Source: a virus. Taken from it: 64,000 nt of DNA. The translations under genes and the position numbers were made by a program. Below are positions 1 through 64,000 of the stretch, piece after piece. The stretch covers positions 127,697-191,696 of IMG/VR virus record IMGVR_UViG_3300030108_004965, one strand, 5' to 3'. How positions within the stretch are numbered: position 1 is the first letter of the stretch; each line of letters starts with the position of its first letter. The notes beneath the pieces were generated by a model. It saw only the letters and a list, made by a program, of their open reading frames with translations. It did no database searches and had not been told where the DNA came from.

Positions 1-187
1 TCTCGACAACTATTCGGTCTCCTATGTCAACATTTACAGTACAATCATCAGAGATCCCTAGGACATCACACACAACATATACAGATTGTGGAGTCTTAAA
101 ATCATCAGGTAAAACGATGATTGAATTTTCCTTTTCTTCTTCTAATGGTAGAACAAGGATGTGCCTATTCTTTGGCTCAAGATACAT
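1..187 (-). CDS. groES: GroES/Cpn10-like co-chaperonin (partial, runs off window start; missed by ORF track)
   Basis: Own translation from ATG at 187: MYLEPKNRHILVLPLEEEKENSIIVLPDDFKTPQSVYVVCDVLGISDDCTVNVDIGDRIVVE..., which follows the GroES pattern (xxP..RILV...IILP...V..V......V..GD.V). GGAGG SD and a consensus promoter lie upstream. Confidence 0.7.
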   Translation of the reverse strand, partial: MYLEPKNRHILVLPLEEEKENSIIVLPDDFKTPQSVYVVCDVLGISDDCTVNVDIGDRIVVE

Positions 188-228
188 TTTTCCTCCATTT
201 ATATAACCAATGCCTTTTAGCATATCAT

Positions 229-257
229 ATTATAACACACTAAAAGGCAACTGTCAA
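229..257 (-). promoter_or_regulatory. sigma70-type promoter TTGACA-N17-TATAAT
   Basis: Minus strand reads TTGACA gttgccttttagtgtgt TATAAT: perfect consensus with a TG extended -10, upstream of the groES-like gene. Confidence 0.85.
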
Positions 258-260
258 CTA

Positions 261-449
261 TTATTCGTGAGAATTTTTCTTTATTTGAATCTCTGCTCTC
301 AATTCTTTTAGTTCTTTGATTGCAGTAAGAGCGGCTTTTCTAGCGCGTGGTGCTGCTGCCTTATAGCCATAAGTGCCAGCATCAACCTTGTCTACGTCAA
401 CCATTGCCTCTTTCAATTCTAAAATAATTTGTTCTAATCGTTCTCTCAT
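261..449 (-). CDS. Small helical protein resembling the Hc1 / histone H1-like family
   Basis: 62 aa; G-Y-K-A-A-A-P-R-A-R-K-A-A-L resembles the GNKAAGTRARKASL core of bacterial Hc1-like proteins; SD AGGAG upstream. Confidence 0.5.
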   Translation of the reverse strand: MRERLEQIILELKEAMVDVDKVDAGTYGYKAAAPRARKAALTAIKELKELRAEIQIKKNSHE

Positions 450-458
450 TATGTTCTC

Positions 459-2312
459 CTAAAATAACTCACAAGATCCACCGGCACATGCCAATTCACC
501 TGATAAATTTGTTTCATCTTTTTCTTCTCTAATTAGGTCCAAGTCAATACTTTTTACATAAGGAAGCAAACTTTCATACTCTTCTTTAGTACAATCTTCG
601 AAAGGCGCCTGAACGTAGGTGTGGTCTGAATAAGGAAGAACTGATAATCCGTTATATGATTTCCTATTTAGCCACATCCATTCACCAACACACTTCCATT
701 CATCAGGTTTTATTGTTATCGTTGCCGAAACATTATGTGTATTGTGGCCATTTTGGTGCCCTCCTTGAATCCAAGTGTCACTTATTGTTCTTACCCTATT
801 GAGAAGATCCAAAGCGCTCTCGTGGCGCGTGATGGCTCCGTGCGGTGCCCTCTGAGGCACCTTAATGATGGCTGTATCATGTGGACGAAACTTATCATCT
901 TCTACTAGTTGAGGTATGTTGTTTACCAAATAAGAATAGATAGCTTCATTTTTTCCTACGCGGATTCTGCGTAGATAATAATCATTGTGCCACGCATGGA
1001 TACCACTAGAAGTACCAAGGGTCAAAGAAGTTGTCCCAGCCGGCTTGACACATGTAGTTCGTGCCGCCGGTTTGATTCCAATTTGCATTGCTATTCTTCT
1101 ATTTTCTCTTTTTACAACGAGCGATGCTTTTGTGAGGTCTAAACCGAGAACTCCCCCCGATGCGATACCCGTCATAGAAACGCCAATAAGGGCATCCTTT
1201 TCAGTGTTTCGCTTCCAGATAGGTCTCAGGTAGTGAAAGTCCGTGTAAGACGCTTGAAGGGTACCTATGAACGTTGCAGCAGCAACTCTTTCTTCGAGTT
1301 CATCTTGGTTTGTCACATCACTCACATTTACTTCTGTCAGGTTACAGAATTGGTACGGTCTTAATCCTATTTCACAACAGGGATTAGTTCCCCAATCTTT
1401 GTCGTTTGAAAAATAGAATCCGGGCTCGCCTGCTCCTGATTCACGAACTCGATCCCATATAGACATAAAAGTGCTACGGTCAATACGATGCCGCATAAGG
1501 ACAACAGAATTGTTTGCTCGGCCTCGCTGAGGGTTAAGTTCCCACCAGTCTCCCGTTTTCGCTGACAGCATTTCTTTGTCGTCAGCAGAGAACAAAGAGA
1601 TAAGAGCAGCGCGACGAATACCCCCAGCCAAAACTGCATCCGCAATGTAGCAGATGATATCATGAACCTCAATAGGGGTAAGTTGTTCTCCGTCGTCTTT
1701 TTCATCTAATATTCCTTCAATTTTTAATAAACACTCTTTGAGTGGCTGAGGTCCGGGTGCCTTTCCTCCGGATGTAACTAGTCTCGCTCCCTTCGGACGG
1801 ATGTCAGAAAAGTCAAATCTTAGTCTGGACGTGCCTTTAAAGTAAGATGTAACTAACGCCTTGACTGAATCTGCCCACCCTTCAATACTATCTCCTACTA
1901 AGAACCTACGACTTCTTGTAGACGGTCTTCTTATTTCTGGTAGTTTGTTAACATGATGTTTTTGCACAGAAAACCCAACTCCTGTACCTCCGAGCAAAAG
2001 AAACATGATTTCAGAAAAAACATGGTAATTATCTACTGGACAAAAAGCACAATTGAAAATACGATTTGGGGATACCTCTATCGGCTTTCCTCCAAACTGC
2101 ATTGAACGCATTGATGGCAACACTTTCTTTTGAAACACAAACTGATAAGCGTTTGTTATTTCTGACTTTAGTGAAGGAAACTTCTTTATGTGCATCTGCA
2201 TGTTCCGAGAAACCAACTCGTGCCAGTTTTCCCTTCTGTTTAAGTCTTCTAAAAACCTAGCATATTTCATATGCACAGTTACATCTGATAAAATTTTATT
2301 TTCTAGTTCCAC
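459..2312 (-). CDS. nrdJ: Class II (adenosylcobalamin-dependent) ribonucleotide reductase, monomeric RTPR type
   Basis: 617 aa; TNPCCEI (N-x-C-x-E catalytic loop), FCNLTEVN, TTCVKPAGTTS, C-terminal redox pair CAGGSC; GTG start with SD. Confidence 0.92.
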   Translation of the reverse strand: MELENKILSDVTVHMKYARFLEDLNRRENWHELVSRNMQMHIKKFPSLKSEITNAYQFVFQKKVLPSMRSMQFGGKPIEVSPNRIFNCAFCPVDNYHVFSEIMFLLLGGTGVGFSVQKHHVNKLPEIRRPSTRSRRFLVGDSIEGWADSVKALVTSYFKGTSRLRFDFSDIRPKGARLVTSGGKAPGPQPLKECLLKIEGILDEKDDGEQLTPIEVHDIICYIADAVLAGGIRRAALISLFSADDKEMLSAKTGDWWELNPQRGRANNSVVLMRHRIDRSTFMSIWDRVRESGAGEPGFYFSNDKDWGTNPCCEIGLRPYQFCNLTEVNVSDVTNQDELEERVAAATFIGTLQASYTDFHYLRPIWKRNTEKDALIGVSMTGIASGGVLGLDLTKASLVVKRENRRIAMQIGIKPAARTTCVKPAGTTSLTLGTSSGIHAWHNDYYLRRIRVGKNEAIYSYLVNNIPQLVEDDKFRPHDTAIIKVPQRAPHGAITRHESALDLLNRVRTISDTWIQGGHQNGHNTHNVSATITIKPDEWKCVGEWMWLNRKSYNGLSVLPYSDHTYVQAPFEDCTKEEYESLLPYVKSIDLDLIREEKDETNLSGELACAGGSCELF

Positions 2313-2322
2313 GTTGTTCTCC

Positions 2323-3678
2323 TTATTTTGCGCTTAATTCACTATACTTTTCTCTCAAGATACTCAAGGCATCTTTTGTTGATGGCATATCCACATCATT
2401 ATCTTCTCTGCTCAGAACCTTGATGGTTACGTCTGACCAGTCCACAAAACAAGGGAACACTAGACCATCTGGTCCATTTCTATTTTTAGCAACAAAAATC
2501 CTGCCCTTGTTAGATTGCTTATCCTGCACTGTTCTTGATAAAGAAAAGATAAAATCAGCCACAAAGCACTTATTAAATGCTTCTGAGATGGATTCCATTG
2601 TAATCACCTCAGCATTGAGTCCACTACGATTTGTCTGAGATGCTGTCCATACAGGTATCTCGTATATTTGAGCCAAAGCACGGAGACCTTCATAGGTTTC
2701 TTCCAGTTCGTGACGCTTTTCTCTTCCATTTCTGTCTGGTCTAAGCAGGTCAGCATAATCACACAGAATCATGTCAGGATATACTCCTCTCTTTTTCAGT
2801 TTTTCAATGTGATTCTTAATTGTTTGAACAGATGCAGATTTTGTTGGGTACTCTTTAATAATCAAGGTACCATCAATCCCTTCAACACAATTCAAGACCT
2901 CTTCTTTCCTCTGCTTAAGATCGGACAAAGGTATGCCGCTAAGATTTGAATCAAATCTACCACCCACTACAGTATCTTTTAATTCTAAAGTGTAGTAAAC
3001 TACTGTTTTTCCTTGCTTGACCGCTTGGGCTGCGAGGTGGACAAGAACCATTGACTTTCCAGCACCAGTAGGAGCAATAACAACTCCAAGTTCATTTTTA
3101 CCTAATCCTCCTTTGATAATTTCATCCATTCTATCCCAACCAGTGGAGATAGGATCTCTGTTAATGTACTCAAATCTTTTGAGAGCATCTGTATGGTAAT
3201 TATGTCCGAAATTATTGTCTGTCCCTAATTTGAGAGCATCTTGTATAACTTTTTCAATTTCATCAAACGATGAAGATTTGATAAGTTTTATTGATTGCAT
3301 CATTGCTCCCTTAAGAACCTGTTTGCGACAAAAATCTAGAGACTTGTCTTTTATGTACTCTGCTTCCTCAACGCCATCTGACTGCATGATCCTTGCAAAG
3401 TAATTTCTCACCTGTGTAGCAGCCGCATCATCGTAATGATTCAATTCTGTTCTGAGTATTGACATCATAACTTCATGATTTGGGTGCGTATTATATTTAG
3501 CTCTGTATTTGATTAATGTCTCCGCAAAAATTTGCAAATACTTCAATTCAAAAAACTCTATTTTTAATACTTCTGAGATCTGATCGAAGAAGGGACGATC
3601 CTCTAGCATTAATTGACACATGTTTTCTTGGAATTTTTTTCCAAATCTTAAAAATGTTTCCTGTTCGTTATTATTCAT
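2323..3678 (-). CDS. dnaB: Replicative DnaB-like (gp41-like) helicase
   Basis: Walker A APTGAGKS, YYTLE, DYADLL, WTASQTNR, KNRNG motifs. Confidence 0.93.
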   Translation of the reverse strand: MNNNEQETFLRFGKKFQENMCQLMLEDRPFFDQISEVLKIEFFELKYLQIFAETLIKYRAKYNTHPNHEVMMSILRTELNHYDDAAATQVRNYFARIMQSDGVEEAEYIKDKSLDFCRKQVLKGAMMQSIKLIKSSSFDEIEKVIQDALKLGTDNNFGHNYHTDALKRFEYINRDPISTGWDRMDEIIKGGLGKNELGVVIAPTGAGKSMVLVHLAAQAVKQGKTVVYYTLELKDTVVGGRFDSNLSGIPLSDLKQRKEEVLNCVEGIDGTLIIKEYPTKSASVQTIKNHIEKLKKRGVYPDMILCDYADLLRPDRNGREKRHELEETYEGLRALAQIYEIPVWTASQTNRSGLNAEVITMESISEAFNKCFVADFIFSLSRTVQDKQSNKGRIFVAKNRNGPDGLVFPCFVDWSDVTIKVLSREDNDVDMPSTKDALSILREKYSELSAK

Positions 3679-3698
3679 TTGTCCTCCAGTGTTTTATA

Positions 3699-3727
3699 AA
3701 TATAACCTATCTTATTCAAAAAGTCAA
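3699..3727 (-). promoter_or_regulatory. sigma70-type promoter TTGACT-N17-TATATT
   Basis: Minus strand TTGACT ttttgaataagataggt TATATT, followed by GGAGG SD and the helicase ATG. Confidence 0.75.
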
Positions 3728-3733
3728 GTTTGA

Positions 3734-4690
3734 TCATGACCTTTTTACTTTTTTCATTATTCTTGATAATTCTTCAAAATTGACATATGACAAATCATCG
3801 GAAAATAACATTTTTGTAAATTTTAATCTTGAAAACTCAGGTTCAAACTGCATTAATGCGTTATCAATCATTACTCTATTTATGGGTCTGATGTTTGGAT
3901 TGTACAACTGCATGATTTTATAGTTGTCTTTTATAAGACTTGCAGATTTGATAATGTTTTCATGTAATTTAAGCCTTTTTCCTTGCATTGAACAATTTGT
4001 GACAATTTTTTCACAATCCGATTCTTCCTCGTTAAGTAGGAAAGGAAAGCGCTTTGCGATTGTCTTAAGGCCAACACCAGAAACTCCGGGTAAGTTATCG
4101 CTTGGGTCTCCAGCAATGGCACGAGCAAGGGCAAAGTTGTTAGGGTGAATTTTAAACTCTTCAAGAATAGTGGATTTTGAAACAACCTTATCTTGGATGG
4201 GTCGATAGACATATGTGTAGTCATCACATAATTGGAAAAAATCTTTATCGGATGAAACAATGATTTTATCCCAGAATCCGTAAATAAGGTGCCGTGTTGC
4301 ATAAGCGATGACATCATCGGCTTCAACATAATCAACTGAGATTTGGATAATTGGTAATTCATTTAAATACTCCATAAGTCTAAGAAGTTGATACGCTTTG
4401 TTTCTTTCTTGCTCTTTTGGATCTAAATCAATTAATCTTCTATTAAATCTGACTGGCTTGCGCCCTTCTTTATAGTCTTTATTGATAGCCCTTTTGCGCT
4501 GTGAGCCTTGATGACCATCCCAAACTACAATCACCTCTTGGGGTTCGAATTTTTTGCAAACCTTCTGTAGTGATTTTAAGAAACCGGCGCAACCCCCTAT
4601 AGGGTTACCATTTCTATCAAGAGTTGGGTTAACTATGTAACTTCTTATAAACATGTTAAGTCCATCAATTATTAAAACTTTACTTTTCAT
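3734..4690 (-). CDS. 5'-3' exonuclease / flap endonuclease (PolI N-terminal / T4 RNase H-like)
   Basis: LIIDGLNMFIR, VVWDG, EADDVIA, SSDKDFFQL, GDPSDNLPGVSGVGLKT (H3TH) motifs. Confidence 0.93.
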   Translation of the reverse strand: MKSKVLIIDGLNMFIRSYIVNPTLDRNGNPIGGCAGFLKSLQKVCKKFEPQEVIVVWDGHQGSQRKRAINKDYKEGRKPVRFNRRLIDLDPKEQERNKAYQLLRLMEYLNELPIIQISVDYVEADDVIAYATRHLIYGFWDKIIVSSDKDFFQLCDDYTYVYRPIQDKVVSKSTILEEFKIHPNNFALARAIAGDPSDNLPGVSGVGLKTIAKRFPFLLNEEESDCEKIVTNCSMQGKRLKLHENIIKSASLIKDNYKIMQLYNPNIRPINRVMIDNALMQFEPEFSRLKFTKMLFSDDLSYVNFEELSRIMKKVKRS

Positions 4691-4854
4691 TTTTCCTCCA
4701 CTATTTCAAATTCGTGCGAAGCCTTTGGGTAGTGATATTCTATACCATATTGACCTACCTTAATGATGAACTTTGTTTCTTTTTCTTCTACAAGAAATCC
4801 CTCATGGATTTTATTTTTATTGGTGTGTTTCTGCCAAAATCTAATCTTTTTCAT
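4687..4854 (-). CDS. Hypothetical 55 aa protein (missed by ORF track)
   Basis: Own translation MKKIRFWQKHTNKNKIHEGFLVEEKETKFIIKVGQYGIEYHYPKASHEFEIVEEK*; GGAGG SD, a promoter upstream, and ATGA coupling to the exonuclease start. Confidence 0.8.
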   Translation of the reverse strand: MKKIRFWQKHTNKNKIHEGFLVEEKETKFIIKVGQYGIEYHYPKASHEFEIVEEK

Positions 4855-4877
4855 ACTGTCCTCCGTATTATGTTAAT

Positions 4878-4906
4878 AATATAACCTGTCTGTTGTCTTT
4901 TGTCAA
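4878..4906 (-). promoter_or_regulatory. sigma70-type promoter TTGACA-N17-TATATT
   Basis: Minus strand TTGACA aaagacaacagacaggt TATATT. Confidence 0.8.
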
Positions 4907-4914
4907 ATAAATAA

Positions 4915-4948
4915 AGAAAAAACCCCCACACTCAAAAGAGCATGGGGG
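4915..4948 (-). terminator. Rho-independent terminator after recA
   Basis: Minus strand CCCCCATGCTC-TTTT-GAGTGTGGGGG followed by a T run. Confidence 0.8.
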
Positions 4949-4971
4949 CGAGGTTGGTTGCTTTACGTCGT

Positions 4972-6093
4972 TTATTTTTCTTTGTCGACATCAAAGTTCT
5001 TACCTTCGGTATCGAACTTCTTAATTATCTCTTCATCCATAATCTCAAAGACCAGAGATTTAAACTTTTGATCTTTTAGTTTATCTAACCAAGAGGATGA
5101 TCGGAACTTATGTTCCTTACCTTTAGCGTCGGTAAGGTAGTACCAGCCGCCCCCTACCCGAAAACGGTCTGATTGAGATAAACGCAAGGCTTCGAGCCAC
5201 GATTCTTCATCTTGAATTCGCGCCTCTCCACCCCACAGGATTTTGAACCCACAAGTTCTTCCTTCCGTTCCAAAGCGAGATTTTTCAACCTTAACCTTGA
5301 CCTCAGACCCAATCCGGAGACCAGAGTCGTCAGTAACGTATCCTGCTTTAGCCTTTCGCTTTGTTAACCAAATACGTTGGGAGCAGAAATACTCAATCGC
5401 TTTACCGCCCGGAGCAATAAACGGGGTTGTCATTGCTTCGGCCACATTGCTTGTGATGTTGGTCTTGAGTTGGTTGATCAAGATTAACGTGCACTGCTGA
5501 TTAGCAAGTGGGATTGTTAGTTTCGGAAAAGCCTTAGCAAAAATGCGAGGCTTGACTGCCATGGTAGATTGAGGATTGAAGTCAGATTCAATCTCTTTTT
5601 CAGAAGAGGTAGCAGCAATGCTATCCCAAATGAATAGAAACTGAGTCTCGGGATATTCTCCCATCAAATCCTCAATTGTCTCGAGAACCTTTTCCACAGA
5701 AAGAGCCTGAATGTAGAGTAGCGAGTCTACATCGACTCCCGCAGTCGTAAGAAACTGTGGGTCGATAGCACTTTCAGCATCGAAGTAAACCACAGTGTGG
5801 CCCATCTTCTGTGCATTGGCGGCTATCTGAACTGCCATAAACGATTTTCCGGCTGAGGACAGTCCAGCAATCTCGGTGATTTTCCCAACAGGGATACCAC
5901 CATACCTTCCTCTACACGTTATAGAGTCCAGCCATCTGGATCCTGTAGGGATCCAAGTCTTTACTTCCGTAGGATTATCCTGACGGAGATCGTGCGCAAT
6001 ATCAATTCCAACTTGTTTATTAACAAATTTTTTCATTGCACTGATATCAATTTTTCCGGGTTTTGTTTTTTTCATTTTAATTACTTTTCCCAA
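4972..6093 (-). CDS. recA: RecA/UvsX recombinase
   Basis: TGSRWLD, GKITEIAGLSSAGKS (Walker A), FDAESA, WDSIAA, LINQL, PGGKAIEYFCSQRI, KVEKSR. Start moved to TTG at 6093 behind AGGAG; the track extension to 6255 overlaps the upstream gene. Confidence 0.93.
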   Translation of the reverse strand: MGKVIKMKKTKPGKIDISAMKKFVNKQVGIDIAHDLRQDNPTEVKTWIPTGSRWLDSITCRGRYGGIPVGKITEIAGLSSAGKSFMAVQIAANAQKMGHTVVYFDAESAIDPQFLTTAGVDVDSLLYIQALSVEKVLETIEDLMGEYPETQFLFIWDSIAATSSEKEIESDFNPQSTMAVKPRIFAKAFPKLTIPLANQQCTLILINQLKTNITSNVAEAMTTPFIAPGGKAIEYFCSQRIWLTKRKAKAGYVTDDSGLRIGSEVKVKVEKSRFGTEGRTCGFKILWGGEARIQDEESWLEALRLSQSDRFRVGGGWYYLTDAKGKEHKFRSSSWLDKLKDQKFKSLVFEIMDEEIIKKFDTEGKNFDVDKEK

Positions 6094-6151
6094 TTTGTTC
6101 TCCTGTAAATAGTGAGGCATCTTTAAACCCATGCCTCCCTGCGGTGTAAAT

Positions 6152-7300
6152 TTATTTTGCCGCGTTCTGTACGGGGAACTGGATTCCGTATACAGAAGGC
6201 TGTGTAACAATCTCATTCCAAATTGTCGACTGTCGTCTCTTTCTGTAGTCACCATTCCAGTTCAAACGCATTTGTTCAAAATAATAATTAGCCTTAACAG
6301 TGGGACCAGATTTTTCATCTTGAACTTGTTTGTTGCGTGAGTCCTGTTCTAGTTTTGAGTCTAGTTTTGAAACTTCAGATACAAACTTAGATTCATCAGT
6401 GATGATCATTTTGTTATTAACAATCGACTCGCAGACCAATGTAAAACACAAGTGTTTTTTACTTGGAACGTTATGGACACTGTTAATTGATGTCATCAAA
6501 TCTAAAATTTTTGAAGTTTTTAGACTAGAGAAACCACAATATGCTTCAGACCAGCTTAAATTAACTCCATCTTTATAGAGACGATTAAGGGCACCATCAC
6601 CAACATCAGCTTTTGGGTCAGTACAGTGTACATAAAGCTTAGAAATGAACTGCTCTGGTTTCATTAAAGATAGAGATCTCTTTCCAAATAGAGACTCAAA
6701 CAGAGGCACATGTTTTTTGGCCTCACTCCTAGTCCATTCAGACATCTCAGTTTGTAGAGCATTTCTTTTATGCTGGGCTGTTAAGGATTCGCCCTCATTA
6801 AGACCCAAGAAGATTCGAGACAAATCTTGCTTCTTAACATCTTCAAACACAGTCATACAGATTTGACTATTAAGAAATTTAGTTTGCACAGATTCGGGCA
6901 AATCTTTAAAAAGTTTGTTTCTTACAGAAACTTGATTGCCATCCAAGTCTATAGTAACACCGGTAAATGCAGAGCCCTCTTCATTATTTAGAAAATCACT
7001 AATGCATTTTGTTCTGTGCTTTCCATCTAGACTTATGTACCTAAATTTTCTACCAATCATTTTGGCAAAGTATTCTTCACTAACTACATCGCCTTCGTTT
7101 TCTGCATAAGTACGGCAACTGTTAACGTCTGCTAAGACAATAGGGGTTGCTGCGAATTCAAAGAAAATATCTTGAATAAAACCATTCTTGTTGTTTTTAT
7201 TCCAACAACCGTGAGGTCTCTCGAACGACTCTTCTGTTGTGATAGTTTTGATTATAGACCGGTTATAATCACGAACGGTCTTCGTTTTTTGATCAAACAT
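6152..7300 (-). CDS. DUF262 / ParB-like domain protein (GmrSD N-terminal-like)
   Basis: R..W....K..FI..I......PIVL...LDGKHRTKCISDF resembles the DUF262 (I/L)DGQQR motif; later F..LNEG..L. Start at ATG 7300 with AAGGAG SD. Confidence 0.65.
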   Translation of the reverse strand: MFDQKTKTVRDYNRSIIKTITTEESFERPHGCWNKNNKNGFIQDIFFEFAATPIVLADVNSCRTYAENEGDVVSEEYFAKMIGRKFRYISLDGKHRTKCISDFLNNEEGSAFTGVTIDLDGNQVSVRNKLFKDLPESVQTKFLNSQICMTVFEDVKKQDLSRIFLGLNEGESLTAQHKRNALQTEMSEWTRSEAKKHVPLFESLFGKRSLSLMKPEQFISKLYVHCTDPKADVGDGALNRLYKDGVNLSWSEAYCGFSSLKTSKILDLMTSINSVHNVPSKKHLCFTLVCESIVNNKMIITDESKFVSEVSKLDSKLEQDSRNKQVQDEKSGPTVKANYYFEQMRLNWNGDYRKRRQSTIWNEIVTQPSVYGIQFPVQNAAK

Positions 7301-7381
7301 TGTTGATCTCCTTGTTAAGTTGTGGATTCGGCCCACATTCCGTTGATGGGTACTTGCGATAAGCACCGATCAAAAAAATTT

Positions 7382-7420
7382 AAAAAATGCCGTCACTTTT
7401 TTCACTAGGGTGGACGGCAT
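7382..7420 (-). terminator. Terminator-like hairpin after ssb
   Basis: Minus strand ATGCCGTC...GACGGCAT followed by TTTTT. Confidence 0.65.
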
Positions 7421-7439
7421 ACCCTTTCAACTTGGAGGA

Positions 7440-8207
7440 CTAATCGTTGTTCATGAATTTATCAAAGGCCTCGTCGATTCCCGATGACTTCTTAGAGTAT
7501 TTTGTAGTTTCACTCGAATGGTTTTCGGAAGATGATTCGGAGGACAAGAAATCATCCAAAAGTGCCTGTACTTCTTCAGTAGATTTGCGATCAAATAGAC
7601 CGCCAATGTCAGGGATAGAATCTAACAATTCTCCGCAATCAGCAATTGCTTCATCGCAAAGCACACTCGGTCGTCGACGAGGTTTTAGGGTAGTCTTAGG
7701 GAAAGACCCCGGAGTTCCGGGTACATCATAGTTCAGAACAATATCTGTTCCAGTTTCAGGATCCGTCACGTCACCATAGTCAGGGTCGAGGACATAACCC
7801 AGCAAGGTTTCATACGCGGTCTTTCCATAAGACCAAACTTTTACTCCCTCGGTTTCCTTGCCTCGAACGATGATTGGTGAATAGTAACGCTTACGAACAA
7901 ATAGTTTCTTTGCTTCACTCTTAAGAGTTGCGTCATCGTTTTCTATACCTTGTTTCCATAGTTTGGATGCAAAATTACAAATCGGGCAATCCTCTCCATG
8001 GTTTCGTTTAGGGCACATAATCCCGGGATTTTTTCCTACATTATAATGGAAGTGAAACTCCTTGAACGGATCTCCATCTTCTGTAGGTAGAATACGAATG
8101 GTTTGGTCTCCTTGTGTTGGTCTCCACTTCGTATTGTTTGTTTGTGGTTTGTTGCCATTTTTAGATGCGTTTAGTTTGGCGCGCATCGCTTCAATATCAA
8201 TAGCCAT
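7440..8207 (-). CDS. T4 gp32-like single-stranded DNA-binding protein
   Basis: IRILP, FHFHY, Zn-binding C..(x)..CPIC, KRYYSPIIVRG, acidic/Ser-rich C-terminus ending FDKFMNND. Confidence 0.85.
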   Translation of the reverse strand: MAIDIEAMRAKLNASKNGNKPQTNNTKWRPTQGDQTIRILPTEDGDPFKEFHFHYNVGKNPGIMCPKRNHGEDCPICNFASKLWKQGIENDDATLKSEAKKLFVRKRYYSPIIVRGKETEGVKVWSYGKTAYETLLGYVLDPDYGDVTDPETGTDIVLNYDVPGTPGSFPKTTLKPRRRPSVLCDEAIADCGELLDSIPDIGGLFDRKSTEEVQALLDDFLSSESSSENHSSETTKYSKKSSGIDEAFDKFMNND

Positions 8208-8301
8208 AATTAGTTCTCCTTACAGTTGCTATTTTAAGGTGAGCAGGGTTTCGACCTTACTCCCAGTTTGTTTTTTGTTGTGAAACTTAACTCACAGTAT
8301 T

Positions 8302-8330
8302 AATATAACATGTTTATTAAACCTTGTCAA
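8302..8330 (-). promoter_or_regulatory. sigma70-type promoter TTGACA-N17-TATATT
   Basis: Minus strand TTGACA aggtttaataaacatgt TATATT, upstream of ssb. Confidence 0.8.
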
Positions 8331-8385
8331 GTATAAAAGTGAACATTTTTTTAAGGAAAATGAACAAAAACCTTCGTTACAAATC

Positions 8386-8640
8386 TTATACAGAGATTGT
8401 AACCATACGGGTCACGGAAGATAACTTGCCGTTCGTAGTGTTGTAATTGAAGGTACGATACTGTTTGAGGTCTACATCATATACTGTTTCGTAGCCATCT
8501 TTAAGTTTTCGTGTCTTCTTGAAACGACTTGTGATTGAAGCCGGAAAATCAGAAAGTCTAATGAATTGCATTTGACGTTGAAATCCTGATTTGTTTCTAA
8601 AGGTACCAGTGTATACTGGGAATTGTTGAGTGATGTTCAT
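8386..8640 (-). CDS. Hypothetical 84 aa protein, possible WYL/SH3-like fold
   Basis: TVYDVDLKQYRTFN resembles the (V/F)D.E...(W/F)RSF pattern of small phage WYL-like proteins; has its own promoter and AGGAGG SD. Confidence 0.6.
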   Translation of the reverse strand: MNITQQFPVYTGTFRNKSGFQRQMQFIRLSDFPASITSRFKKTRKLKDGYETVYDVDLKQYRTFNYNTTNGKLSSVTRMVTISV

Positions 8641-8673
8641 AATTCCTCCTATTTTGATTTATTGAACATTAAT

Positions 8674-8702
8674 AATGTAACACGTTTGAGACAGTGTGTC
8701 AA
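8674..8702 (-). promoter_or_regulatory. sigma70-type promoter TTGACA-N17-TACATT
   Basis: Minus strand TTGACA cactgtctcaaacgtgt TACATT. Confidence 0.75.
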
Positions 8703-8710
8703 AAATTTTT

Positions 8711-8788
8711 TTAAAGTTTGTCATGTACATACATCCAAAGCCAAGTGAATGCAAATACAAAGACGATTGTTGCAAATATGAGTTCCAT
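8711..8788 (-). CDS. 25 aa single-TM micropeptide
   Basis: MELIFATIVFVFAFTWLWMYVHDKL*; ATG overlaps the upstream stop (TAATG). The track ORF 8711..8968 appears over-extended. Confidence 0.55.
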   Translation of the reverse strand: MELIFATIVFVFAFTWLWMYVHDKL

Positions 8789-8874
8789 TACTCTGTCTCC
8801 GTAATGGCTGTATCTGCTGAATCGGTTTCTTTTTCGCCACAACCGAATAAAAGTGTCGTAATAAACAAAATCAT
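8788..8874 (-). CDS. 28 aa lipoprotein-like micropeptide (missed by ORF track)
   Basis: MILFITTLLFGCGEKETDSADTAITETE*; hydrophobic stretch plus lipobox-like L-F-G-C; ATGA coupling to the tubulin stop, AGGAG SD. Confidence 0.65.
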   Translation of the reverse strand: MILFITTLLFGCGEKETDSADTAITETE

Positions 8875-9683
8875 TTAATCTCCTGAATAAAGTGTGTATA
8901 GTGTTTTGTGTAATAATAACTTTCTGATTCTTCTGTGGACCAGATAGCAAATGAAGTTTCTCTTCCAAGATCTTTGCTTTCTTTTGCCATTGCTCTTACA
9001 TTAGGCAGAATAGAAATGTCGTTAGCAAGTTCTTCTTCATTTATGTTAATAATATAACTTGTTTCAGTAATGTTGTCAAGTGGAAAGAGTAACTTTTCTT
9101 CATTTTTTTCTAATAAACCATAGCCGAGTGTTGTTATCCTGCTGATTTCTTTAGGAATATGCATAGAGCCAAATTCTGACTTGACATTATTACAATAATT
9201 AAAGGTGTGAATTGCTGTGTAGATGTAGTGATTTACTTTTTTATAGTAATCATAAATTGTTCCGTGACCTACAAGGCTTACAAGCATTTTATTATCAACC
9301 AAGATCATTTCTTTTATCTTACCAGACCTTGTATACTCCTGTAGGACGTTAAAGTGAACTTTGTGTCTCAATTGTTCCTTCTTGGATGAAAATTCCAAAT
9401 CCGGACACACATATAAAACAGTCATTTCAACGTGCAATAAACCCTCTAGAACGCGTAGCGTGGCACCAGAGATCTTACCACTACCACAAACAATTAAAAT
9501 GCCTTCAGAGGCAGATTTGATGGCTTTCTTGCGTGGTCTATAATTGATTGCATCATACTCTTCAACTGACTGTTGTTTTTTTATACCCTTCCCTTCATCT
9601 AATAACTCAACATGATATTGACTGTGTTGTTTGAAAAGAGTTGCGATGTTACACCCAGCCTCTCCAAGTCCTATGATTAGCAT
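8871..9683 (-). CDS. Tubulin/FtsZ-like GTPase (PhuZ/TubZ-like)
   Basis: N-terminal IIGLGEAGCNIA (FtsZ GxGGxGxN loop), degenerate signature CGSGKISGA, ILVDN, NHYIYTAI, TTLGYG; 270 aa. Confidence 0.75.
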   Translation of the reverse strand: MLIIGLGEAGCNIATLFKQHSQYHVELLDEGKGIKKQQSVEEYDAINYRPRKKAIKSASEGILIVCGSGKISGATLRVLEGLLHVEMTVLYVCPDLEFSSKKEQLRHKVHFNVLQEYTRSGKIKEMILVDNKMLVSLVGHGTIYDYYKKVNHYIYTAIHTFNYCNNVKSEFGSMHIPKEISRITTLGYGLLEKNEEKLLFPLDNITETSYIININEEELANDISILPNVRAMAKESKDLGRETSFAIWSTEESESYYYTKHYTHFIQEIK

Positions 9684-9889
9684 TTTTCCTCCAATTTTTC
9701 TATTTCGTCCTCAAACAAATAGTATATTCTACCGTTGATGGCAACGCCGTAAACATTCATCCTATCAAAGTACGCATTAGTTTCTGAGACGACACCAATT
9801 TCGCCCTCTTTAAGTTGTCCCATGATAGCCCTGATGTTTTCTACTTTTTTTAAAGTAACAACCAAGTCACCGTTTTTCAAGGGTGCCAT
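9677..9889 (-). CDS. Hypothetical 70 aa SH3/KOW-like protein
   Basis: LKNGDLV...GEIGVV...YGV pattern; translationally overlaps its neighbours. Confidence 0.6.
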   Translation of the reverse strand: MAPLKNGDLVVTLKKVENIRAIMGQLKEGEIGVVSETNAYFDRMNVYGVAINGRIYYLFEDEIEKLEEKC

Positions 9890-11073
9890 GTGAATTCTCT
9901 CATGTCTCCAAGGTTATGTCCGATGTGACAAGAAGATGGGAACTTGCCCAACTTTGTATCCTCAAAGATCTCTTTCAATTGCGGAATAAGGCAACGATCA
10001 TCCCGATGAAGGTCAATAATACAGCAATCGTGTATAGTAAAGGCGACATAACTTTTTCTATCCCTTAAGAATACATTGATCTTACTGACCCGTTCCAAAC
10101 AATTATCACTGGAATGAGACTGGAGAACATAATTGAGGGCGTGGAAGGGGCCGCAGGCGGCTTGTCGTCCGAATTTGGTGTGTATTTTTTCTTCTCGGTA
10201 GTATTGTCCCAGAATGGCTTGTTTGTCATAGGGAGAGGATTCGAGTGCTTGGGAGTTGGGGTTGTAGAGCCATGCGAAGAATTTTTGCTTTGCTTCGTCA
10301 CGACTAATTTCTTGCTTAAATATTTTCTGTTGATGCCATTCATGTATATCTCCTTGTGGCTGGTTCTCTCCTGAGAGAGATAATAGTGTTCTGATTTCGG
10401 CTGCGTTGAAATCCAGTTCCAAAAAGCAGTCCCACTTTGGTTCTACTATAGGTTTCAATTCTTTTTTCAAGTTCATAATTGGAAAACTGCCCGTTCTAGT
10501 AGTGAGGCGACCGGTCTTGCTGCCGAATAAATTATAATTCACAGTTGGGTGTGGATTGTCTTGCATCCATTTCAAAAGATTTCTTGCCTTTATATCGGTT
10601 TTTGCTAAATTATATAGTTTGTGCATGTTAATATTCACTCGGTTTTTCGCTATGTCCTGTATGGTTAGGTAAGCCTCATGCATAAAAGAATAGTTTCTAG
10701 GTTCTTCAAAATTTTCAAAAACCCATTCGCAGATTTCGTTTTTGACCTGAAAATAATGTTGCAAGTGTTTCTGAGGTACAAGATCATAGAAACATACGTC
10801 TTCGAAATTTATTTTTGCTTTATTGAATGATTTAAAATGTGCTTTTATTTTGTTCTCATAACATAAGAATCTATTTTTCAAGTGCTCTGGGCAAACATCT
10901 CTAATACTCTGACCACCAGACCAAATGTAACCGTAATGTATAAACTCGTCCCTAAGATGATCAGAATAATTCCAAGTGCTGTCGAGATTTTTAAAATTCT
11001 CTTCATAAATAAATTCTCCATTTGCAAAAAAGCCAACACAATCTCTCTTGTCGTCTAGGATTTGAAATACCAT
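9877..11073 (-). CDS. Minimal family A DNA polymerase (polymerase domain only)
   Basis: TGRL, motif A ELDFNAAEIR, GDIH, motif B RDEAKQKFFAWLY, motif C IHDCC; only 398 aa. Confidence 0.8.
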   Translation of the reverse strand: MVFQILDDKRDCVGFFANGEFIYEENFKNLDSTWNYSDHLRDEFIHYGYIWSGGQSIRDVCPEHLKNRFLCYENKIKAHFKSFNKAKINFEDVCFYDLVPQKHLQHYFQVKNEICEWVFENFEEPRNYSFMHEAYLTIQDIAKNRVNINMHKLYNLAKTDIKARNLLKWMQDNPHPTVNYNLFGSKTGRLTTRTGSFPIMNLKKELKPIVEPKWDCFLELDFNAAEIRTLLSLSGENQPQGDIHEWHQQKIFKQEISRDEAKQKFFAWLYNPNSQALESSPYDKQAILGQYYREEKIHTKFGRQAACGPFHALNYVLQSHSSDNCLERVSKINVFLRDRKSYVAFTIHDCCIIDLHRDDRCLIPQLKEIFEDTKLGKFPSSCHIGHNLGDMREFTWHP

Positions 11074-11102
11074 TTGTCCTCCAGTGTTTCATAATCTTAT
11101 AT

Positions 11103-11131
11103 AAGATAACATTAATAGGTTCTTTTGTCAA
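11103..11131 (-). promoter_or_regulatory. sigma70-type promoter TTGACA-N17-TATCTT
   Basis: Minus strand TTGACA aaagaacctattaatgt TATCTT, embedded in the last codons (KLDKRTY*) of the upstream gene. Confidence 0.7.
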
Positions 11132-12353
11132 GTTTTTTTCTTAACCTTTTTTTATGATGAGTTAGTGTTCCTTTTTTGCTCATGAACTTTTTACTAAATT
11201 GATTGTCAATTTGTTCAAGCATTCTATTTTCAGAAATTTTTCTTACAACTAAAGCGCTTTCACAAATTTTATTTAATTCATATTTTGTATAAGGATTTCT
11301 TTCTTCTATGTTTCTTATATAAATATATAATTTAATAATATCATTATTATATATATCTAAATTATTTACTGGTCTTCTGAATACAATATTGGATTGTGTT
11401 TTATTATGTTTTCCACAAACATAAACTGTATTGTGAATCCTATTACTATTGACAAACGAATTATAATAAGATCTCAAATGTTTTCTCAACTCATCCAAGT
11501 CAAAAAACAAAGACTTTTCAAATTGTGTGCTGAAGACCAAATCTAAACTACCTAAGTCAGGGTACCTTTCTCTATATTTTCTAATAGGCATGCCTATTTC
11601 TGGGTCTTCAAAAAGAGCATAAAGATTAGAAACTAAAACACCCGGATTTCTTTTACTAACTGAGAATCCATACTGTCTTGCTAAATTTAGATAAAATTGA
11701 AAAGCCGGATTATCAAGCATGACATCCTGTGTTAACTCGTCATTATGGAACGGTAACCCTGCTATGTCTATAGTCAATCCTGTTGTAAATATGTTGCTTC
11801 TATTTGATCTTTGAAAACCAGAGAACGTAACTGGGGAGCTTGGTCCTTTGTGCTCTACAAAATCGATAAAATGTCTCATAAAATCTTCAAAATTTATAAC
11901 ATCTTGTGTCCTATCCTCTAAAAAAGTTTCATAATACTCTGTCATCAATCCGGAAATGTAGTCAGAATATTCACTGAAAGGGTCAGAGTATCCTTTGTTA
12001 ATGACAATTTCAGATAATACACTATCTCCGGAGGGTATAAGTTGCATCTGTGTTGCTCTAAAAAAATGCTGTTGAAAATCATTAAACTGATCTGCTACAA
12101 AATTCATAGCACTGACTGTGGAGTTCTTGTTGTTGGAGTCCCGAACAACAAAAATAAAATCAGTCCTTGGAATCACTGCATTATGTTGCCTATCTATTCT
12201 GCCATAAAGAGTTCTTTCTGCAAAATTAAAATCCAGTACATTTTGGGGACCGAGTCCGTTGTTTTGGGGAAAAGCATATAGGCTGTATTGTGACCTTTCG
12301 TACATCAAAGACCCTGCGGATTTTATTTCATTATTTCCTTTAAACTCAGCCAT
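11112..12353 (-). CDS. Hypothetical 413 aa protein at the end of the tail operon
   Basis: Long open frame coupled to the hub-like gene; no recognised motif. Confidence 0.7.
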   Translation of the reverse strand: MAEFKGNNEIKSAGSLMYERSQYSLYAFPQNNGLGPQNVLDFNFAERTLYGRIDRQHNAVIPRTDFIFVVRDSNNKNSTVSAMNFVADQFNDFQQHFFRATQMQLIPSGDSVLSEIVINKGYSDPFSEYSDYISGLMTEYYETFLEDRTQDVINFEDFMRHFIDFVEHKGPSSPVTFSGFQRSNRSNIFTTGLTIDIAGLPFHNDELTQDVMLDNPAFQFYLNLARQYGFSVSKRNPGVLVSNLYALFEDPEIGMPIRKYRERYPDLGSLDLVFSTQFEKSLFFDLDELRKHLRSYYNSFVNSNRIHNTVYVCGKHNKTQSNIVFRRPVNNLDIYNNDIIKLYIYIRNIEERNPYTKYELNKICESALVVRKISENRMLEQIDNQFSKKFMSKKGTLTHHKKRLRKKLDKRTY

Positions 12354-15300
12354 TATTCATCCTCACTGTTCGGTTTATTTAACTCGTATGGCGTATGGGT
12401 GGACTCAGATTTTTGAAGCAAGTCAAATAATTCCGTTGTATCCATATATGTTTGTCGTGTGTCCTTTCCTTTGGTTTGGAGTGTAACTTCGTACTTTGGT
12501 GTTCCCTTGGAATTTGCTTTCTCGCTACCCCAATCTCCAACATTTTCATAAGTAAGAATATTCTCATCGATAACATTTCCATCAACTACCAACCCTTCAT
12601 CAGTCACTTCAACAGAGACTTCTAATAGATTCTTTTGATTTTCTAGATATTCTCTTGCATCTTGCCATAATTTTGCATTTTCAGAAGAATAAACGACATT
12701 TCCACCTTCTACATAGGTCTCAGACCTAGTCTCGGCCTCTGATCGTGCCGCTTCTTGTTCTCGCGCTTCTTGTTCTTCTTCTTCAGTTAGATCTAATTCA
12801 TCTATCTCTGGGATATCTTCTACTGGAGCATCCTTCAGGCTGAGATTATCAACCGGATCTCCATCCGTTAACGTTGTGTCAATACGAGTTTCGCCTACGT
12901 CACTGATGCTGAACCCAGAAGAGTCACCCGACTCTAGTCTAGCTAGGTCGGCTTGCATTTCAATAACAGCGTTAGTGCAGAAACCGGCATCTTTATTGTC
13001 AGCATGTGATGCCAGCGGATCAAGTTTATCTGGATCGAACCTACTTAGTCCGTCATCAGCTTGACCATTGCTATCCGGGGATCCCCTGCCGTCTCCGGAG
13101 TAATACCATTGAGCCCTAATTGTTGTTGAAAATTTCCCCGGAGTTATAGAACTATTTACACCAACAATAGTATGATATCCGCCAAATCCAAGTTTATTAG
13201 CAATACTATTGGCTTTATTTGGAGCACCCATAACAGTACCTCCAATACCGTATGGATTGATGTATAGTTCCATACCCGGATAGAAAATAGTATTACCAAA
13301 CATTTCCACGTTTGCAATGTAAACATTAGATAACTGCAATAGTCCGTCAATGCCGTTCTGAAACATTCTGGCTTCTCTCACATATTCGATGTCTGTTTTC
13401 TCAAATGAAATAGATTTAACTATACCTCTATTTGAGCCGACGTGAACATGGAATCTTCCATCGTCTATGTCGTCTGCGTAGTTTCCGGTACCAGTAAATG
13501 ATAGGTTACTACCTACAACATTCAAAAACATGTAGTTATAAAAATTATCAATCTTAGAGACACCAGAAGCATCACCTTTGAGAGGTAAAATCTCATCTTT
13601 TTTGTTGCCCCCATCAACAAAAACAAAAAGATTTACTTTGTCATCTTTTTTATCATAACCCACCGTATTCAACAATGGGTTTTCTCCGGATTTTGAATAT
13701 GCAGTGATCTGGCCTGTGTGAAATCTCAAATTTTTTATTAAAGAAATGTTACTACAACTTTCTAGTAAAGATTTTTGTATTAAATTGTTAGAAAGGTTTC
13801 TTATGAAATTCAAAATAGGAAAAGTTTTCCTAGTCGATCCTTTCGTAAGAACATTATCAGTAAACCATGTCGTAAAATAATCTAAAGAAATAGGTAATTC
13901 TGCCACATTTATCCCATGAACTTTTCTACCAAAAGCATCTAAATCAAAACTACCTAAGATAATAGACATATTTTGTGCACCGGCTGTTGGAGTGGTGCCG
14001 TTAGTTCTCGTAAACATGGTGTCCATGATTGTGTATAGTAAATCACCAAAATAAAAAAATTGTATAACGCAATCCTCAGCATCTGTGTGGTCAATTTCTT
14101 CACTATCAGAAATCCCAACTGAGGAGTAAAAATCTATAATTTCTGTTGTATCTTCGTCACAAGTTTCTATAGTGGTAGTCCTAGTCAGTCTACATTTTTT
14201 AAAAAACCCATTCTTCCGGAAGTGCTTGGCATCTTGTTCATTGACTTTTATGTTATATAATTTTTTTCTTCGTATTATCCTTCGAATAATAGATTGAAGA
14301 GACTTTTTTCTTAAAATCTGTTCTTCCGCATCCATCAGTGCCTTAAATTCTTGTATTCTGCCTACGCTACATCTGCCGCTGTCAATAAGATCTTGTAAGT
14401 TTTTTGTGTTTTGTCTTTTTTTTCTTAGTAACTGCGGGGTCAATAAAGCATCAAACCTAGGAGACTTTAAAGCACTCTCAATGTAGGCTCTGTATGAAAT
14501 TTTTATTTCTACACTACCGTCTACATTTACAGTTATGTCATGATCAACCATGTTAAGATAAAATGACTTGTTTGTATTTTGTATAGCAATTATTAAATTT
14601 TCTATCTCTTTTTCTCCGAAATTACTACCAGCCATTTCATACAAATTATCAGGAACATGATAGCCCACTTCGGCCCTAATTCTATAGAAAGAAGGGTCAT
14701 ACTGGCTCGGGAGGATAACCGGTATATTTGGTCTCTTACCAGCAACCGGTTGAATTATCAAATCAACAAACCTATAGGTGTTACCATCACTTGATATTCT
14801 TTCTTTCACAAAATCTGAGAACGACTGGAAAAACAAAGTTAGGTCTGCTGTTATGTCATTTCTTGATTCCGCCGGGTTTGTTCCGTTGAAATTAAAAGAA
14901 AAACTTTTCATTCCAACCCCATCACCTTTATCAAAGTTGCTTAGTAAAAAACTTTTTGGACTATCGAATTCTGAATGTGTGTAATTTTTTACCCTATCAA
15001 TGTCTGTGCTCTGAGGAAAAATAAATTCTGTCTCTGACAGTTTGAGATTTTGTTCTTCAATTTTATAAAACTTTACTTTTGGAGTGAGATAACTCATTAT
15101 TGATGGAGGTATCTGAAAAAACATAGCACTGTGTTTAGACGAAACCAAACCGTTCAAAATCTTTGATTGATCTTTTGCGCTTTTTGCCATAAAAAAGCGT
15201 CCATTAAAAGGTGGTCTTTTCGTTTTTTTAACTTCATTTTCCAATCTAAATTGAAATTCTCCCTTTAATCTTTCGATATTTCTCATTAAAGCACACTGCT

Positions 15301-16975
15301 TGAAAAACCTCTGTCTTTCATCGATTCCTTGCCCAAGTTCTTTTTCAGAGAGTTCTCCTTCTATTTGTGGATCTTTATTGTTTTTCAATGCGTCGTTTGC
15401 TGCTTTCTCTATTTCATCTTCTGAAGGTGCCTTTTCTCCATCTTTATCTGGACAGCTAGGATCGTCGCGCCGGAGTGTCATCGATTTCCAAAGCGCAACC
15501 CTGAAGGCATTTTCTAAGTTTTGCAGAATAATTGGGTACATCTCAATTGCTGCATCCTCTACTATATTATAAAATTCATCCAGTAAAGTCTCTGTTTTAA
15601 CTTCCTTATCAAATGTTTTAACTGACTGGACCAGAAATTTACTATAAAAAATACAAACAATCGTTGCTAAAGAATTAGGTTGTTCTAACGCTTGTAGTTT
15701 TGGAGCCAGCACCTCTTTTATACCAGTATCTTTAAAAAGCTCAGAAAACAAGCCCTCGAAATTTTCCCTTTCAATGTTTATAATGTAAGCATTTGTATTA
15801 TTGAGACTATTATTCTCAGTCATTTTCAGAGAAGCAACTGAGCCTAAATCTTGAAAAAAATTTCTTACTTGATCTTCTCCATCTCTTTGCGGTAATCTCA
15901 TCTTAGGTATAACTAAAGATCTGCCTCTGCTTGACATTGCACCATCATTATAATTGCGTACGCAATAAGGAAATCCTTGATTTTTGTTATAATTGACGAG
16001 TGTCGAATGGGCATTTTTCAAACTTTTAACTGATTCTGAATTGCCAATATTGTGAATCCCTGCGTTAGCGGCCGTTTTGGCAAATTCACGATTTCCAACT
16101 TTATCTTCGTCGTCGCCTGATGATCCCCTAAATGGCTCGGGTACCCACAGGTTTTCAACATTTTGGTGCGTTACATCGTCTGCAAATTTTTTCAATGTAG
16201 CAGTGATTTCTGCATCGAATTTCTTTATATCTAGTGCCAATGCTCGCAGTGCAGACCATAATGCAAACTCTCCAAGAACTTTATTAAGGATCTCATCATT
16301 TGCTTTTACTAGTAATTTTTGAAAAAGACTGTTGCTGATTACTTCGGGAAATTTTTCTATAACCTTCCATTCTTGATCTGTTATTTGCTTGAGATCATCA
16401 GCAGAATCTGACTCAGGGTCCTTAACGATTGCTTTTGCTAATTTGTATCTAATTTGAAAAGCCATACGATACAGAAAAGCCTCCTGTAGGGTGTACTCCT
16501 CTACAGCAGTCCCTCCAATTTGCTTTAGCTTTATCCAAAAGTCAAACAAGTTATTTTCCAGTTCCGCAGCCCTCAAATAAACTTCAATTGCTTCATCGTT
16601 TAAAAGATCAATAGGGTCTTGGCTCGCGATTTCTTCTGGAGTATTATCAATTGATAAATTTTCTTGTGCTTGTCGATCAAACAAAACGTTGTTACGTACA
16701 ATTGCTCCTATGAGGTTTTGGAACACCCTATCGTCGGCCTGACCCGGTGTGGTAACTTCTGTTCCTTGAACGGCGGTAAAATAATTTGTTACATATGGGC
16801 TGTATTCTCCATCATCTTCGTTTCTGAAATATTCCCAAAATTCTTCTTTGGATAAATCCACAACTTGATCTCGTCTTAGTCTGGTCCAATAAGAGCCAGA
16901 CCTTTGTCTTGGATCGTGTATTAAAAATCCCTCCCCAATAACGAATGTTCGTTTGATTTGACCCCAGATAGACAT
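12353..16975 (-). CDS. Large virion protein, putative baseplate hub (gp27-like C-terminal region)
   Basis: 1540 aa; follows the LysM and tube-initiator genes. C-terminal region G.T.FYPGM..YI...LGFGGY..I..V...I..GKFST.I resembles late-control/hub proteins; acidic tail. Confidence 0.5.
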   Translation of the reverse strand: MSIWGQIKRTFVIGEGFLIHDPRQRSGSYWTRLRRDQVVDLSKEEFWEYFRNEDDGEYSPYVTNYFTAVQGTEVTTPGQADDRVFQNLIGAIVRNNVLFDRQAQENLSIDNTPEEIASQDPIDLLNDEAIEVYLRAAELENNLFDFWIKLKQIGGTAVEEYTLQEAFLYRMAFQIRYKLAKAIVKDPESDSADDLKQITDQEWKVIEKFPEVISNSLFQKLLVKANDEILNKVLGEFALWSALRALALDIKKFDAEITATLKKFADDVTHQNVENLWVPEPFRGSSGDDEDKVGNREFAKTAANAGIHNIGNSESVKSLKNAHSTLVNYNKNQGFPYCVRNYNDGAMSSRGRSLVIPKMRLPQRDGEDQVRNFFQDLGSVASLKMTENNSLNNTNAYIINIERENFEGLFSELFKDTGIKEVLAPKLQALEQPNSLATIVCIFYSKFLVQSVKTFDKEVKTETLLDEFYNIVEDAAIEMYPIILQNLENAFRVALWKSMTLRRDDPSCPDKDGEKAPSEDEIEKAANDALKNNKDPQIEGELSEKELGQGIDERQRFFKQCALMRNIERLKGEFQFRLENEVKKTKRPPFNGRFFMAKSAKDQSKILNGLVSSKHSAMFFQIPPSIMSYLTPKVKFYKIEEQNLKLSETEFIFPQSTDIDRVKNYTHSEFDSPKSFLLSNFDKGDGVGMKSFSFNFNGTNPAESRNDITADLTLFFQSFSDFVKERISSDGNTYRFVDLIIQPVAGKRPNIPVILPSQYDPSFYRIRAEVGYHVPDNLYEMAGSNFGEKEIENLIIAIQNTNKSFYLNMVDHDITVNVDGSVEIKISYRAYIESALKSPRFDALLTPQLLRKKRQNTKNLQDLIDSGRCSVGRIQEFKALMDAEEQILRKKSLQSIIRRIIRRKKLYNIKVNEQDAKHFRKNGFFKKCRLTRTTTIETCDEDTTEIIDFYSSVGISDSEEIDHTDAEDCVIQFFYFGDLLYTIMDTMFTRTNGTTPTAGAQNMSIILGSFDLDAFGRKVHGINVAELPISLDYFTTWFTDNVLTKGSTRKTFPILNFIRNLSNNLIQKSLLESCSNISLIKNLRFHTGQITAYSKSGENPLLNTVGYDKKDDKVNLFVFVDGGNKKDEILPLKGDASGVSKIDNFYNYMFLNVVGSNLSFTGTGNYADDIDDGRFHVHVGSNRGIVKSISFEKTDIEYVREARMFQNGIDGLLQLSNVYIANVEMFGNTIFYPGMELYINPYGIGGTVMGAPNKANSIANKLGFGGYHTIVGVNSSITPGKFSTTIRAQWYYSGDGRGSPDSNGQADDGLSRFDPDKLDPLASHADNKDAGFCTNAVIEMQADLARLESGDSSGFSISDVGETRIDTTLTDGDPVDNLSLKDAPVEDIPEIDELDLTEEEEQEAREQEAARSEAETRSETYVEGGNVVYSSENAKLWQDAREYLENQKNLLEVSVEVTDEGLVVDGNVIDENILTYENVGDWGSEKANSKGTPKYEVTLQTKGKDTRQTYMDTTELFDLLQKSESTHTPYELNKPNSEDE

Positions 16976-17307
16976 TAAAGCAGCGCCCCCAGAACTACAT
17001 CTAGGTTGATTGGGATTTTTATTACATCCCCCGGAGTCAAGTGAGACTCAGTAGGTTTTCTATTAAATTGGGCAACGACCCACCATAATCGTGGATTGCC
17101 AAAATGTTTCGACGCTATTCTCCAAAATCTATCTCCTTGTTTCCAAGTATAGTCAACTGTTTGTATTCTTAGCAATTCTTCTTCATCTGGGAACTTCAAT
17201 ACAGGAGTTGTATATTGGATGATTTTCTTTACTCCACGATCATCTAGTAAATTTTTATACATTTCTTCGTCATTAAATGCTTTTTTTCTATCATTAAATC
17301 TAGACAT
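16975..17307 (-). CDS. LysM-domain baseplate protein (tail X / gp53-like)
   Basis: YTWKQGDRFWRIASKHFGNPRLWWVVAQFN...PGDVIKIP. Confidence 0.8.
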   Translation of the reverse strand: MSRFNDRKKAFNDEEMYKNLLDDRGVKKIIQYTTPVLKFPDEEELLRIQTVDYTWKQGDRFWRIASKHFGNPRLWWVVAQFNRKPTESHLTPGDVIKIPINLDVVLGALL

Positions 17308-17310
17308 TTT

Positions 17311-17973
17311 TTATCCTCCGAATGGGAATTTTTTTATTTTGTCAAAGCCGCCAACAGAGCCACTAGTCCATCCTAAATCATGCTCATGAACAACTGTAAA
17401 ATCAACATTAAGGACTATTACTTTTGGAAATAATTTATTTCCTATTTCAAATGTTCCCATGTCAATCGTAGGGGTCCAATTGAGACTGCCAACCCAACCT
17501 AAAAGACCATCCTGTGTTCCAGAAGCGTCGTTTATAAGATTAGCGTATTTTAGTCTAATTAACGGTGGCTTTGATAAGGTTAGGGCATTTGATGTGTAAA
17601 GAATTTGGTCGCTTGTTTTTTTGTCTTTTGTGTCTATTGTTTCATCTGGTAATTTTGACGAGTAAAATGGGTATAAAAGTTGCGCTAGTGATGATGCTCT
17701 TTGTAAATTTGTTCTTGCCTCGAGTGCATTTGATGATGGTATGGTCCAAGACAGGCTGATCGTTCTTTGTGTGCCTTGAAATGTTCCAATAGGATCATTG
17801 CGACCATAAACATTTTCTGTATTCCAAGTCGATGTGAAATTTTGACTAAATGACTCGATGAAAGCAAGGAACTCTATGCTTTTCCCAATATGCACACCTG
17901 TAAACCTAAGAACGTGCGCCTCCCCAGCGGCTGTTTTTGCTGTATTGGCTGTAAAACTAGTTGGAAATGACAT
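17311..17973 (-). CDS. Tail tube initiator / baseplate tube-cap-like protein
   Basis: F.Q.F...W....VYGR.DPI..FQGTQRTISLSW pattern; lies directly after the tape measure gene. Confidence 0.6.
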   Translation of the reverse strand: MSFPTSFTANTAKTAAGEAHVLRFTGVHIGKSIEFLAFIESFSQNFTSTWNTENVYGRNDPIGTFQGTQRTISLSWTIPSSNALEARTNLQRASSLAQLLYPFYSSKLPDETIDTKDKKTSDQILYTSNALTLSKPPLIRLKYANLINDASGTQDGLLGWVGSLNWTPTIDMGTFEIGNKLFPKVIVLNVDFTVVHEHDLGWTSGSVGGFDKIKKFPFGG

Positions 17974-17986
17974 TTATTTATCCTCT

Positions 17987-20110
17987 TTATCCGTTGGCAA
18001 CTTTTGCTATGTGAGCGTTAAATTTAGTTCCATCATTTAGCACCAACTGTAGATTGTCCGGAAACAAACCTTCTAAGTTGTTTGTAATGTTTATTTTTTG
18101 TGCTGTAACAAAAGCATTCTGCATTGCAGATTTCGCTTTACCTGCGGAGATTAATGCTAAGTTTGCTAAATCAGCAGACACCGCAGGGGTAACTTGTGAT
18201 TTATATTTGATTATGCCTTCGGCCTCTTTTTCTGCCTGAGAAGGCTCAGGTCCTGCTTCAAAAAGACTTCCAATACCACTAAACGCTTTATAAGCTAAAT
18301 ATAGTCCGCCTAAAATTAAAGCTAACTTGGCTAAAGGCACAGCGGCAGCAACAGCAGCGGCTCCCATCCCTGTTAAGCCCCCGATCATTCCTACACCACC
18401 AGCGACCCCAGCCCCACCAACAACACCCATGATAGTTGTAATAGCGCTTATAACAGGAATAAGTAATTTTGCTACAACCACTAGTCCTGCTATTTTTGCA
18501 ATTATTTCAACAAATCTTCTTTTCTGTTCTGGAGAAAATTGCTTGAGAAAATCCAATGCAGCACTGGCCATATCGTGCAGCATTTCTAGCACTGGTTGAA
18601 ATTCTACGATAAATTCTGCTGCAATTGCTTTCAACTTGTTTGTTATGGTCTGGGTGCCTCTGAGTGCTTCTGTTAATTTTTCTTGGGCGGCGGCATTCTC
18701 ATCCATTTCGGCTTGAGCCTCCTGATATTGCCCAAGGCTCATCCCAAAGATTCTTTGTGCCTCGTTTAAATCATCAATACCGGCAGCAGCGGCAATCGCT
18801 TTTTGTTGGAAACGGTCCATGTCCTTAAATGCAACACCTTGTGCCTGAACAGATGAGATAAGCGTCTCTATACGCTCGTCCTCAGTCATCATAAGCATTT
18901 GAGTAGTAGACAGTTGAGTCCCCAAGAGTGCATTTAGTTTACCAACTGTTTCGGCTGAACTTTGGAAGGTATCAAATTTACCAGCGATAGATAATAGTTT
19001 TGAAGTTTCCACCCCAGCAGTCTTTGCGGCACCTGCCAAGTTCTTAAATACAGTAACTGCTCTTGGTCCATACACCGCAAGAGTCCCCATTGATTGAGTA
19101 AAATCTTTTGTTATTTTCTCCGAACTTATTCCCAATTCTGTACCCAGCATTGCCAACTGATTTGTGGTTTTCAAACTTTCCTCAGCAGTCAACCCAAGGT
19201 TCAAGTTCATGAATTGGAAAATCTCTGCAGCGCTTTGGGCTGATACTCCAATTTTTTCTAGTTCTGCTGTGTTCGCGATCATTTTCTTTTGCATATCGCT
19301 CGAGACATTTACAAAGTTTGTCGTAGCCCCAAACAAAGTTTGTGCTGCTTTTCCAGCATCTTCCATAGAAACGCCAAAACCAAGCGCTTCTTGACCAGCA
19401 TCTTGAATTTGATCTGCAAATGCTCTTCCTGCTCCAGTAGCAGATGCAAAAGCAGCCTGTGCTTTATCGGCTTCCAGTGCTGTCTTGATTGTTCCTTCGG
19501 CAATCTTGGCGATTACGCTAAGCATTAAATTCAATACACTAAATGATTGGCGGAAGTTTTCAACAAATGCTAATTTGGCTGCATCACCGCCTGATTTTAA
19601 TTCTTCGTTGACTTTTATCAAAGTGCCTATGAAAGAATTTCCTAAAGTATTACTTATGCCCAAAGCACCAGTCAAATCATTCAATAATTTTTTTTGATTT
19701 TTTCCGTATTTTTTTTGTCCTTCGCTGATTTGGTAATCAGTCTGTAACTGTTTGAGTTTTTCCTCTCCAATACTTTTAGTAATGACATCTATATCTGAAA
19801 GAGAACTTGCCTCACCTTGTAGTAGAAGATCTATTTCTTTTAGTAATTCCGTTCTTCTTTTTTCCTGATCTTCTATGCCTGAGAGAGCATCAGAGTTTTC
19901 AAGGGCCTGCAGCATTTCTATTTTTGCAAGATCAAGATTGGCTTCTCTTTGTTCTTTGACATCACCTAGAATCTTAGAATATTCACGAATTGCTCTCAAC
20001 TGTTCTTCGGTATCATCTTTTCGTTCTTTTGATAACTCCGCGAGTCTCTCTCTTAACTTTACTTCTTTTTCTAGCTCTTCGTTGGTCTTTTCTTTACCTT
20101 CATCAGACAT
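17987..20110 (-). CDS. Tape measure protein
   Basis: 707 aa, helical, rich in Ala/Gly/Gln/Glu, with hydrophobic C-terminal segments; lies between the chaperone and baseplate genes. Confidence 0.8.
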   Translation of the reverse strand: MSDEGKEKTNEELEKEVKLRERLAELSKERKDDTEEQLRAIREYSKILGDVKEQREANLDLAKIEMLQALENSDALSGIEDQEKRRTELLKEIDLLLQGEASSLSDIDVITKSIGEEKLKQLQTDYQISEGQKKYGKNQKKLLNDLTGALGISNTLGNSFIGTLIKVNEELKSGGDAAKLAFVENFRQSFSVLNLMLSVIAKIAEGTIKTALEADKAQAAFASATGAGRAFADQIQDAGQEALGFGVSMEDAGKAAQTLFGATTNFVNVSSDMQKKMIANTAELEKIGVSAQSAAEIFQFMNLNLGLTAEESLKTTNQLAMLGTELGISSEKITKDFTQSMGTLAVYGPRAVTVFKNLAGAAKTAGVETSKLLSIAGKFDTFQSSAETVGKLNALLGTQLSTTQMLMMTEDERIETLISSVQAQGVAFKDMDRFQQKAIAAAAGIDDLNEAQRIFGMSLGQYQEAQAEMDENAAAQEKLTEALRGTQTITNKLKAIAAEFIVEFQPVLEMLHDMASAALDFLKQFSPEQKRRFVEIIAKIAGLVVVAKLLIPVISAITTIMGVVGGAGVAGGVGMIGGLTGMGAAAVAAAVPLAKLALILGGLYLAYKAFSGIGSLFEAGPEPSQAEKEAEGIIKYKSQVTPAVSADLANLALISAGKAKSAMQNAFVTAQKINITNNLEGLFPDNLQLVLNDGTKFNAHIAKVANG

Positions 20111-20114
20111 CTAA

Positions 20115-20480
20115 TTAATCCTTAAATGGCCATGGAAGACCTGTTTGTTTAACAAAGGCAGAGGAGGCCGTATTGGCCCTTTCCTTGGCTTCTTTTGTCT
20201 TGGGGCTATCTTTACCCTCATCGACATAAGAACGTAAGTATTCGGCCTCAGACTTAAGCGCATTTGCATAAGACTTTACATCCTCAAATTCTCCTTTGAT
20301 TGAGAACTTAATTTCCTGTCCGTTCTCTTCATTCAAGTTTGCAACAACATTTGCATCTTTGCCGTAAATGTATTTTAAGAGTTTTTTGTTCCAAAAACCC
20401 CACATCTTTAGCCAAGATTCATTGAGCACTTTACTTGTCAAGTCTATGGTAATCATTACAGGAATCCTCGTCTTTTCCAT
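20115..20480 (-). CDS. Hypothetical protein (true start may be ATG 20456)
   Basis: Open frame between the chaperone and TMP genes; GAGG SD precedes MITIDL; contains LNE motifs. Confidence 0.6.
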   Translation of the reverse strand: MEKTRIPVMITIDLTSKVLNESWLKMWGFWNKKLLKYIYGKDANVVANLNEENGQEIKFSIKGEFEDVKSYANALKSEAEYLRSYVDEGKDSPKTKEAKERANTASSAFVKQTGLPWPFKD

Positions 20481-20518
20481 AAATAGTTGTGAAACAGAAA
20501 TGACAATGAGAACACGAA

Positions 20519-20705
20519 TTACCTTCTTGCTTTTTTCATTTCCTTTGCTTCATCTTCATATTGTTTTTGAAGCCTTTCAACGAACCAGTTCCTCAAACCT
20601 ATAGGTAAATTATATGCTTCTATGAAACTCCAACCACCAAAATGTTTTAAAAGAAAGAATTGCTCATATACGGCTTCCATGTATTTAGAAGTCAGGCCAA
20701 AAAAA
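20519..20705 (-). CDS. Tail assembly chaperone, second (frameshift-accessed) reading frame
   Basis: FFGLTSKYMEAVYEQFFLLKHFGGWSFIEAYNLPIGLRNWFVERL; overlaps the end of the upstream chaperone at a run of 7 T; no SD before the internal ATG at 20680. Confidence 0.6.
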
Positions 20706-21515
20706 GTCAGTTCCAAAAGGAACGTCGACCTCCTGTTCTGCACTACAAGATTTGCAGGTTAATTTCGATCTTATTTCTATGTTAGGGGTTATGTTCCTTA
20801 ACAATAGTTTCAGGTGCCTAGAGTCCATGACAGGCATATTATCAACGTATTGGTTAATTATGTCTTGTTCTGTGTGGCCTTCGATAGAAAGTATCATTCT
20901 TTTGTACTGTTCTGTCATCAAATTATCTGAATCTTCTTCTGCTAGGAATTGTTTTGAAATGATTGTTTCATCTAAACCATTCATAAAACGAAATTCAACT
21001 TTGAATTTAGAAAATGGCATTTCGGTAACAAGTCCACCATTCTCTGTTTGAATTAAGTTTAGTTCTTCTGGTATTTCTTGCCCTGTATAAGTTGGGCTCA
21101 TAAGATCAAACTGTACATAATTAGTGGCTTGACACTCTTTGCATTTAACGTGCCCATCATATAGGCTCCCAAAACCATTAGCCCTTAGAGAGATCAAAAT
21201 AGCGTTTTTGTCTCCAACCAAAAGAGTTTGTGGATCAAATGATTTATCTATTATCACGTTTTCTAGTAAACGATCAATAGCGACTCCTTTCTTTAGCAGA
21301 GTCTGCGAAGTCAAAATGTCTTCATCTTTTGCTGTCATGTATCTTATCTCAATGGTGTCTTTTCCACTTAAAGGGTGCTCCTTAGGGTACCACTTTCCTT
21401 GAGATGGAAGCTCAACAAATTCAGTCGGCGCGACAAAATTCAAAGGATTGAATTGCGTTGGGGCCTCTGTGTGTTCAGGCTTGTGACCGCCAAGCCTATC
21501 TTTATTTCTACTCAA
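20685..21515 (-). CDS. T4 gp26-like baseplate hub / tail assembly chaperone
   Basis: VELPSQGKWY, IRYMTAKDEDILT, LLVGDKNAILISLR, two CxxC pairs, C-terminal FFWP. Confidence 0.8.
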   Translation of the reverse strand: MSRNKDRLGGHKPEHTEAPTQFNPLNFVAPTEFVELPSQGKWYPKEHPLSGKDTIEIRYMTAKDEDILTSQTLLKKGVAIDRLLENVIIDKSFDPQTLLVGDKNAILISLRANGFGSLYDGHVKCKECQATNYVQFDLMSPTYTGQEIPEELNLIQTENGGLVTEMPFSKFKVEFRFMNGLDETIISKQFLAEEDSDNLMTEQYKRMILSIEGHTEQDIINQYVDNMPVMDSRHLKLLLRNITPNIEIRSKLTCKSCSAEQEVDVPFGTDFFWPDF

Positions 21516-21524
21516 ATTTCACCT

Positions 21525-22079
21525 CTAATTATTATTTGCATCTGGATTGAATACGTCTGCGGCTTGACCGAAAAAGCCTGTTTCTTGTTTTTGGAACGTT
21601 GCATAATCAAAACCGACAGTTATTTGGATTTCAACTAATTCATCATCTGAGTAACTCAGAGATCCAAAATTGACTGATTTGAAAAAAGCATTATTTAATG
21701 TCCACGTTTCAATTGTTTCACCTTTCGCATTAAGTTGAAGAATCAAAATTTTATAAAAGGTTTTTCCGGGCTTTTCTATCTTTTTTATTGCATTTTTCGA
21801 TCCCGGGACATTCCACCCCATTTTTGATAAATTGTCATACAAACCATTTGTCTTGCCTCCTGTATCAACAGCGGTTATGGTTATGTCATTCCAAGTAACA
21901 ATACCCGGATATTTTAGTTTTTGATTTCCGATTTGATACTCACCAACATTCATTTCATAAGTTGGCTTATCAATTGTTTTAGCGTGTATCCAAAATGATT
22001 TTTCAATACTGCCCGGAGTTTGAATTTGAAATCTAAACTTTCTCGTTGGCTCTAGTTTTGGTAAATTCCAAAAAGTCAT
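21525..22079 (-). CDS. Tail tube protein paralog 2 (gp19-like)
   Basis: EPTRKFRF, KYPGIVTWNDITIT, ETWTLNNAF..SVNFGSLSYSDDELVEI. Confidence 0.85.
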   Translation of the reverse strand: MTFWNLPKLEPTRKFRFQIQTPGSIEKSFWIHAKTIDKPTYEMNVGEYQIGNQKLKYPGIVTWNDITITAVDTGGKTNGLYDNLSKMGWNVPGSKNAIKKIEKPGKTFYKILILQLNAKGETIETWTLNNAFFKSVNFGSLSYSDDELVEIQITVGFDYATFQKQETGFFGQAADVFNPDANNN

Positions 22080-22092
22080 CGGTCACCTGTTG

Positions 22093-22650
22093 TTAACTGG
22101 TAGTAGTAAATTGTTCACCGTCCTCAGTAGATGCCCCAGTGTTATCACACTCTGCCCAATCATAACGGAAAGTCAAATCAATAGTTCTAAGGTCGTCATT
22201 GTCGTAACTCAGATCAGAGAAAGAGACAGACTTGAGGAAGGAATTTTTCAAAGTCCAAACCTCAATAGCATCACCATTTGCATTCAAAATTGAAACAACA
22301 ACGTTTTTAACCGCACTTGTGGAACTTGCTTTTGACATCGTTTCTTTTTGATTCACGCTAGTTTTTACATTATAGCCAGCACTTTCAATTAATTTGTTGG
22401 TTAAGGCAACTGCATTAGGAGAGACTGGGTCTATGAGGGTCATGTTTACATCTGCCCAAGTAAGTCTTCCCGGAAAATAATATTTATTATCCAAGTAATC
22501 GTGCACCACTTCACTGATTTCATATGAGGGTGGCTTAAAGGTTTTAGCCCACCAAATGACAGAGTCTCCTTCAAGCCCTGTTATTTCAACTTGAAATCTA
22601 TAATTTCTTTTAGGCTCTACGCTTGTTTCGTTCCAAAATGCCATTACCAA
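22093..22650 (-). CDS. Tail tube protein paralog 1 (gp19-like)
   Basis: EPKRNYRF, YFPGRLTW, EVWTLKNSF..SVSFSDLSYDNDDL..I.LTFRYDWA. Confidence 0.88.
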   Translation of the reverse strand: MVMAFWNETSVEPKRNYRFQVEITGLEGDSVIWWAKTFKPPSYEISEVVHDYLDNKYYFPGRLTWADVNMTLIDPVSPNAVALTNKLIESAGYNVKTSVNQKETMSKASSTSAVKNVVVSILNANGDAIEVWTLKNSFLKSVSFSDLSYDNDDLRTIDLTFRYDWAECDNTGASTEDGEQFTTTS

Positions 22651-22676
22651 TGTTCTCCTATAAATTAATTAGTGGC

Positions 22677-25520
22677 TTATTCAAATTCAACACCAGTTTT
22701 AGTGATGATGAAGTCAATTGCGATAAACTCAATTGCTCTAGCAGGCTTGATAAAGATTTTTGCATACAATATGTTTCTATCTATCAAATCTGGTGTTGTA
22801 GTAGTTGTGTCTAATACTAGTTTGTACTCTGTGATACCTAGTTCTGTTTTTACTTCTGACAAAACAGCATCGGCTCGGGCTTTAAATCTGTTCCAAGTAG
22901 CCTCAACATTTTGATCAAACAAAATAGTATCAGCAATGTCTCCGATATGTCTCTTCAAGTAAATAAGCAGTCGACGAACATTGATTCTATCAAGTGCGGA
23001 AGCGGCCTGTTGTAGTGTTCTTTGTCCGAAGATCACAGTGTCACCCGTTGCTGGGAATCTTGCTATAGGATTGACGTGCGCCTCGTATAATTGATCGCGT
23101 TCTGCTTTTGTCAGGTGCTCAACCGTTCCGACAACAATCGGACCTAGAGACCCACCAAGTCTATTGAGACCACCACGGTTAAATCCAGCAGGAGCAAACC
23201 ACGGTTGAGACATAGCCTCTGATTTTGCAATGGCTCCAATAGCAGCAACAGATGGCGGCGCGATTATGATTGTATCATTTCCATTTAATGTATCTCTGAT
23301 TCTAACATTAGGATAATATGTGGCCGCATACGAGTTGTCAACCAATTCAGTTTCTAATTTGTTGATCATCGTTAGAATATTAGAGTTTAATGCTGAATCC
23401 TCTCTATCGTAACCGGGCCTGTAAATACCGCTAAAATCAATAATAGCAAGGTTGTCACCTCGGTTGGCTGAATTTAACATTAGTTTGGTATTTAGGTTAT
23501 CATTTATGATTCCGGGCATTGAAACCAATTCATATCTAATGTTATCTCTGTCCTCAATCATGTCTAGCGCTTCATTAACCGTAAACTGCGGATACCTGTT
23601 GGCTCCTTTATCTAATCTTGCGTTACTAAATGGGTTAGCGTATCTAATGTCAAGCCCTTCGCTTCCTCCAAAAAACGGAGCAGCAAATTGTCTGATTCCT
23701 TTGCTTGTAAACAACCCGTCACTACCAGTTAGTCCAAATTTAGCAGAATAACTCATTTTATCGGAGTTAAACCGGAAAGATCCAGAAGCAAAATAGAACC
23801 TATTTGTTTCGGTAGCAGACCCAGATCTTATATCATCTAGTGTGAATACGAAAGAAGCATTTTTTAAAGCATCAGTCGCAGCAAGATGAGGATTAATTGC
23901 AACTCTTTTTCTCAAATGTTCGTTTAAACTATAAGAGTGCGAATTAGTTCCTTTTCTATTGTGTCTTAACCCAAATACATCAGTTGCTAAATAATTTTGT
24001 TCATGAGGGCCGTTGCTATTAAACACTGTGGTTAAAATCAGAGGATATTTGAAAGTATAATCTACTGCACCAGTTGCGTTTAGAAACTTTGTATTATCCG
24101 CAGGAAAAGGAATTTCACTCTCACCAGTGAGCCATTTAAACATATTCACACTACTGTCCCCATTGACATGGATAGGATCAAGAGTTTTTGGTCCCACAAA
24201 ACCAACTGGTAAATCCATTCCTGATGGCAAAATCTCTGGGTTTACTGTGACCCTGACATAGCTTGACATGTTTGGATAAAGACCACTTAAATCGAACTTG
24301 TCTGTTGTAGAATTCCATTGTTCGTTAACATCTCCAATTCTTTTTACAATATAATCGTCATCCGTCGGGTCCATTGTAAGGCCAGAATAAACTTCAACCG
24401 CTACATCGTTAGCACCGCCCCTCTTCATTATGCTTAATGTAAAAGAAGATCTACCGCTTGGAGGCGTTCCTAGTTTACAGTCAGAAATTTTGACATAATA
24501 ATTGTTCTGCAGTTCGACCCCCTCACTTAGTGCGGTGAGGTAAAAAAGCTTCTTTTGGTCGGCTGCTCCTTGTCTTGGTCCGATAAACCATCCAGTTCTT
24601 GCTGCTGTCATTTCTTCCCTGTGATCTGCGAAAGAATCCGTTGCATTTCCAGTTAATGCTAAAATGACTCCTTGGACTTTTCCTGCTGAAGAAGAAAACA
24701 TTGCCGAAACATTTACATCGAAGGTTTCTCCTAAGAAATATGGTACGGCTTTACTAACACTACCTTGGTAATTTTTAGTCCCCTTATACATTGTCGGGTC
24801 TGTATTTAGCACATTTCTAATATAATTTGACTTGGTAGGATCAAAACTAACACTGTGAGTAACATTTAATGTAGAATTACCCGACGATGTAAAAGCCAAA
24901 TCAAAAGTCCAATTGTCACCAGAACTATCTACAACAGCAGAGGTTGCTCCTTTAGTAGTAGAATTGTGAGCAGTTCCAACCAACAGAGGGGTTGTACCAG
25001 AGCAATAAAAAATAGCACCTAGAGTTCCTGTTACTCCAATGTGACCTACAGCGTCGATGTGTGCATGACCATCATCGTCCAGAGATGCCGAAGGAAATAA
25101 CCAAAGAGCCATGGCAGTTGTATTGTGCACTAGATCATTGTTAGGTTCACCATCACCGATAGTCCATCCAGCCTTATTTACCTCAGCATCATCCGCTGGG
25201 CCGTTTTTACCTAGTAATCTGATGAACTTGACAGGTCCAGTCCCTGCAGCAAGGTATGCTTGGGCTGCGTATGCAGCATAGTTTGGAGCACCAGTGTTTC
25301 CAAATCTCCATGGGTCAGATTGTCTGACACCATCCATAGGATTTCCAAAAATTTCAACAAAATCATTTAGGTTTGTAACCTTAACCGGTCTCATTGCCGG
25401 TCCTGATCTAGCCCTACCAATTAAGAGTAATCCATCTTTTTCCGGCGTCGGTTCGAGAACTGATTCATCGATCTCGCGTAGTTGAATCCCGGGAGAAACA
25501 AAGTCAAATTTTCTAGCCAT
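22677..25520 (-). CDS. Tail sheath protein (gp18-like)
   Basis: FVSPGIQLREID, WFAPAGFNRG, LYEAHVNPIA.FP, FGQRTLQ...SALDRINVRRLL, IKPARAIEFI. Confidence 0.95.
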   Translation of the reverse strand: MARKFDFVSPGIQLREIDESVLEPTPEKDGLLLIGRARSGPAMRPVKVTNLNDFVEIFGNPMDGVRQSDPWRFGNTGAPNYAAYAAQAYLAAGTGPVKFIRLLGKNGPADDAEVNKAGWTIGDGEPNNDLVHNTTAMALWLFPSASLDDDGHAHIDAVGHIGVTGTLGAIFYCSGTTPLLVGTAHNSTTKGATSAVVDSSGDNWTFDLAFTSSGNSTLNVTHSVSFDPTKSNYIRNVLNTDPTMYKGTKNYQGSVSKAVPYFLGETFDVNVSAMFSSSAGKVQGVILALTGNATDSFADHREEMTAARTGWFIGPRQGAADQKKLFYLTALSEGVELQNNYYVKISDCKLGTPPSGRSSFTLSIMKRGGANDVAVEVYSGLTMDPTDDDYIVKRIGDVNEQWNSTTDKFDLSGLYPNMSSYVRVTVNPEILPSGMDLPVGFVGPKTLDPIHVNGDSSVNMFKWLTGESEIPFPADNTKFLNATGAVDYTFKYPLILTTVFNSNGPHEQNYLATDVFGLRHNRKGTNSHSYSLNEHLRKRVAINPHLAATDALKNASFVFTLDDIRSGSATETNRFYFASGSFRFNSDKMSYSAKFGLTGSDGLFTSKGIRQFAAPFFGGSEGLDIRYANPFSNARLDKGANRYPQFTVNEALDMIEDRDNIRYELVSMPGIINDNLNTKLMLNSANRGDNLAIIDFSGIYRPGYDREDSALNSNILTMINKLETELVDNSYAATYYPNVRIRDTLNGNDTIIIAPPSVAAIGAIAKSEAMSQPWFAPAGFNRGGLNRLGGSLGPIVVGTVEHLTKAERDQLYEAHVNPIARFPATGDTVIFGQRTLQQAASALDRINVRRLLIYLKRHIGDIADTILFDQNVEATWNRFKARADAVLSEVKTELGITEYKLVLDTTTTTPDLIDRNILYAKIFIKPARAIEFIAIDFIITKTGVEFE

Positions 25521-25579
25521 TAATTATACTCCTTAAATACGTTATTATTCCTAGTAAATAGTTTAGTAATTTGTGAAAG

Positions 25580-26437
25580 TCAAAATTCTCGAAATTTACC
25601 ATCATCGCCAGAAATGTTAGAAGACCAAGGCCTTTTATCACCGACGATAACTCTCTCTCTTGAAATTTTTACTTCAACCGCATTTTGTGTTTTTGTTATC
25701 TGAGGTCTGTCGCGGTTATTTCCATCTCCAACGAGATATCCAAGGACTTTAAATTGTATTTTAGCAGTGAACATTCTCTCGTCGGAACCCAGTGAGTTGA
25801 GATTGTTTCCAAGACCATAATCATCTTGAATAAAAAGTTCATATTGGTGACCTTCGCTAACGATAGGGAATACATTCTTCTGATCAATAACGAACGGAGG
25901 TATGATGTCGTTCATTTGTTGTTGATATTCTGTTCTTATATTGATCTCGAACATGCAGGTAACATAAGTTGGCTTTGGTATTGTTATTGTTTCATAGACA
26001 ATTTTTTTATTTACTTTACTTGTCTTTCTTGTTTCATCGCCTTTTGTTTCACGATTTGTATCAGCATTTGCAAAATTTCTTGTTTTGTCTTGCTTTATTA
26101 CTCTGGTGATTGCTACTGTTCCGCCTTGATACCCTTTTTCTGTTGGGTAATATGACTGATAGGAGCCTTTAAATTCATCACGGGTAACGCCTGTCCTTGT
26201 AACTGTTATTAAAGGTAACTTAAGTTTGCCAACTTTGTCTCTTAATTCTTTGTTATTTTTTACCTGATAAGGTCTCTCGGTTCCAAGCCACAATACAGGA
26301 ACTTTAGACCACCCAGTATTTGTACTTGTGTGTGCATCAACAATTTGATTAACGAAATTGTAGACTGCGTTGTCTATTGTCTCTAATGTGGAAGGATCAA
26401 ATGTCATTGCTTTTTCATTCGCCATTGAATAGTCCAT
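25580..26437 (-). CDS. Tail completion / sheath terminator-like protein (gp15-like)
   Basis: KLKLPLITVTRTG, IP.PTYVTCMFEINI.T.YQQQMN; lies between the neck and sheath genes. Likely start ATG 26425. Confidence 0.55.
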   Translation of the reverse strand: MDYSMANEKAMTFDPSTLETIDNAVYNFVNQIVDAHTSTNTGWSKVPVLWLGTERPYQVKNNKELRDKVGKLKLPLITVTRTGVTRDEFKGSYQSYYPTEKGYQGGTVAITRVIKQDKTRNFANADTNRETKGDETRKTSKVNKKIVYETITIPKPTYVTCMFEINIRTEYQQQMNDIIPPFVIDQKNVFPIVSEGHQYELFIQDDYGLGNNLNSLGSDERMFTAKIQFKVLGYLVGDGNNRDRPQITKTQNAVEVKISRERVIVGDKRPWSSNISGDDGKFREF

Positions 26438-26900
26438 CCCTTGCTCTTATGCATTCTGCTTGTATCTCGAATCGAGATTCTGGTTGTCCGAAGAGTAATT
26501 TTGGCTCAATTACCTTCACAATTTCATAATAAATTTCCCCAAACCTTACAAAATCTCCCTCTCTTACAAAAAGGTTTTGATCTTCGGTCAACCGTCTTTT
26601 GTGAAAATTGATCTTTATCTTTGTCGCCTTATCTAAGGCAAAATTATCCATATCCGAGGTCTCAACTCCTTGATATTCTACCAAAGCAAAGACTCTAATT
26701 GGGTGTAAAAAGTTTTTTTCTATTGCCTCGCCATATAAAGGGTGATAGTTTGTGTGTTCGATGTCGATTGGGAAATATAAAACTTGTTGCCCGACAACGC
26801 GTTCGATAATTTCATCATTAACCTGCTTGACAAGGTTCTTTTCTTTCTCCCCTAAGAATAAAGGCGGCGGTGGTTGAGTTGGTCTTGTCCATTTTGACAT
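26415..26900 (-). CDS. Head closure / neck protein (gp14-like)
   Basis: VNDEIIERVVGQQVLYF...YHPLYGEAIEK...VREGDFV; adjacent to the gp13-like gene. Confidence 0.7.
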   Translation of the reverse strand: MSKWTRPTQPPPPLFLGEKEKNLVKQVNDEIIERVVGQQVLYFPIDIEHTNYHPLYGEAIEKNFLHPIRVFALVEYQGVETSDMDNFALDKATKIKINFHKRRLTEDQNLFVREGDFVRFGEIYYEIVKVIEPKLLFGQPESRFEIQAECIRARDGLFNGE

Positions 26901-26904
26901 TTAT

Positions 26905-28167
26905 TTACCCCACGAAAATTTTCATTGGTGTTTTGGCGACGATAGCATCCGTATTGTCGACAAAAGCCTTGTCGGTTTCTGCCAATTTAGCGTAAAGCAT
27001 TTCGTCTAACTGTTTATTTAATTCTTCTCTCAAGGCTGTTTGTTCATTTGCTGCTTGAGTTAACAACTCTGCTGCATTTAACGATACATTATCTCCCGGA
27101 ATAGGCACAGAATTGCCAAATTTACCTCGAATCTGCCCTAGAGTTTCTTTTGATAAGGCTAAAGAAAATCTACGTATCCATTGTTGTCCCATAGAGTTGA
27201 TGCTTTCAAAAGGAAGGTTCGAGAAGGGTAAATTATTGACGTTATTGATACCGTTTACACCAGAATCATAAGATCCTGTGGCATATGCATCGTTTTCTTC
27301 AACAGTAAATCTAAACCAGAAATTCTCAGGCGATGCTATCGATGGGATCGGAAATAATCTCAAAGTATTATCAAAGATTTCATACGAATAATGGGATGTT
27401 CTTGTGTATAAGTGATCTTCGTATGTCACTGCTTGGATTTTGTTTTGCCAAACGGGTATTACTTGAAAACTTGAGTCGTCCGCATATTGACCGTAAGTTG
27501 TCATATCGCCGGTCACATTTAGGCCACCATAATATCCATAAAATCGCCACATAGCCAAAGGTGTTGTATAAAAAACTTGTCTAATTTTAATTCTAGGTGT
27601 TGTTGTTCTATTCGGGTCTGCCAAACTAGCATAATCAACACCTCCATCCGCTGCTGACGAGCTAACTATCGCTTGTAAGTCATAATCTTGTTGGTCTGCT
27701 ACGCTGGCAAAGGAAGCAGAGTAAATTTGTTCCGTTCCTCCGATTCCGACTTCCGTAGAGAACTTATCTCCAACTCTAAATGCATAATCAAATAAGAATT
27801 TAGGGTATTTCGTTGACTTACTTTCGGTACCAGCGATCTCACCTTTATAATCAAAAGAGCCTGTTTCACCTCCGAGAGCAGAACCAAGAGAGTTTCTTGC
27901 TTGGTGTAAATTTACAATGTAAGAGTATTCTAATACGGCTTCTTCGTAATGATTATAAACATTTTCTGCTTTTAATTCAATATCTAAGACATCACCACCC
28001 AATCTTTTGAACGTATATGCAACTTGTGCGGCTGCACCAGTTATAAAAGCAACGCTTCCTGTGTAGAAACCAATTGCCAACGAGTCCTTAACAAGATCAG
28101 TCGACCCAGTTGAGGTTAGGACAATCGCCGATGTTGTCGATGATGGGGTTAAACTTGGAAAAGCCAT
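26905..28167 (-). CDS. Neck / head-tail adaptor protein (gp13-like)
   Basis: RLGG.VLDIEL, WIRRFSLALSKETLGQIRGKF..VPIPG..V.LNA..L. Confidence 0.8.
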   Translation of the reverse strand: MAFPSLTPSSTTSAIVLTSTGSTDLVKDSLAIGFYTGSVAFITGAAAQVAYTFKRLGGDVLDIELKAENVYNHYEEAVLEYSYIVNLHQARNSLGSALGGETGSFDYKGEIAGTESKSTKYPKFLFDYAFRVGDKFSTEVGIGGTEQIYSASFASVADQQDYDLQAIVSSSAADGGVDYASLADPNRTTTPRIKIRQVFYTTPLAMWRFYGYYGGLNVTGDMTTYGQYADDSSFQVIPVWQNKIQAVTYEDHLYTRTSHYSYEIFDNTLRLFPIPSIASPENFWFRFTVEENDAYATGSYDSGVNGINNVNNLPFSNLPFESINSMGQQWIRRFSLALSKETLGQIRGKFGNSVPIPGDNVSLNAAELLTQAANEQTALREELNKQLDEMLYAKLAETDKAFVDNTDAIVAKTPMKIFVG

Positions 28168-28207
28168 ACATTATTCCTCCGCTATTTGTAAGTAGTTTCT
28201 AAACGTA

Positions 28208-28236
28208 GAAACCTCCGACATTCTAAATGCCGGAGG
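28208..28236 (-). terminator. Hairpin / terminator-like element upstream of the neck gene
   Basis: Minus strand CCTCCGGCATT-TAG-AATGTCGGAGG-TTT. Confidence 0.55.
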
Positions 28237-28290
28237 CTTACAGTTCAATAAATCATTGGAGGAGTTAATCATTATATAACTAGTTCCAAT

Positions 28291-28314
28291 AAAACAAAAC
28301 CCCCAAATAGGGGG
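28291..28314 (-). terminator. Rho-independent terminator
   Basis: Minus strand CCCCC-TATTT-GGGGG-TTTTGTTTT. Confidence 0.75.
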
Positions 28315-28336
28315 CTTGTATTAATAAAATGAAATA

Positions 28337-28453
28337 TTATTTCTTTTTACTGGTTGGTTTTTTAGTAGAAGCTTTTTTAGCGGGTGCTTTTTTGACCTCA
28401 GACTTTTCAGCAGGAGCTTCTTTCTTTTCAACTGTTTTTGTCGTAAAACGCAT
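28337..28453 (-). CDS. 38 aa Lys/Ala-rich histone H1-like peptide (missed by ORF track)
   Basis: MRFTTKTVEKKEAPAEKSEVKKAPAKKASTKKPTSKKK*; AAGGA SD upstream, terminator downstream. Confidence 0.7.
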   Translation of the reverse strand: MRFTTKTVEKKEAPAEKSEVKKAPAKKASTKKPTSKKK

Positions 28454-28521
28454 AATTTTTTTCCTTATTTATCTTGAATAATGTGCAGGGGGAAATGTTC
28501 CCCCCGACACTATACTAAACA

Positions 28522-29094
28522 TTAACCAGCAGAAATATCGGCTGATTTCATACCAATAAAGCGAACAACTAATTGTCCAGCATTAATAGTTGTACTGGCG
28601 CCATCTGTATTGCACAAAAAGATATACTTTCCATCTGGTGATGTAGCAGGCGCCACTACTGCGGCTCCAACTCTTTTAGCATTACAAGCAAAATCATGAT
28701 TTAAATCAACAGGGTTGGTTGGTGCAACATTAATAGCAGCCTCAACATCACCTTGTTTAAGACTACATTGAGTGATAGTAGTTAACGCTTCCATAATGTA
28801 TGTTTCTGTCGATTGCAGAACACCATGTACATCATCTTCCCACTTGAGCAAATGCGCTGATGCTGTGGACGAATGAGTTCCAATTGGACGATCAACAGTT
28901 GCAGATCTGATATCTGTTGTACTAACCCCGAGATCCAAAACGATCTCAGTGATAATAAAAACCCCATCTTTAATAATTCTGTGGCTTATAATGGCTGGTG
29001 AAATGCTCGCACCTGCTTGGTACGAAGTATCAGTACCGGTAGATCCTCTTCTGAGGAGAGCATTTAATCTTTGAGCCCCTATTCTTCTTCCCAT
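28522..29094 (-). CDS. Hypothetical 190 aa protein, probably virion structural (capsid-associated)
   Basis: Arg-rich N-terminus, beta-rich body; directly downstream of MCP with its own late motif and structured leader. Confidence 0.6.
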   Translation of the reverse strand: MGRRIGAQRLNALLRRGSTGTDTSYQAGASISPAIISHRIIKDGVFIITEIVLDLGVSTTDIRSATVDRPIGTHSSTASAHLLKWEDDVHGVLQSTETYIMEALTTITQCSLKQGDVEAAINVAPTNPVDLNHDFACNAKRVGAAVVAPATSPDGKYIFLCNTDGASTTINAGQLVVRFIGMKSADISAG

Positions 29095-29128
29095 AATATT
29101 TTCTCCTTATAAATTATATTATTGCAAT

Positions 29129-29220
29129 AACTTGATTTTAATCAATGATTTATACCAGCGGCCTCGGTATAGATCTTTCTAGGAGCAGCCGCCCCGCCCC
29201 AAGGAGAATAAATCCAAGTT
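29129..29220 (-). ncRNA. Candidate structured RNA (multi-way junction with complementary loops)
   Basis: Ends pair (AACUUGGAUU / AAUCAAGUU); stem CUUGGGGC/GCUCCUAG with loop GGGGCGGCU; stem UAUACCG/UGGUAUA with loop AGGCCGC; the loops can pair (GCGGCU:GGCCGC). It begins 4 nt after the late motif. Confidence 0.55.
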
Positions 29221-29224
29221 ATAA

Positions 29225-29232
29225 TAAATAGT
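29225..29232 (-). promoter_or_regulatory. Late-promoter-like motif ACTATTTA (representative; about 13 copies, see findings)
   Basis: Recurs in short intergenic gaps upstream of structural genes. Confidence 0.6.
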
Positions 29233-29239
29233 TCAAAAC

Positions 29240-29270
29240 AAAAGAAAACCCCCACTCCGAAAAGTGGGGG
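29240..29270 (-). terminator. Rho-independent terminator after MCP
   Basis: Minus strand CCCCCACT-TTTCGG-AGTGGGGG followed by TTTTCTTTT. Confidence 0.85.
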
Positions 29271-29298
29271 CTATCATTTAATTTACCTCAAGGGTGAA

Positions 29299-31125
29299 TT
29301 AGGAAGAACCTTCCTCACCAGCAAGTCCACGAACGATAACAAGACCGTACATATCCGGACGAACCATCTTCTTCGCATAGCGAGTCATTACGCCTTTACG
29401 AGGAACAAAGTCTTCTGGTCCGAAGATTGTAGGTGTAGTCTGTAGCGGTACGTATGGAGCATAGACATATCCACTTTCGAGGAATGAAGAGCCTTTACGA
29501 CCTACTAGGACCACGTTACGTGGGAAGTATGGGTCAACCAAGACGTCAAACTTACGGCTCAAAGAACCTACGTTAACGGCCCCGATGTCGCCTTTGTCAG
29601 CGTCAGCAGTAACATTAGCACGGAAGCCTGCGGTGAATTCAAGAATGTTAGCAACTTCTGGAGAAACAACTACGAAGTTTGCTCCACCACGAAGAGTCTT
29701 TCTGTGGATTTGAGCAGAAACGTCGTTGATAGTTTCAACGAGAGTCTCGTACCATTCAGAAACAGTTCCGGTGAAATCAGGAGCAGCAGAAGCAGCGCCG
29801 AGTTCAAGACCAGTTTCACGGTTCACAAATAGACCCGGAGAACGAGACCAGTAATAAGTAGCAGCATGAGCACCGTTTACAAGATCAGCAAGAATCTCAC
29901 GATCGATCTCAAGAGCAATTTGCTCAGAAAGGATAGAAGTCAACTCTACCTCAGCATCCAAATTGTGGTAAGCGTTCAAGTCTTGACCCAATTCTGGAGT
30001 CCACTTGGCTTTCAATTTCTTGGTTTGTGCTGTGATAGCGCTTGAGTCAACTTTGATATCAATCTCTGGAATTTTTTCGATTCCTTCCATTGCGTATTCG
30101 TATCCCTGAAGACCACCTGCAGGTGCAGTACCAGCAGTAACATCATCTTTAACTGGGAAAATCAAAGAGTCAATTGCCAAACCAGCAGCGCTAAATGCCC
30201 CAGATTGACCTGCTGTGATGTTTGAACCTACAACAACATAACGAATGGCTGCGATTTCATTTGTCAACGATGATCCAGTATCTTTAGCTTGAGTCAAGCG
30301 ACGGATCTGGCCTGTCAAAGTATTAAAGGCACCATCAGCGTCCTGAAGACCACCTGTACCGGTTAGGTTTTTGATGTCAAAAGCCGCGAGATTATCAAGA
30401 TCAGGAGACCCTAACGAAGCACTGTGGCTGGCCTGTGCGATATCAAGAACTCCAACCATAAGAGTTGAATCAGTCACAGACAAGAGGTCTGGGTCGAATT
30501 TGATAAGTTTTTTGTTTGCTGCGGATACGTTGCCATCCAAGGTAAACGTAGAAACCAAGGTTGCCTCAGCTTCTGTTTGACCAATTATTGTTGAATTACT
30601 TCCGCTTGGAGAAGCATAAGCATAACCAACCATTCCACGAGGACCAGATAGGTCGGCTTTAGTAGTAGTGTCAATAAGATCTACACCTTCTTCAATTCCA
30701 GAACCCTTTTTATTAGTACCATAGATAGAAGCATCAGCGTCGTTTCCAAAGCGAGGATCAAGACCACCACCAGAACTTTTTGCATCAGGTGAATACACAA
30801 AGTCAAGGAAGAAGATCAGCCCACTAGGGAGTGACATTGGTTGAACACTAACAAGATCGTTAGCGATAAGTCCGGCGAATACACGACGAACAATTGGAAA
30901 TGCAACGGCAGCGAAACCTTCAACATCTCCAGCAGTCATTGAAGAACTCTCACGAAGAAGTTCTTTTGCTTGGTTTTCCAACAATCGAGCCATGTTGTGC
31001 TTATGATTGTCGCTTTGAAGGCCTTCGAGCAAACCAGTAGCCGACCACTTGTCAAGAAGAGCTTGTCCTTCTTGGGCCATATTACGGCTTACAATACCTT
31101 CGGTTAATTTTTGTACAATAGACAT
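29299..31125 (-). CDS. Major capsid protein (T4 gp23-like)
   Basis: AFPIVRRVF..LIANDLVSVQPMSLPSGLIFFLDF, KLKAKWTPELGQDLNAYH.LDAE.EL..ILSE.IALEIDREIL, YAPYVPLQ, KGVMTRYAKKMVRP. Confidence 0.97.
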   Translation of the reverse strand: MSIVQKLTEGIVSRNMAQEGQALLDKWSATGLLEGLQSDNHKHNMARLLENQAKELLRESSSMTAGDVEGFAAVAFPIVRRVFAGLIANDLVSVQPMSLPSGLIFFLDFVYSPDAKSSGGGLDPRFGNDADASIYGTNKKGSGIEEGVDLIDTTTKADLSGPRGMVGYAYASPSGSNSTIIGQTEAEATLVSTFTLDGNVSAANKKLIKFDPDLLSVTDSTLMVGVLDIAQASHSASLGSPDLDNLAAFDIKNLTGTGGLQDADGAFNTLTGQIRRLTQAKDTGSSLTNEIAAIRYVVVGSNITAGQSGAFSAAGLAIDSLIFPVKDDVTAGTAPAGGLQGYEYAMEGIEKIPEIDIKVDSSAITAQTKKLKAKWTPELGQDLNAYHNLDAEVELTSILSEQIALEIDREILADLVNGAHAATYYWSRSPGLFVNRETGLELGAASAAPDFTGTVSEWYETLVETINDVSAQIHRKTLRGGANFVVVSPEVANILEFTAGFRANVTADADKGDIGAVNVGSLSRKFDVLVDPYFPRNVVLVGRKGSSFLESGYVYAPYVPLQTTPTIFGPEDFVPRKGVMTRYAKKMVRPDMYGLVIVRGLAGEEGSS

Positions 31126-31145
31126 TATTTTAACCTCCTTATATG

Positions 31146-32354
31146 TTATTTAATGCCTGCAAGTTTCTGCATTTTCTTTATAAAAGAATCATCAGAATTC
31201 TTGCGTTCGTTTAAGTTTTGTCCCCGGTTAAGCATACCAGACAAGTTCGATCTACGATTAACGGTTTCGCTCAGTGATTGTGGACCCTTTTTGTTGTCGG
31301 ATCCCACTGTCGTCCTTAATGTTTCATGAAGTTGCTTGGCCTCTTTGGGAGACTCCGCGTTTGCGATGGCTTCGACAATTTTTGACTTTTGTCGCTCATT
31401 CAAGGAGGCATCATTTAAAGTGCGGTTTTGGTAGAGAAGTTTTGCGTTTGAAAGCAAAGTCTCTTCTAACTTATCGTTTAATTTGTAAACGATTGACTCA
31501 AGTTTTTCGTTTTGAGTCATAAGTAATTCGATTGTTTCTTGAAGTTTGGAAGTTTCATCTTCTTCCTCTTCTTCATCTTCTTCGTCATGAGCGTCATGTG
31601 CTTCTTGTTTTAGTTCTTCGTATTCCAAAGTGGCTTCATTTGTTTGAAATGTACCATCCTTTTGGTGGCTCATGTCGACCGTGATCTTTTCTTCGATCAC
31701 ATCAGTTTCATATTCTTCTAATAAATCTAGTAATTCTTGTAGTGGCTGTTCGGCGTCTTCTTGTTCTTCGTCCTCTTCTCCTCCGAGATCAAGACCGCCA
31801 AGAAGATCTTCTTCTGCTTCGACCTCTGGTGCGATGTCGTCACCAATTGAAAACATATCATCTTCTGGCATTGGGGTATCATCCTTTGCCATTTGATCTT
31901 CAAGTTCTCCAAGATCGATTGTGATGTCGCCTTCAATGTCATCAATCCTCAAGTCTAAGGTAACTGGTTCATCTTCCGAAACTCCGGGGTCTGATGCTAG
32001 TGGAGCAACAATATTGGTCAAGTCACCTTCACCACCAGCGTCCGTTGCCATGTCGGCTTCTTCTTCGTTTAAAAGATCATCAGCGGAAGCATGTTCTAAG
32101 TCTGCTTCTTTGACCATAAAAGGCTTGCCTCCTGCCTCAGAAACGGTAACATTACCGTCGTCATCTGCTTCATGAACAATAGACACGATCCGACCTTCAT
32201 ATTTCATCGTGGTGGGCGTGTCCTCCAACATTGTTTTGACGGCCTCTTTAATTTGAGGTGCATATTTTTCAATCAGCGACTGTTCCGCATTTTTCAACGC
32301 AGCCTCACGAAGCGCTGCAGCATCAATGATGGCTTGTTCTAACATGCTCGACAT
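31146..32354 (-). CDS. Prohead core scaffold protein (gp22-like)
   Basis: Highly acidic and coiled-coil, many (L/I)-x-E sites, LLSNAKLLYQN, C-terminal MQKLAGIK; immediately upstream of MCP. Confidence 0.8.
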   Translation of the reverse strand: MSSMLEQAIIDAAALREAALKNAEQSLIEKYAPQIKEAVKTMLEDTPTTMKYEGRIVSIVHEADDDGNVTVSEAGGKPFMVKEADLEHASADDLLNEEEADMATDAGGEGDLTNIVAPLASDPGVSEDEPVTLDLRIDDIEGDITIDLGELEDQMAKDDTPMPEDDMFSIGDDIAPEVEAEEDLLGGLDLGGEEDEEQEDAEQPLQELLDLLEEYETDVIEEKITVDMSHQKDGTFQTNEATLEYEELKQEAHDAHDEEDEEEEEDETSKLQETIELLMTQNEKLESIVYKLNDKLEETLLSNAKLLYQNRTLNDASLNERQKSKIVEAIANAESPKEAKQLHETLRTTVGSDNKKGPQSLSETVNRRSNLSGMLNRGQNLNERKNSDDSFIKKMQKLAGIK

Positions 32355-32424
32355 TCATTCATCTCCTAGAAATAATATTATTCCTAATAAATAGTGTTCT
32401 TGTCAAGAAAAGGAATAAATGCGT

Positions 32425-33183
32425 TTAGTAAGATTCGTTCGAGAAAGTAATTGTTGCTGGTGATGAGTGCGAGGTGGCTGTCGCGACGATCGTTCCTCTG
32501 ACGTACCAATAGGTGCCATCGGAATAAAAGTCTATGTCTGATCCCTGAAGAGCATTATCAAGTGTAATAGTGTTTTTCGAACCTTCGCTAGCGCCACCAA
32601 TAAAAGTGTGGGCTGCAGAACCAATATAAGATGTTGGATCACCATCATATCCAGTGTCCGTATCTCCACCAAAAGAAACTCTGTATAGCAGGCCAAAAAT
32701 CTTTTGAGAACTTTGTTTGGTTCTGAATATTATATTATGATTAATAGCATTTGATACTAGTACAAATTTGATTTTAAAATTTGCTTCTGGGGCTGGTAGT
32801 GTATACGTCGCATTACTAGACAGTGGTGTTATCAAAATTGTATCTCTGTTGTTTGATGATGCGAGAGATAAGCTTGCTGACTCTGTTATTACATTCTCAG
32901 AAACATTACTTCCTCCACCACCGCCAGATTCATTTTCCCAAGTGACAACTCCACTTCCATTTGTTTTTAAAACTTGATTGTTGCTCCCATCAGTGGTTGG
33001 GAATGTAAATGCTTCATTGAAAGTTATAGCGCCGGAAGAACCTGAGACTTTAAATCTTGTTGATCCACCTGTTTCAAGTTTTATCTGGTCGTCTTCAAAA
33101 TCAATTTTGGTATCTCGGTCTGAATCGTCTGCTCCAATGATATCTCCTAAGATCCTTTTACCTTTCGAATATAAATATGACAT
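32425..33183 (-). CDS. Fibre/decoration-like virion protein
   Basis: FTFPTTDGSNNQVLKTNGSGVVTW fibre motif and C-terminal TYTLPA...DFYSDGTYWYV domain; start at ATG 33183 with GGAG SD (track start 33342 looks over-extended). Confidence 0.6.
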   Translation of the reverse strand: MSYLYSKGKRILGDIIGADDSDRDTKIDFEDDQIKLETGGSTRFKVSGSSGAITFNEAFTFPTTDGSNNQVLKTNGSGVVTWENESGGGGGSNVSENVITESASLSLASSNNRDTILITPLSSNATYTLPAPEANFKIKFVLVSNAINHNIIFRTKQSSQKIFGLLYRVSFGGDTDTGYDGDPTSYIGSAAHTFIGGASEGSKNTITLDNALQGSDIDFYSDGTYWYVRGTIVATATSHSSPATITFSNESY

Positions 33184-33213
33184 AACTTTCTCCTCCAAAT
33201 AAATAGCAAACAC

Positions 33214-33247
33214 AAAAGAAAAACGACCACCCCGTGGGGTGGCCGTC
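33214..33247 (-). terminator. Rho-independent terminator
   Basis: Minus strand GACGGCCACCCC-AC-GGGGTGGTCGT followed by TTTTCTTTT. Confidence 0.75.
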
Positions 33248-33286
33248 CAAGAATAAACTTGTTGTTGAGAAAGTAGTAACCAAAGA

Positions 33287-35413
33287 TTACACGATCGCCC
33301 AACCATTAGAATCATCAATATAAACCATAGAAACAGCAGCAAAACTTAATTCAAGTTTGATAGTGTCTTCGCCATCCATCTGTTTATTGTGAGAACCATG
33401 CTTGTTGATAGTAATTTTTTGACCAGAATTCAAAGTCATTGCTTTGATAATAACAAGATCACCAGCATCAGCATCAGCAGGCATTGTAACAGTAACGTTA
33501 GTGTTACCAGTATACACATTGTATCCTTCTTCAGCAGTGTGAGCACCACTGAAGGTTGACATTGCATTTGAAGTAACTTCAAGTTTCTTGCTGGAGCTAT
33601 TTACAGTTAAACCAGCACCTGCAAGAAGAGCAGAGAAGTCCGCAAAGGCTTCTGACTTAAGGCTAGAACCATCATTAAAAACAATCGAGTGAGCGTTTGT
33701 CATTGTATCATCAGCAAAACCAGTAAGTTGGTTAAGTTCAGTAGCACTAGTAGTAACAAGAGTACCACCTAATTTAAGACCATTAGTGGCATCATGAGAT
33801 GCGATGTCAAAATCGTATGTACCATCTTTAACAGTAATGTGACCTGCTCCGGCAAGTGTAATCAAGTCTTTAATAGAGTCCGGGCCGATTGTTGAACCGT
33901 CATCTACCTTAAGAGATCCACACTCAATCTCACCGGTGAAAGAAGCATCACCAGATCCAGAAAGACGAATCTTAAGAGTTTCTGCTAACATGATATCGAG
34001 TCTTGGGCTATCATTTTTTTGTCTCAAGTCAATTGAGCCATTAGAGCCACTGATCATTACTCTTGAACTGTTAGAATTTCCGAAAAGATTTCTGAAACCA
34101 ACAAGGTCAACGTTATCGTCAAAAATTGCTGCTTTTCCGCCTTGGGCAGTACCCGCAGTAGTTACTTTCACTCTGTTCAATTCAGCAGCAGTTGCTTGGA
34201 CAAGGGCTCCGCCTAGTTTAAGACCATTGGTGCCATCATGAGCAGCAATGTCAAAATCGTATGCACCATCTTTAATAGTAATGTCACCAGCACCAGCAAG
34301 TGTAATCAAGTCTGTAACAGAATCAGGGCCAATCGTAGAACCATCATCTACAGCCAAAGATTTAAGAGCAGTATCACCATCAGCATCAACAGTGAAGCCA
34401 GTCATTGTAATTGTTCCCATTGTAAGATCACCAGATCCGTCAACAGAAGTTGCACCAGCAATTGCACCAGCAGCGCTAATACCACCACTTTGGAGTGCCA
34501 AAGAGGTACCAGCAAGAGCGTCGAACGTTCCAGCAGCACCAGAAACGATACCTTCAATGGTAGCGTTTGAAGAAGCAGCAATGGTAGTGACACCAGTTAC
34601 TGCACCGGCAATAGCAAGAGATGCATTTCCAAGAGTTAAAAGATCTGAATCTGCAGCAGTACCAATAGTGGAAGCATTTTTTAGTTGAAGACCATTATCG
34701 TTAATTTCTAAAATATTAACCTCATCAACATCAAACTTCATTTTACCAGCGTGAGCACTAGATCCATCAGTTTTAGTGATGAATGAAACTGATCCTACTT
34801 CTTGATTTGCATCTCCATATTTAGCCTCGATTACCAAGGCCTCTGTTGCAGCAGAACCAAGTGAAATAGTAGGGTTTCCACCATTCACTGCGTTATACAT
34901 TGTAAGATCACCAGCGGCGATGTTAGTAGTTGCGTCTGCTTTACCTATAGTTGCAAGTTCTGTGAGACTATCAATTGCGGCTTCTATTGTTGCTTCTGAT
35001 GTAGCATCAAGAGAAGCAATATTTTTAAGTTGACGAGCAGAAGAAACGATTTCTGTTCCACCAACACCAAAACCACCAAGAGCATCAACGGTTCCCTCGG
35101 CATCAAAATTGAAACCGCTAATACCAGCAGAGCCCGAAACAGAAACTGCTACAAGAGCCCCTGTTGAAGTCAAGTTACCAACGTTAGCAATGTCGCGAGA
35201 TCCATCAACAACAAGTGCTTTACCTGCTTGAGCAGATCCTGCTAGAGCAGATCCGCCATTAACATCAAGAACTTCTAATTCCGCAGCCGTCAACTCGGCA
35301 GAACCGATAGACAATGTAGAACCAGATAAATTCTCGCTTTTTGCTCTAATTTGTCCATCGGCGGTGATAGCGCCGTTGAACTGCATAGCAGCATTCGAAA
35401 AGTTATAAGACAT
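33287..35413 (-). CDS. Fibre-like virion protein with internal duplication
   Basis: Gly/Ala/Ser/Thr-rich; two copies of VDDGSTIGPDS..DLITLAGAG.IT.KDG.YDFDIA.HD.TNGLKLGG.LV...A.ELN; start at ATG 35413 with GGAGG SD. Confidence 0.65.
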   Translation of the reverse strand: MSYNFSNAAMQFNGAITADGQIRAKSENLSGSTLSIGSAELTAAELEVLDVNGGSALAGSAQAGKALVVDGSRDIANVGNLTSTGALVAVSVSGSAGISGFNFDAEGTVDALGGFGVGGTEIVSSARQLKNIASLDATSEATIEAAIDSLTELATIGKADATTNIAAGDLTMYNAVNGGNPTISLGSAATEALVIEAKYGDANQEVGSVSFITKTDGSSAHAGKMKFDVDEVNILEINDNGLQLKNASTIGTAADSDLLTLGNASLAIAGAVTGVTTIAASSNATIEGIVSGAAGTFDALAGTSLALQSGGISAAGAIAGATSVDGSGDLTMGTITMTGFTVDADGDTALKSLAVDDGSTIGPDSVTDLITLAGAGDITIKDGAYDFDIAAHDGTNGLKLGGALVQATAAELNRVKVTTAGTAQGGKAAIFDDNVDLVGFRNLFGNSNSSRVMISGSNGSIDLRQKNDSPRLDIMLAETLKIRLSGSGDASFTGEIECGSLKVDDGSTIGPDSIKDLITLAGAGHITVKDGTYDFDIASHDATNGLKLGGTLVTTSATELNQLTGFADDTMTNAHSIVFNDGSSLKSEAFADFSALLAGAGLTVNSSSKKLEVTSNAMSTFSGAHTAEEGYNVYTGNTNVTVTMPADADAGDLVIIKAMTLNSGQKITINKHGSHNKQMDGEDTIKLELSFAAVSMVYIDDSNGWAIV

Positions 35414-35577
35414 ATTTTTATTCCTCCAAAAATTATGTTTTTTATTACGTAAAAACGTAGAGGATCTCGGGTATACCGGCATCCTCGATAGATAAATAGT
35501 TTAAGGAAATCAAAAAAAACCGACCAAAATACTTATTTTTTGCCAAGATACTATTGGGTGCTTTAAAATCAATACTT

Positions 35578-38500
35578 TTAGAAAATAAAATATTTACTAG
35601 CGCCATCTGTATAAATGCTGACAGATGCAAATGAACTGGGTATGGTAATTTCCCCTACACCATCAATAGTTTCCCCAGCAGAGGCGGACACAGTGAATGT
35701 ATGCGACGCTGCTGTTCCGCCTTCATCTTTAATTGTGAACGTTTGACCATTTGGCAAGGAAGCAGCGGCAATTAATGTTATTTTGACGTTCCCTGCTGCA
35801 TTTATTCCAATATAATAATCATCAACAGCCAACGTTGTGTCACCAGAGATCACTCTTCTGTTTCTGGTTTCAATACCCGGCGCGGCAGACGAGGTCAATA
35901 TAACATTGTTACTAGAATCTAGCGCTAAATACTTTGTTGTCACCCCGGTGCCTGTGGCCAATCCAGTAATTTGTAAACTATTGTCAATTTTTGTCTTTCC
36001 TCCAGAACCTGAAAGAACAAGGAATCCAGAAGAATCTGTGGATAAATCAGAAAACACATTAGCAGATACCCCAAAAACATATTTGGAATATGAAACTCTA
36101 AATTGTTTCCCTGTATCTAAAACCTCTAATGTTTTTTGTGGGTCAACTCTCCCAATGCCCACCCTATCGTTTGTGGAATCAACTTTTAAAGTATCCGTGT
36201 CCACTGTTAGATCACCAGTGATAGATAAGGTTCCCAGTGTCCCAAGCGATGTTACGTTTGGTTGTGCGGCTGTTGATAAAGTACCTGCGACATTTGTAGC
36301 GGTAAGCGTATTTACACCTGAGATGTTACCTCCTTTGATCGTGGCGGTGCCATCTGTTACGGCAGAGGAAGTTAATTCCGTGAAGCGACCCAATGATGAA
36401 GAAACAGCAACAGACGCGGTTAATTCACCTGAGACAACTGTGTGTTGTGTTGGTAGAGTACCTAAGAAACTTGAACCAGAAATACGGACATCGGATGATG
36501 CAGTCAGATAATTGCCCGATGGTTTTATAGTCAAATCACCAGAATGTGTTGCGGTGAATTGAGCATCATTTAATCTTAACAGGGTCTGACTTGATGATGA
36601 AACATGTAGTTTTGCTTCTGGAAAGGGTAGTCCCATGCCTATTCTGTTATTGTCCGAGTCCATCACAAAGGTGTCGCCATCCCAGTTCAAACCATTCATT
36701 ACAGTTCCGGAGGCTGCATTAAAGATTACAGTGTCCTCGGCATCTTGGCCAAAAGTAATATTATCAGCGGTAACAATGAACTCACTCACCTTTGCGTGTA
36801 GGGAGCCTGTTATTTCAAGATTACCACCAATCCTAACATTGCCGTCTACATCCAACATACGACTTGGAGACTCAGTTCCTATACCAACTCTTTGAGCAGT
36901 TCCACTTAAAATCAAATAACCTTGACCTGTTGTGTATAGATCAGAGTGAACTGCGTCGACCCCCAATGAGGCCTTGGTATGAGTTAGTCTTAGTTGTCGA
37001 TCTGTATCGAGAACGTCTAATTTTTTTTCTGGGTCGGTTCTTCCAATGCCTACTTTATTTGAAGTTGAGTTGACCTTGAGCGTATTGGTGTCGACAGTGA
37101 CATCACCTCCAACAGTTAGGCTGGTTAAGGTCCCAAGTGATGTTACATTTGGTTGTGCTGCTGTTGATAGAGTGCCTCCTAGGCTGGTGGCATTTACATT
37201 TGTGGCCGTTAAGGTACCAACCGAACTTATGTTGCCTCCTGTAATCTTTGCTGTTCCATCTGTAAGGGTGCTGCCCGTGATGCTTCCTGTTACGCCTAGG
37301 TTCTGCGTTATGATTGTATTACCAACTACGTGTAGTTTTTCTTCTGGATTTGTGGTTGCAATCCCGACGTTTCCTCCGTTATCGATAACCATTCTGTCGC
37401 CGACACCAGCAACACGGAAAGCTAGCATATTATTAGCATGGTGATATGCAATCTTTCCAACATCTTGATCTTGGTAATCTCCAAAACTGATGGTTGATGA
37501 TCCTCCTGTTGCACCCAGAATAGTGATGTTCGCTTCGTCATTCACATTGTTTCTCTGAAAGAGAGCGACGGTTGGACCATCAACAGTTGGAAGGTTACCC
37601 TCACCTGATCTTTCAACAACATGAAGTTCAGTCTGTGGATTTGGTATTCCGATACCAATTCTATTATTTGCACTATCTAATACCCAAGTGTTTGAGTCCA
37701 AATTCAATCCATTAGGAGCAGAACCAGATGACGCATTAAAAGTTAGTTGGTCTGTTTTGCTATCACCAAAGACGATGTTGTTGGCTGACACAACAAAGTC
37801 AGTGACTCGGGCACTCAGAGTACCTGTCACTTCTAGGTTTCCTCCAACTCTGACATTCCCATCTACATCAAGCATACGAGTTGGTGATGTTGTCCCAATG
37901 CCAACTCTCTGCCCAGAAGACGATAAGATCAAATAACCATCACTGTTTGTTTTAAAGTCTGTGTGGACATTTGATTCCAAAAATGGTATGTGCTTAGAGT
38001 AAGTCAATCTTAGTTGATCGTTTTTATCATATACCTCCAGTCTTTTCTCGGGACTGTTTGTTCCGACCCCGACTCTTTCGTTCGATGAAGACACAAACAA
38101 TGCAGACGCTGATAGGTCACCTGATACGTTCAGTGCGGTAAGTGTTCCTAGTGATGTGACATTTGGCTGCGCAGCAGTTGTCAAAGTGCCCCCAAGACTC
38201 GTAGCAGAGACTGTAGTGGCGTTGACAGTTATTATGTTACCTGTTGTTGAGTCTATAGAGGAACCAGAGATCCTAGACCCTGTGAGTTCTGTGAATTGTC
38301 CTACCGATGAAGACACTCCGACAGAAGAGGATAGATCGCCAGTAACCACAAGGGTAGAGCCGTCAAAAGTTAAGTTAGCCTCAGCGTTGATGCCAGAGGG
38401 ATCTATGCTCGTTATGATTCTGTTGTTTGCAGCGTTGGTGTATTCTTTTATCTCTCCACCCGGTGATGATGTTAGAAACAGATTGTTGTCAGATCCAAGA

Positions 38501-38868
38501 ACCACAAAACTATCTCCGGGAATACCAGAGCCGGATTGTAATCCAAATAATTTTAAAGGATTCGTTGCGCCAGATACATTTAGACTACCAGTAAAGATGT
38601 GCGTATCATCTATTGAGTTTCCAAATTTTGTATTACCAGATGCGCTAATGTTTGTGACCGTTTCATTAACGACATTGACATTATATTGGTTCGCGGTGAT
38701 CGTACCAGATACATGCATAGACCCAGAAAGAGTTAATACATCGGTTATGTGATCAAAGATTAATCGATTACTACCTGTTAATCCTAAGTCAGGCCTTGCG
38801 GTCTGGACTGAGCCTGAAACCCCGCCAGCCTGCGAACCAACGACATAGGCCCATCCAAATTCTGACAT
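35578..38868 (-). CDS. Long fibre-like virion protein with three internal repeats
   Basis: 1096 aa; three copies of GTL(T/S)TAAQPNVTSLGTL...RVG(V/I)G...P.K.L.V...(Q)(L/F)R(L/V)(T/S); C-terminal domain shared with its neighbours. Confidence 0.7.
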   Translation of the reverse strand: MSEFGWAYVVGSQAGGVSGSVQTARPDLGLTGSNRLIFDHITDVLTLSGSMHVSGTITANQYNVNVVNETVTNISASGNTKFGNSIDDTHIFTGSLNVSGATNPLKLFGLQSGSGIPGDSFVVLGSDNNLFLTSSPGGEIKEYTNAANNRIITSIDPSGINAEANLTFDGSTLVVTGDLSSSVGVSSSVGQFTELTGSRISGSSIDSTTGNIITVNATTVSATSLGGTLTTAAQPNVTSLGTLTALNVSGDLSASALFVSSSNERVGVGTNSPEKRLEVYDKNDQLRLTYSKHIPFLESNVHTDFKTNSDGYLILSSSGQRVGIGTTSPTRMLDVDGNVRVGGNLEVTGTLSARVTDFVVSANNIVFGDSKTDQLTFNASSGSAPNGLNLDSNTWVLDSANNRIGIGIPNPQTELHVVERSGEGNLPTVDGPTVALFQRNNVNDEANITILGATGGSSTISFGDYQDQDVGKIAYHHANNMLAFRVAGVGDRMVIDNGGNVGIATTNPEEKLHVVGNTIITQNLGVTGSITGSTLTDGTAKITGGNISSVGTLTATNVNATSLGGTLSTAAQPNVTSLGTLTSLTVGGDVTVDTNTLKVNSTSNKVGIGRTDPEKKLDVLDTDRQLRLTHTKASLGVDAVHSDLYTTGQGYLILSGTAQRVGIGTESPSRMLDVDGNVRIGGNLEITGSLHAKVSEFIVTADNITFGQDAEDTVIFNAASGTVMNGLNWDGDTFVMDSDNNRIGMGLPFPEAKLHVSSSSQTLLRLNDAQFTATHSGDLTIKPSGNYLTASSDVRISGSSFLGTLPTQHTVVSGELTASVAVSSSLGRFTELTSSAVTDGTATIKGGNISGVNTLTATNVAGTLSTAAQPNVTSLGTLGTLSITGDLTVDTDTLKVDSTNDRVGIGRVDPQKTLEVLDTGKQFRVSYSKYVFGVSANVFSDLSTDSSGFLVLSGSGGKTKIDNSLQITGLATGTGVTTKYLALDSSNNVILTSSAAPGIETRNRRVISGDTTLAVDDYYIGINAAGNVKITLIAAASLPNGQTFTIKDEGGTAASHTFTVSASAGETIDGVGEITIPSSFASVSIYTDGASKYFIF

Positions 38869-40748
38869 TATTCATCGATCCCCGCACCTGATAACGTATA
38901 CATGCTGCCTGTTGGGATGTTTGTTAATTCTGCTATGACCTCGAAAGTGGTTTGAGAATTTACCGATGAGATATATAACTCTTTTGTTTTCATTGGAAGG
39001 TCTATGGAGGAACCATAGCCTTGTAGTTCATAATAATGTTTGCCATTTTCAACAGCACTAGTTGGACCTGCTATGAATTGGGCGTTACGAGGATTGCCAC
39101 CTATTAAAATAGTAGCGTTGTTAGAGCCAATTCTATCATAGATTGTTGTTGTGGTATCTGCTGGGGATAGATTTGGATTAAATCTATACCAACTTTGCAA
39201 ACTATCACTGAAAGAGTGTGTTGTGGGATCTTTTACATAACCTCCATTATATAATTCACTAATTTGCGTTGAGTCCAAGGCTGAAGTCCAAATCAATAGT
39301 TCAGACCAGTTTTGAACACCTCCTTCGCCGGCGGCAGCATGGGTAGTAGGGAAATAAAGGGTTGACACTGACTCGGTACCGACTAAAGAACCGTTTACGA
39401 CTTCGGTACCATCGACATACATTAGTGCTTTATTGGAAACCGGATCAAAAACCATAGCAAAGTGGTGCCAATTACCATCAAAAATCCCGGCAACATCGGC
39501 TTGAATGTCAACACCTAGGGAGTTACGAATTCTTGCTGAGCCTCCTCCAATGTCCATAATCCGTCCCTGTATCCCATTCGTCTGAGTTCCGTAAAATCTT
39601 TGATATCCCGCTGCGACCCCTGCAGGTTGTTTAAACCAGAATGAAAATGTTAATGCGTCTGTTTGCATTACAGCGGTGCGACCTTGAGGAACTTCTAACT
39701 GATTATCGGCCCCGGCGACACCACTTTCATCCGGATAATGAATTGCACTTATCAAAGCGCGAACCGGAGAGATTCTAATTTTCCCTGTTGTTTGTGAGGC
39801 AAAAGGACCGGGAGTAAGTTCTGCAAAATCATCAGCAAGATTAAAGAATATTGCATGCACATTCCTTTCCGTTGAGTCACCGTTATTGTAAAACCAAGCC
39901 GGACCGCTTATGCCCAAGGAAGGATCAGTTGCGCCATTCCATGGAAACCCAGAAAAATTCCCGACAGCGCGACCATCGGGGGAAGAGTCTCCCATAGTCC
40001 ACCACGCTATCAAACTAGAGGCTTTAGAGTGATTTTTTGGATTAAACCACTCACCATTATTATAAAGTTCACTCACTTGCGCTTGATTGAAACCAGATGT
40101 AAACACGGTAACCTCGTCATAAATAGCAGAATCTCTCCCGCCACCACCATTCCAGCCAAACTTGATTGTATCTATAACAGCCGGTAAATTTCCATTATAA
40201 AAATTTGATCCGGGGTTACCATCAACGTAAAGATAGACTTTGCTGTCATTCTGTGTTATTAGTATGTGGTGCCAGTTACCATCAAAGCCGTTAGTTGTAT
40301 CATTGACTATCGCAGTTACCGCAGCATTTCCACCGGCACCAACAAGTTGATAGTGATAATCAGCGTTGTTGTTATATTCAAGCGCTAATTGATTGGCAAA
40401 GCCACCATCGCCCTTAAACATAGTTAGAATAAAAAGTTGGGTATTCGGCCCAGTGTGGGTGTCTTTCATCCACCAAGAAAAAGTAAAATCGTTTCCACTA
40501 CCACCCACCTCGGGAAGATAAGATCCTCCCTTAATATATTGCGATGTCGATAACCAAGAGCCATCTTGATTGCCAATATTTATTGCGGTATTCGGAGGTG
40601 AGGGTATTCGTATTTTTATGTTCTTAGTCACAAAAGGGAATTCTATTTTTACTTCCCCGCCTGCGTTAACAGTACTACCAGTTATATAGGGCTGTCCGGA
40701 TACCATGTATGATCCGACATTTCTGAGGCCTACTGAATATTTGCTCAT
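38868..40748 (-). CDS. Virion protein with two LamG/ConA-like domains inserted in a small conserved module
   Basis: FTFSWWMK...WHHILIT...LYVDG...DEVTVF..ELYN (twice); the N- and C-termini match the two short paralogs upstream. Confidence 0.8.
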   Translation of the reverse strand: MSKYSVGLRNVGSYMVSGQPYITGSTVNAGGEVKIEFPFVTKNIKIRIPSPPNTAINIGNQDGSWLSTSQYIKGGSYLPEVGGSGNDFTFSWWMKDTHTGPNTQLFILTMFKGDGGFANQLALEYNNNADYHYQLVGAGGNAAVTAIVNDTTNGFDGNWHHILITQNDSKVYLYVDGNPGSNFYNGNLPAVIDTIKFGWNGGGGRDSAIYDEVTVFTSGFNQAQVSELYNNGEWFNPKNHSKASSLIAWWTMGDSSPDGRAVGNFSGFPWNGATDPSLGISGPAWFYNNGDSTERNVHAIFFNLADDFAELTPGPFASQTTGKIRISPVRALISAIHYPDESGVAGADNQLEVPQGRTAVMQTDALTFSFWFKQPAGVAAGYQRFYGTQTNGIQGRIMDIGGGSARIRNSLGVDIQADVAGIFDGNWHHFAMVFDPVSNKALMYVDGTEVVNGSLVGTESVSTLYFPTTHAAAGEGGVQNWSELLIWTSALDSTQISELYNGGYVKDPTTHSFSDSLQSWYRFNPNLSPADTTTTIYDRIGSNNATILIGGNPRNAQFIAGPTSAVENGKHYYELQGYGSSIDLPMKTKELYISSVNSQTTFEVIAELTNIPTGSMYTLSGAGIDE

Positions 40749-40761
40749 TTATTTTGCCTCC

Positions 40762-41172
40762 TTACGATGAAATACCAGAGCCGGCTAGTGCGTACATACT
40801 CCCTGTTGGAATGTTGGTTAGACTTGCATATAACTTCCAAGTAACATCGCCTGCTGCTGTGGCACTTAACCAAACTTCTTTGCACTTAAGATTAACGGTC
40901 AACGATTCATCTTTTGCAAGTTCATAATAATGCTTACTTGTTGGATGGTTTGTTATTGAACTACTTGAAACCAAATGAAGCCTCAACATTTCTGTCCCTG
41001 CGGAAAAATTCCAAAGAGTTATCGATTTTGTAACATAAGGAAACTTAACTTGCAATTCATGATGAGCCGGGACAGCATTGTCTCCGGAATCGGTAAAAGA
41101 ACCTGTGATGTATGGTTGCCCCGATACAATGTAAGAACCAGCGTTCCTAAGGCCTACTGAATATTTGCTCAT
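40762..41172 (-). CDS. Small virion protein, paralog family VGLRNxGSYxVSGQPY
   Basis: MSKYSVGLRNAGSYIVSGQPY...FPYVTK...KHYYEL...LTNIPTGSMY. Confidence 0.75.
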   Translation of the reverse strand: MSKYSVGLRNAGSYIVSGQPYITGSFTDSGDNAVPAHHELQVKFPYVTKSITLWNFSAGTEMLRLHLVSSSSITNHPTSKHYYELAKDESLTVNLKCKEVWLSATAAGDVTWKLYASLTNIPTGSMYALAGSGISS

Positions 41173-41600
41173 GTGCTAATCCCTTCTAATCCATCAAATG
41201 AATACATGCTGCCGGTTGGAATATTTGTTAGCTCTGCGTATACAGATATGAAATCTACAGCATTGGCTGACGCAGGGGCAACAAAAATCTCTTTACATTT
41301 TACATCTAATTCAATAGATGTCCCTTTTTGCAATAAAAGCCAGTTACCAGAACCAGATGCATCATTTGCAAAGCCATAGGTCTTTATAGTTCTATCAAAA
41401 GGTACAAAACTTACAATTGCATCTCTGGTTGAAGATTCATTTGATACGATAACTTTTTTTGTTACATATGGAAATTGAAAGTACCCATCTTGATTAGATC
41501 CCAACGTAGCAGACGTAACAGCCCCACTTAGATAAGGCTGGCCTGATACTTGATATGATCCTACATTTCTAAGACCGGCTGTGTAGATGTTTGACGACAT
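41169..41600 (-). CDS. Small virion protein, paralog family VGLRNxGSYxVSGQPY
   Basis: YTAGLRNVGSYQVSGQPY...FPYVTK...KCKEIFV...AELTNIPTGSMY. Confidence 0.75.
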   Translation of the reverse strand: MSSNIYTAGLRNVGSYQVSGQPYLSGAVTSATLGSNQDGYFQFPYVTKKVIVSNESSTRDAIVSFVPFDRTIKTYGFANDASGSGNWLLLQKGTSIELDVKCKEIFVAPASANAVDFISVYAELTNIPTGSMYSFDGLEGIST

Positions 41601-41633
41601 ACAGTTCTCCTATTACATAACTAGTAATTTTAT

Positions 41634-41849
41634 TTAATTTTGTCTCCGGAGACGCTTGCGAAGTTCTTTTTTGTGCTTTGCGATCGCTCTCTTTTTTGCT
41701 AGTCTTTTCTTGACAGAAGGTTTTGTATAATATCTATTATCCTTTACCTCATCAATAATGCCTAATTTTTTACATTTTTTGATGAATCTTTTGATAAATC
41801 TATTTGGGTCTTCGTTCTTTCGAGGTTTTTCTATGTGATTAGTAGCCAT
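41634..41849 (-). CDS. rpsU: Ribosomal protein bS21 homolog
   Basis: 71 aa, basic; E.....IKRF.KKC...GII.EVK..RYY.KPSVKKR..K..A matches the bS21 signature. Confidence 0.9.
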   Translation of the reverse strand: MATNHIEKPRKNEDPNRFIKRFIKKCKKLGIIDEVKDNRYYTKPSVKKRLAKKRAIAKHKKELRKRLRRQN

Positions 41850-42260
41850 TTATTTTCCCGCCAGTTTTTTCCAAACTTGCTTAGACATGCCGAACTGAGA
41901 GATGTCCACTCCCGGATCGTTTGGGGCTACACCATCTAAGGCTTTAGAGCCATGGGGAGACGATGATCCTTGAGATCTGGGCATCGGTGTGGTTCCTTCA
42001 AACAAATCTACTCCATTATAAGCATCTTTGCCAATTGCATCAAGCATTTTTCTTTTTTGCTCCAGCAATTGTTTTCTTTTCTGCTCAAACCGTTCAGAAT
42101 TGTCATCGTGGCTATTTTCTTTTACAACTATTTGTGAAGAAGATGTGCCCTTTACAACCTCAGAAATGATTGTAGAAAGAGTACCATCTTCGAAAATTAC
42201 CTCTTTGATGCATTCTTTTATCAATGGTTTTAGGATTTTTCTAAGTTGGTTTTTATTCAT
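41850..42260 (-). CDS. Hypothetical head-cluster protein with tag-like N-terminus
   Basis: MNKNQLRKILKPLIKECIKEVIFE; lies between the protease and bS21 genes. Confidence 0.7.
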   Translation of the reverse strand: MNKNQLRKILKPLIKECIKEVIFEDGTLSTIISEVVKGTSSSQIVVKENSHDDNSERFEQKRKQLLEQKRKMLDAIGKDAYNGVDLFEGTTPMPRSQGSSSPHGSKALDGVAPNDPGVDISQFGMSKQVWKKLAGK

Positions 42261-42878
42261 TTATTCTCCGAGGATTTTCTTAAAAAGATCATTGATACTG
42301 TTTTCTTTGACTTCCCGTAAACGTGTTGAAACATTGTTCATTTGATCTTTTGGATAAACGTATGCGTTGGGGGTTGATGGCTCTGAAACAATATCGAAAC
42401 AGATTAGTTGAAAATCATTTTCAACCGTAACAGTACCGTTTGATGATTCTGTTACGGACCCCAATCCTCGGGAAGAAATTCCAAGTTTCACACCAGCGTT
42501 TATCAAATCTTTGAGTATTCTACCTGAAGGTGTGTCAAGTACTTTTAGTTTTCCCATAACATCTTTACCTTCCCACCAAACATCCGTAACAATGTGCGAA
42601 ACATTTTTGAGGTTGACAACTGAGTCATCAGGGTGATCTAGTTCCCCGCAGGCTCTGGCATCTTTTACGATTTTATCATAGTTATCCATTTCACGTTTCA
42701 AGACGTTATATGGATAAACTCTGCCGTTTCCGTTTTGCTTGTCAGCAGTTTGCAAACGACCAGACATGTAAAGGACTTTGCCATTTGCCATTTCTTTTTT
42801 CTCTCTTTCGGTTAAAAGATCTTGACAAATGCCCCCTTCACAGAGTGCATAGAATTCTCGTAATAAAGTTTTTGACAT
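42261..42878 (-). CDS. Prohead core protease (T4 gp21-like)
   Basis: NGNGRVYP, GELDHP, VSHIVT, TPSGRI, LGISSRGLGS, FDIVSEPSTPNAY. Confidence 0.95.
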   Translation of the reverse strand: MSKTLLREFYALCEGGICQDLLTEREKKEMANGKVLYMSGRLQTADKQNGNGRVYPYNVLKREMDNYDKIVKDARACGELDHPDDSVVNLKNVSHIVTDVWWEGKDVMGKLKVLDTPSGRILKDLINAGVKLGISSRGLGSVTESSNGTVTVENDFQLICFDIVSEPSTPNAYVYPKDQMNNVSTRLREVKENSINDLFKKILGE

Positions 42879-42920
42879 TGTTACCTCAAATAAAATAAGT
42901 GCCGGCGCTACCGGCGCGCC

Positions 42921-42977
42921 TCAGGATCCGCTGCAGCAGCGACGGACTGGTTGAAGCATCCATCTAATCATCAACAT
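42921..42977 (-). CDS. 18 aa micropeptide MLMIRWMLQPVRRCCSGS (missed by ORF track)
   Basis: Preceded by a near-perfect SD (AGGAGGTGA-TT-ATG) inside the end of the upstream gene; GC-rich, followed by a GCCGG/CCGGC hairpin. Confidence 0.55.
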   Translation of the reverse strand: MLMIRWMLQPVRRCCSGS

Positions 42978-43293
42978 AATCACCTCCTGATCTTGATGAT
43001 ACTCTTATACCAAAGTCATCAACGACCATGGAGAGCAAATAAGTAGTTCCGGCTCCCAAACAAGAGAGACAGAAAGCATTCCCTAGGGAATATTCAAATG
43101 TAAATAGTTCTGTGTAGCCGTTTATGCAAAACAAAAATAGAGAACACCAGAAGCCCATACACAAAGGACAGTGAAAAAGAGTGTTCCATTTTTTAGAATA
43201 ATCCTTCTCCGGTCTTATGTCCTCAAAGATCTTACCGTGAACAATTATGAAAGTCATGCCATAGGCTACTAAAATGAAATTAAGTATGTTCAA
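42964..43293 (-). CDS. Small multi-TM membrane protein with CxxC
   Basis: Three hydrophobic segments; LFHCPLCMGFW. Confidence 0.7.
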   Translation of the reverse strand: MNILNFILVAYGMTFIIVHGKIFEDIRPEKDYSKKWNTLFHCPLCMGFWCSLFLFCINGYTELFTFEYSLGNAFCLSCLGAGTTYLLSMVVDDFGIRVSSRSGGDYVDD

Positions 43294-43295
43294 TT

Positions 43296-44090
43296 TTACC
43301 CTCGACGGTATCGTGTCACAAATAAATCTGTAGACTGTTTTATTAGTTCGTCTTCTAGAGAACCTATGTTTTTAACATTTCTAGAGTATTCCTGATGTCT
43401 TTCAGACATGTTGTTATATACTTTGGAATACTGGTTTGGCTCCATAGCCCAACTGTTGCTGGTCCCTATCCCTCCTCTATACTTCTTTCCAAAAAACATT
43501 GATTTAAATGTGATATCTGTCGCTTTACCAACGTCACAATCATCCTCTTTATCATCCGGAGTATCATTTTCATAATCAAATTCATCATTACCGGCATCCG
43601 TTGTTCTTTTAATTAAGTTTTTTGTCTTAGAAAGTTTATCCCAAGCGGCTTTAGAGTGCTTATTACTAGAAGCAGCGTGATCAGAGGTGAGCCCCCCACC
43701 AAGCACTTGATTGACATAGTGAAATACCAAACCATAGATCAGTGGCCCCACGCCTTGACCTTCGAATTCTTTACGTATTGAAACATAATTTACCTGATAA
43801 GTATCGGGGATGCAAGGCTTGTCAGTTTTAGAAAACCACAACATCCCTAGGACTTCTCCCCTAAGTATCCAGCCTTTATTATTAATTTTGGTAGGTCTCC
43901 ATAAAATTAACTTGTAAATTTCGCCGTCTTTTCTTATAAACAAGGCAGGCTGTTCCGGTTTCGGTTGTCCCATTTTGTACCCGAAAGCCGAAAGAGATGG
44001 TTCACGCGGTTCTAATTTATCTTCTGGTTCTGATGGTCTGTTGAAGAAGTCTCTCCAACTTTCCATTATTAAGTTCATTTTTTTAGACAT
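43296..44090 (-). CDS. GNAT-fold-like protein with LIME-type N-terminus
   Basis: V.YVSIRKEFEGQGVGPLIY resembles acetyl-CoA binding motif A (R/Q-x-x-G-x-G), followed by SD...S..S.AAW..L. Confidence 0.55.
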   Translation of the reverse strand: MSKKMNLIMESWRDFFNRPSEPEDKLEPREPSLSAFGYKMGQPKPEQPALFIRKDGEIYKLILWRPTKINNKGWILRGEVLGMLWFSKTDKPCIPDTYQVNYVSIRKEFEGQGVGPLIYGLVFHYVNQVLGGGLTSDHAASSNKHSKAAWDKLSKTKNLIKRTTDAGNDEFDYENDTPDDKEDDCDVGKATDITFKSMFFGKKYRGGIGTSNSWAMEPNQYSKVYNNMSERHQEYSRNVKNIGSLEDELIKQSTDLFVTRYRRG

Positions 44091-44105
44091 AAGGATCCTC
44101 GGGTA

Positions 44106-44714
44106 TCAATAACTATATCTACCGTAAATGTAAGGCGCGAACACACCCTGTTGATAAATAGATCCTTTTTCTGCTGCTTGTGGTACTTGTCCGAGTTCAG
44201 TTGAATGCTCACCATCAGGCTCAAGCAAAGCATCGTCTTCCATGTCCTCGTAGGCTGTCATCCCTTTGATGTATGGCTCCTCTGTTTTCAGCCATTCTGA
44301 AATGTTCAGTAGTGTTGCCTTTATCGGATCGTGGGTCTCTGATTCCATTAGAGTGCCCTCTAAGGAGCCGTAAATGTTCCCACCTTGTATCGAGTCATAG
44401 TTTATGATACCGTTCCTTTTAAGGTACTCTAGGAGCCTAGACTCTGCTCCATAAACAACATCTGACATTATTTCTTTTGCAAAGGTTACAACTTTTTTGT
44501 TCTTTGATTGAATCACTATGTCAATGTCTTTGTGGTCTAAAATTATCAGATCGCCATTGAGAGCAGACCTTAGTTGCAATTGGAACTGCAGGCCTTCCTT
44601 TTCTTTAATTTCGATCTTAACACCTGAGGTTGGGCCCTCGGGTTCATTAAAACCTATCTTAACGGCTGATTCTGGTTCTGTTTTTTCGTTTTCGATGTTA
44701 ATTTTTACTGTCAT
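44106..44714 (-). CDS. Hypothetical head-cluster protein
   Basis: 202 aa ORF in the portal-to-protease interval; no recognised motif. Confidence 0.65.
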   Translation of the reverse strand: MTVKINIENEKTEPESAVKIGFNEPEGPTSGVKIEIKEKEGLQFQLQLRSALNGDLIILDHKDIDIVIQSKNKKVVTFAKEIMSDVVYGAESRLLEYLKRNGIINYDSIQGGNIYGSLEGTLMESETHDPIKATLLNISEWLKTEEPYIKGMTAYEDMEDDALLEPDGEHSTELGQVPQAAEKGSIYQQGVFAPYIYGRYSY

Positions 44715-45519
44715 TCTTAGATACCTCTGCTATCAGGTCTTGAATATAAAAAATTTCCTCAACCATTTGTTGATTTATTGGAGTTTGTGCGTAGTTGTCC
44801 AGCTTTTGCTTAAGTTTTTTAAAATTTTCCAAATTAGAGTTAGTCCTCCCTTCTGCAATCCGCTGCTGTACGGCATTTTTGAGTCGCCCAATCTCTTCAT
44901 TTAAAAAACTTTTAAGACCAACACCATTATCAGAAAACGACACGATGTAGTTAGTGAGAAGATTTTTCTGTTCAGTTCTCAAAGTTCTATCATATGCGTT
45001 ATTGAATTTGTTAACAAACGTTCTGTATTCAAGATTGTCTAAGTGTTTCATTTCTGTCAGTGTCTGTTCTTTTCTTCCTAGAAATTTTACCAAATTATTC
45101 TCCAGCATAATTCTTTTCTTGGCTGGTAGTTTATCGTTTTGGAAGTACAAACCAACAGAGGCAATGTCTTTATAGTTGGGAATAAAGTTTGAAAAAACAC
45201 CATGCCCTAAGTGTTTGTTCATAACATTTATCAGGCTCGTTTGAGAATTGAAAATAGCTTTTCTGTTGAGACCAAAAAAATCTTTTTTAGTTTCTTCCAA
45301 TAGTCTTTTGGAGAAAGATTCATCTTGTGACTTTACTTCGAGTAAAGAATTGTAAAGATTTAATTCTTTTCCTAACTCACTGTTTTTATTAAAGAATTCT
45401 TTTAAGATTTTCTTTGTAATTTTTTGTCTTTTTTTGTCTTCTCGAACGATTGCTTTTGTTAATTCCTTGATAAGGCATTCGTAAAGAAAAGCGGTATTTC
45501 TTTTCTTATTGTGTTTCAT
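44698..45519 (-). CDS. Hypothetical head-cluster protein (helical)
   Basis: MKHNKKRNTAFLYECLIKEL...; overlaps the portal stop. Confidence 0.7.
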   Translation of the reverse strand: MKHNKKRNTAFLYECLIKELTKAIVREDKKRQKITKKILKEFFNKNSELGKELNLYNSLLEVKSQDESFSKRLLEETKKDFFGLNRKAIFNSQTSLINVMNKHLGHGVFSNFIPNYKDIASVGLYFQNDKLPAKKRIMLENNLVKFLGRKEQTLTEMKHLDNLEYRTFVNKFNNAYDRTLRTEQKNLLTNYIVSFSDNGVGLKSFLNEEIGRLKNAVQQRIAEGRTNSNLENFKKLKQKLDNYAQTPINQQMVEEIFYIQDLIAEVSKNDSKN

Positions 45520-47434
45520 CTTCGTCAACCTTTTTTAATGATTCAATTAATGATTTGATTTCAAAATCAGTACTAAATAGTTTCTCTTCTTCTAAAATAT
45601 CAGATTTACCCTCTTCTACGACACCTCGGGCTAGTGAATCAAGTCCACCAAAGCCAACTTTTCCGGGAAAGGTTTTTCTTAATGTGCCAAGTTCACCTGA
45701 AAGTGCCGTGTTGGTCATTTGTTTTCTCTTGCCGCCTTTCCGGTATGTATGTTGCCTTCTCTTGTATTTGCCTCGGCGCTTCGGTCTTGCGTTGTCATCT
45801 CTTTTTCCGGGCGGTTCTGCCAGAAGAACGTCATCCTCCGCATCATCACCTCCAGTATCATCAGCAGCACCTGCATCATCACCACCTAGGTCTAAATCAC
45901 CACCTTCGTCACCGCCAAGGTCTAAATCTCCTCCGCCAAGATCACCTCCGCCAAGATCACCTCCGCCACCTTCAGCGGCTCCGCCTGATGTAGCGGCCTC
46001 AATGGCAGCAGAGAATTTTGCATCAGAGAACATTTCTCTTTGCATACGAATGTATTCGTCTTCAGAAATACCAAGTAAGTTTTGAGCAACCCATCTCTTA
46101 GAAAAGTACCCCTCAGTTGCACTGCCTGCAATGTCAAACTTGGTCTTCCAATGTTCAAGTTCTTGCATCTCTGCTATTTTGCTAGGATTGTTCAAGGACA
46201 AACTAAAAGCCAAAAGATCATCACTTCGAAAGCCTAATGTGAACAAATGTATGATACCGATTTTTTCTAATTCAGATATCAAAACTCGTTGAAGTCTCTG
46301 AATTGTTCTAGCAAACCTGATGTCTTTTTGAGCCAACGTTGTCTTGTCCTCTGTTGCTCCTTCGCCCATTGAAAGATAGGATTGGGGAACTTTGAGAGCA
46401 GAAAACAGTTTATCTCTGAGATATTTTACATCTTCAATTTGTGCTGTGAATTGGCCTCCGGGAAGATTGACGATGTCGGTAGACGATTGTCCTCCCCTGA
46501 TTGGGATAAAGTAATCCTCTTCGATCGAGAGAGGGTTATACCGCAGATCAACACGACCCGTCTGTGGATCGACAACTTGGTGTCGTTTCATCTGAGTCAT
46601 GATCTTTTGCATATACTGCTCTACATCTTGTGGTGCAATACCGCCTACGTCTATCTTAAACACTCTTCTTTCTGGTGATCTAACAATTCTGTATGCCATC
46701 ATTGCATCTTCTAAAAGCGTTAATTGTCTCCAGATTCTTCTTGCAGGTTCCAGCGCTGAGGTTCCATAGGGAGCATACTTGTCGTTCCCAAGGATTCTAA
46801 AGTGTGCCATCTGCCAGTTCTCCAGAGTAAGCCCTGCGGAGTTCCATTGGTATTGAATGTAATTTGGGTTTGTTGGATCTTCTCCTTCTAATCGCTCTAT
46901 CTCTTGTGATGGAAGACCTATGACGTTTCTAATTCCCATGTTTTCTTCGATGTCCAGATACAAAAACAGATCTCCATACTTACACATTGTTCTCGCCCAA
47001 CCAAAAAGATTAGACGATACATTCAGAATGTCATAATAAAGTGAGTGAAGAATGTATTTGATTTCTTCATTGGGGCACTTAATGTGTAACATAGGAGTCA
47101 AACTAGAGTATGTTGTCATCTCATCCGCATAAATGTCAAGCGAGGATGCTATCTCTGGTGTGTACTCCATCTGATCAAAATCGTGATATCTTTCTGTTCT
47201 GCTCCTATTTGAGATCGCATTGATCGCGGTCATGTTCATAGGGTTGTATTCAGACTTTTTAAATTGAAGTCCGGAGGTTGATTTGAACCTAGAAGAATAT
47301 TTATCCAGATCTCTTCTTCTTAGTTGCCTACCTGTCTGAGTTCTTCTATTAACAATAGGACCAGAGAAAAGTTTTGTTAGCGATTTAAACAAACTGTTCT
47401 GATTATTGTATGGGTTTCTGTCATTACGTGCCAT
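45506..47434 (-). CDS. Portal protein (T4 gp20-like)
   Basis: EDAMMAYRIVRSPERRVFKIDVG, EEDYFIP.RG, LPGG, DVKYLRDKLFSALKVP..YL, DIRFARTIQRLQ. Confidence 0.96.
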   Translation of the reverse strand: MARNDRNPYNNQNSLFKSLTKLFSGPIVNRRTQTGRQLRRRDLDKYSSRFKSTSGLQFKKSEYNPMNMTAINAISNRSRTERYHDFDQMEYTPEIASSLDIYADEMTTYSSLTPMLHIKCPNEEIKYILHSLYYDILNVSSNLFGWARTMCKYGDLFLYLDIEENMGIRNVIGLPSQEIERLEGEDPTNPNYIQYQWNSAGLTLENWQMAHFRILGNDKYAPYGTSALEPARRIWRQLTLLEDAMMAYRIVRSPERRVFKIDVGGIAPQDVEQYMQKIMTQMKRHQVVDPQTGRVDLRYNPLSIEEDYFIPIRGGQSSTDIVNLPGGQFTAQIEDVKYLRDKLFSALKVPQSYLSMGEGATEDKTTLAQKDIRFARTIQRLQRVLISELEKIGIIHLFTLGFRSDDLLAFSLSLNNPSKIAEMQELEHWKTKFDIAGSATEGYFSKRWVAQNLLGISEDEYIRMQREMFSDAKFSAAIEAATSGGAAEGGGGDLGGGDLGGGDLDLGGDEGGDLDLGGDDAGAADDTGGDDAEDDVLLAEPPGKRDDNARPKRRGKYKRRQHTYRKGGKRKQMTNTALSGELGTLRKTFPGKVGFGGLDSLARGVVEEGKSDILEEEKLFSTDFEIKSLIESLKKVDEDETQ

Positions 47435-47437
47435 TTT

Positions 47438-49021
47438 TTATCCTTTATAAATCCAAAAAAATTCTTTTGATTTTTTTATTTCTTCTTTATGTTTCTCTTC
47501 AAATGACTGCTTGAATCCTTCTTGTCCTTTTATTTTAGTATTCATTATGGTTGAAGACTTTTTGATGCCTCCTAGCATAGCCTTTTTGTATTCAACTTCC
47601 CGTTGGTTTTCTTGTAAGGCCGTATCGCGTACCCAGCAAGCAATTGCCAGAGACATAACAAGGTCATCATTATATGAGCGCATTGCTTGAGGTTTGCCAT
47701 TGTACCAAATAAAAGTTTTAAATTCATGAAACAGTCTTGTAGAGTTTAATTTAATTAGTTTGTTTCTCACGTACTCTTCTAATTTGGCCACAATTAAAGG
47801 TCTTGTCTTCGTGCTGGTGGTGAAACCCATTACTGCTCTACTGTTGTTTTCTCCCAAGTTTGATTCTATAAATTCGTGAGTTGATTTAATCGAATAGTAA
47901 ATGTTAGGATATTCTAAAGAATTTAGCTTTTCTAGTACAGAGATGCCTATTCCATTATTCTCTACTACCAAAAGGCATTGGCCGTATTCTCGACCTGATT
48001 CATTTAGGATACTGGCGTATAAATCTAAGTTTGGTTTCCCTTGGTATTCAGCAACCACCTCCATTGTGTCCAGCCTTATAATGTGAAATACAGAATAATC
48101 TGCTCCATCTCCACGAGCCACATCGGCAACCAAAACATAAGAAGCTCCATCGACATATTTCTCCCAAATCCAAAAGTTTCTATCATAACCGGTCCTGTAT
48201 ACAGGATCTCGAACATTTTCAAACAACCACTGCATGTCATCCGGATGAATCACAGTATCACCAGACGTATTGAAATTACATTCCAATTCTTGGGCAATTT
48301 GTCTACGAGACATGTTTTTAGTCTCTTTAGCAAACCAGTCATCGCCACGTTCAGGGTGAACATCCCAAGGTAAAATAATTGGATGGAAATCGTTCTCTTC
48401 TGCTTCAGAATCAACGTATGTCTTGTGGAACCAATTTCCTACCCCATTAGGGGTCGATAAGGCTATGCAGCGCCCTCCAGTAGACAAAGTAGGGTAAAGA
48501 CCCGTCCACAACTCGTCAAGGCCTTCTACGTGTGCTGCCTCGTCTATAACGAGCAGCGATAATGCTTCCGAACGACCTGCGTCTCCAGAGGTGGTTCCGG
48601 CTTTGATCTGAGAGCCGTTTGATAATTCGAATGAGGTTTTGTTGTCCGTGACGATCTTTGCTATCTTGATCCAGTCCGGAAGGTGCTTCATAATTGATTT
48701 TACTTTCTTTACCAAGTTCGCTGCCGTGCCAAATTTGGTTGCGATAACAAGAATGTTCTTGTCTCGGTGAAAAAGCATAAACCAGACAATGTATCCCGCT
48801 GAAATTGTGGAGATACCTAACTGTCTGGCTTTGAGTATAATATTAAAACGATAGTCATTGAAGTCTTTGAGGAGATCCTTCTGATAATCGAAAGTTTTAA
48901 AGGGTATGAGGCCCTTGAGTGGATGTGAAATTAGACAATAATTATCAATGAAGAACTGAGGATTCTTGCCACATTTGACAATCTCCTTGACAATTTCTTG
49001 CTTTGAGAGTTTAAACGCCAT
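47438..49021 (-). CDS. Terminase large subunit (T4 gp17-like)
   Basis: LKARQLGIST (Walker A), LVIDEAAH (Walker B), LSTPNG, ADVARGDG.DYS, VENN, DDLVMSLAI. Confidence 0.96.
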   Translation of the reverse strand: MAFKLSKQEIVKEIVKCGKNPQFFIDNYCLISHPLKGLIPFKTFDYQKDLLKDFNDYRFNIILKARQLGISTISAGYIVWFMLFHRDKNILVIATKFGTAANLVKKVKSIMKHLPDWIKIAKIVTDNKTSFELSNGSQIKAGTTSGDAGRSEALSLLVIDEAAHVEGLDELWTGLYPTLSTGGRCIALSTPNGVGNWFHKTYVDSEAEENDFHPIILPWDVHPERGDDWFAKETKNMSRRQIAQELECNFNTSGDTVIHPDDMQWLFENVRDPVYRTGYDRNFWIWEKYVDGASYVLVADVARGDGADYSVFHIIRLDTMEVVAEYQGKPNLDLYASILNESGREYGQCLLVVENNGIGISVLEKLNSLEYPNIYYSIKSTHEFIESNLGENNSRAVMGFTTSTKTRPLIVAKLEEYVRNKLIKLNSTRLFHEFKTFIWYNGKPQAMRSYNDDLVMSLAIACWVRDTALQENQREVEYKKAMLGGIKKSSTIMNTKIKGQEGFKQSFEEKHKEEIKKSKEFFWIYKG

Positions 49022-49051
49022 GCTACTCCATTAATGTTAAAGAGCCGGACC

Positions 49052-49525
49052 CTATTCGGAACGAAGGTCTAGATCTGGTTTTTTAGAAGCCTCTGTGTCT
49101 TCGTCATCAACTGCTTTAAATTTCGCCTCGTAAGAGGAATTGATTTGCTGTAACGCTTGAAGTGCTTCTGGGTCTTTCGCTACATTTTCGGCTCTGTCAA
49201 TGAGTGCATCTAGTAATTCACCAAGCCCTATGAATCCGTCTCTATCTTGGCGTATCATCTCGGAAGTTATGGCACCGATAGCTTGTGCTGCATTTTCTAA
49301 TGAATTTCGTCCCATATCAGACTTACCTTTAAGTCTTAGTTTGGGAGCCGCCAATCTAGAAAGTGCCACAAATTGTTTACGAAAAGTTTCGTTTTTTCGA
49401 TAGTATTCTTGGCTCATTGCAACCTCTCGTCCGAGATAATCAGCATCTCCAGCGCTTGCTTCCGCCAAAACAATTTTTAATTCTTCTTTTATAATTTGTT
49501 TTAGTCGTTCTTTTGTAACTCTCAT
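49052..49525 (-). CDS. Tagged putative internal head protein
   Basis: N-terminus MRVTKERLKQIIKEEL. Confidence 0.65.
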   Translation of the reverse strand: MRVTKERLKQIIKEELKIVLAEASAGDADYLGREVAMSQEYYRKNETFRKQFVALSRLAAPKLRLKGKSDMGRNSLENAAQAIGAITSEMIRQDRDGFIGLGELLDALIDRAENVAKDPEALQALQQINSSYEAKFKAVDDEDTEASKKPDLDLRSE

Positions 49526-50079
49526 TTTTGATTTGCTCCTTTTTTACGCGTATCGTTCTGGGGTCGCTTTGTTGAATGTTGAGCCAGAAACTTTCTGGTT
49601 ACATCTCTTTCCGTGGGTTTTGATGGCTCAAGAAGCCCATCGATTTCTTTCATTCCTGAAATTTTATAATGCTGATATGCTTGAACAAAAGTTCTAACTC
49701 GGGAGGTTGTTTGTACTAAAATTTGTGGCTCACCTTTTTTGGTCAAAGTGATCCCCTTTCCAGTTATTGCTTTGTATTCTCTTTGAAGGAATTTTTTTAC
49801 TTCATTTAACATTCGCTCTATTTCTTGTTCATATTTTGGATCAGCAACATCTTTAAGTCTTGTGTCGCTCTGGTAATTAATACAAACAGAATCGGCATAA
49901 AATTTGACACCAAAGCCATCGTTGACTCGACTATCCATAAGAGGACAACCTTGTTCTCTATTTAGACCTACCTTTCTTACTTGTCCGTCCAAGGAGAACC
50001 GCTCATCGTGCGCACCGTCATAAGCGTTTGAGGCTGCTTGTGCTAAGCCTTGAATAATTTCTAAAGTGGTTGAACTCAT
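49522..50079 (-). CDS. Hypothetical protein
   Basis: 185 aa ORF coupled (ATGA) to the downstream gene; no recognised motif. Confidence 0.7.
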   Translation of the reverse strand: MSSTTLEIIQGLAQAASNAYDGAHDERFSLDGQVRKVGLNREQGCPLMDSRVNDGFGVKFYADSVCINYQSDTRLKDVADPKYEQEIERMLNEVKKFLQREYKAITGKGITLTKKGEPQILVQTTSRVRTFVQAYQHYKISGMKEIDGLLEPSKPTERDVTRKFLAQHSTKRPQNDTRKKGANQK

Positions 50080-50094
50080 GTTGTTTTTTTCCTT

Positions 50095-50823
50095 TTAAAT
50101 AGTTGCGACAAACACAGTAATATCGCAAGCAGACCCTGATGCCTGAGCAGAAATAGAATCAAAATTATAAAAATCTGTTGGGGTCCATAGTGCATCAGCA
50201 ACTAGAATTGCTTTTGCTGCTGCGCCACTACCACCACCGCCTGAGAAGCCAATGGTCGGAGCAGAAGTGTACCCAGTTCCCGGGTTTGTTATTGTAACTG
50301 ATGCGACGGTATTACCATCTAATACCGCTGTTCCGGTTGCGCCACTACCACCACCTCCACTAAAAGCTACAGTAGGCGGAGAACTATAGCCACTCCCAAG
50401 ATTTGACATGGAAGCAGAGAAGACTGATGTTGTATCTGAAACAGCCCCGCTCATTGCAGCATTTGTTGTGTTAACATTCATCTTTAGACTATAAAAAATC
50501 TCAGTACTGTCTCTCCCAATTGTTCGGTAGAAAGTTTGTCCGCTTGCTTTATGGTTTAGTTTCATCACAATCTGTTTTTGGTCATCTAGATTGGTAATCC
50601 TAACGTATCTAACATCATCATCTATAAAAGTTCCCGGCGAAACACTGGAAGAAAAGCTCACAATTTCGGTGAAACTCCCAGTCCCTATGTTCATTTGTCT
50701 TTGTGAAATGTGAGTCATCCCACTCTTCTGAAATGAACTGGTAAACTCATGCGCAATACCACCGATGTTAATAGTCTCTGTAGTCTTAACAGTCAAGGTG
50801 GCTGGTGTTATTGTCGTTGCCAT
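50095..50823 (-). CDS. Virion structural protein with duplicated G.GY...PT..FSGGGGSGA repeat
   Basis: Two copies of the repeat; Ser/Thr/Gly-rich. Confidence 0.6.
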   Translation of the reverse strand: MATTITPATLTVKTTETINIGGIAHEFTSSFQKSGMTHISQRQMNIGTGSFTEIVSFSSSVSPGTFIDDDVRYVRITNLDDQKQIVMKLNHKASGQTFYRTIGRDSTEIFYSLKMNVNTTNAAMSGAVSDTTSVFSASMSNLGSGYSSPPTVAFSGGGGSGATGTAVLDGNTVASVTITNPGTGYTSAPTIGFSGGGGSGAAAKAILVADALWTPTDFYNFDSISAQASGSACDITVFVATI

Positions 50824-50826
50824 TTT

Positions 50827-51201
50827 CTACTCCGGTCTCCATCCTGTAGCCCATCGCTCTTCTCTGCCTTCAACCCATTGAATGTAACATTTAAAGCAAC
50901 ATTTAAATTTGGTCATGTATACGTCATCATTCGATTTAAATGAATATGTATTACAAACAGGACAAGAACGCTTGGATTCTTCTTTAAGTAGTTTTGAGGG
51001 TATAAAAACGCCAAAGATCTCTTCTTTGTCAAGATCTTCGGTGTCTGCATCCGGAGAGAATGTGTCTTTTAATTGTTCTAAATATTCTTTTTCTTTATTG
51101 TTATCCCATCTTGATTTTGGATTAACAACAGTTTCTTTTCCGTATTTCTTTGCAATTGCTTGCTCTACTTTGATAGCGTAGTTTGGATCTTTATCCTTCA
51201 T
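50827..51201 (-). CDS. Hypothetical Zn-finger-like protein
   Basis: CPVC...CCFKC. Confidence 0.65.
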   Translation of the reverse strand: MKDKDPNYAIKVEQAIAKKYGKETVVNPKSRWDNNKEKEYLEQLKDTFSPDADTEDLDKEEIFGVFIPSKLLKEESKRSCPVCNTYSFKSNDDVYMTKFKCCFKCYIQWVEGREERWATGWRPE

Positions 51202-51213
51202 GAAACCTCCGCT

Positions 51214-51468
51214 TTATTTAGAAAGAGATAATCTTAAAAATTCAGCAGCCTTGTCAAAACCGGCAAGCTCCAACCTAGAGGCTAAGTCGTCAATTTGAAA
51301 AGGCTCAAGGTCAAGTTCTCGACCAACCAAATCAGGTTGAATGTCCTTGTATGATGTAGTTTTGGTCACCATATCTGACATTTCTTCGGGACTCAAATTT
51401 TCATATTCCTCAAGATTTTCGATCTCTTCTTTAATAATTTTTTTTAATTGTTCTTTAGTTATTTGCAT
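51214..51468 (-). CDS. Tagged putative internal head protein
   Basis: N-terminus MQITKEQLKKIIKEEI. Confidence 0.65.
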   Translation of the reverse strand: MQITKEQLKKIIKEEIENLEEYENLSPEEMSDMVTKTTSYKDIQPDLVGRELDLEPFQIDDLASRLELAGFDKAAEFLRLSLSK

Positions 51469-51472
51469 TTTA

Positions 51473-51796
51473 TTATTCCTCGTAACTTAATGGGTCGTCA
51501 TGCTTACCCCGCATACCTGATCGGTACAAGTCTGCTAATTCTTCTGCTACGACCTGAACCAGTTCCGTTCCGGGCGCCATCTGTGTTAGCAGGAGCGAAT
51601 ACATGTCGTCGGTCTCATCATCATCAGGCGAGATTCCTGACATTGTCTCTGCTGTTTTCAACACTTCTTCGATAAACATTTCCAAGTCCTTTGGCATCTC
51701 AAGCGGAGTGTTTGGGTCAAGCATGTCTGCTTCGGCAGTCAGGCTTTGGATCTCTTCTTGAATCATTTTCTTCAAATTTATTCTAGTTATTTTCAT
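51473..51796 (-). CDS. Tagged putative internal head protein (acidic)
   Basis: N-terminus MKITRINLKKMIQEEI. Confidence 0.65.
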   Translation of the reverse strand: MKITRINLKKMIQEEIQSLTAEADMLDPNTPLEMPKDLEMFIEEVLKTAETMSGISPDDDETDDMYSLLLTQMAPGTELVQVVAEELADLYRSGMRGKHDDPLSYEE

Positions 51797-52190
51797 CTAT
51801 TTTCCTCACGGCGTAATATGTTCCCAGTGATGTTCCCGAGGCTAATAAAAAACCGCCAAAGAATGCCCACATGGTTTTGTTTGGTCTTATTTCTTTTCGG
51901 AGCGCCGCAATCTCTTGATCTCGAAGTTCCAATAGAGTTGTATTTTTTTCCGTTTCGGTTTCCAACTCTGCTTTTAAATAGTCTAATTCCAATTGTAATT
52001 CCGCTTTTGATAAAGATAATGCAAGTTCTTTTTGGATCTCGCATTGCTCAACTGACATCTCTCGACCAGCAATAATGTTGGCCACTGCCTCATCGTTCAT
52101 TAGACGACCGTAAAAGGGTGCTGCTTCGCCTTCTTCAAGGTGAACCATCAAAGGCTCTGCTATCGCTGAAGAAAGCAAAAATAGTAGCAC
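51783..52190 (-). CDS. Signal-peptide, coiled-coil, C-terminal TM protein (spanin-like candidate)
   Basis: MLLFLLSSAIA/EP signal, heptad region, C-terminal MWAFFGGFLLASGTSLGTYYAV. Confidence 0.5.
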   Translation of the reverse strand: MLLFLLSSAIAEPLMVHLEEGEAAPFYGRLMNDEAVANIIAGREMSVEQCEIQKELALSLSKAELQLELDYLKAELETETEKNTTLLELRDQEIAALRKEIRPNKTMWAFFGGFLLASGTSLGTYYAVRKIDENN

Positions 52191-52594
52191 TACTTCTTTC
52201 CTTTTGTATCCATAACAAGGATACCAAACTCTTCGTTGAGAATACGATCAATCTCTTGTGGGTTCTCTTTGTTCGTTTCAATAAGCCTACGCACTCTTTC
52301 TGCTTTTACTAATTCAATGTGGTCGTTAGACTCCATAGCAGTTTTGTGAGCGATCTCTAGGGCTCGTTGATATTTTAAATTTGCCACCGTCATTTTTTCT
52401 ATTTTTTTGTCGGAGGCACCTTCGATAGCGTCGATTTCTTTTTTATAAAGTTCTCGAGCCATCTGCATTTGTGTCTGGAGGGCTTTGACTTTCTTTCCTC
52501 CAAGAAGATAGGCTAAAAGTATAGCGCCCCCAATAACCAGAAATCTCCAGTTATGGAAGCACCATAGTTTTATTTTAGCCCAAGTAATAGTCAT
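52190..52594 (-). CDS. N-terminal TM plus coiled-coil protein (i-spanin-like candidate)
   Basis: FLVIGGAILLAYLLGG TM followed by a charged helix; start at ATG 52594 coupled to the upstream stop. Confidence 0.5.
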   Translation of the reverse strand: MTITWAKIKLWCFHNWRFLVIGGAILLAYLLGGKKVKALQTQMQMARELYKKEIDAIEGASDKKIEKMTVANLKYQRALEIAHKTAMESNDHIELVKAERVRRLIETNKENPQEIDRILNEEFGILVMDTKGKK

Positions 52595-52839
52595 TGCTTG
52601 CCCTGACTCTTTCCCCACTCATAAGCCGCCTGAACGTATTCTGGGTCATACTCGCCCCATTCTGGGTCGTCTTGCATGATTCTCATGTCTTCTATGAAGT
52701 CTTCAATAGAGGAAGCAGTCCGCGCAGCAGTGACAATCTCTCGATCTTCTACTGGGTCAAATCCATAGGCCTGATCTTCCATGACAGCACTAAGTTCTTC
52801 TTTGATAATTTGTTTTAATTGTTCTTTGGTTATTTGCAT
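52591..52839 (-). CDS. Tagged putative internal head protein (acidic)
   Basis: N-terminus MQITKEQLKQIIKEEL. Confidence 0.65.
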   Translation of the reverse strand: MQITKEQLKQIIKEELSAVMEDQAYGFDPVEDREIVTAARTASSIEDFIEDMRIMQDDPEWGEYDPEYVQAAYEWGKSQGKQ

Positions 52840-52841
52840 GT

Positions 52842-52910
52842 CTATTCCTCACAAGTTGGACACGTACAGCAAGGGCAACAATCACCACAGCATTCATGTA
52901 AGTTTTCCAT
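52842..52910 (-). CDS. 22 aa metallothionein-like Cys-rich micropeptide (missed by ORF track)
   Basis: MENLHECCGDCCPCCTCPTCEE*; 8 Cys; AGGAGG SD 8 nt upstream; fills the gap between two tagged genes almost exactly. Confidence 0.72.
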   Translation of the reverse strand: MENLHECCGDCCPCCTCPTCEE

Positions 52911-52914
52911 TTTA

Positions 52915-53151
52915 TTATCCTCCTAAAATGTCTTTAATCTCTTCTATGTCAGACGGATCTATTTTGAGTTCTAAATATAATTCCTCTCCGTTTTCGAATT
53001 TTATATCAATAGCAGCAGTCCCAGCATTTAAATTGATTTGTACTGGTGCAGTAGGTTGTGCCATTGTCGTGCCTACACGCCTTGCCGACCTACTATAATC
53101 TGCCATCCCTTCTATTATTAAATTCTTTAGTTGTTCTTTTGTGATTTCCAT
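52915..53151 (-). CDS. Tagged putative internal head protein
   Basis: N-terminus MEITKEQLKNLIIEG. Confidence 0.6.
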   Translation of the reverse strand: MEITKEQLKNLIIEGMADYSRSARRVGTTMAQPTAPVQINLNAGTAAIDIKFENGEELYLELKIDPSDIEEIKDILGG

Positions 53152-53154
53152 GTC

Positions 53155-53394
53155 TCAGCCTCCGTGTTTCCAAGATTTAGCGAAGTCAATAACAGATTGA
53201 CCCCCAATATAGCAAACCGCTATCATGCCCCAGATGTCAGGATCTAGTCCTGCCCAGAGCATAAGAGCGGTCGCTGTCAGAAAAACAAGTAACTTACGAC
53301 TTGCAACTTTTTCTTGAACGGAATCTAAGATTCCTTTCTCTTTGTTTTTAAGATACAATTCGTTTTGTATCATTACTTTTTTTTCTTGTTCCAT
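53155..53394 (-). CDS. Holin-like two-TM membrane protein
   Basis: SRKLLVFLTATALMLW and IWGMIAVCYIGGQSVIDF; 79 aa, charged termini. Confidence 0.55.
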   Translation of the reverse strand: MEQEKKVMIQNELYLKNKEKGILDSVQEKVASRKLLVFLTATALMLWAGLDPDIWGMIAVCYIGGQSVIDFAKSWKHGG

Positions 53395-56300
53395 TATATT
53401 TTTACCTTTGCATAACCATCTACTTTCTGAATATCGATTGTCATGTCGACAATGTCTTTCAAAGATTCGAGATGGGAAATAAGAAGAACCGTCTTGAATT
53501 GTCCTTTGATCATTTGCAAGAGTCGAATAAACCCTTCCATATGTTCTTCGTCCAATGCCGTTGCTGGTTCGTCAAGTATAAATAGTTCGCTTTTGGGTAA
53601 ATTAGTAACAGAGATTAATGCAAGACGAATAGCCATTGACGCAATGGTCTTCTCCGCACCAGAACCCATGGACAATGGTCTTGGATCATATTTTGGATGC
53701 TTAATGTAAATCTCAAGCCTATCACCAACATTATCAAAAAACACTTCAAAGTTGACAAGAGAATTCAGAATCGAAGAGATCTCTGCATTGATGATGGGCA
53801 ACATGGATTTAATGACCTGATAGGATACACCATTGGCATGCATCGCTTGCCCAAACAAATCATAGGCAATGTAATCTTTCTCAGCATCGTCTATTTGTTG
53901 AATCCTTTCTCTGGCTTCTTCAATTTGGCGACGTGTAGCACCTTCTTCAGACATAAGGCTAAGAACCTTTTTGTTGCACCTTTCCACTTCTGATTCTTTC
54001 TTTGTGATAGTCGAACGGATAGCTTTCGAGTCTCGCTGCAGGGATTCCAAGTTTTCGTATGCCTCTTGGTTTTCGTAGTAGTGGTTAATTTTTGCATTGA
54101 CTTCCTCGATCTCTTTTTCCGCAAGAGCCTTTTTACTCTGGTTTGCCTCAATTTGTGCTTTAATCTTTTGTATTTGTACTTCATTTGTCTTTACCTCTCT
54201 GGTTTTTACATTGTGGTCTTTTAACTCTGCTTCGATGTAAACAATGTTGATGTCATCTTTACTTTTGTTCGTTATCTCTAAATCATATTCAAATCCCTTT
54301 AGGGCTTCTCTAGATTTTTGAATTAGAATTTTTGCCTCTTCGGCTTCTTTAACGAATTGGTTGTTAGAGCAGTACTGACAGTCTGGGTCGTACTCATGGT
54401 CGTGAAGTAGATCAATTTTATTTTGATAATTCGCTATCTCCATCTTGGTTGAACGAATGTGCCTTTCTATAATTGAAATATCTTTCAAAAGACCCTTGTG
54501 TTTTTCAACTTGTTCTTCTCTCGACTCGCGATCAAAATCTTCAATAAAGTCTCGTAAACGCACTTTTAAGGCAAGCAGTTTCTTAAGCCTACTCTCACCA
54601 TTGACTAATGACTCGGAAGCCGTAGAGAGGTCGTTTTGCTTCTTTAAAAGGTTGTTTTTGAGTTCATCTATGTCAAGCCAATCAGTCCCAACAGAATCTA
54701 GTTGATCCTGTATGGTCTTTTGTTCTTCTTGGAGAACTTTTATCCTAGCATTATGTTTGTCACATAAGTCCGTTTGGTCCGCTACTTCCTCTTTGATTTC
54801 GATTAAGGCTTCCCTAGACCACTGTAGTTTCTTCCTCCAGTCAATAGAATTAAGGTGCTTAATAACACCTTTCATTTCGGCAGAATCTTTTTTGGCAAGT
54901 TTATGTTTTGCCTCAAACATTTTGAGATCAAGAAATTTTGCAAGAATCTCCTTGCGCTTGGTAGAGCCTTCATTAATAAAACCAAAAGCATCTGTTTGAG
55001 ATGCCATTGAGGTTATCAAGAAGTCACTAAATGTTCCGAAAGTTTTCTGTATATTCTTATCGGTCTCTGTTCGGGTTGTTCCATTTTTGCTTTCAAAATG
55101 TTCACCAAGAGCATAACGGGTAAAATCAAGTTCCGTCTTTGCTTCTTTTGTTTTCTCCCCTTTTACTGTTTTTTCGTATTTTTCAAGATTTCTAGTAATC
55201 TCGTAGGTATCATCGCCGACTCCGATCTGGAGTTGACACTTAGCCTTTTGCTTATTTTGATTGATGATGTGAACATTCTTTCTTTCTCCTTTTGATGTTG
55301 CATTGAATAAACCGAATAGGGCTGCATCGATAATGCTAGACTTACCCGAATAATTTTTACCGAAGATGCCAACAAGGCCATTTAACTTGTCAAAATCGAT
55401 TTCATTCTTTTCGCCGTAGTTAAATAGATTGTTCCATTTCATTTTACGGAGTTTCCAAACAATATTACGAGAAACCTCTTCAGAGCCCTCTATCTGCTTG
55501 GAATACTTACGATTTAGTTCCAAAACTCTTTCAAGAACTTCTGGTGAGATTTCCTTATCGGACAGAAATGCTCTTATGTATTTTTCTTGAGTGTTTTGGT
55601 CTCGCATGTTTATACGTTCACCATCAGCCTCAACGGTCTCCTGTTGAGAGTAGCCGGCTTTATTTACAAAATTAACAGAATAAGGATGCCACTTAAGATT
55701 TGCATAATCACAGGCTCGTCGTAATTTAACAAGAGGTAAATTATAATTTGAAACAAGTCTTAGTCTGGCGTTCTTTGGTACGTCTATTTTTGGTAATGTT
55801 CCATCTTTATTTATCTCCACGGTATAAAATGGACGCGGAGAAACAAACAGTCTTTTCTCCACAGAAAAATTATCTTTATCACGAATGTTCCAAAGGAGAT
55901 AACCTTTCCTCAAAGACTCGCCAAAGTTTTGCTGGACTGTTGATCCTGCGTACCAAACTCTTTTTTCATCATCAAGATATTGTGTTCTGTGAATGTCGCC
56001 AAGCATAGCAAAGTCAAAATCTTTAAAAATGTCAACTTCATCCTCGCCGTTCTCTAAAGACCATCCGTCTGATACCTTACAACCCATGATAGCACCATGG
56101 TAAAGCGCAATGTTTACCATGGATTTATCAGAGGGAGAGACCCAGTTGTCTCGATCAAACACAGAGAGGACATTTAGGCAGATCGAATCTGTCAACTGGG
56201 TCTCCCCTGAATCTTTTAAAAGATATAGATTAGGATGTTGTAGTGCTTCAATGATAGGCGTAACAGCATCTTGTCGATTTTCATTCTTTAGGTTTCCATC

Positions 56301-56543
56301 ATGATTCCCAAGAATAATGTAAGTCGGAGCGATGTCCGCTAAATTCTTGAGGAACTCTGATGTTAACTCAAAATACTCAGGAGATAAATGAGTTTTAGTG
56401 TGAGCCATGTCTCCTGTGTGGATAATGTAATCCGGCTGATCTTGATGAAGTTGGTCGTAAATTTCCTTAAATACAATCTTGTATTCATCGTGGTATTTTA
56501 AGTTTCGAATGTGTGTATCAGAAATATGTGCAAAAGTAGTCAT
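53394..56543 (-). CDS. Fused Mre11/SbcD nuclease - Rad50/SbcC ATPase (gp47-gp46 fusion)
   Basis: SDTH, HTGD, GNHD, YHG, GDIH phosphoesterase motifs; Walker A GKNYSGKS; Zn hook CQYC; signature SMGSGAEK; Walker B ILDEP; H-loop ISH. Confidence 0.93.
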   Translation of the reverse strand: MTTFAHISDTHIRNLKYHDEYKIVFKEIYDQLHQDQPDYIIHTGDMAHTKTHLSPEYFELTSEFLKNLADIAPTYIILGNHDGNLKNENRQDAVTPIIEALQHPNLYLLKDSGETQLTDSICLNVLSVFDRDNWVSPSDKSMVNIALYHGAIMGCKVSDGWSLENGEDEVDIFKDFDFAMLGDIHRTQYLDDEKRVWYAGSTVQQNFGESLRKGYLLWNIRDKDNFSVEKRLFVSPRPFYTVEINKDGTLPKIDVPKNARLRLVSNYNLPLVKLRRACDYANLKWHPYSVNFVNKAGYSQQETVEADGERINMRDQNTQEKYIRAFLSDKEISPEVLERVLELNRKYSKQIEGSEEVSRNIVWKLRKMKWNNLFNYGEKNEIDFDKLNGLVGIFGKNYSGKSSIIDAALFGLFNATSKGERKNVHIINQNKQKAKCQLQIGVGDDTYEITRNLEKYEKTVKGEKTKEAKTELDFTRYALGEHFESKNGTTRTETDKNIQKTFGTFSDFLITSMASQTDAFGFINEGSTKRKEILAKFLDLKMFEAKHKLAKKDSAEMKGVIKHLNSIDWRKKLQWSREALIEIKEEVADQTDLCDKHNARIKVLQEEQKTIQDQLDSVGTDWLDIDELKNNLLKKQNDLSTASESLVNGESRLKKLLALKVRLRDFIEDFDRESREEQVEKHKGLLKDISIIERHIRSTKMEIANYQNKIDLLHDHEYDPDCQYCSNNQFVKEAEEAKILIQKSREALKGFEYDLEITNKSKDDINIVYIEAELKDHNVKTREVKTNEVQIQKIKAQIEANQSKKALAEKEIEEVNAKINHYYENQEAYENLESLQRDSKAIRSTITKKESEVERCNKKVLSLMSEEGATRRQIEEARERIQQIDDAEKDYIAYDLFGQAMHANGVSYQVIKSMLPIINAEISSILNSLVNFEVFFDNVGDRLEIYIKHPKYDPRPLSMGSGAEKTIASMAIRLALISVTNLPKSELFILDEPATALDEEHMEGFIRLLQMIKGQFKTVLLISHLESLKDIVDMTIDIQKVDGYAKVKI

Positions 56544-56553
56544 GTGTCCTCCA

Positions 56554-56766
56554 TTACTTTCTTACTATAATATAACCCATATCGTATGGGTTGTCAAGTG
56601 AAAAGTTCAACTGATAAAACTTTAAAATGTCTGTTACGATCTTTTTCATCATCAGTGAATTACCAGTTATAATTTTCATTTCGTGTCCCCAATTGTCATT
56701 AATAAAAAGGTGACAAGTGTCATTAACTTCATAGTGCTTTAGGCCATGTAGATCAAGAATTTTCAT
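56554..56766 (-). CDS. Stand-alone Smr-like domain protein
   Basis: ILDLHG...IITGNS resembles the Smr DLHG/IITGKG motifs. Confidence 0.6.
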   Translation of the reverse strand: MKILDLHGLKHYEVNDTCHLFINDNWGHEMKIITGNSLMMKKIVTDILKFYQLNFSLDNPYDMGYIIVRK

Positions 56767-57613
56767 ACTTAACTCCCTGTAGTACCATCGGTGTTCTTGC
56801 TTTGGCTAAATGTAGAATTTTTAAGTAAGATTTTATTATTTGTTCATATTCTTCTTTAGAAGAATATAATTCTACAAAATGATGAAGTCTTAAAAAATTA
56901 TGAAAATCATCCCTGTTTAGTTTACCAAACAGATTGTTAAAAAGCTCTACTGCCTGCTCTGGAGTTTTCGCGACGAATTTATTTGTTTTCTTATCTTTGA
57001 TACCATGTAAGTGAGAAAAGGTATAACCTTTATTGGACAGCATCGCTACCATCAACTGAGTTCGATGTAATCCTTTTAAACTACCTGATTCTCCTGAATG
57101 GTAAGCAAACTTTAACCATGGTAAGTCACCAACCATCCAGTCAATCTGAACATAAGTCTCTCTTTGTCGATAGTAATCATATTGAGGAAACATTGTAAAA
57201 ATGTTACCATTTGTAGTTTTGTCATCTGCTACGTGAATCATGCCCTCGCTTGCGATGGGGTGTGCCAATAACTTTAAGAACGCCTTCAACTTGCACATAT
57301 CATCAGTGCTAGTTCTGGCTCTGGATTTTATTTTTTTATAAAGCGTTTGCCATTCGCTTGCTATGATTCTATATTCTCCTAGTTCTCTAGTGTTGTAAGG
57401 CTCATCATCAAACAAGTGCTTGAAGTCCAGAGCCAAATCCAAATCTCCGGAAATTTCTTTTTTACCCACGCTACCCACGGGATAAAAGTTCTTAAATACA
57501 TGAGCCTTTTTTGGAAAAATGAATCCAAGATGCTCAATGTACTTACTCATTGTTGGTCTAACGTTTTCGCGAACTATTGGCTTCGCGTAGCCTTTAAAAA
57601 TGTTTCCACCCAT
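56753..57613 (-). CDS. DNA polymerase beta-superfamily nucleotidyltransferase
   Basis: VGSVGKKEISGDLDL (hG[GS]x9-13DhD) and a third Asp in VQIDW. Confidence 0.7.
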   Translation of the reverse strand: MGGNIFKGYAKPIVRENVRPTMSKYIEHLGFIFPKKAHVFKNFYPVGSVGKKEISGDLDLALDFKHLFDDEPYNTRELGEYRIIASEWQTLYKKIKSRARTSTDDMCKLKAFLKLLAHPIASEGMIHVADDKTTNGNIFTMFPQYDYYRQRETYVQIDWMVGDLPWLKFAYHSGESGSLKGLHRTQLMVAMLSNKGYTFSHLHGIKDKKTNKFVAKTPEQAVELFNNLFGKLNRDDFHNFLRLHHFVELYSSKEEYEQIIKSYLKILHLAKARTPMVLQGVKYENS

Positions 57614-57622
57614 TGGTGCCTC

Positions 57623-58558
57623 CTATATGTTTCTTAGTTGTTTTTCAAGGAAATAAAGATCTCCATCTATTTCCTCTGCTTGTGTTAATCTTTCTTGAAA
57701 TACGCCCTGAGACATTGACCCAATGTCTTCGTAGTTTCCTATGTTCAGTTTTCTTATTTCCAAATCATACTTCATTAACGAACGAATAATCCAGTGTGCT
57801 TTCTTCTCTGCGTCGGGATCCAAGGCAATGTATACTGGTGTATCATGGATTGCTATCGCTTGGAATAACTTTGAGTCTTCTCTCAAAGTTGAGCCAAGAA
57901 TTGGAATAGCATTTTCACCTGCCACAATAGCATCAAATACGCCTTCAACAAGGATTACTGGTTCATCCCAATCAATATTGAGTTCGTTGAAGATGATGTC
58001 TCGACCACAGGGTGGATTAAGATACCTACGATGATGCCCCACAAATGAACGAGCAATAAAATAATTAGAATTTCCTTCGTCGTTAAAAGACGGGATGATG
58101 ATTCTTCCTGCATATTTCCCCTTTGGGCAATAGCCCATTTTCCATTTTAAAATTTCTTTTCTTGCTATGCCTCGGCCTCTTAGATAGTCTAAGGCGGCTT
58201 TGGATTTGAGTGGCAATCTTTTATTACACAACGACACAAACTCTTCAGGAAGATCAATAACTTGCCTCTCCTCAACGCTGTTGATAGCATCAAATAATTT
58301 GTCAAACTCTGACAAATCAAGTCGACCTTGTAATTCAAGATACTTTTGTCTTTGCTGATAGTTTCCAAACTTTCTTACAAGTCGGTAAATGTTCTTGCCT
58401 CGAGCATCGCAAATCCAACACTTATAAGAGTTGATCGAAAAGTTGACTGACATCTTTTTCTTGTGATGTTTGCAAAACGGGCAGTGATATAAGTGTTCAT
58501 CGCCAGCACGGCGATAGGAACCGAGTATGTCGGTTATTATCTGTCGTTTATTATTCAT
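57623..58558 (-). CDS. DNA primase (Zn finger plus TOPRIM)
   Basis: CPFC...CWIC, RIIIPS, YLNP, VEGVFDA, LDPDA; start at ATG 58558 (track start 58603 lies in the promoter). Confidence 0.92.
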   Translation of the reverse strand: MNNKRQIITDILGSYRRAGDEHLYHCPFCKHHKKKMSVNFSINSYKCWICDARGKNIYRLVRKFGNYQQRQKYLELQGRLDLSEFDKLFDAINSVEERQVIDLPEEFVSLCNKRLPLKSKAALDYLRGRGIARKEILKWKMGYCPKGKYAGRIIIPSFNDEGNSNYFIARSFVGHHRRYLNPPCGRDIIFNELNIDWDEPVILVEGVFDAIVAGENAIPILGSTLREDSKLFQAIAIHDTPVYIALDPDAEKKAHWIIRSLMKYDLEIRKLNIGNYEDIGSMSQGVFQERLTQAEEIDGDLYFLEKQLRNI

Positions 58559-58575
58559 GTTGTCCTCTCTTTTAT

Positions 58576-58603
58576 AATGTAACACGTTGAGAGGATTTGT
58601 CAA
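58576..58603 (-). promoter_or_regulatory. sigma70-type promoter TTGACA-N16-TACATT
   Basis: Minus strand TTGACA aatcctctcaacgtgt TACATT, upstream of primase. Confidence 0.65.
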
Positions 58604-58617
58604 GAAAAAATTTAAAA

Positions 58618-59055
58618 TTAATCTAAATCATTCATCGCATCTTGATAAGCACGTTCATCACCAGTTGGACTAATCAATCTTTTTACAACATAATATTCTG
58701 GGTCGCCTTGTGTGTCGCCGGGATCCAGAATCCAGTAGTCACCAAAGTGATTTGGGGTCAAATCTCGCATCGGTTCAGGGGACCACGAATAGTAATCTAA
58801 AGTAGAATGCTTCCCAAACGTTCCGGGCTTTTTAAATTTAATGTATGGAATAGGACTACTATGTCTCTTTTCCCAGTTATCCCACTTATCAGACATTGGA
58901 ATTCGAGCGAACGCTCTCATTGCTCTAGCGCGGCGCTGTTGTAGTAAACGCTCTTTCTCTTCACGCTCGCCCTCTGCATCAAGTTCAGGTCTAAAATCAC
59001 TTTCGTTAATTGTTTCTAAGATTAATTCTTTTAATTTTGCTTCTGTTAGTTTCAT
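58618..59055 (-). CDS. Tagged putative internal head protein inserted among replication genes
   Basis: N-terminus MKLTEAKLKELILETINE; late motif ACTAATTA at 59074-59081. Confidence 0.6.
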   Translation of the reverse strand: MKLTEAKLKELILETINESDFRPELDAEGEREEKERLLQQRRARAMRAFARIPMSDKWDNWEKRHSSPIPYIKFKKPGTFGKHSTLDYYSWSPEPMRDLTPNHFGDYWILDPGDTQGDPEYYVVKRLISPTGDERAYQDAMNDLD

Positions 59056-59072
59056 GCCGGACCCTCGTCCTA

Positions 59073-59618
59073 CTAATTAGTGAAAATTTTCTTTATTTCC
59101 TCTGCTGAAATGTGGTCTGGTATAAATTCGTCAATGGGATCCCCTGCCTTCAAGGCTTCGCGAAACTCTGTTGCAGAGACAAGATGCTCTTGTTCATAGG
59201 TGTGTTGGATCTCGACGATGTTAGCGAATGATTTGAAATAACTGAGGAAACCTGCTTGGTATCCCGTATCTTTTGAAGAAAGCCCTAGGGAGATTTCGTT
59301 CTCTGTTTTGTCGTGATTTTCCTCAGCCCAATCATACACATCAGCAAAAGGGTTTGTATAGTGGCCGTTAGACCCCTTTCTTACCTTCGCACGTTGATAG
59401 ATGACCTTTGGGTTATCCAAGATGCCGTAAAGCCTTAAAACGGCTTCTGCTTGCTCTATAGAGACCGCAAAGTCATCGCCAACTTTTCGCTGACGTTCCC
59501 CGCAGAAAATTCTAACCTCAGATACATGAGGGTTGTTGATGTAGTGCATAAAAAATTTGTAATGTCCTACGTGTGGCGGCTTAAAACCGCCGGGTATTAA
59601 TACAGTAACCATGTCCAT
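59073..59618 (-). CDS. HIGH-family (cytidylyltransferase-like) nucleotidyltransferase
   Basis: LIPGGFKPPHVGH (HxGH), VSATEFR (KMSKS-like); start at ATG 59618 with AGGAGG SD. Confidence 0.8.
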   Translation of the reverse strand: MDMVTVLIPGGFKPPHVGHYKFFMHYINNPHVSEVRIFCGERQRKVGDDFAVSIEQAEAVLRLYGILDNPKVIYQRAKVRKGSNGHYTNPFADVYDWAEENHDKTENEISLGLSSKDTGYQAGFLSYFKSFANIVEIQHTYEQEHLVSATEFREALKAGDPIDEFIPDHISAEEIKKIFTN

Positions 59619-59645
59619 GTGTCCTCCTAGTGCATGATAATATAT

Positions 59646-59674
59646 AATGTAACGTGTTAAGTAGTATTTGTCAA
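59646..59674 (-). promoter_or_regulatory. sigma70-type promoter TTGACA-N17-TACATT
   Basis: The -35 box contains the TGA stop of the RuvC gene. Confidence 0.75.
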
Positions 59675-60180
59675 GTAGAAAAGTGAGACAAAGCAACGAC
59701 AATTGAATCAGCCATGTCGTCAGTCCCGGGCTTAGGGTTTCCGTGGCGGGTTAATTCAACAATAAATTCTTTTGGGTATTTTTGCTCAACCCATTCAATA
59801 ATTTTTTTCTTTGTATTTTCGCCTCGTTTAATTTTAATTCCGGATTTTGATCTGGCTGTTCTTGACGGAACAAGGATTGGGATTTTATTAAAACAATGAT
59901 AAGCCATTAAACAAATCATTCCATTAAATCTTTGCAATTTGGCCATAGTTCCAGCAGTAGTTTTTCCTCCACTGAACATTGTAAATGGCTCCTCAACTCT
60001 TACTTCAGAGATTTTATATTTTCTTTGGATTACCTTAAGTTCATTACAAAAAAATGCCCAAGCCTTTTCTTCTAGAGTTTCCTCTTTTAGTTTTTTAAAG
60101 TTGACTTCTAAAAGTTTTTGTTTATCATCAAGCACACAGTAGCCTATTTTGGAGGTACTCACATCTATCCCAAGTATCAC
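59671..60180 (-). CDS. RuvC-like Holliday junction resolvase
   Basis: ILGIDVS, VEEPF, DDMADS catalytic acidic residues. Confidence 0.85.
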   Translation of the reverse strand: MILGIDVSTSKIGYCVLDDKQKLLEVNFKKLKEETLEEKAWAFFCNELKVIQRKYKISEVRVEEPFTMFSGGKTTAGTMAKLQRFNGMICLMAYHCFNKIPILVPSRTARSKSGIKIKRGENTKKKIIEWVEQKYPKEFIVELTRHGNPKPGTDDMADSIVVALSHFST

Positions 60181-60356
60181 TTTTTGAGCCTCTCGAGTTC
60201 ATCTTCAAGATTGGATATCTCATTCATTAATTCTGAATAGCCTCTTATGTTGCCATTCCTTTGAAACTCTATCGCTTTTTCATAGTTGCTTTTTATTTGC
60301 TTCTCTAGTTTTTTAGTTTTACTAGGAAAAAATAAATTATAAATAATCTCTAACAT
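60177..60356 (-). CDS. Hypothetical 59 aa helical protein (missed by ORF track)
   Basis: MLEIIYNLFFPSKTKKLEKQIKSNYEKAIEFQRNGNIRGYSELMNEISNLEDELERLKK*; GAGGTG SD and a promoter upstream; GTGA coupling to RuvC. Confidence 0.75.
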   Translation of the reverse strand: MLEIIYNLFFPSKTKKLEKQIKSNYEKAIEFQRNGNIRGYSELMNEISNLEDELERLKK

Positions 60357-60371
60357 TCACACCTCTATTAT

Positions 60372-60400
60372 AATATAACATATCATAAATTACATGTCAA
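60372..60400 (-). promoter_or_regulatory. sigma70-type promoter TTGACA-N17-TATATT
   Basis: The -35 box is encoded by the last codons (LDM*) of the upstream structural gene. Confidence 0.75.
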
Positions 60401-61631
60401 GTTTTAATTTGAAAATAAATTCTCTATCTTCTGTTTTTCTAACAGGAGTTGCCATTTTAGCAAAACCTATAACATTCATATCCTTATCATACAATGCTAT
60501 CTTTGAAATGTAAGTCTCTTTTTGCATTGGAGGCTCAACATCTGTGTAATCTACAGGAACTATGTTTTTTATAACACGAGGCTGCTCTCTGTATTCATAA
60601 GTCCCAGAAGTTGCCATCTGTAAGCTTTTTAAAGAGTTTTTAAGGTAAGTTGGGTTATTAGAGTGATTAAGTTGACCGTATGGTGCTTTGGCCATAATTG
60701 TCATAGTCTGTATGTGATTTGTTCCTTGGAACTCTATTGCAAATGACGCTGACTGTATGGTGTTATCACTTCTTGCCGAATCAAAATTTCCATCATTCGA
60801 ACCGTAACCAAAATACAACCAAGAAGATGCTGCTGCGGCTTCATAGTTTATCGTTGTACTATCAATTTCAGCGGAAGATGTTAAAAGTATGAATCCTTGA
60901 TCATACAAAACAGTTCCTACAATACCACCAGTTGTTGTTCCACTAACTTGAATCAACTCTCCTCTATACCCAGTATCAGACGCTTGGGCTGCTAATGTTC
61001 CAGAGATGTAATATTTAAGATTGACTGATCCCTTTCTTATGGACGAGCCATAAAAAATTGAAGGAATAGAAATTAAATTAACTTGTCCTGTGTAATATTT
61101 GTCAAAGTCAAACTTTGGAGACAAATACCTGTAGTGATTTATGGTGTTTTTAAGTGCCCTCAAATAAGATTCGTTAGTGCGATAAAAATCTAAATCCGGG
61201 TCGTCGTTCAATCTATTGACGTTTATAACATTTGATTTGGGCCAATTTCCATCGTTTCTAGTAACTCCGGCACTTCCTGTTACAAAATACCTTCTTATGC
61301 TCGCTGACATGTTATAACTAGAAGAAATGGTGTTTCCGCTATAGTTGAACTGAGTGTTCCACTCTTCTTTTGTTTGAGATTTGAATCCAACTCTCTCAGC
61401 CCCTTTCGTTAAAAAGGGATAAATCTCTTGTTGGTTGCTTCTATTAATGTTCAATTCGTATAAAGAAACGAAACCTCTAGGGACACCTAGAATGTTATCA
61501 CTGTGAGTTCCTGAAATATAGTTTTGATTGTCAATGTAAATGGAACCGCTCTGAACATAAAAACTTACATCCGGATATGCTTCTATGGTGTTGACGAATA
61601 AGTCATTATCTTTAACTTTATAATATGACAT
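60390..61631 (-). CDS. Baseplate / tail-fibre attachment-like structural protein
   Basis: C-terminal TYISKIALYDKDMNVIGFAKMATPVRK, shared with its neighbour; NHSNNPTY. Confidence 0.55.
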   Translation of the reverse strand: MSYYKVKDNDLFVNTIEAYPDVSFYVQSGSIYIDNQNYISGTHSDNILGVPRGFVSLYELNINRSNQQEIYPFLTKGAERVGFKSQTKEEWNTQFNYSGNTISSSYNMSASIRRYFVTGSAGVTRNDGNWPKSNVINVNRLNDDPDLDFYRTNESYLRALKNTINHYRYLSPKFDFDKYYTGQVNLISIPSIFYGSSIRKGSVNLKYYISGTLAAQASDTGYRGELIQVSGTTTGGIVGTVLYDQGFILLTSSAEIDSTTINYEAAAASSWLYFGYGSNDGNFDSARSDNTIQSASFAIEFQGTNHIQTMTIMAKAPYGQLNHSNNPTYLKNSLKSLQMATSGTYEYREQPRVIKNIVPVDYTDVEPPMQKETYISKIALYDKDMNVIGFAKMATPVRKTEDREFIFKLKLDM

Positions 61632-61637
61632 AACATT

Positions 61638-62792
61638 TTAATAATCCAATCTAACTCTCAAAGTAAATTCGTTTGATGGCTTCTTTTGTAATGGCTCACT
61701 TAATTTTGCCACAGCCAACAATTCATTATTATCATTATACAAGCCTATAGTCGTGATGTATGCGACCGGATCATCTGTGGTATTATTTTTAACTCTAATT
61801 TTAGAATTTGATGTATAAGTGGGATTAGAAGAATAATTGAATTGATTGTGGTTTGCTCGACAGAAATAGACAGTTGAGTTTAATTCCGTTGTGTTATTAA
61901 ACTGCATGTTGACGATTCTATGTCTCAAGAAATTAGCAGAGCCCGAAATTGAAGAACCAGTCAGAAATGCTCTAGGGTGTTCTCCACCGGGGCCGGCAAA
62001 CTCTAAATCGGCATAAGCTTCTTGTCCTTTCAAATAACCACCGCCGGATGAGGTAGTTTGAAGAACAGAGGATGTAAGTACCACGACACCTGCTTGATAA
62101 TAAATCAGTCCTGCGTACCAATACGTGTCCCCATCTATAGAGGCTGTGTGGGCACGATTTGCCGCAGTATCAAGATACTGATTCGGTGACGATGCAGTTG
62201 CATATAGAATTCCATATTCTCCGACTGGGGAGTTCACTCTGTATTCAGTCGATGCGGCGACGTCTTGGATCAGTATGGTTCTTTGATCAGGAGCAGCATA
62301 CCTTGCATCAATTCCAAGCTCCATTGTGAAAGTTTCTTTTTTAATTTCATCTTTGGTTAGAAGTCTCGAGAAAGGAATAATAAATGCCTCTCTTATTTTT
62401 TTACCCCCGGCAAGTATATCACCATCCTCATCGAATGGCATTACAGAACCTGTTCCGTCAAAGCCCATAAGAACTTGGGCCATTTGGTTATACATATTTT
62501 TCTTTTTTGATGCTTGTGATGTGGTTGTGGTGCAAAGAGGCTGCAGTTCCCCTGTAGTGCTAAGACCCACGGTTATGTCAAAAATGTGATTAGCAGAAGA
62601 GCTTAAGTATGGATAATCATACACTGACTGAAACATTCCGTGTGAGAAATTTTTAATGTTCCCCTCGCTGCCCAATTCTATACCATCGCCACCATATGTA
62701 CCAGAAACAATGGTACCAGTGAGAGGAATTGCTTCATGAAGGAGTGTTCTTGTATTTACTATGTCATCTTCATTTAGTATTTTAAACGTCAT
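61638..62792 (-). CDS. Baseplate / tail-fibre attachment-like structural protein
   Basis: C-terminal FNYSSNPTY...YITTIGLYNDNNELLAVAKLSEPLQK. Confidence 0.55.
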   Translation of the reverse strand: MTFKILNEDDIVNTRTLLHEAIPLTGTIVSGTYGGDGIELGSEGNIKNFSHGMFQSVYDYPYLSSSANHIFDITVGLSTTGELQPLCTTTTSQASKKKNMYNQMAQVLMGFDGTGSVMPFDEDGDILAGGKKIREAFIIPFSRLLTKDEIKKETFTMELGIDARYAAPDQRTILIQDVAASTEYRVNSPVGEYGILYATASSPNQYLDTAANRAHTASIDGDTYWYAGLIYYQAGVVVLTSSVLQTTSSGGGYLKGQEAYADLEFAGPGGEHPRAFLTGSSISGSANFLRHRIVNMQFNNTTELNSTVYFCRANHNQFNYSSNPTYTSNSKIRVKNNTTDDPVAYITTIGLYNDNNELLAVAKLSEPLQKKPSNEFTLRVRLDY

Positions 62793-62801
62793 TTTAATTT
62801 C

Positions 62802-63746
62802 CTATGCTAATTTTATAAATCTAATTGGAATATCGATCATTATTCCAGTTTTTACACCTGAGATTCTAACAGTTGTGTCAATAAATTGTACCGGCGACAT
62901 TGTAGTTCCATCTGCATTTCGACTGAGCAATTCAGTTTCGCCACCAAGAGTATTAAACAAATACGAACTAGTATTGAGATTAGTGGACGCAGCGATACGA
63001 AACTCAATGCGGTTGCCACGGGGACCACGGATTACGTTCCCACCTTTAGATACATCGGTAATAGATGTTACAAATGTATCGTTAAGATCTAGTGTATAAA
63101 ACGCAATACTATCGTCATCAACATAGTCTGGCTCTGCTGATTGTCCTTGTTGATTGATCAAAAACCCGAGCCTATTGTCCATTTGCACAATGAACGAATT
63201 ATCAACAAGTTCAGGCTCTAGTTTAACTTGAGGAGACACTTCGTCATTAGTATCTAAACCTGCGTCAACTCTTATGACAGACCCCCTGTAGGATGCGCCG
63301 AAAATCATACCTCGATTAATTTGACCTTCATTGTTAACACCAACAGCAGAGAATGTACTAGGAGCATCTTCGTTGTCCTCTGTGTTTCTATCTACCAATA
63401 CATAAAAGGCACCATCCGATACAGACCTGTTGTTTTCTTCAACTTCGCTTAATCTCAAAACTGGCAAGTATAGTAATTCTAAATTATCATACGTTAACAA
63501 ATGACACTTCATTGTCGAAGAGTTATTTGTAAATGCTTCTAAGACAGGAGTTTGTAAGATCTCCAAATCATAATAAGAACTACCACTTGGATGCGTTTTG
63601 TTATATAATGCATAATCAATCTCATCATCTGCTAAAGCAAATTTTGTTATCTGAAATGATCCATCTCCTTTGGATAAAAGTTTCCTTCCATTATCTGTTA
63701 TTGTTGCATCTAAAATGATGTTTCCACTATTATCTAAATAGGCCAT
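62802..63746 (-). CDS. Baseplate-region structural protein
   Basis: MAYLDNSG.IILDA.IT..GRKLL..G...ITKFALADDEIDY; late motif upstream. Confidence 0.55.
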   Translation of the reverse strand: MAYLDNSGNIILDATITDNGRKLLSKGDGSFQITKFALADDEIDYALYNKTHPSGSSYYDLEILQTPVLEAFTNNSSTMKCHLLTYDNLELLYLPVLRLSEVEENNRSVSDGAFYVLVDRNTEDNEDAPSTFSAVGVNNEGQINRGMIFGASYRGSVIRVDAGLDTNDEVSPQVKLEPELVDNSFIVQMDNRLGFLINQQGQSAEPDYVDDDSIAFYTLDLNDTFVTSITDVSKGGNVIRGPRGNRIEFRIAASTNLNTSSYLFNTLGGETELLSRNADGTTMSPVQFIDTTVRISGVKTGIMIDIPIRFIKLA

Positions 63747-63784
63747 CCTTGTTTCTCCCAGTATTTTTCATAGTAAATAGATTT

Positions 63785-64000
63785 TTAATTAAAATCTTCT
63801 TCTGTTTTATCTCTAGTTAGTTTAAAGGTTACATTATAATCAATAATTTTACCTGTTGATTTAGATCTGATTCTGAACTTAAACTTCCGACCCCACACTG
63901 CTTTGGGCGCTATACCAAGTTCAACTTGATCTAGCATTCTTCTCAAAGAATCTGCTTCTAATAAAGATTCTTGATAATCATCAAAAATTGTATGTGGTAA
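63785..64000 (-). CDS. C-terminal part of a protein running off the window end
   Basis: Open frame ...VWGRKFKFRIRSKSTGKIIDYNVTFKLTRDKTEEDFN*. Confidence 0.7.
   Translation of the reverse strand, partial: LPHTIFDDYQESLLEADSLRRMLDQVELGIAPKAVWGRKFKFRIRSKSTGKIIDYNVTFKLTRDKTEEDFN

What the first reader, a model, noticed from the sequence alone, without database searches (positions are those of the whole stretch)
29119..29232. About 92 nt multi-stem RNA with mutually complementary loops immediately after the major capsid gene
Seen in sequence (minus strand): after the MCP terminator comes the late motif ACTATTTA, and 4 nt later a GC-rich element starts whose ends pair (AACUUGGAUU/AAUCAAGUU). It encloses hairpin A (CUUGGGGC/GCUCCUAG, loop GGGGCGGCU), hairpin B (7 bp, loop AGGCCGC) and a small hairpin AAUC/GAUU. 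Loop A GCGGCU can pair with loop B GGCCGC over 6 bp. A perfect palindrome TTATTGCAATAA (29119-29130) overlaps its 3' end, ahead of the SD of the 190 aa gene. Established: loop-loop kissing junctions occur in purine-family riboswitches (intramolecular) and in phi29 pRNA (intermolecular ring). I cannot match the conserved core nucleotides of any known class. Inference: an undescribed late cis-regulatory leader or a virion-assembly RNA.
Basis: partly seen in the sequence, partly recalled or inferred. Interest (0 to 1): 0.72.

Follow-up and report, generated by a model that had tools for sequence, protein, structure and literature searches.

The report
Kissing-loop leader RNA after capsid gene
A conserved, folded RNA of about 105 nt precedes the probable capsid-cement gene that follows the major capsid gene in a clade of uncultured marine T4-like phages. 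It matches no catalogued RNA family and looks built to open or hide that gene's ribosome-binding site.

Summary
On the minus strand, 29221-29128, lies a three-way-junction RNA: P1 of 7 bp, P2 and P3 of 7-8 bp, and a 6-bp loop-loop helix.

I found more than 150 distinct homologues in marine viral and metagenome contigs. They always sit in the same order: gp23-like capsid gene, terminator, promoter-like ACTAWTTA, RNA, SD, then a gene starting MG[NS]RR.

On 83 distinct sequences, 95% of cells pair and 18 of 28 pairs show compensatory changes. The loop-loop helix pairs in 99.8% of cells, with four sequence variants. Rfam 15 gives no match.

The RNA travels with the downstream gene, not with the capsid gene. 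That gene is a jelly-roll protein whose best structural matches are phage capsid cement proteins.

Two further features suggest a translational switch. An invariant CUCCU is complementary to the SD. A conserved palindrome shares its left arm with the 3' strand of P1. Neither the switching nor any effector is shown.

There is one copy per genome. It is absent from cultured phages and from many relatives.

The scan found this RNA family before on another genome (e1-5679132), with the same reading. This is a new RNA family of a known general kind.

The parts
29237..29272 (-). Intrinsic terminator of the gp23-like major capsid gene (stem 29272-29247, then a T-run)
   Evidence: A terminator precedes the element in the relatives too (alignment A1).
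29225..29232 (-). Promoter-like late motif ACTATTTA (family consensus ACTAWTTA), 3-5 nt upstream of P1
   Evidence: 12 copies in the window against 3.5 expected, 11 of them on the gene strand. Several follow terminators and precede SD-ATG. It is conserved upstream of the RNA in the homologues. A transcript start has not been shown.
29215..29221 (-). P1, 5' strand (UAACUUG)
   Evidence: Pairs with 29134-29128. 95.2% of cells pair, with many A-U to G-U and U-A to U-G changes and some double changes. The G-U pairs work only on this RNA strand.
29201..29208 (-). J1/2 pyrimidine tract UUCUCCUU, complementary to the SD. Its last C and U also form the base of P2.
   Evidence: The core CUCC is in all 11 sequences collected without a pattern. 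A scan that did not constrain this region returned no family member without CUCCU. Duplex with the SD region is about -10 to -11 kcal/mol. Pairing with the SD is inferred, not shown.
29179..29203 (-). P2 hairpin: 7-8 bp with a conserved U.U mismatch and a 9-nt loop A
   Evidence: 5 of 7 pairs show compensatory changes, 90% of cells pair.
29187..29192 (-). Loop A half of the 6-bp loop-loop (kissing) helix
   Evidence: Pairs with 29163-29158. 99.8% of cells pair over 83 distinct sequences. The two central pairs occur as CG/GC and as AU/GC/CG. A fourth variant is in L003. 96 further metagenome copies all have matching loops.
29172..29178 (-). J2/3, purine-rich junction (GAAAG-type here, GAAG-type in another subclass)
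   Evidence: The two junction subclasses change together with the sequence of J3/1.
29151..29171 (-). P3 hairpin: 7-8 bp, 7-nt loop B (29164-29158) carrying the other kissing half
   Evidence: 6 of 8 pairs show compensatory changes, 95.6% of cells pair. A pair fixed by my first search pattern was seen to change C-G to U-A in copies found with a second pattern.
29140..29150 (-). Small hairpin in J3/1 (3-4 bp, triloop). Tentative.
   Evidence: Some compensatory variants and several mismatched ones. Weak support.
29128..29134 (-). P1, 3' strand (CAAGUUA)
   Evidence: Its last 3-6 nt are also the left arm of the palindrome.
29119..29130 (-). Perfect palindrome (12 nt here, 14 nt in most relatives): candidate alternative hairpin P4 or a self-duplex
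   Evidence: 81 of 83 distinct sequences carry a perfect 10-16 nt palindrome overlapping P1 by 3-6 nt. Three derived centre variants are also palindromic. 97% of cells pair, and the outermost pair is G-C or G-U.
29101..29108 (-). Shine-Dalgarno region AAGGAGAA of the downstream gene
   Evidence: The SD is unpaired in 61 of 83 folds when P1 is enforced.
28522..29094 (-). Downstream gene, 190 aa: a basic N-terminal arm plus a jelly-roll domain. Probable capsid cement or decoration protein.
   Evidence: AlphaFold2 model, pLDDT 84. Best structural matches are phage capsid entries: Ralstonia phage GP4 capsid Z 8.6, cyanophage Pam1 capsid Z 8.1, and the KHP40 trimeric cement protein Z 7.2. No Pfam or PHROG match.
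29299..31125 (-). Upstream gene: gp23-like major capsid protein, 608 aa
   Evidence: Pfam PF07068, E 9e-75. PHROG 138.

Best explanation
This is a structured 5' leader RNA of a late phage mRNA. Its most likely job is to control translation of the gene after the major capsid gene, a probable capsid cement or decoration protein.

Shown:
- A conserved three-way junction (P1, P2, P3). The loops of P2 and P3 pair over 6 bp.
- Strict placement between a promoter-like motif and the SD of one gene family.
- One copy per genome.

Inferred:
- Transcription starts a few nt after ACTAWTTA, so P1 holds the 5' end of the RNA.
- The RNA can adopt two states of about equal predicted energy. In state A, P1 closes the junction and the SD is free. 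In state B, the palindrome folds on itself and takes the GUUA that P1 needs, P1 opens, and the invariant CUCCU tract pairs with the SD and blocks initiation.

Some effector would shift the balance between the states. It could be a small molecule, a phage or host protein, or the ribosome. I cannot tell which. My rough split is a protein about as likely as a metabolite.
For: The RNA is real and under selection.
- The intergenic element is 72-84% identical at the nucleotide level in relatives whose capsid proteins are only 58-70% identical. Their downstream proteins are barely detectable by tblastn.
- RNAalifold predicts P1, P2 and P3 independently.
- 95.1% of cells pair, 18 of 28 pairs are compensatory, and the kissing helix is 99.8% paired. 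A MAFFT alignment gives the same picture.

The link to the downstream gene.
- The upstream ORF is the capsid protein in 87 of 89 loci.
- The downstream ORF belongs to the 190-aa family in 63-67 of 91 loci. The rest share its N-terminal arm.
- Of 80 loci collected by capsid protein alone, only 10 carry the RNA. Seven of those 10 are among the 8 loci with a match to the 190-aa family downstream.
- There is one copy in this genome and one in each of four other large genomes.

The promoter-like motif is covered.

Features that suggest a switch.
- The palindrome overlaps the 3' strand of P1 in 81 of 83 sequences.
- In one clade the shared nucleotide changed U to G. Both its P1 partner and its palindrome partner changed A to C.
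- Enforced P1 and enforced CUCC:GGAG folds average -32.1 and -32.3 kcal/mol.
- CUCCU is invariant even when it is not part of the search pattern.
Against: - There is no transcript, probing or reporter data.
- The CUCCU:SD pairing has no covariation of its own. Cognate and non-cognate pairs are equally stable, -10.4 against -10.2 kcal/mol, and this window's tract pairs as well or better with 13 other SD regions of the same window.
- The palindrome is mostly conserved rather than covarying.
- No ligand pocket can be named. A structural-protein gene is an unusual target for a metabolite sensor.
- About 26 of 60 relatives without the RNA have the same gene family behind a short leader. So the control is dispensable.
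Confidence: 0.55

Rival explanations
1. A static 5' structure. The fold only protects the late mRNA's 5' end from 5'-end-dependent decay, or sets a fixed translation rate. Nothing switches and there is no effector.
For: P1 would sequester the predicted 5' end. A relative without the junction RNA, L017, has a plain hairpin right after the same promoter-like motif in front of the same gene family. The CUCCU:SD pairing shows no covariation.
Against: A stabiliser needs only a terminal hairpin. Here the junction sequences, a 6-bp loop-loop helix, a palindrome that competes with P1, and an invariant SD complement are all conserved across more than 150 distinct copies. The two closing helices are predicted to be of about equal energy.
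Confidence: 0.2
2. A trans-acting, self-associating RNA. The two loops pair between molecules, as in phi29 pRNA, and the palindrome forms a 12-16 bp self-duplex. The resulting dimers or rings would act in capsid assembly or maturation rather than in gene control.
For: Covariation cannot separate intra- from intermolecular loop pairing. All four centre variants of the palindrome are fully self-complementary, which a hairpin with a 4-nt loop would not require. The neighbouring genes are head genes.
Against: No terminator or processing signal separates the RNA from the SD and gene. P2 and P3 are of equal length, as in side-by-side intramolecular folds. It is absent from close relatives with the same capsid family, including a complete 190-kb genome. 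To my knowledge, T4-type packaging is not known to use an RNA.
Confidence: 0.08
3. A DNA-level element. The conservation would reflect a recombination handle for swapping the downstream gene, or a binding site for a dimeric protein at the palindrome, not an RNA fold.
For: The loop types are scattered over the capsid-protein tree: at least 17 changes in 120 rows, and at least 9, 6 and 3 for the three loop types counted singly where well-supported branches force them. So the leader and the downstream gene move independently of the capsid gene. C-terminal domains behind the conserved leader and N-terminal arm are of several unrelated kinds.
Against: Compensatory changes in three helices and the loop-loop helix have no DNA-level explanation. 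Neither do the many G-U pairs, which are C-A on the other strand. The outermost palindrome pair is G-U in 36 of 83 sequences, which breaks DNA symmetry. The spacing between the conserved palindrome arms varies from 2 to 6 nt. A recombination-handle role could coexist with the RNA function.
Confidence: 0.04
4. A small protein-coding gene hidden in the spacer (37-aa and 28-aa ORFs overlap it).
For: Short ORFs exist on both strands, and many homologues have long stop-free stretches.
Against: 264 of 287 indel runs among homologues are 1 nt long. Lengths range from 100 to 108 nt. There is no 3-nt periodicity in variability (0.67, 0.63, 0.70 by phase). The substitutions are pair-preserving.
Confidence: 0.01

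Closest known systems
Purine riboswitch aptamer (Rfam RF00167), especially the translational adenine (add) type
   Same: A three-way junction with P2 and P3 of about equal length, held together by loop-loop contacts. P1 closes the junction. It is a 5' leader, and the 3' strand of P1 has a competing partner near an SD. (The add mechanism is from established knowledge.)
   Different: No covariance-model match even at E up to 10. The junction sequences differ. The loops form six Watson-Crick or wobble pairs rather than two plus base quadruples. J3/1 is 13-17 nt and carries a small hairpin. The regulated gene is a virion protein, not a purine gene.
Lysine riboswitch L2-L3 kissing helix
   Same: An intramolecular 6-bp loop-loop helix between two arms of one junction shows that such a long kissing helix can form within a single aptamer (established knowledge).
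   Different: The lysine riboswitch has a five-way junction with a K-turn in P2 and is about twice as long. There is no Rfam match here.
phi29 prohead RNA (pRNA)
   Same: A phage RNA of about 100-120 nt with a three-way junction and two loops whose complementarity covaries among relatives (established knowledge).
   Different: pRNA is a free RNA of phi29-like podoviruses that pairs between molecules on the portal. This RNA is an mRNA leader in T4-like myoviruses, with a 6-bp rather than 4-bp loop helix, and has no Rfam match.
Phage T4 translational operators (the gene 32 leader pseudoknot, RegA and gp43 sites)
   Same: Structured or specific sites in T4-type mRNA leaders through which a phage protein sets translation. 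This is a precedent for protein-operated control (established knowledge; the gene 32 case is summarised in PMC10690425).
   Different: There is no sequence or structural resemblance. No binding protein is identified here.
Candidate structured RNAs catalogued from viral metagenomes (Fremin et al. 2023, PMC10690425)
   Same: That survey mined the same kind of data (IMG/VR) and reports cis-regulatory candidates next to structural genes.
   Different: Its alignments are not held here. I could not check whether this RNA is among its 10,006 candidates. The text describes candidates upstream of a capsid gene, not this one.

Membership tests
Purine riboswitch (RF00167) | Covariance-model score at or above the family's gathering threshold | tested here: not met
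   No match at gathering thresholds on the whole window, nor at E up to 10 on 28900-29500.
Purine riboswitch (RF00167) | Three-way junction with P1, P2, P3 and L2-L3 contact | tested here: met
   The loop contact here is a 6-bp helix, unlike the purine class.
Purine riboswitch (RF00167) | Conserved ligand-pocket nucleotides in J1/2, J2/3 and J3/1, including the specificity pyrimidine next to P1 | tested here: not met
   Junction sequences tabulated. J1/2 ends in a CUCCU tract, J2/3 is a GAAAG or GAAG type, and J3/1 is 13-17 nt. None of these corresponds to the purine core as I recall it, and the model does not match.
Purine riboswitch (RF00167) | Association with purine metabolism or transport genes | tested here: not met
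   It always precedes a virion-protein-like gene.
phi29 pRNA (Rfam pRNA family) | Covariance-model match | tested here: not met
phi29 pRNA (Rfam pRNA family) | Intermolecular loop-loop pairing that forms a ring on the portal | not testable with these tools
   Covariation fits both cis and trans pairing.
phi29 pRNA (Rfam pRNA family) | A free-standing RNA gene of phi29-like podoviruses | tested here: not met
   The RNA runs into an SD and gene with no terminator. The phage is gp23/T4-like.
Hammerhead ribozyme with loop-loop contacts | Catalytic core in the junctions, and a covariance-model match | tested here: not met
   No Rfam hammerhead match. J1/2 and J3/1 lack the core sequence.
Riboswitch in general (ligand-sensing cis-regulatory RNA) | Conserved structured aptamer in a 5' leader | tested here: met
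Riboswitch in general (ligand-sensing cis-regulatory RNA) | An expression platform with mutually exclusive pairings | tested here: inconclusive
   P1 and the palindrome share 3-6 nt. The two closing helices are of about equal predicted energy. The SD pairing does not covary.
Riboswitch in general (ligand-sensing cis-regulatory RNA) | Direct binding of a small molecule that changes expression | not testable with these tools
   This needs in-line probing or reporter assays.
Phage capsid cement/decoration proteins (for the downstream gene) | Jelly-roll fold similar to solved cement proteins | tested here: inconclusive
   Top VIA-align matches are the GP4 capsid (Z 8.6), the Pam1 capsid (Z 8.1) and the KHP40 cement protein (Z 7.2). 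The tool notes that Z of 7-8 is typical of best hits in general. Foldseek against PDB gives nothing below E 1e-3.

The most novel reading that the evidence does not exclude
The RNA is not only a leader. It would self-assemble through loop-loop pairing between molecules and through the self-complementary palindrome, forming dimers or rings. These would act with the basic N-terminal arm of the cement-like protein during head maturation. That would make it an RNA co-factor of capsid assembly in a T4-like phage, which has no precedent outside phi29 pRNA.
Probability: 0.07. Interest if true: 0.9.

Novelty: new variant of a known kind. Interest (0 to 1): 0.62.

Why it matters
If the switch model holds, this would be a sensor RNA that gates production of a virion surface protein in abundant ocean phages. 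That target class is not among those known for riboswitch-like leaders. It would also give a handle on how these phages time or dose capsid cementing.

Independent of function, it is a compact, well-supported natural RNA. It has an unusually long intramolecular-type kissing helix and hundreds of natural variants, which makes it useful for RNA structure work.

The conserved leader plus N-terminal arm in front of unrelated C-terminal domains also marks a swap site for capsid-surface modules.

Tried and rejected
- Rfam 15 at gathering thresholds on the whole window, and at E up to 10 on 600 nt: only noise. The best hits overlap the terminator.
- A repeated element in the genome: rejected. There is a single copy by BLAST and by covariance model.
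- Cultured or GenBank phages: no match by near or distant DNA search or with the downstream protein.
- Bacterial genomes: the pattern scan returned 120 rows, all chance matches in mostly GC-rich genomes.
- Coding potential: rejected.
- Covariation between CUCCU and the SD, by comparing cognate with non-cognate duplex energies: no signal.
- Transcript-like contig ends in metagenomes: no clustering.
- Supplementary alignments of the viral structured-RNA survey are not held.
- Two literature searches found no description of this RNA.
- Three weak nhmmer hits (L245, L250, L281) are coding sequence, not family members.
- Pfam and PHROGs give nothing for the 190-aa protein.

Full report
**What is there.**
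Read on the minus strand, the gp23-like major capsid gene (29299-31125; Pfam Gp23, E 9e-75) ends in a strong intrinsic terminator (29272-29247 plus a T-run).

ACTATTTA follows at 29232-29225. Four nt later a GC-rich element begins, and it ends about 20 nt before the SD of a 190-aa gene (28522-29094).

Taken alone, the fold is only moderately better than shuffles: -31.4 kcal/mol, z -2.5. The case therefore rests on comparison with relatives.

**Homologues.**
The window comes from a 191.7-kb uncultured virus record.

I collected 80 relatives by capsid protein alone, at 58-70% amino-acid identity. In ten of them the spacer is 72-84% identical at the nucleotide level (nhmmer E 2e-26 to 8e-9). The protein downstream is barely detectable by tblastn. 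A non-coding stretch conserved better than its flanking genes is a sign of function.

Three pattern scans of viral contigs and one of metagenome contigs added more than 150 distinct copies. A covariance model built from 96 sequences scores the window at 102.5 bits.

**Structure.**
RNAalifold on the 11 pattern-free sequences predicts P1, P2 and P3.

- On the model-based alignment of 83 distinct sequences, 95.1% of cells form standard pairs. Column shuffles give 83.6%, and sliding the partners gives 25-45%.
- 18 of 28 pairs show changes on both sides. A MAFFT alignment gives the same result.
- The loop-loop helix is paired in 99.8% of cells. Its two central pairs occur as C-G or G-C and as A-U, G-C or C-G.
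- These central positions were free in my search patterns. A scan that did not constrain the loops at all found seven new members, and all had matching loops.
- A divergent member, L003, carries a fourth variant.
- P1 changes mostly through G-U intermediates. These are only tolerable on this RNA strand.

The element is not coding. 264 of 287 indel runs are single nucleotides, and there is no 3-nt periodicity.

**Context.**
- The upstream ORF is the capsid protein in 87 of 89 loci.
- The downstream ORF (185-373 aa) belongs to the 190-aa family in 63-67 of 91 loci.
- The remaining downstream proteins have unrelated C-terminal parts but the same basic N-terminal arm, starting MG[NS]RR.
- Among the capsid-collected loci, the RNA occurs in 10 of 80. 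Seven of those 10 are among the 8 loci with a match to the 190-aa family downstream of the capsid gene.
- Four other large genomes have exactly one copy each. A complete 190-kb relative has none.
- About 26 of 60 relatives without the RNA still have a gene with a related arm (MG[TS]KR) behind a short leader. In L017 that leader is a plain hairpin.

So the RNA is an accessory of this gene in one sub-clade.

**The downstream protein.**
The protein models confidently (pLDDT 84) as a jelly roll with a flexible N-terminal helix.

- Its best matches among about 48,000 solved chains are phage capsid entries: Ralstonia phage GP4 (Z 8.6), cyanophage Pam1 (Z 8.1) and the Helicobacter phage KHP40 trimeric cement protein (Z 7.2).
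- These Z values are middling.
- Foldseek against PDB gives only weak jelly-roll hits.

'Capsid cement or decoration protein' is therefore a reasoned guess, helped by the gene's position.

**Promoter-like motif.**
ACTATTTA occurs 12 times in the window against 3.5 expected, 11 of them on the gene strand. Several copies lie just after terminators and 15-45 nt before SD-ATG.

The motif, or ACTAATTA, is conserved 3-5 nt upstream of P1 in the homologues. If it acts like the T4 late -10 element, the transcript begins at or next to P1. That is an inference from established knowledge of T4 late promoters.

**Switch-like features.**
- In 81 of 83 distinct sequences a perfect palindrome of 10-16 nt starts inside the 3' strand of P1. 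The overlap is 3-6 nt.
- The right arm of the palindrome repeats the 5' strand of P1. The two helices therefore compete for the same GUUA.
- Three derived variants of the palindrome centre are also fully self-complementary.
- In one clade the shared nucleotide changed, and both of its alternative partners changed with it.
- J1/2 carries an invariant CUCCU tract complementary to the SD. It is present in all pattern-free sequences. A scan that left J1/2 free found no member without it.
- Folds with P1 enforced and folds with CUCC:GGAG enforced average -32.1 and -32.3 kcal/mol. The SD is unpaired in 61 of 83 P1-state folds. P2, P3 and their loop contact persist in both states.

**Limits on the switch model.**
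- The tract pairs equally well with non-cognate SD regions.
- The palindrome is mostly conserved rather than covarying.
- Nothing here shows that switching occurs, or what would drive it.

**Comparison with known families.**
- No Rfam 15 family matches.
- The overall shape resembles the purine riboswitch 'tuning fork' and its translational add variant. Model score, junction nucleotides and gene association all fail that membership test.
- The 6-bp loop helix recalls the lysine riboswitch and phi29 pRNA. Neither matches, and the phage type and leader position argue against pRNA.
- A survey of viral structured RNAs (PMC10690425) may contain this RNA, but its alignments are not available here.
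- Two literature searches found no description.
- An earlier follow-up in this scan reached the same reading for the same family on another genome (e1-5679132).

**Evolution.**
On a tree of the capsid protein C-terminal 330 residues, the three common loop types need at least 17 changes in 120 rows. Well-supported branches force at least 9, 6 and 3 changes for the three types counted singly.

This window's closest capsid relatives carry a different loop type. The likely reading is that the leader and the downstream gene recombine independently of the capsid gene. Even so, no copy with mismatched loops was seen.

**Verdict.**
The RNA is real and conserved, and it belongs to no catalogued family. 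It is most likely a cis-acting translational control leader for a capsid-surface protein (about 0.55). A static stabilising leader (about 0.2) and a self-associating assembly RNA (under 0.1) are the main rivals.

Noticed in passing
window 41634-41849 (-): Phage-encoded ribosomal protein bS21 in the head-gene region (Pfam PF01165, E 3.5e-10, 39.9 bits against a cut-off of 27). It may bear on SD-dependent initiation in this phage, given the SD-complementary tracts in late leaders.
   Followed up: partly
window 28335-28451 (-): An unlisted 39-aa lysine-rich ORF with its own SD. It lies between the stop of the 190-aa gene and the next terminator, 28317-28297.
   Followed up: no
window 28170-28290 (-): A second long late leader ahead of the 420-aa gp13-like adaptor gene. 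It has a promoter-like AACTAGTTA, a CUCCUCC tract complementary to the SD, a strong hairpin, a second ACTACTTA, and then the SD. It may be another SD-masking leader.
   Followed up: no
window about 35430-35500 and 43030-43108 (-): Two more late leaders of unusual length follow ACTATTTA and contain inverted repeats. Most other late genes have leaders of 15-45 nt.
   Followed up: no
L017:3130-3260 and 25 other capsid-collected loci: Relatives without the junction RNA still have a gene after the capsid gene that starts MG[TS]KR[VI]G, a related N-terminal arm, behind a short leader. RNA-bearing loci start MG[NS]RR. The arm sits in front of at least four unrelated C-terminal domain types, which suggests a swappable capsid-surface module.
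   Followed up: partly
L005 and L040: Two tandem paralogues of the 190-aa family follow a single copy of the RNA. The second copy has no leader of its own.
   Followed up: no

Follow-up and report, generated by a model that had tools for sequence, protein, structure and literature searches.

The closest described counterpart to the locus examined here is phage T4, in which the internal proteins IPII and IPIII are basic and DNA-binding and the capsid-targeting sequence (CTS) of IPIII is 10 residues long. Propeptides of 10–19 aa target the T4 internal proteins (IPs) to the prohead core and are removed at L/I-x-E; the CTS is carried by IPI, IPII, IPIII, and Alt, and its removal is the work of the gp21 prohead protease (PMC9026906, PMC3012670). 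The IPs co-purify with gp22, and the IP genes are diverse, with the CTS alone conserved among them (PMC9026906, PMC3012670).

The uncultured marine T4-like phage considered in this study has a complete genome of 191,696 bp, of which a stretch of 64,000 nucleotides, here called the window, was analyzed. As with the T4 CTS, a short N-terminal putative propeptide is common to otherwise unrelated proteins, and this leader, hereafter the tag, ends in L/I-x-E, the motif of the S77 (gp21-type) protease that the phage encodes. As in T4, the carriers are not conserved and vary from one related phage to the next, against a conserved set of head genes, and the head plan includes homologues of gp20, gp21, gp22, and gp23. 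The tag differs from the CTS in having no detectable sequence homology to it, in its 22 residues with two candidate cut sites, and in occurring also internally, in fused multi-tag proteins. The repertoire of carriers is far larger and more variable than that of the T4 IPs, the bodies that follow the tag are mostly acidic and not basic as in IPII and IPIII, and, as a further difference, a conserved core protein encoded beside the protease has a weakly related N-terminus.

Other parallels are looser. In the giant phages phiKZ and SPN3US, many head-internal proteins are processed after Glu by a prohead protease, and some of this cargo is ejected into the cell; to our knowledge, no single N-terminal tag is shared there by swappable cassettes, and both protease motif and head architecture differ from those of the present phage. 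Encapsulins, which are non-viral, likewise load diverse cargo into an HK97-fold shell through a short conserved peptide, an analogy only, as their cargo-loading peptides mostly sit at the C-terminus, attach directly to the shell protein, and are not cleaved. Among isolates, Flavobacterium phage immuto and Microcystis phage Mel-JY01 are nearest in portal and terminase (41–44% identity). In immuto, the nearest (portal 41% identical), several unrelated genes open with a shorter relative of the tag, M-K-K-S-Q-L-R-x-I-I-K-E, some of them immediately upstream of the terminase and one lying between the portal and the protease, and another immuto leader copies the scaffold C-terminus K-L-A-G-I-I. Immuto differs in having at least three leader types and in matching the profile of the present tag weakly (E 5e-4, 0.01 within the immuto genome).

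The first-pass annotation had described six ORFs with a common N-terminal peptide, and all six were confirmed on the minus strand, with starts at 49525, 51468, 51796, 52839, 53151, and 59055 (Table 1). The tag opens at the initiator Met in every one of them, the previous in-frame stop lying 1–8 codons before. When the first 16 residues encoded from each of the genome's 4,692 start codons were scored by BLOSUM, the mean was −7 (SD 8) and the six tags reached 42–56, and a tag profile run against 1,115 ORFs recovered the window members at E = 1e-12 to 8e-7; a chance origin of the shared peptide is excluded by both sets of scores. Two clear members lie beyond the window, at genome positions 61903 and 68927, giving eight in this genome, and a 1,483-aa protein at genome position 77766 is a weak further one. 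The reported DNA likeness between 51468 and 52839 is also real, 42 of 48 nt being identical at the 5′ end. The clustered cassettes alternate with small conserved membrane proteins.

Table 1. Positions in the window of the tagged genes, head genes, and candidate promoter elements.
Feature	Position	Strand	Details
Major capsid protein (MCP), gp23 family	29299..31125	−	PF07068 5e-62
gp22-like scaffold, 402 aa	31146..32354	−	directly upstream of MCP gene
Prohead-core-like protein, 136 aa	41850..42260	−	encoded directly after protease
Prohead protease, T4 gp21 / peptidase S77 type	42261..42878	−	phrog_207 5e-57
gp20-like portal	45506..47434	−	phrog_213 2e-73
Large terminase TerL	47438..49021	−	phrog_2 1e-52
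Tagged cassette gene, 157 aa	49052..49525	−	profile E 7e-11; between conserved g50079 and TerL
Candidate late promoter core ACTATTTA	50096..50103	−	24 nt upstream of g50079; heads run g50079, tagged 49525, TerL, portal
Tagged cassette gene, 84 aa	51214..51468	−	profile E 1e-8
Tagged cassette gene, 107 aa	51473..51796	−	profile E 3e-7
Candidate late promoter core ACTATTTA	51975..51982	−	186 nt upstream of tagged 51796
Tagged cassette gene, 82 aa	52591..52839	−	profile E 1e-12
Tagged cassette gene, 78 aa	52915..53151	−	profile E 7e-7; tag more diverged (I-I-E-G)
Candidate late promoter core ACTATTTA	53579..53586	−	within 3′ end of SbcCD gene; upstream of g53394 and tagged 53151 and 52839
Sigma70-like early promoter (TTGACA, ~17 nt, GTTATATTA)	56566..56597	−	before fused SbcD-SbcC gene; early-type promoter nearest upstream of tagged cluster
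Tagged gene, 145 aa	58618..59055	−	profile E 8e-7; between g59702 and primase gene, early-type operon

The tag had been described as 14–16 aa long, which proved too short: the conserved stretch covers 22 residues, with the consensus M-K-[LI]-T-K-E-x-L-K-x-I-I-K-E-E-L-x-x-V-[ML]-x-E, and forms an amphipathic helix with heptad-like hydrophobic positions at 8, 11/12, 15/16, and 19/20. The I-x-E with which it was said to end is present as I-K-E in 134 of 141 tags, at residues 12–14; the end of the tag is occupied by a second and better-placed motif, [LIVM]-x-E, which closes within residues 20–24 in 99 of the 141 (compared with 7% of body windows of equal size, a ten-fold enrichment), with its end at residue 21/22. 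Positions 17–22 played no part in the selection of members, yet they are conserved, and directly after residue 22 conservation falls stepwise to background with no gradual decay. The second motif is also retained in a distant T4-like lineage. Internal copies, some without a Met, were found in fused proteins in 24 of 119 database matches, and some of these fused proteins bear several tags, so the tag is not strictly an N-terminal signal.

These features can be followed in the protein that starts at 49525, where L-A-E occupies residues 20–22. A search of 5.8 billion proteins returned just four homologues of its body, three with the tag and the fourth a short form lacking it, the second site of the tagged three being L-x-E in two and carrying D in place of E in one. 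An AF2 model predicts a tag helix at residues 5–23, a low-confidence hinge at 19–27, and then a confident helical bundle, and in this model the tag is a separate helix hinged to the body.

The head machinery assigned to the window, a gp21-like protease, a scaffold, and an MCP with L-x-E sites, was verified by family matches and alignments. The protease aligns with T4 gp21 (PDB 5JBL; E 2e-21) and keeps the catalytic His (E-L-D-H-P) and Ser (I-S-S-R-G) intact. The scaffold contains 26% Asp+Glu and 24 [LIVM]-x-E sites; its conserved parts are the N-terminal 43 and the C-terminal ~110 residues, the latter terminating in K-L-A-G-I-K. Propeptide sites of the MCP are L-T-E9, L-L-E34, L-L-E50, and L-R-E59, and across ~47 distinct relatives L-[RK]-E is invariant at residues 57–59, with a variable stretch coming next.

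Across related phages, 149 tagged ORFs were found in 80 loci anchored on TerL, every one on the same strand as TerL, and 213 related IMG/VR loci yielded 416 (375 distinct proteins) besides the eight of this genome, with a repertoire of 5–13 or more per genome. A tag search of 185,579 cellular genomes gave three loci. One clearly belongs to a phage contig from the same clade and another to a MAG in which an S77 protease and a gp23-type MCP are also encoded, leaving a third without a clear assignment. The tag is nearly absent from this set, in support of its being virus-specific. Wherever enough genome is visible, the tag-bearing phage also encodes an S77 protease and a gp23-type MCP.

With the tag profile applied to the genome and its relatives, the expectation that payloads vary at fixed loci was borne out as inserts present or absent between conserved genes. 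Tagged ORFs occur in 79 of 108 filled slots, the portal and TerL genes form the backbone that receives such inserts, and 27 inserts lie within the head block (from portal to the next gene, before the protease, and from protease to core protein). The T4 late promoter TATAAATA is not used in this genome, the late-like motif here being ACTATTTA, which is strongly strand-biased (20 sense and 1 antisense copies in the genome, with 162:5 and 107:0 among relatives) and, in 35 of 36 relatives, stands 35–44 nt (mostly 38–41) ahead of the scaffold gene. In these respects it resembles the core of a late promoter and is a candidate for one, "late" being read from its position before structural genes. The five clustered tagged genes have the motif 185–746 nt upstream, and tagged ORFs in relatives are 3–4.5 times enriched downstream of it. 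Five of the six window members and the member at genome position 61903 are downstream of ACTATTTA/CTATTTA, the motif common to the scaffold operon. The cassettes are biased toward the head module and toward a promoter-like motif common to the scaffold/capsid operon. Sigma70-like early sites number 20 sense and 4 antisense. The 59055 gene does stand alone among early genes, as first proposed, but the late motif of its own that had been attributed to it was not found: no ACTATTTA/CTATTTA occurs within 1.5 kb upstream, and the gene belongs to the primase operon, with a sigma70-like promoter 1,345 nt upstream. Together with genome 68927, it makes two of the eight members that sit in sigma70-headed early-type operons lacking a late-type motif within 1.5 kb.

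These sequence patterns suggest that the tag is probably a leader like the T4 CTS, one that targets the prohead and is removed by the protease, on hypervariable cargo. The 22-residue amphipathic N-terminal helix would confer on any carrier an affinity for the assembling scaffold core, and the tagged protein would be enclosed as the gp23-like shell forms. The gp21-type protease would then cut after Glu at I-K-E(14) and/or [LIVM]-x-E(21/22), removing the tag and freeing the body inside the head, from which it could exit with the DNA at infection. As the tag alone would be needed in this proposal, the bodies would be free to be swapped. Between conserved genes, related phages have cassettes that are present in some and absent from others, with bodies that differ and are mostly orphans. 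Core binding, cleavage, presence in the virion, ejection, and body function are what we infer here from the genes. If true, the phage loads swappable protein cargo into its capsid, as T4 does with its internal proteins.

Against this reading count the absence of homology to the T4 CTS and to families of internal head proteins, the early-type operons of two members, the acidic bodies (65% acidic, median pI 5.0), and the internal tags, and the last three would suit a helix that serves as a docking or oligomerization module for a non-capsid partner, for example a host factor, a regulator of the phage, or a membrane complex. The proteins would then act in the infected cell and never be packaged, the L/I-x-E being incidental to an amphipathic K/E-rich helix, and the heptad-like hydrophobic pattern and the interspersion of the clustered cassettes with small membrane proteins agree with this as well. 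We nevertheless regard docking as unlikely, since conservation stops exactly at the Glu of the enriched [LIVM]-x-E, cassettes are inserted within the portal-protease-core block and enriched downstream of the motif heading the scaffold/MCP operon, and the tag is found on phage DNA in company with the S77 protease and gp23-type MCP.

The bodies themselves bear on a second alternative, in which the tagged proteins form one fast-evolving family whose N-terminal helix alone is constrained, the rest having diverged past recognition with no body swapping. That payloads share no visible similarity held on a wider sample, in which 363 bodies, drawn from 2 Mb of relatives, fell into 273 BLAST clusters (144 bodies into 119 BLASTP clusters in a smaller set). 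None of the six window bodies has a match in the 80 related loci (49525, 51468, 51796, 52839, and 53151 included), and their untagged neighbors are present in 24–75 of those loci. The 59055 protein has just four relatives among 1.84 billion representatives, and the 52839 gene has two close metagenomic homologues (P0014 and P0026), both tagged. A single family would be in keeping with the fact that most bodies are small, charged, and without domains (a Pfam domain was found in 3 of 138 tagged proteins, and none of the 138 matched a Pfam or PHROG family of internal head proteins) and with tandem duplicates such as 51468 and 52839. Against it, tagged proteins range from 35 to 485 aa, the few known domains are mutually unrelated (an RNase_T exonuclease, above the Pfam threshold, and L5 gp82), conservation drops stepwise at residue 23 where decay would be expected, many separate slots hold a cassette in some phages and none in others, and several tags can share one fused protein; we therefore consider this alternative improbable.

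A leader recognized by an enzyme distinct from the head protease, one that modifies or processes its substrates in RiPP-like or radical-SAM style, would follow a known design in which a single enzyme handles many substrates via a common leader, but the radical-SAM family PF04055 is absent from the complete 192-kb genome while all control genomes were positive, no conserved enzyme gene sits beside the cassettes, and their conserved neighbors match no Pfam family, leaving this a very slim prospect. Slimmer still is a nucleic-acid element (a translation-initiation or regulatory RNA, or a recombination site) with the peptide as by-product, for which the near-identity in DNA of two window copies and the help that a shared 5′ end could give to recombination between cassettes would speak, but which is contradicted by the codons of 141 copies, where second positions are invariant and Leu/Ile codons draw on every synonymous choice at their first and third positions, so that the constraint is on peptide and not DNA, and by the upstream regions, where nothing is conserved apart from the Shine-Dalgarno sequence.

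To return to capsid targeting, a looser copy of the tag had been proposed at 41850..42260. A weak likeness is there (HMM E 0.17; profile-profile hhalign E 9.5e-4, probability 22%), but the gene is a conserved core gene and not a cassette. The C-terminus of its product, W-K-K-L-A-G-K, copies that of the scaffold. A tentative, rather doubtful extension combines the two into a two-part loading system, with this protein as adaptor or prototype for the tag and a clade-wide pool of injected cargo. Its K-L-A-G C-terminus would bind shell or scaffold, and the cassette tags would bundle or compete with its tag-like N-terminal helix. The marine clade and the second, distant T4-like lineage would in this way load a large, fast-turning pool of orphan proteins, including nucleases and multi-tag polyproteins split by the head protease, and, if this holds, the pool would be injected as first-strike effectors. 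The 41850..42260 protein is present in 26 of the 80 loci, with a median identity of 60%.

Examination of the six tagged genes in the window (named by their minus-strand starts 49525, 51468, 51796, 52839, 53151 and 59055) suggests that their shared N-terminal tag, a 22-residue amphipathic helix, is probably a prohead-targeting leader of the type of the T4 capsid targeting sequence (CTS), which would be removed by the prohead protease and would address hypervariable cargo cassettes whose remaining portions (bodies) are plausible, putative injected effectors. The window makes up the final third of one IMG/VR virus record of 191,696 bp with a CheckV completeness of 100%, almost every gene of the window lies on the minus strand, and its source is a distant T4-like myovirus. 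The protease aligns with T4 gp21 (PDB 5JBL) at E 2e-21 and retains the catalytic His and Ser. By portal, the closest isolates are Flavobacterium phage immuto and Microcystis phage Mel-JY01 (41-44% identity), the latter sharing with the window the gene order protease, small protein, ribosomal protein S21. The S21 gene itself (41634-41849, minus strand; phrog_21469, 4e-11) stands within the head module, in the same place as in Mel-JY01. Three tandem paralogues of 626, 136 and 143 aa (38868-41600, minus strand) have N- and C-terminal segments in common and the longest carries a large insert; Pfam and PHROG searches gave no function for them.

Positions of head genes, promoter-like motifs and leader families (window coordinates unless stated)
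Feature	Position	Strand	Basis or remark
gp20-type portal	45506..47434		PHROGs
Large terminase	47438..49021		PHROGs
S77 prohead protease	42261..42878		PHROGs
gp23-family capsid protein	29299..31125		PF07068
Acidic scaffold, 402 aa, 24 [LIVM]-x-E sites	31146..32354		directly upstream of capsid gene; N- and C-terminal domains conserved
Sigma70-like promoters	56566-56597, near 60400	-	18 more in genome
Candidate late motif ACTATTTA	32388-32395, 35493-35500, 25555-25562, 20480-20487, 45574-45581, 43101-43108, others	-	
Three leader families of immuto (L083), positions in that phage	1668, 2254, 12562, 22729; 3180, 17005, 18006, 24615; 11049		unrelated genes

All six tagged ORFs claimed by the first-pass annotation were present, each with the tag precisely at its Met, and their first 16 residues scored 42-56 against a mean of -7 (SD 8) for 4,692 start codons of the genome. 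The same scoring added genome 61903 and genome 68927 (positions in the whole record, both beyond the window) as members, together with a weak one on a 1,483-aa protein; a profile search of 1,115 ORFs returned the eight clear members at E = 1e-12 to 5e-4. The consensus, M-K-[LI]-T-K-E-x-L-K-x-I-I-K-E-E-L-x-x-V-[ML]-x-E, is conserved at residues 17-22, which were unused in choosing members, and information drops to background straight after residue 22. The pattern [LIVM]-x-E with Glu at positions 20-24 was found in 99 of 141 tags and in 7% of equal body windows, and I-K-E14 is almost invariant among tags. Second codon positions are invariant and all Leu and Ile codons are freely used, indicating that the constraint acts on the peptide; upstream of the tagged ORFs, no conservation was found apart from the Shine-Dalgarno sequence. 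A tblastn search with one of the tagged proteins found no match in 50,697 phage records.

The weakly tag-like N-terminus of the 1,483-aa protein (locus L221, 116-4567, minus strand; genome 73315-77766) has ACTATTTA 51 nt upstream, and the protein, which has no Pfam match, is a candidate large head or ejection protein. A mini-ORF of 22 codons with 8 Cys (52842-52910, minus strand; M-E-N-L-H-E-C-C-G-D-C-C-P-C-C-T-C-P-T-C-E-E) and a GGAGG ribosome site was also observed in the 75-nt gap between two tagged genes.

The bodies, taken from residue 24 onward, are mutually unrelated in sequence; BLASTP grouped 144 of them into 119 clusters and, among the matches listed, 363 into 273 clusters with 235 singletons. 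Their median length is 125 aa and 65% are acidic. Pfam matched 3 of 138 tagged proteins, as an RNase_T exonuclease (on L071:3074-4147, above threshold), L5 gp82 and a DUF, and PHROGs contributed almost nothing further. The six window bodies gave zero matches in 80 related loci; untagged neighbours of the same genes occur in 24-75 of these. In far larger collections, the 49525 body had four homologues among 5.8 billion proteins (three tagged, one short and tagless), and the 59055 body four relatives among 1.84 billion representatives. An AF2 model of the 49525 protein renders the tag as a separate helix (residues 5-23), joined through a low-confidence hinge (19-27) to a confident helical bundle, for which a fold search against the PDB returned generic helical bundles only (E > 0.2), an uninformative match.

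A terminase search retrieved 80 IMG/VR loci at 72-90% identity, which hold 149 tagged ORFs, each on the terminase strand; with tag- and scaffold-anchored loci included, at least 416 tagged ORFs and at least 375 distinct proteins were counted in 2.0 Mb. The first-pass annotation had proposed looking for payload variation at fixed loci, and such variation is found upstream of the terminase, where five pairs of conserved backbone genes enclose slots, some left empty with only a few bases between the genes and others filled. Tagged ORFs occur in 79 of the 108 filled slots and cover a median of 93% of the inserted DNA. The head block itself also has inserts: 10 follow the portal, ahead of the next gene, 10 immediately precede the protease, and 7 separate the protease from the core gene that comes after it. 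The conserved neighbours of the cassettes had no Pfam match. Of 119 tag-bearing database proteins, 24 carry between two and four tags, not all of which have a Met, and are cassettes fused in frame; the fraction is inflated by a sample that favours multi-tag proteins. The idea that the ORF just upstream of TerL (49052..49525) is a small terminase was rejected because 43 of 75 relatives have nothing in that slot and the remainder carry unrelated bodies there.

A scan with the core of the tag against one genome per species (185,579 prokaryote species) left three confirmed loci, each of them on a contig of a marine MAG. Tag-anchored loci were collected with a narrower tag alignment (A5) rather than the wide one (A2), and among the matches listed, 73 of the 75 (72 viral, 3 MAG) hold homologues of the phage's proteins, mainly terminase and portal. 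One of the three MAG loci (L086; PBOB01000007.1, 'Acidiferrobacteraceae') encodes portal, TerL, protease and MCP homologues of the clade and is plainly a phage contig of the same clade. A second (L087; PBIO01000025.1, 'Halobacteriovorax') carries at 8800-15060 at least 13 consecutive tagged genes, whose tag is a variant with L-[VIL]-x-E behind it; in the same MAG, genes for an S77 protease and a gp23-type capsid protein lie together on contig C13, which the coordinates suggest is the array's own contig. Both of these contigs, assigned by binning to bacterial MAGs, resemble phage DNA. The third, Opitutia-binned locus holds two homologues of the phage's proteins, and in its MAG an S77 protease and gp23 were sought and neither was found.

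Comparison with T4 places the tag in a known context. An Asp at the T4 cleavage site prevents processing and leaves targeting intact. In T4, an N-terminal propeptide of 10-19 residues directs each internal protein to the core and is cut off by gp21 behind L/I-x-E, gp22 co-purifies with these proteins, the internal-protein genes of T-even phages are diverse with the CTS alone conserved, and CTS fusions of foreign proteins are packaged and delivered (PMC9026906, PMC3012670). The tag system, known here from sequence alone, shows all sequence-level features of the T4 design, but neither the tag nor the bodies are homologous to the CTS or to T4 internal proteins. The tag exceeds the CTS in length and offers two candidate cut sites, and the cargo of the tagged phages is far more numerous and variable, and mainly acidic. 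A radical-SAM alternative was rejected, the genome having no radical-SAM gene. The tag's motif strings occur in none of 8.4 million papers searched, and our limited literature search found no paper describing the tag or any CTS in marine T4-like phages.

If the CTS-like reading is true, a clip-off capsid-address leader would not be peculiar to T-even coliphages, and distant marine T4-like phages would use capsid addressing as a general, modular device with a different and longer tag. Such a tag would label hundreds of unannotatable orphan genes as probable virion cargo, narrow the search for injected effectors (anti-defence or takeover) in abundant uncultured ocean phages to a defined list of candidates, and supply a natural means of loading foreign proteins into their capsids. 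The binding partner of the targeting peptide in T4 may likewise become approachable through the sharply defined end of the tag and the tag-related N-terminus of a conserved core protein.

That core protein is the 136-aa product of the gene after the protease (41850..42260), conserved among relatives, where a looser copy of the tag had been proposed; the likeness stands as a marginal one (HMM E 0.17; profile-profile E 9.5e-4, 22% probability). Its N-terminus is a weakly tag-like helix ending V-I-F-E, and its C-terminus, W-K-K-L-A-G-K, copies the invariant K-L-A-G-I-K end of the scaffold, which is also retained in immuto and Mel-JY01. In immuto, several unrelated genes open with M-K-K-S-Q-L-R-x-I-I-K-E, a shortened relative of the tag; a second leader heads further genes, and one gene starts by reproducing the K-L-A-G-I-I motif from the C-terminus of the scaffold. 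Together, these scaffold-like ends and the immuto leaders suggest that leaders may be derived from, or mimic, the termini of genuine core proteins. A complex prediction for the scaffold and the first 40 residues of a tagged protein, run without controls, scored 0.00 and bears neither way.

Regarding timing, ACTATTTA precedes structural genes, with a sense:antisense ratio of 20:1 in the genome and of 162:5 and 107:0 in relatives. Of 36 relatives, 35 have it ahead of the scaffold gene at a distance of 35-44 nt (mostly 38-41), consistent with a candidate late promoter core unlike the T4 late promoter TATAAATA. Three copies lie 185-746 nt upstream of the five clustered tagged genes, another lies 34 nt upstream of the genome 61903 member, and tagged ORFs of relatives are downstream of ACTATTTA 3-4.5 times as often as random positions. 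The members at 59055 and genome 68927 have no ACTATTTA within 1.5 kb and are both in early-type operons, and TATAAATA has just 4 sense-strand copies, with zero near tagged genes; the late motif attributed to 59055 is therefore unsupported. The interpretation of the first-pass annotation is thus supported in part: this motif falls away, and a T4-like leader on hypervariable cargo remains the probable reading.

Sigma70-like promoters (TTGACA, about 17 nt, GTTATATTA; 20 sense and 4 antisense in the genome) lie in front of genes for replication and recombination, among them the fused SbcD-SbcC gene and the primase operon, and their -35/-10 type argues against a Bacteroidota host. The fusion (53394-56543, minus strand) is a 1,049-aa ORF that joins, as judged from motifs in the translation, an SbcD/Mre11-like nuclease to an SbcC/Rad50-like ATPase, the equivalents of T4 gp47 and gp46. 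Direct-repeat clusters with 3-4 copies of A-A-A-A-A-C-T-T-T-A-C-A-T-A-A-C-T-A-T-G were additionally observed in intergenic DNA at genome 80,050-80,120 and 100,280-100,510, and could be iterons, an origin or a repeated regulatory site.
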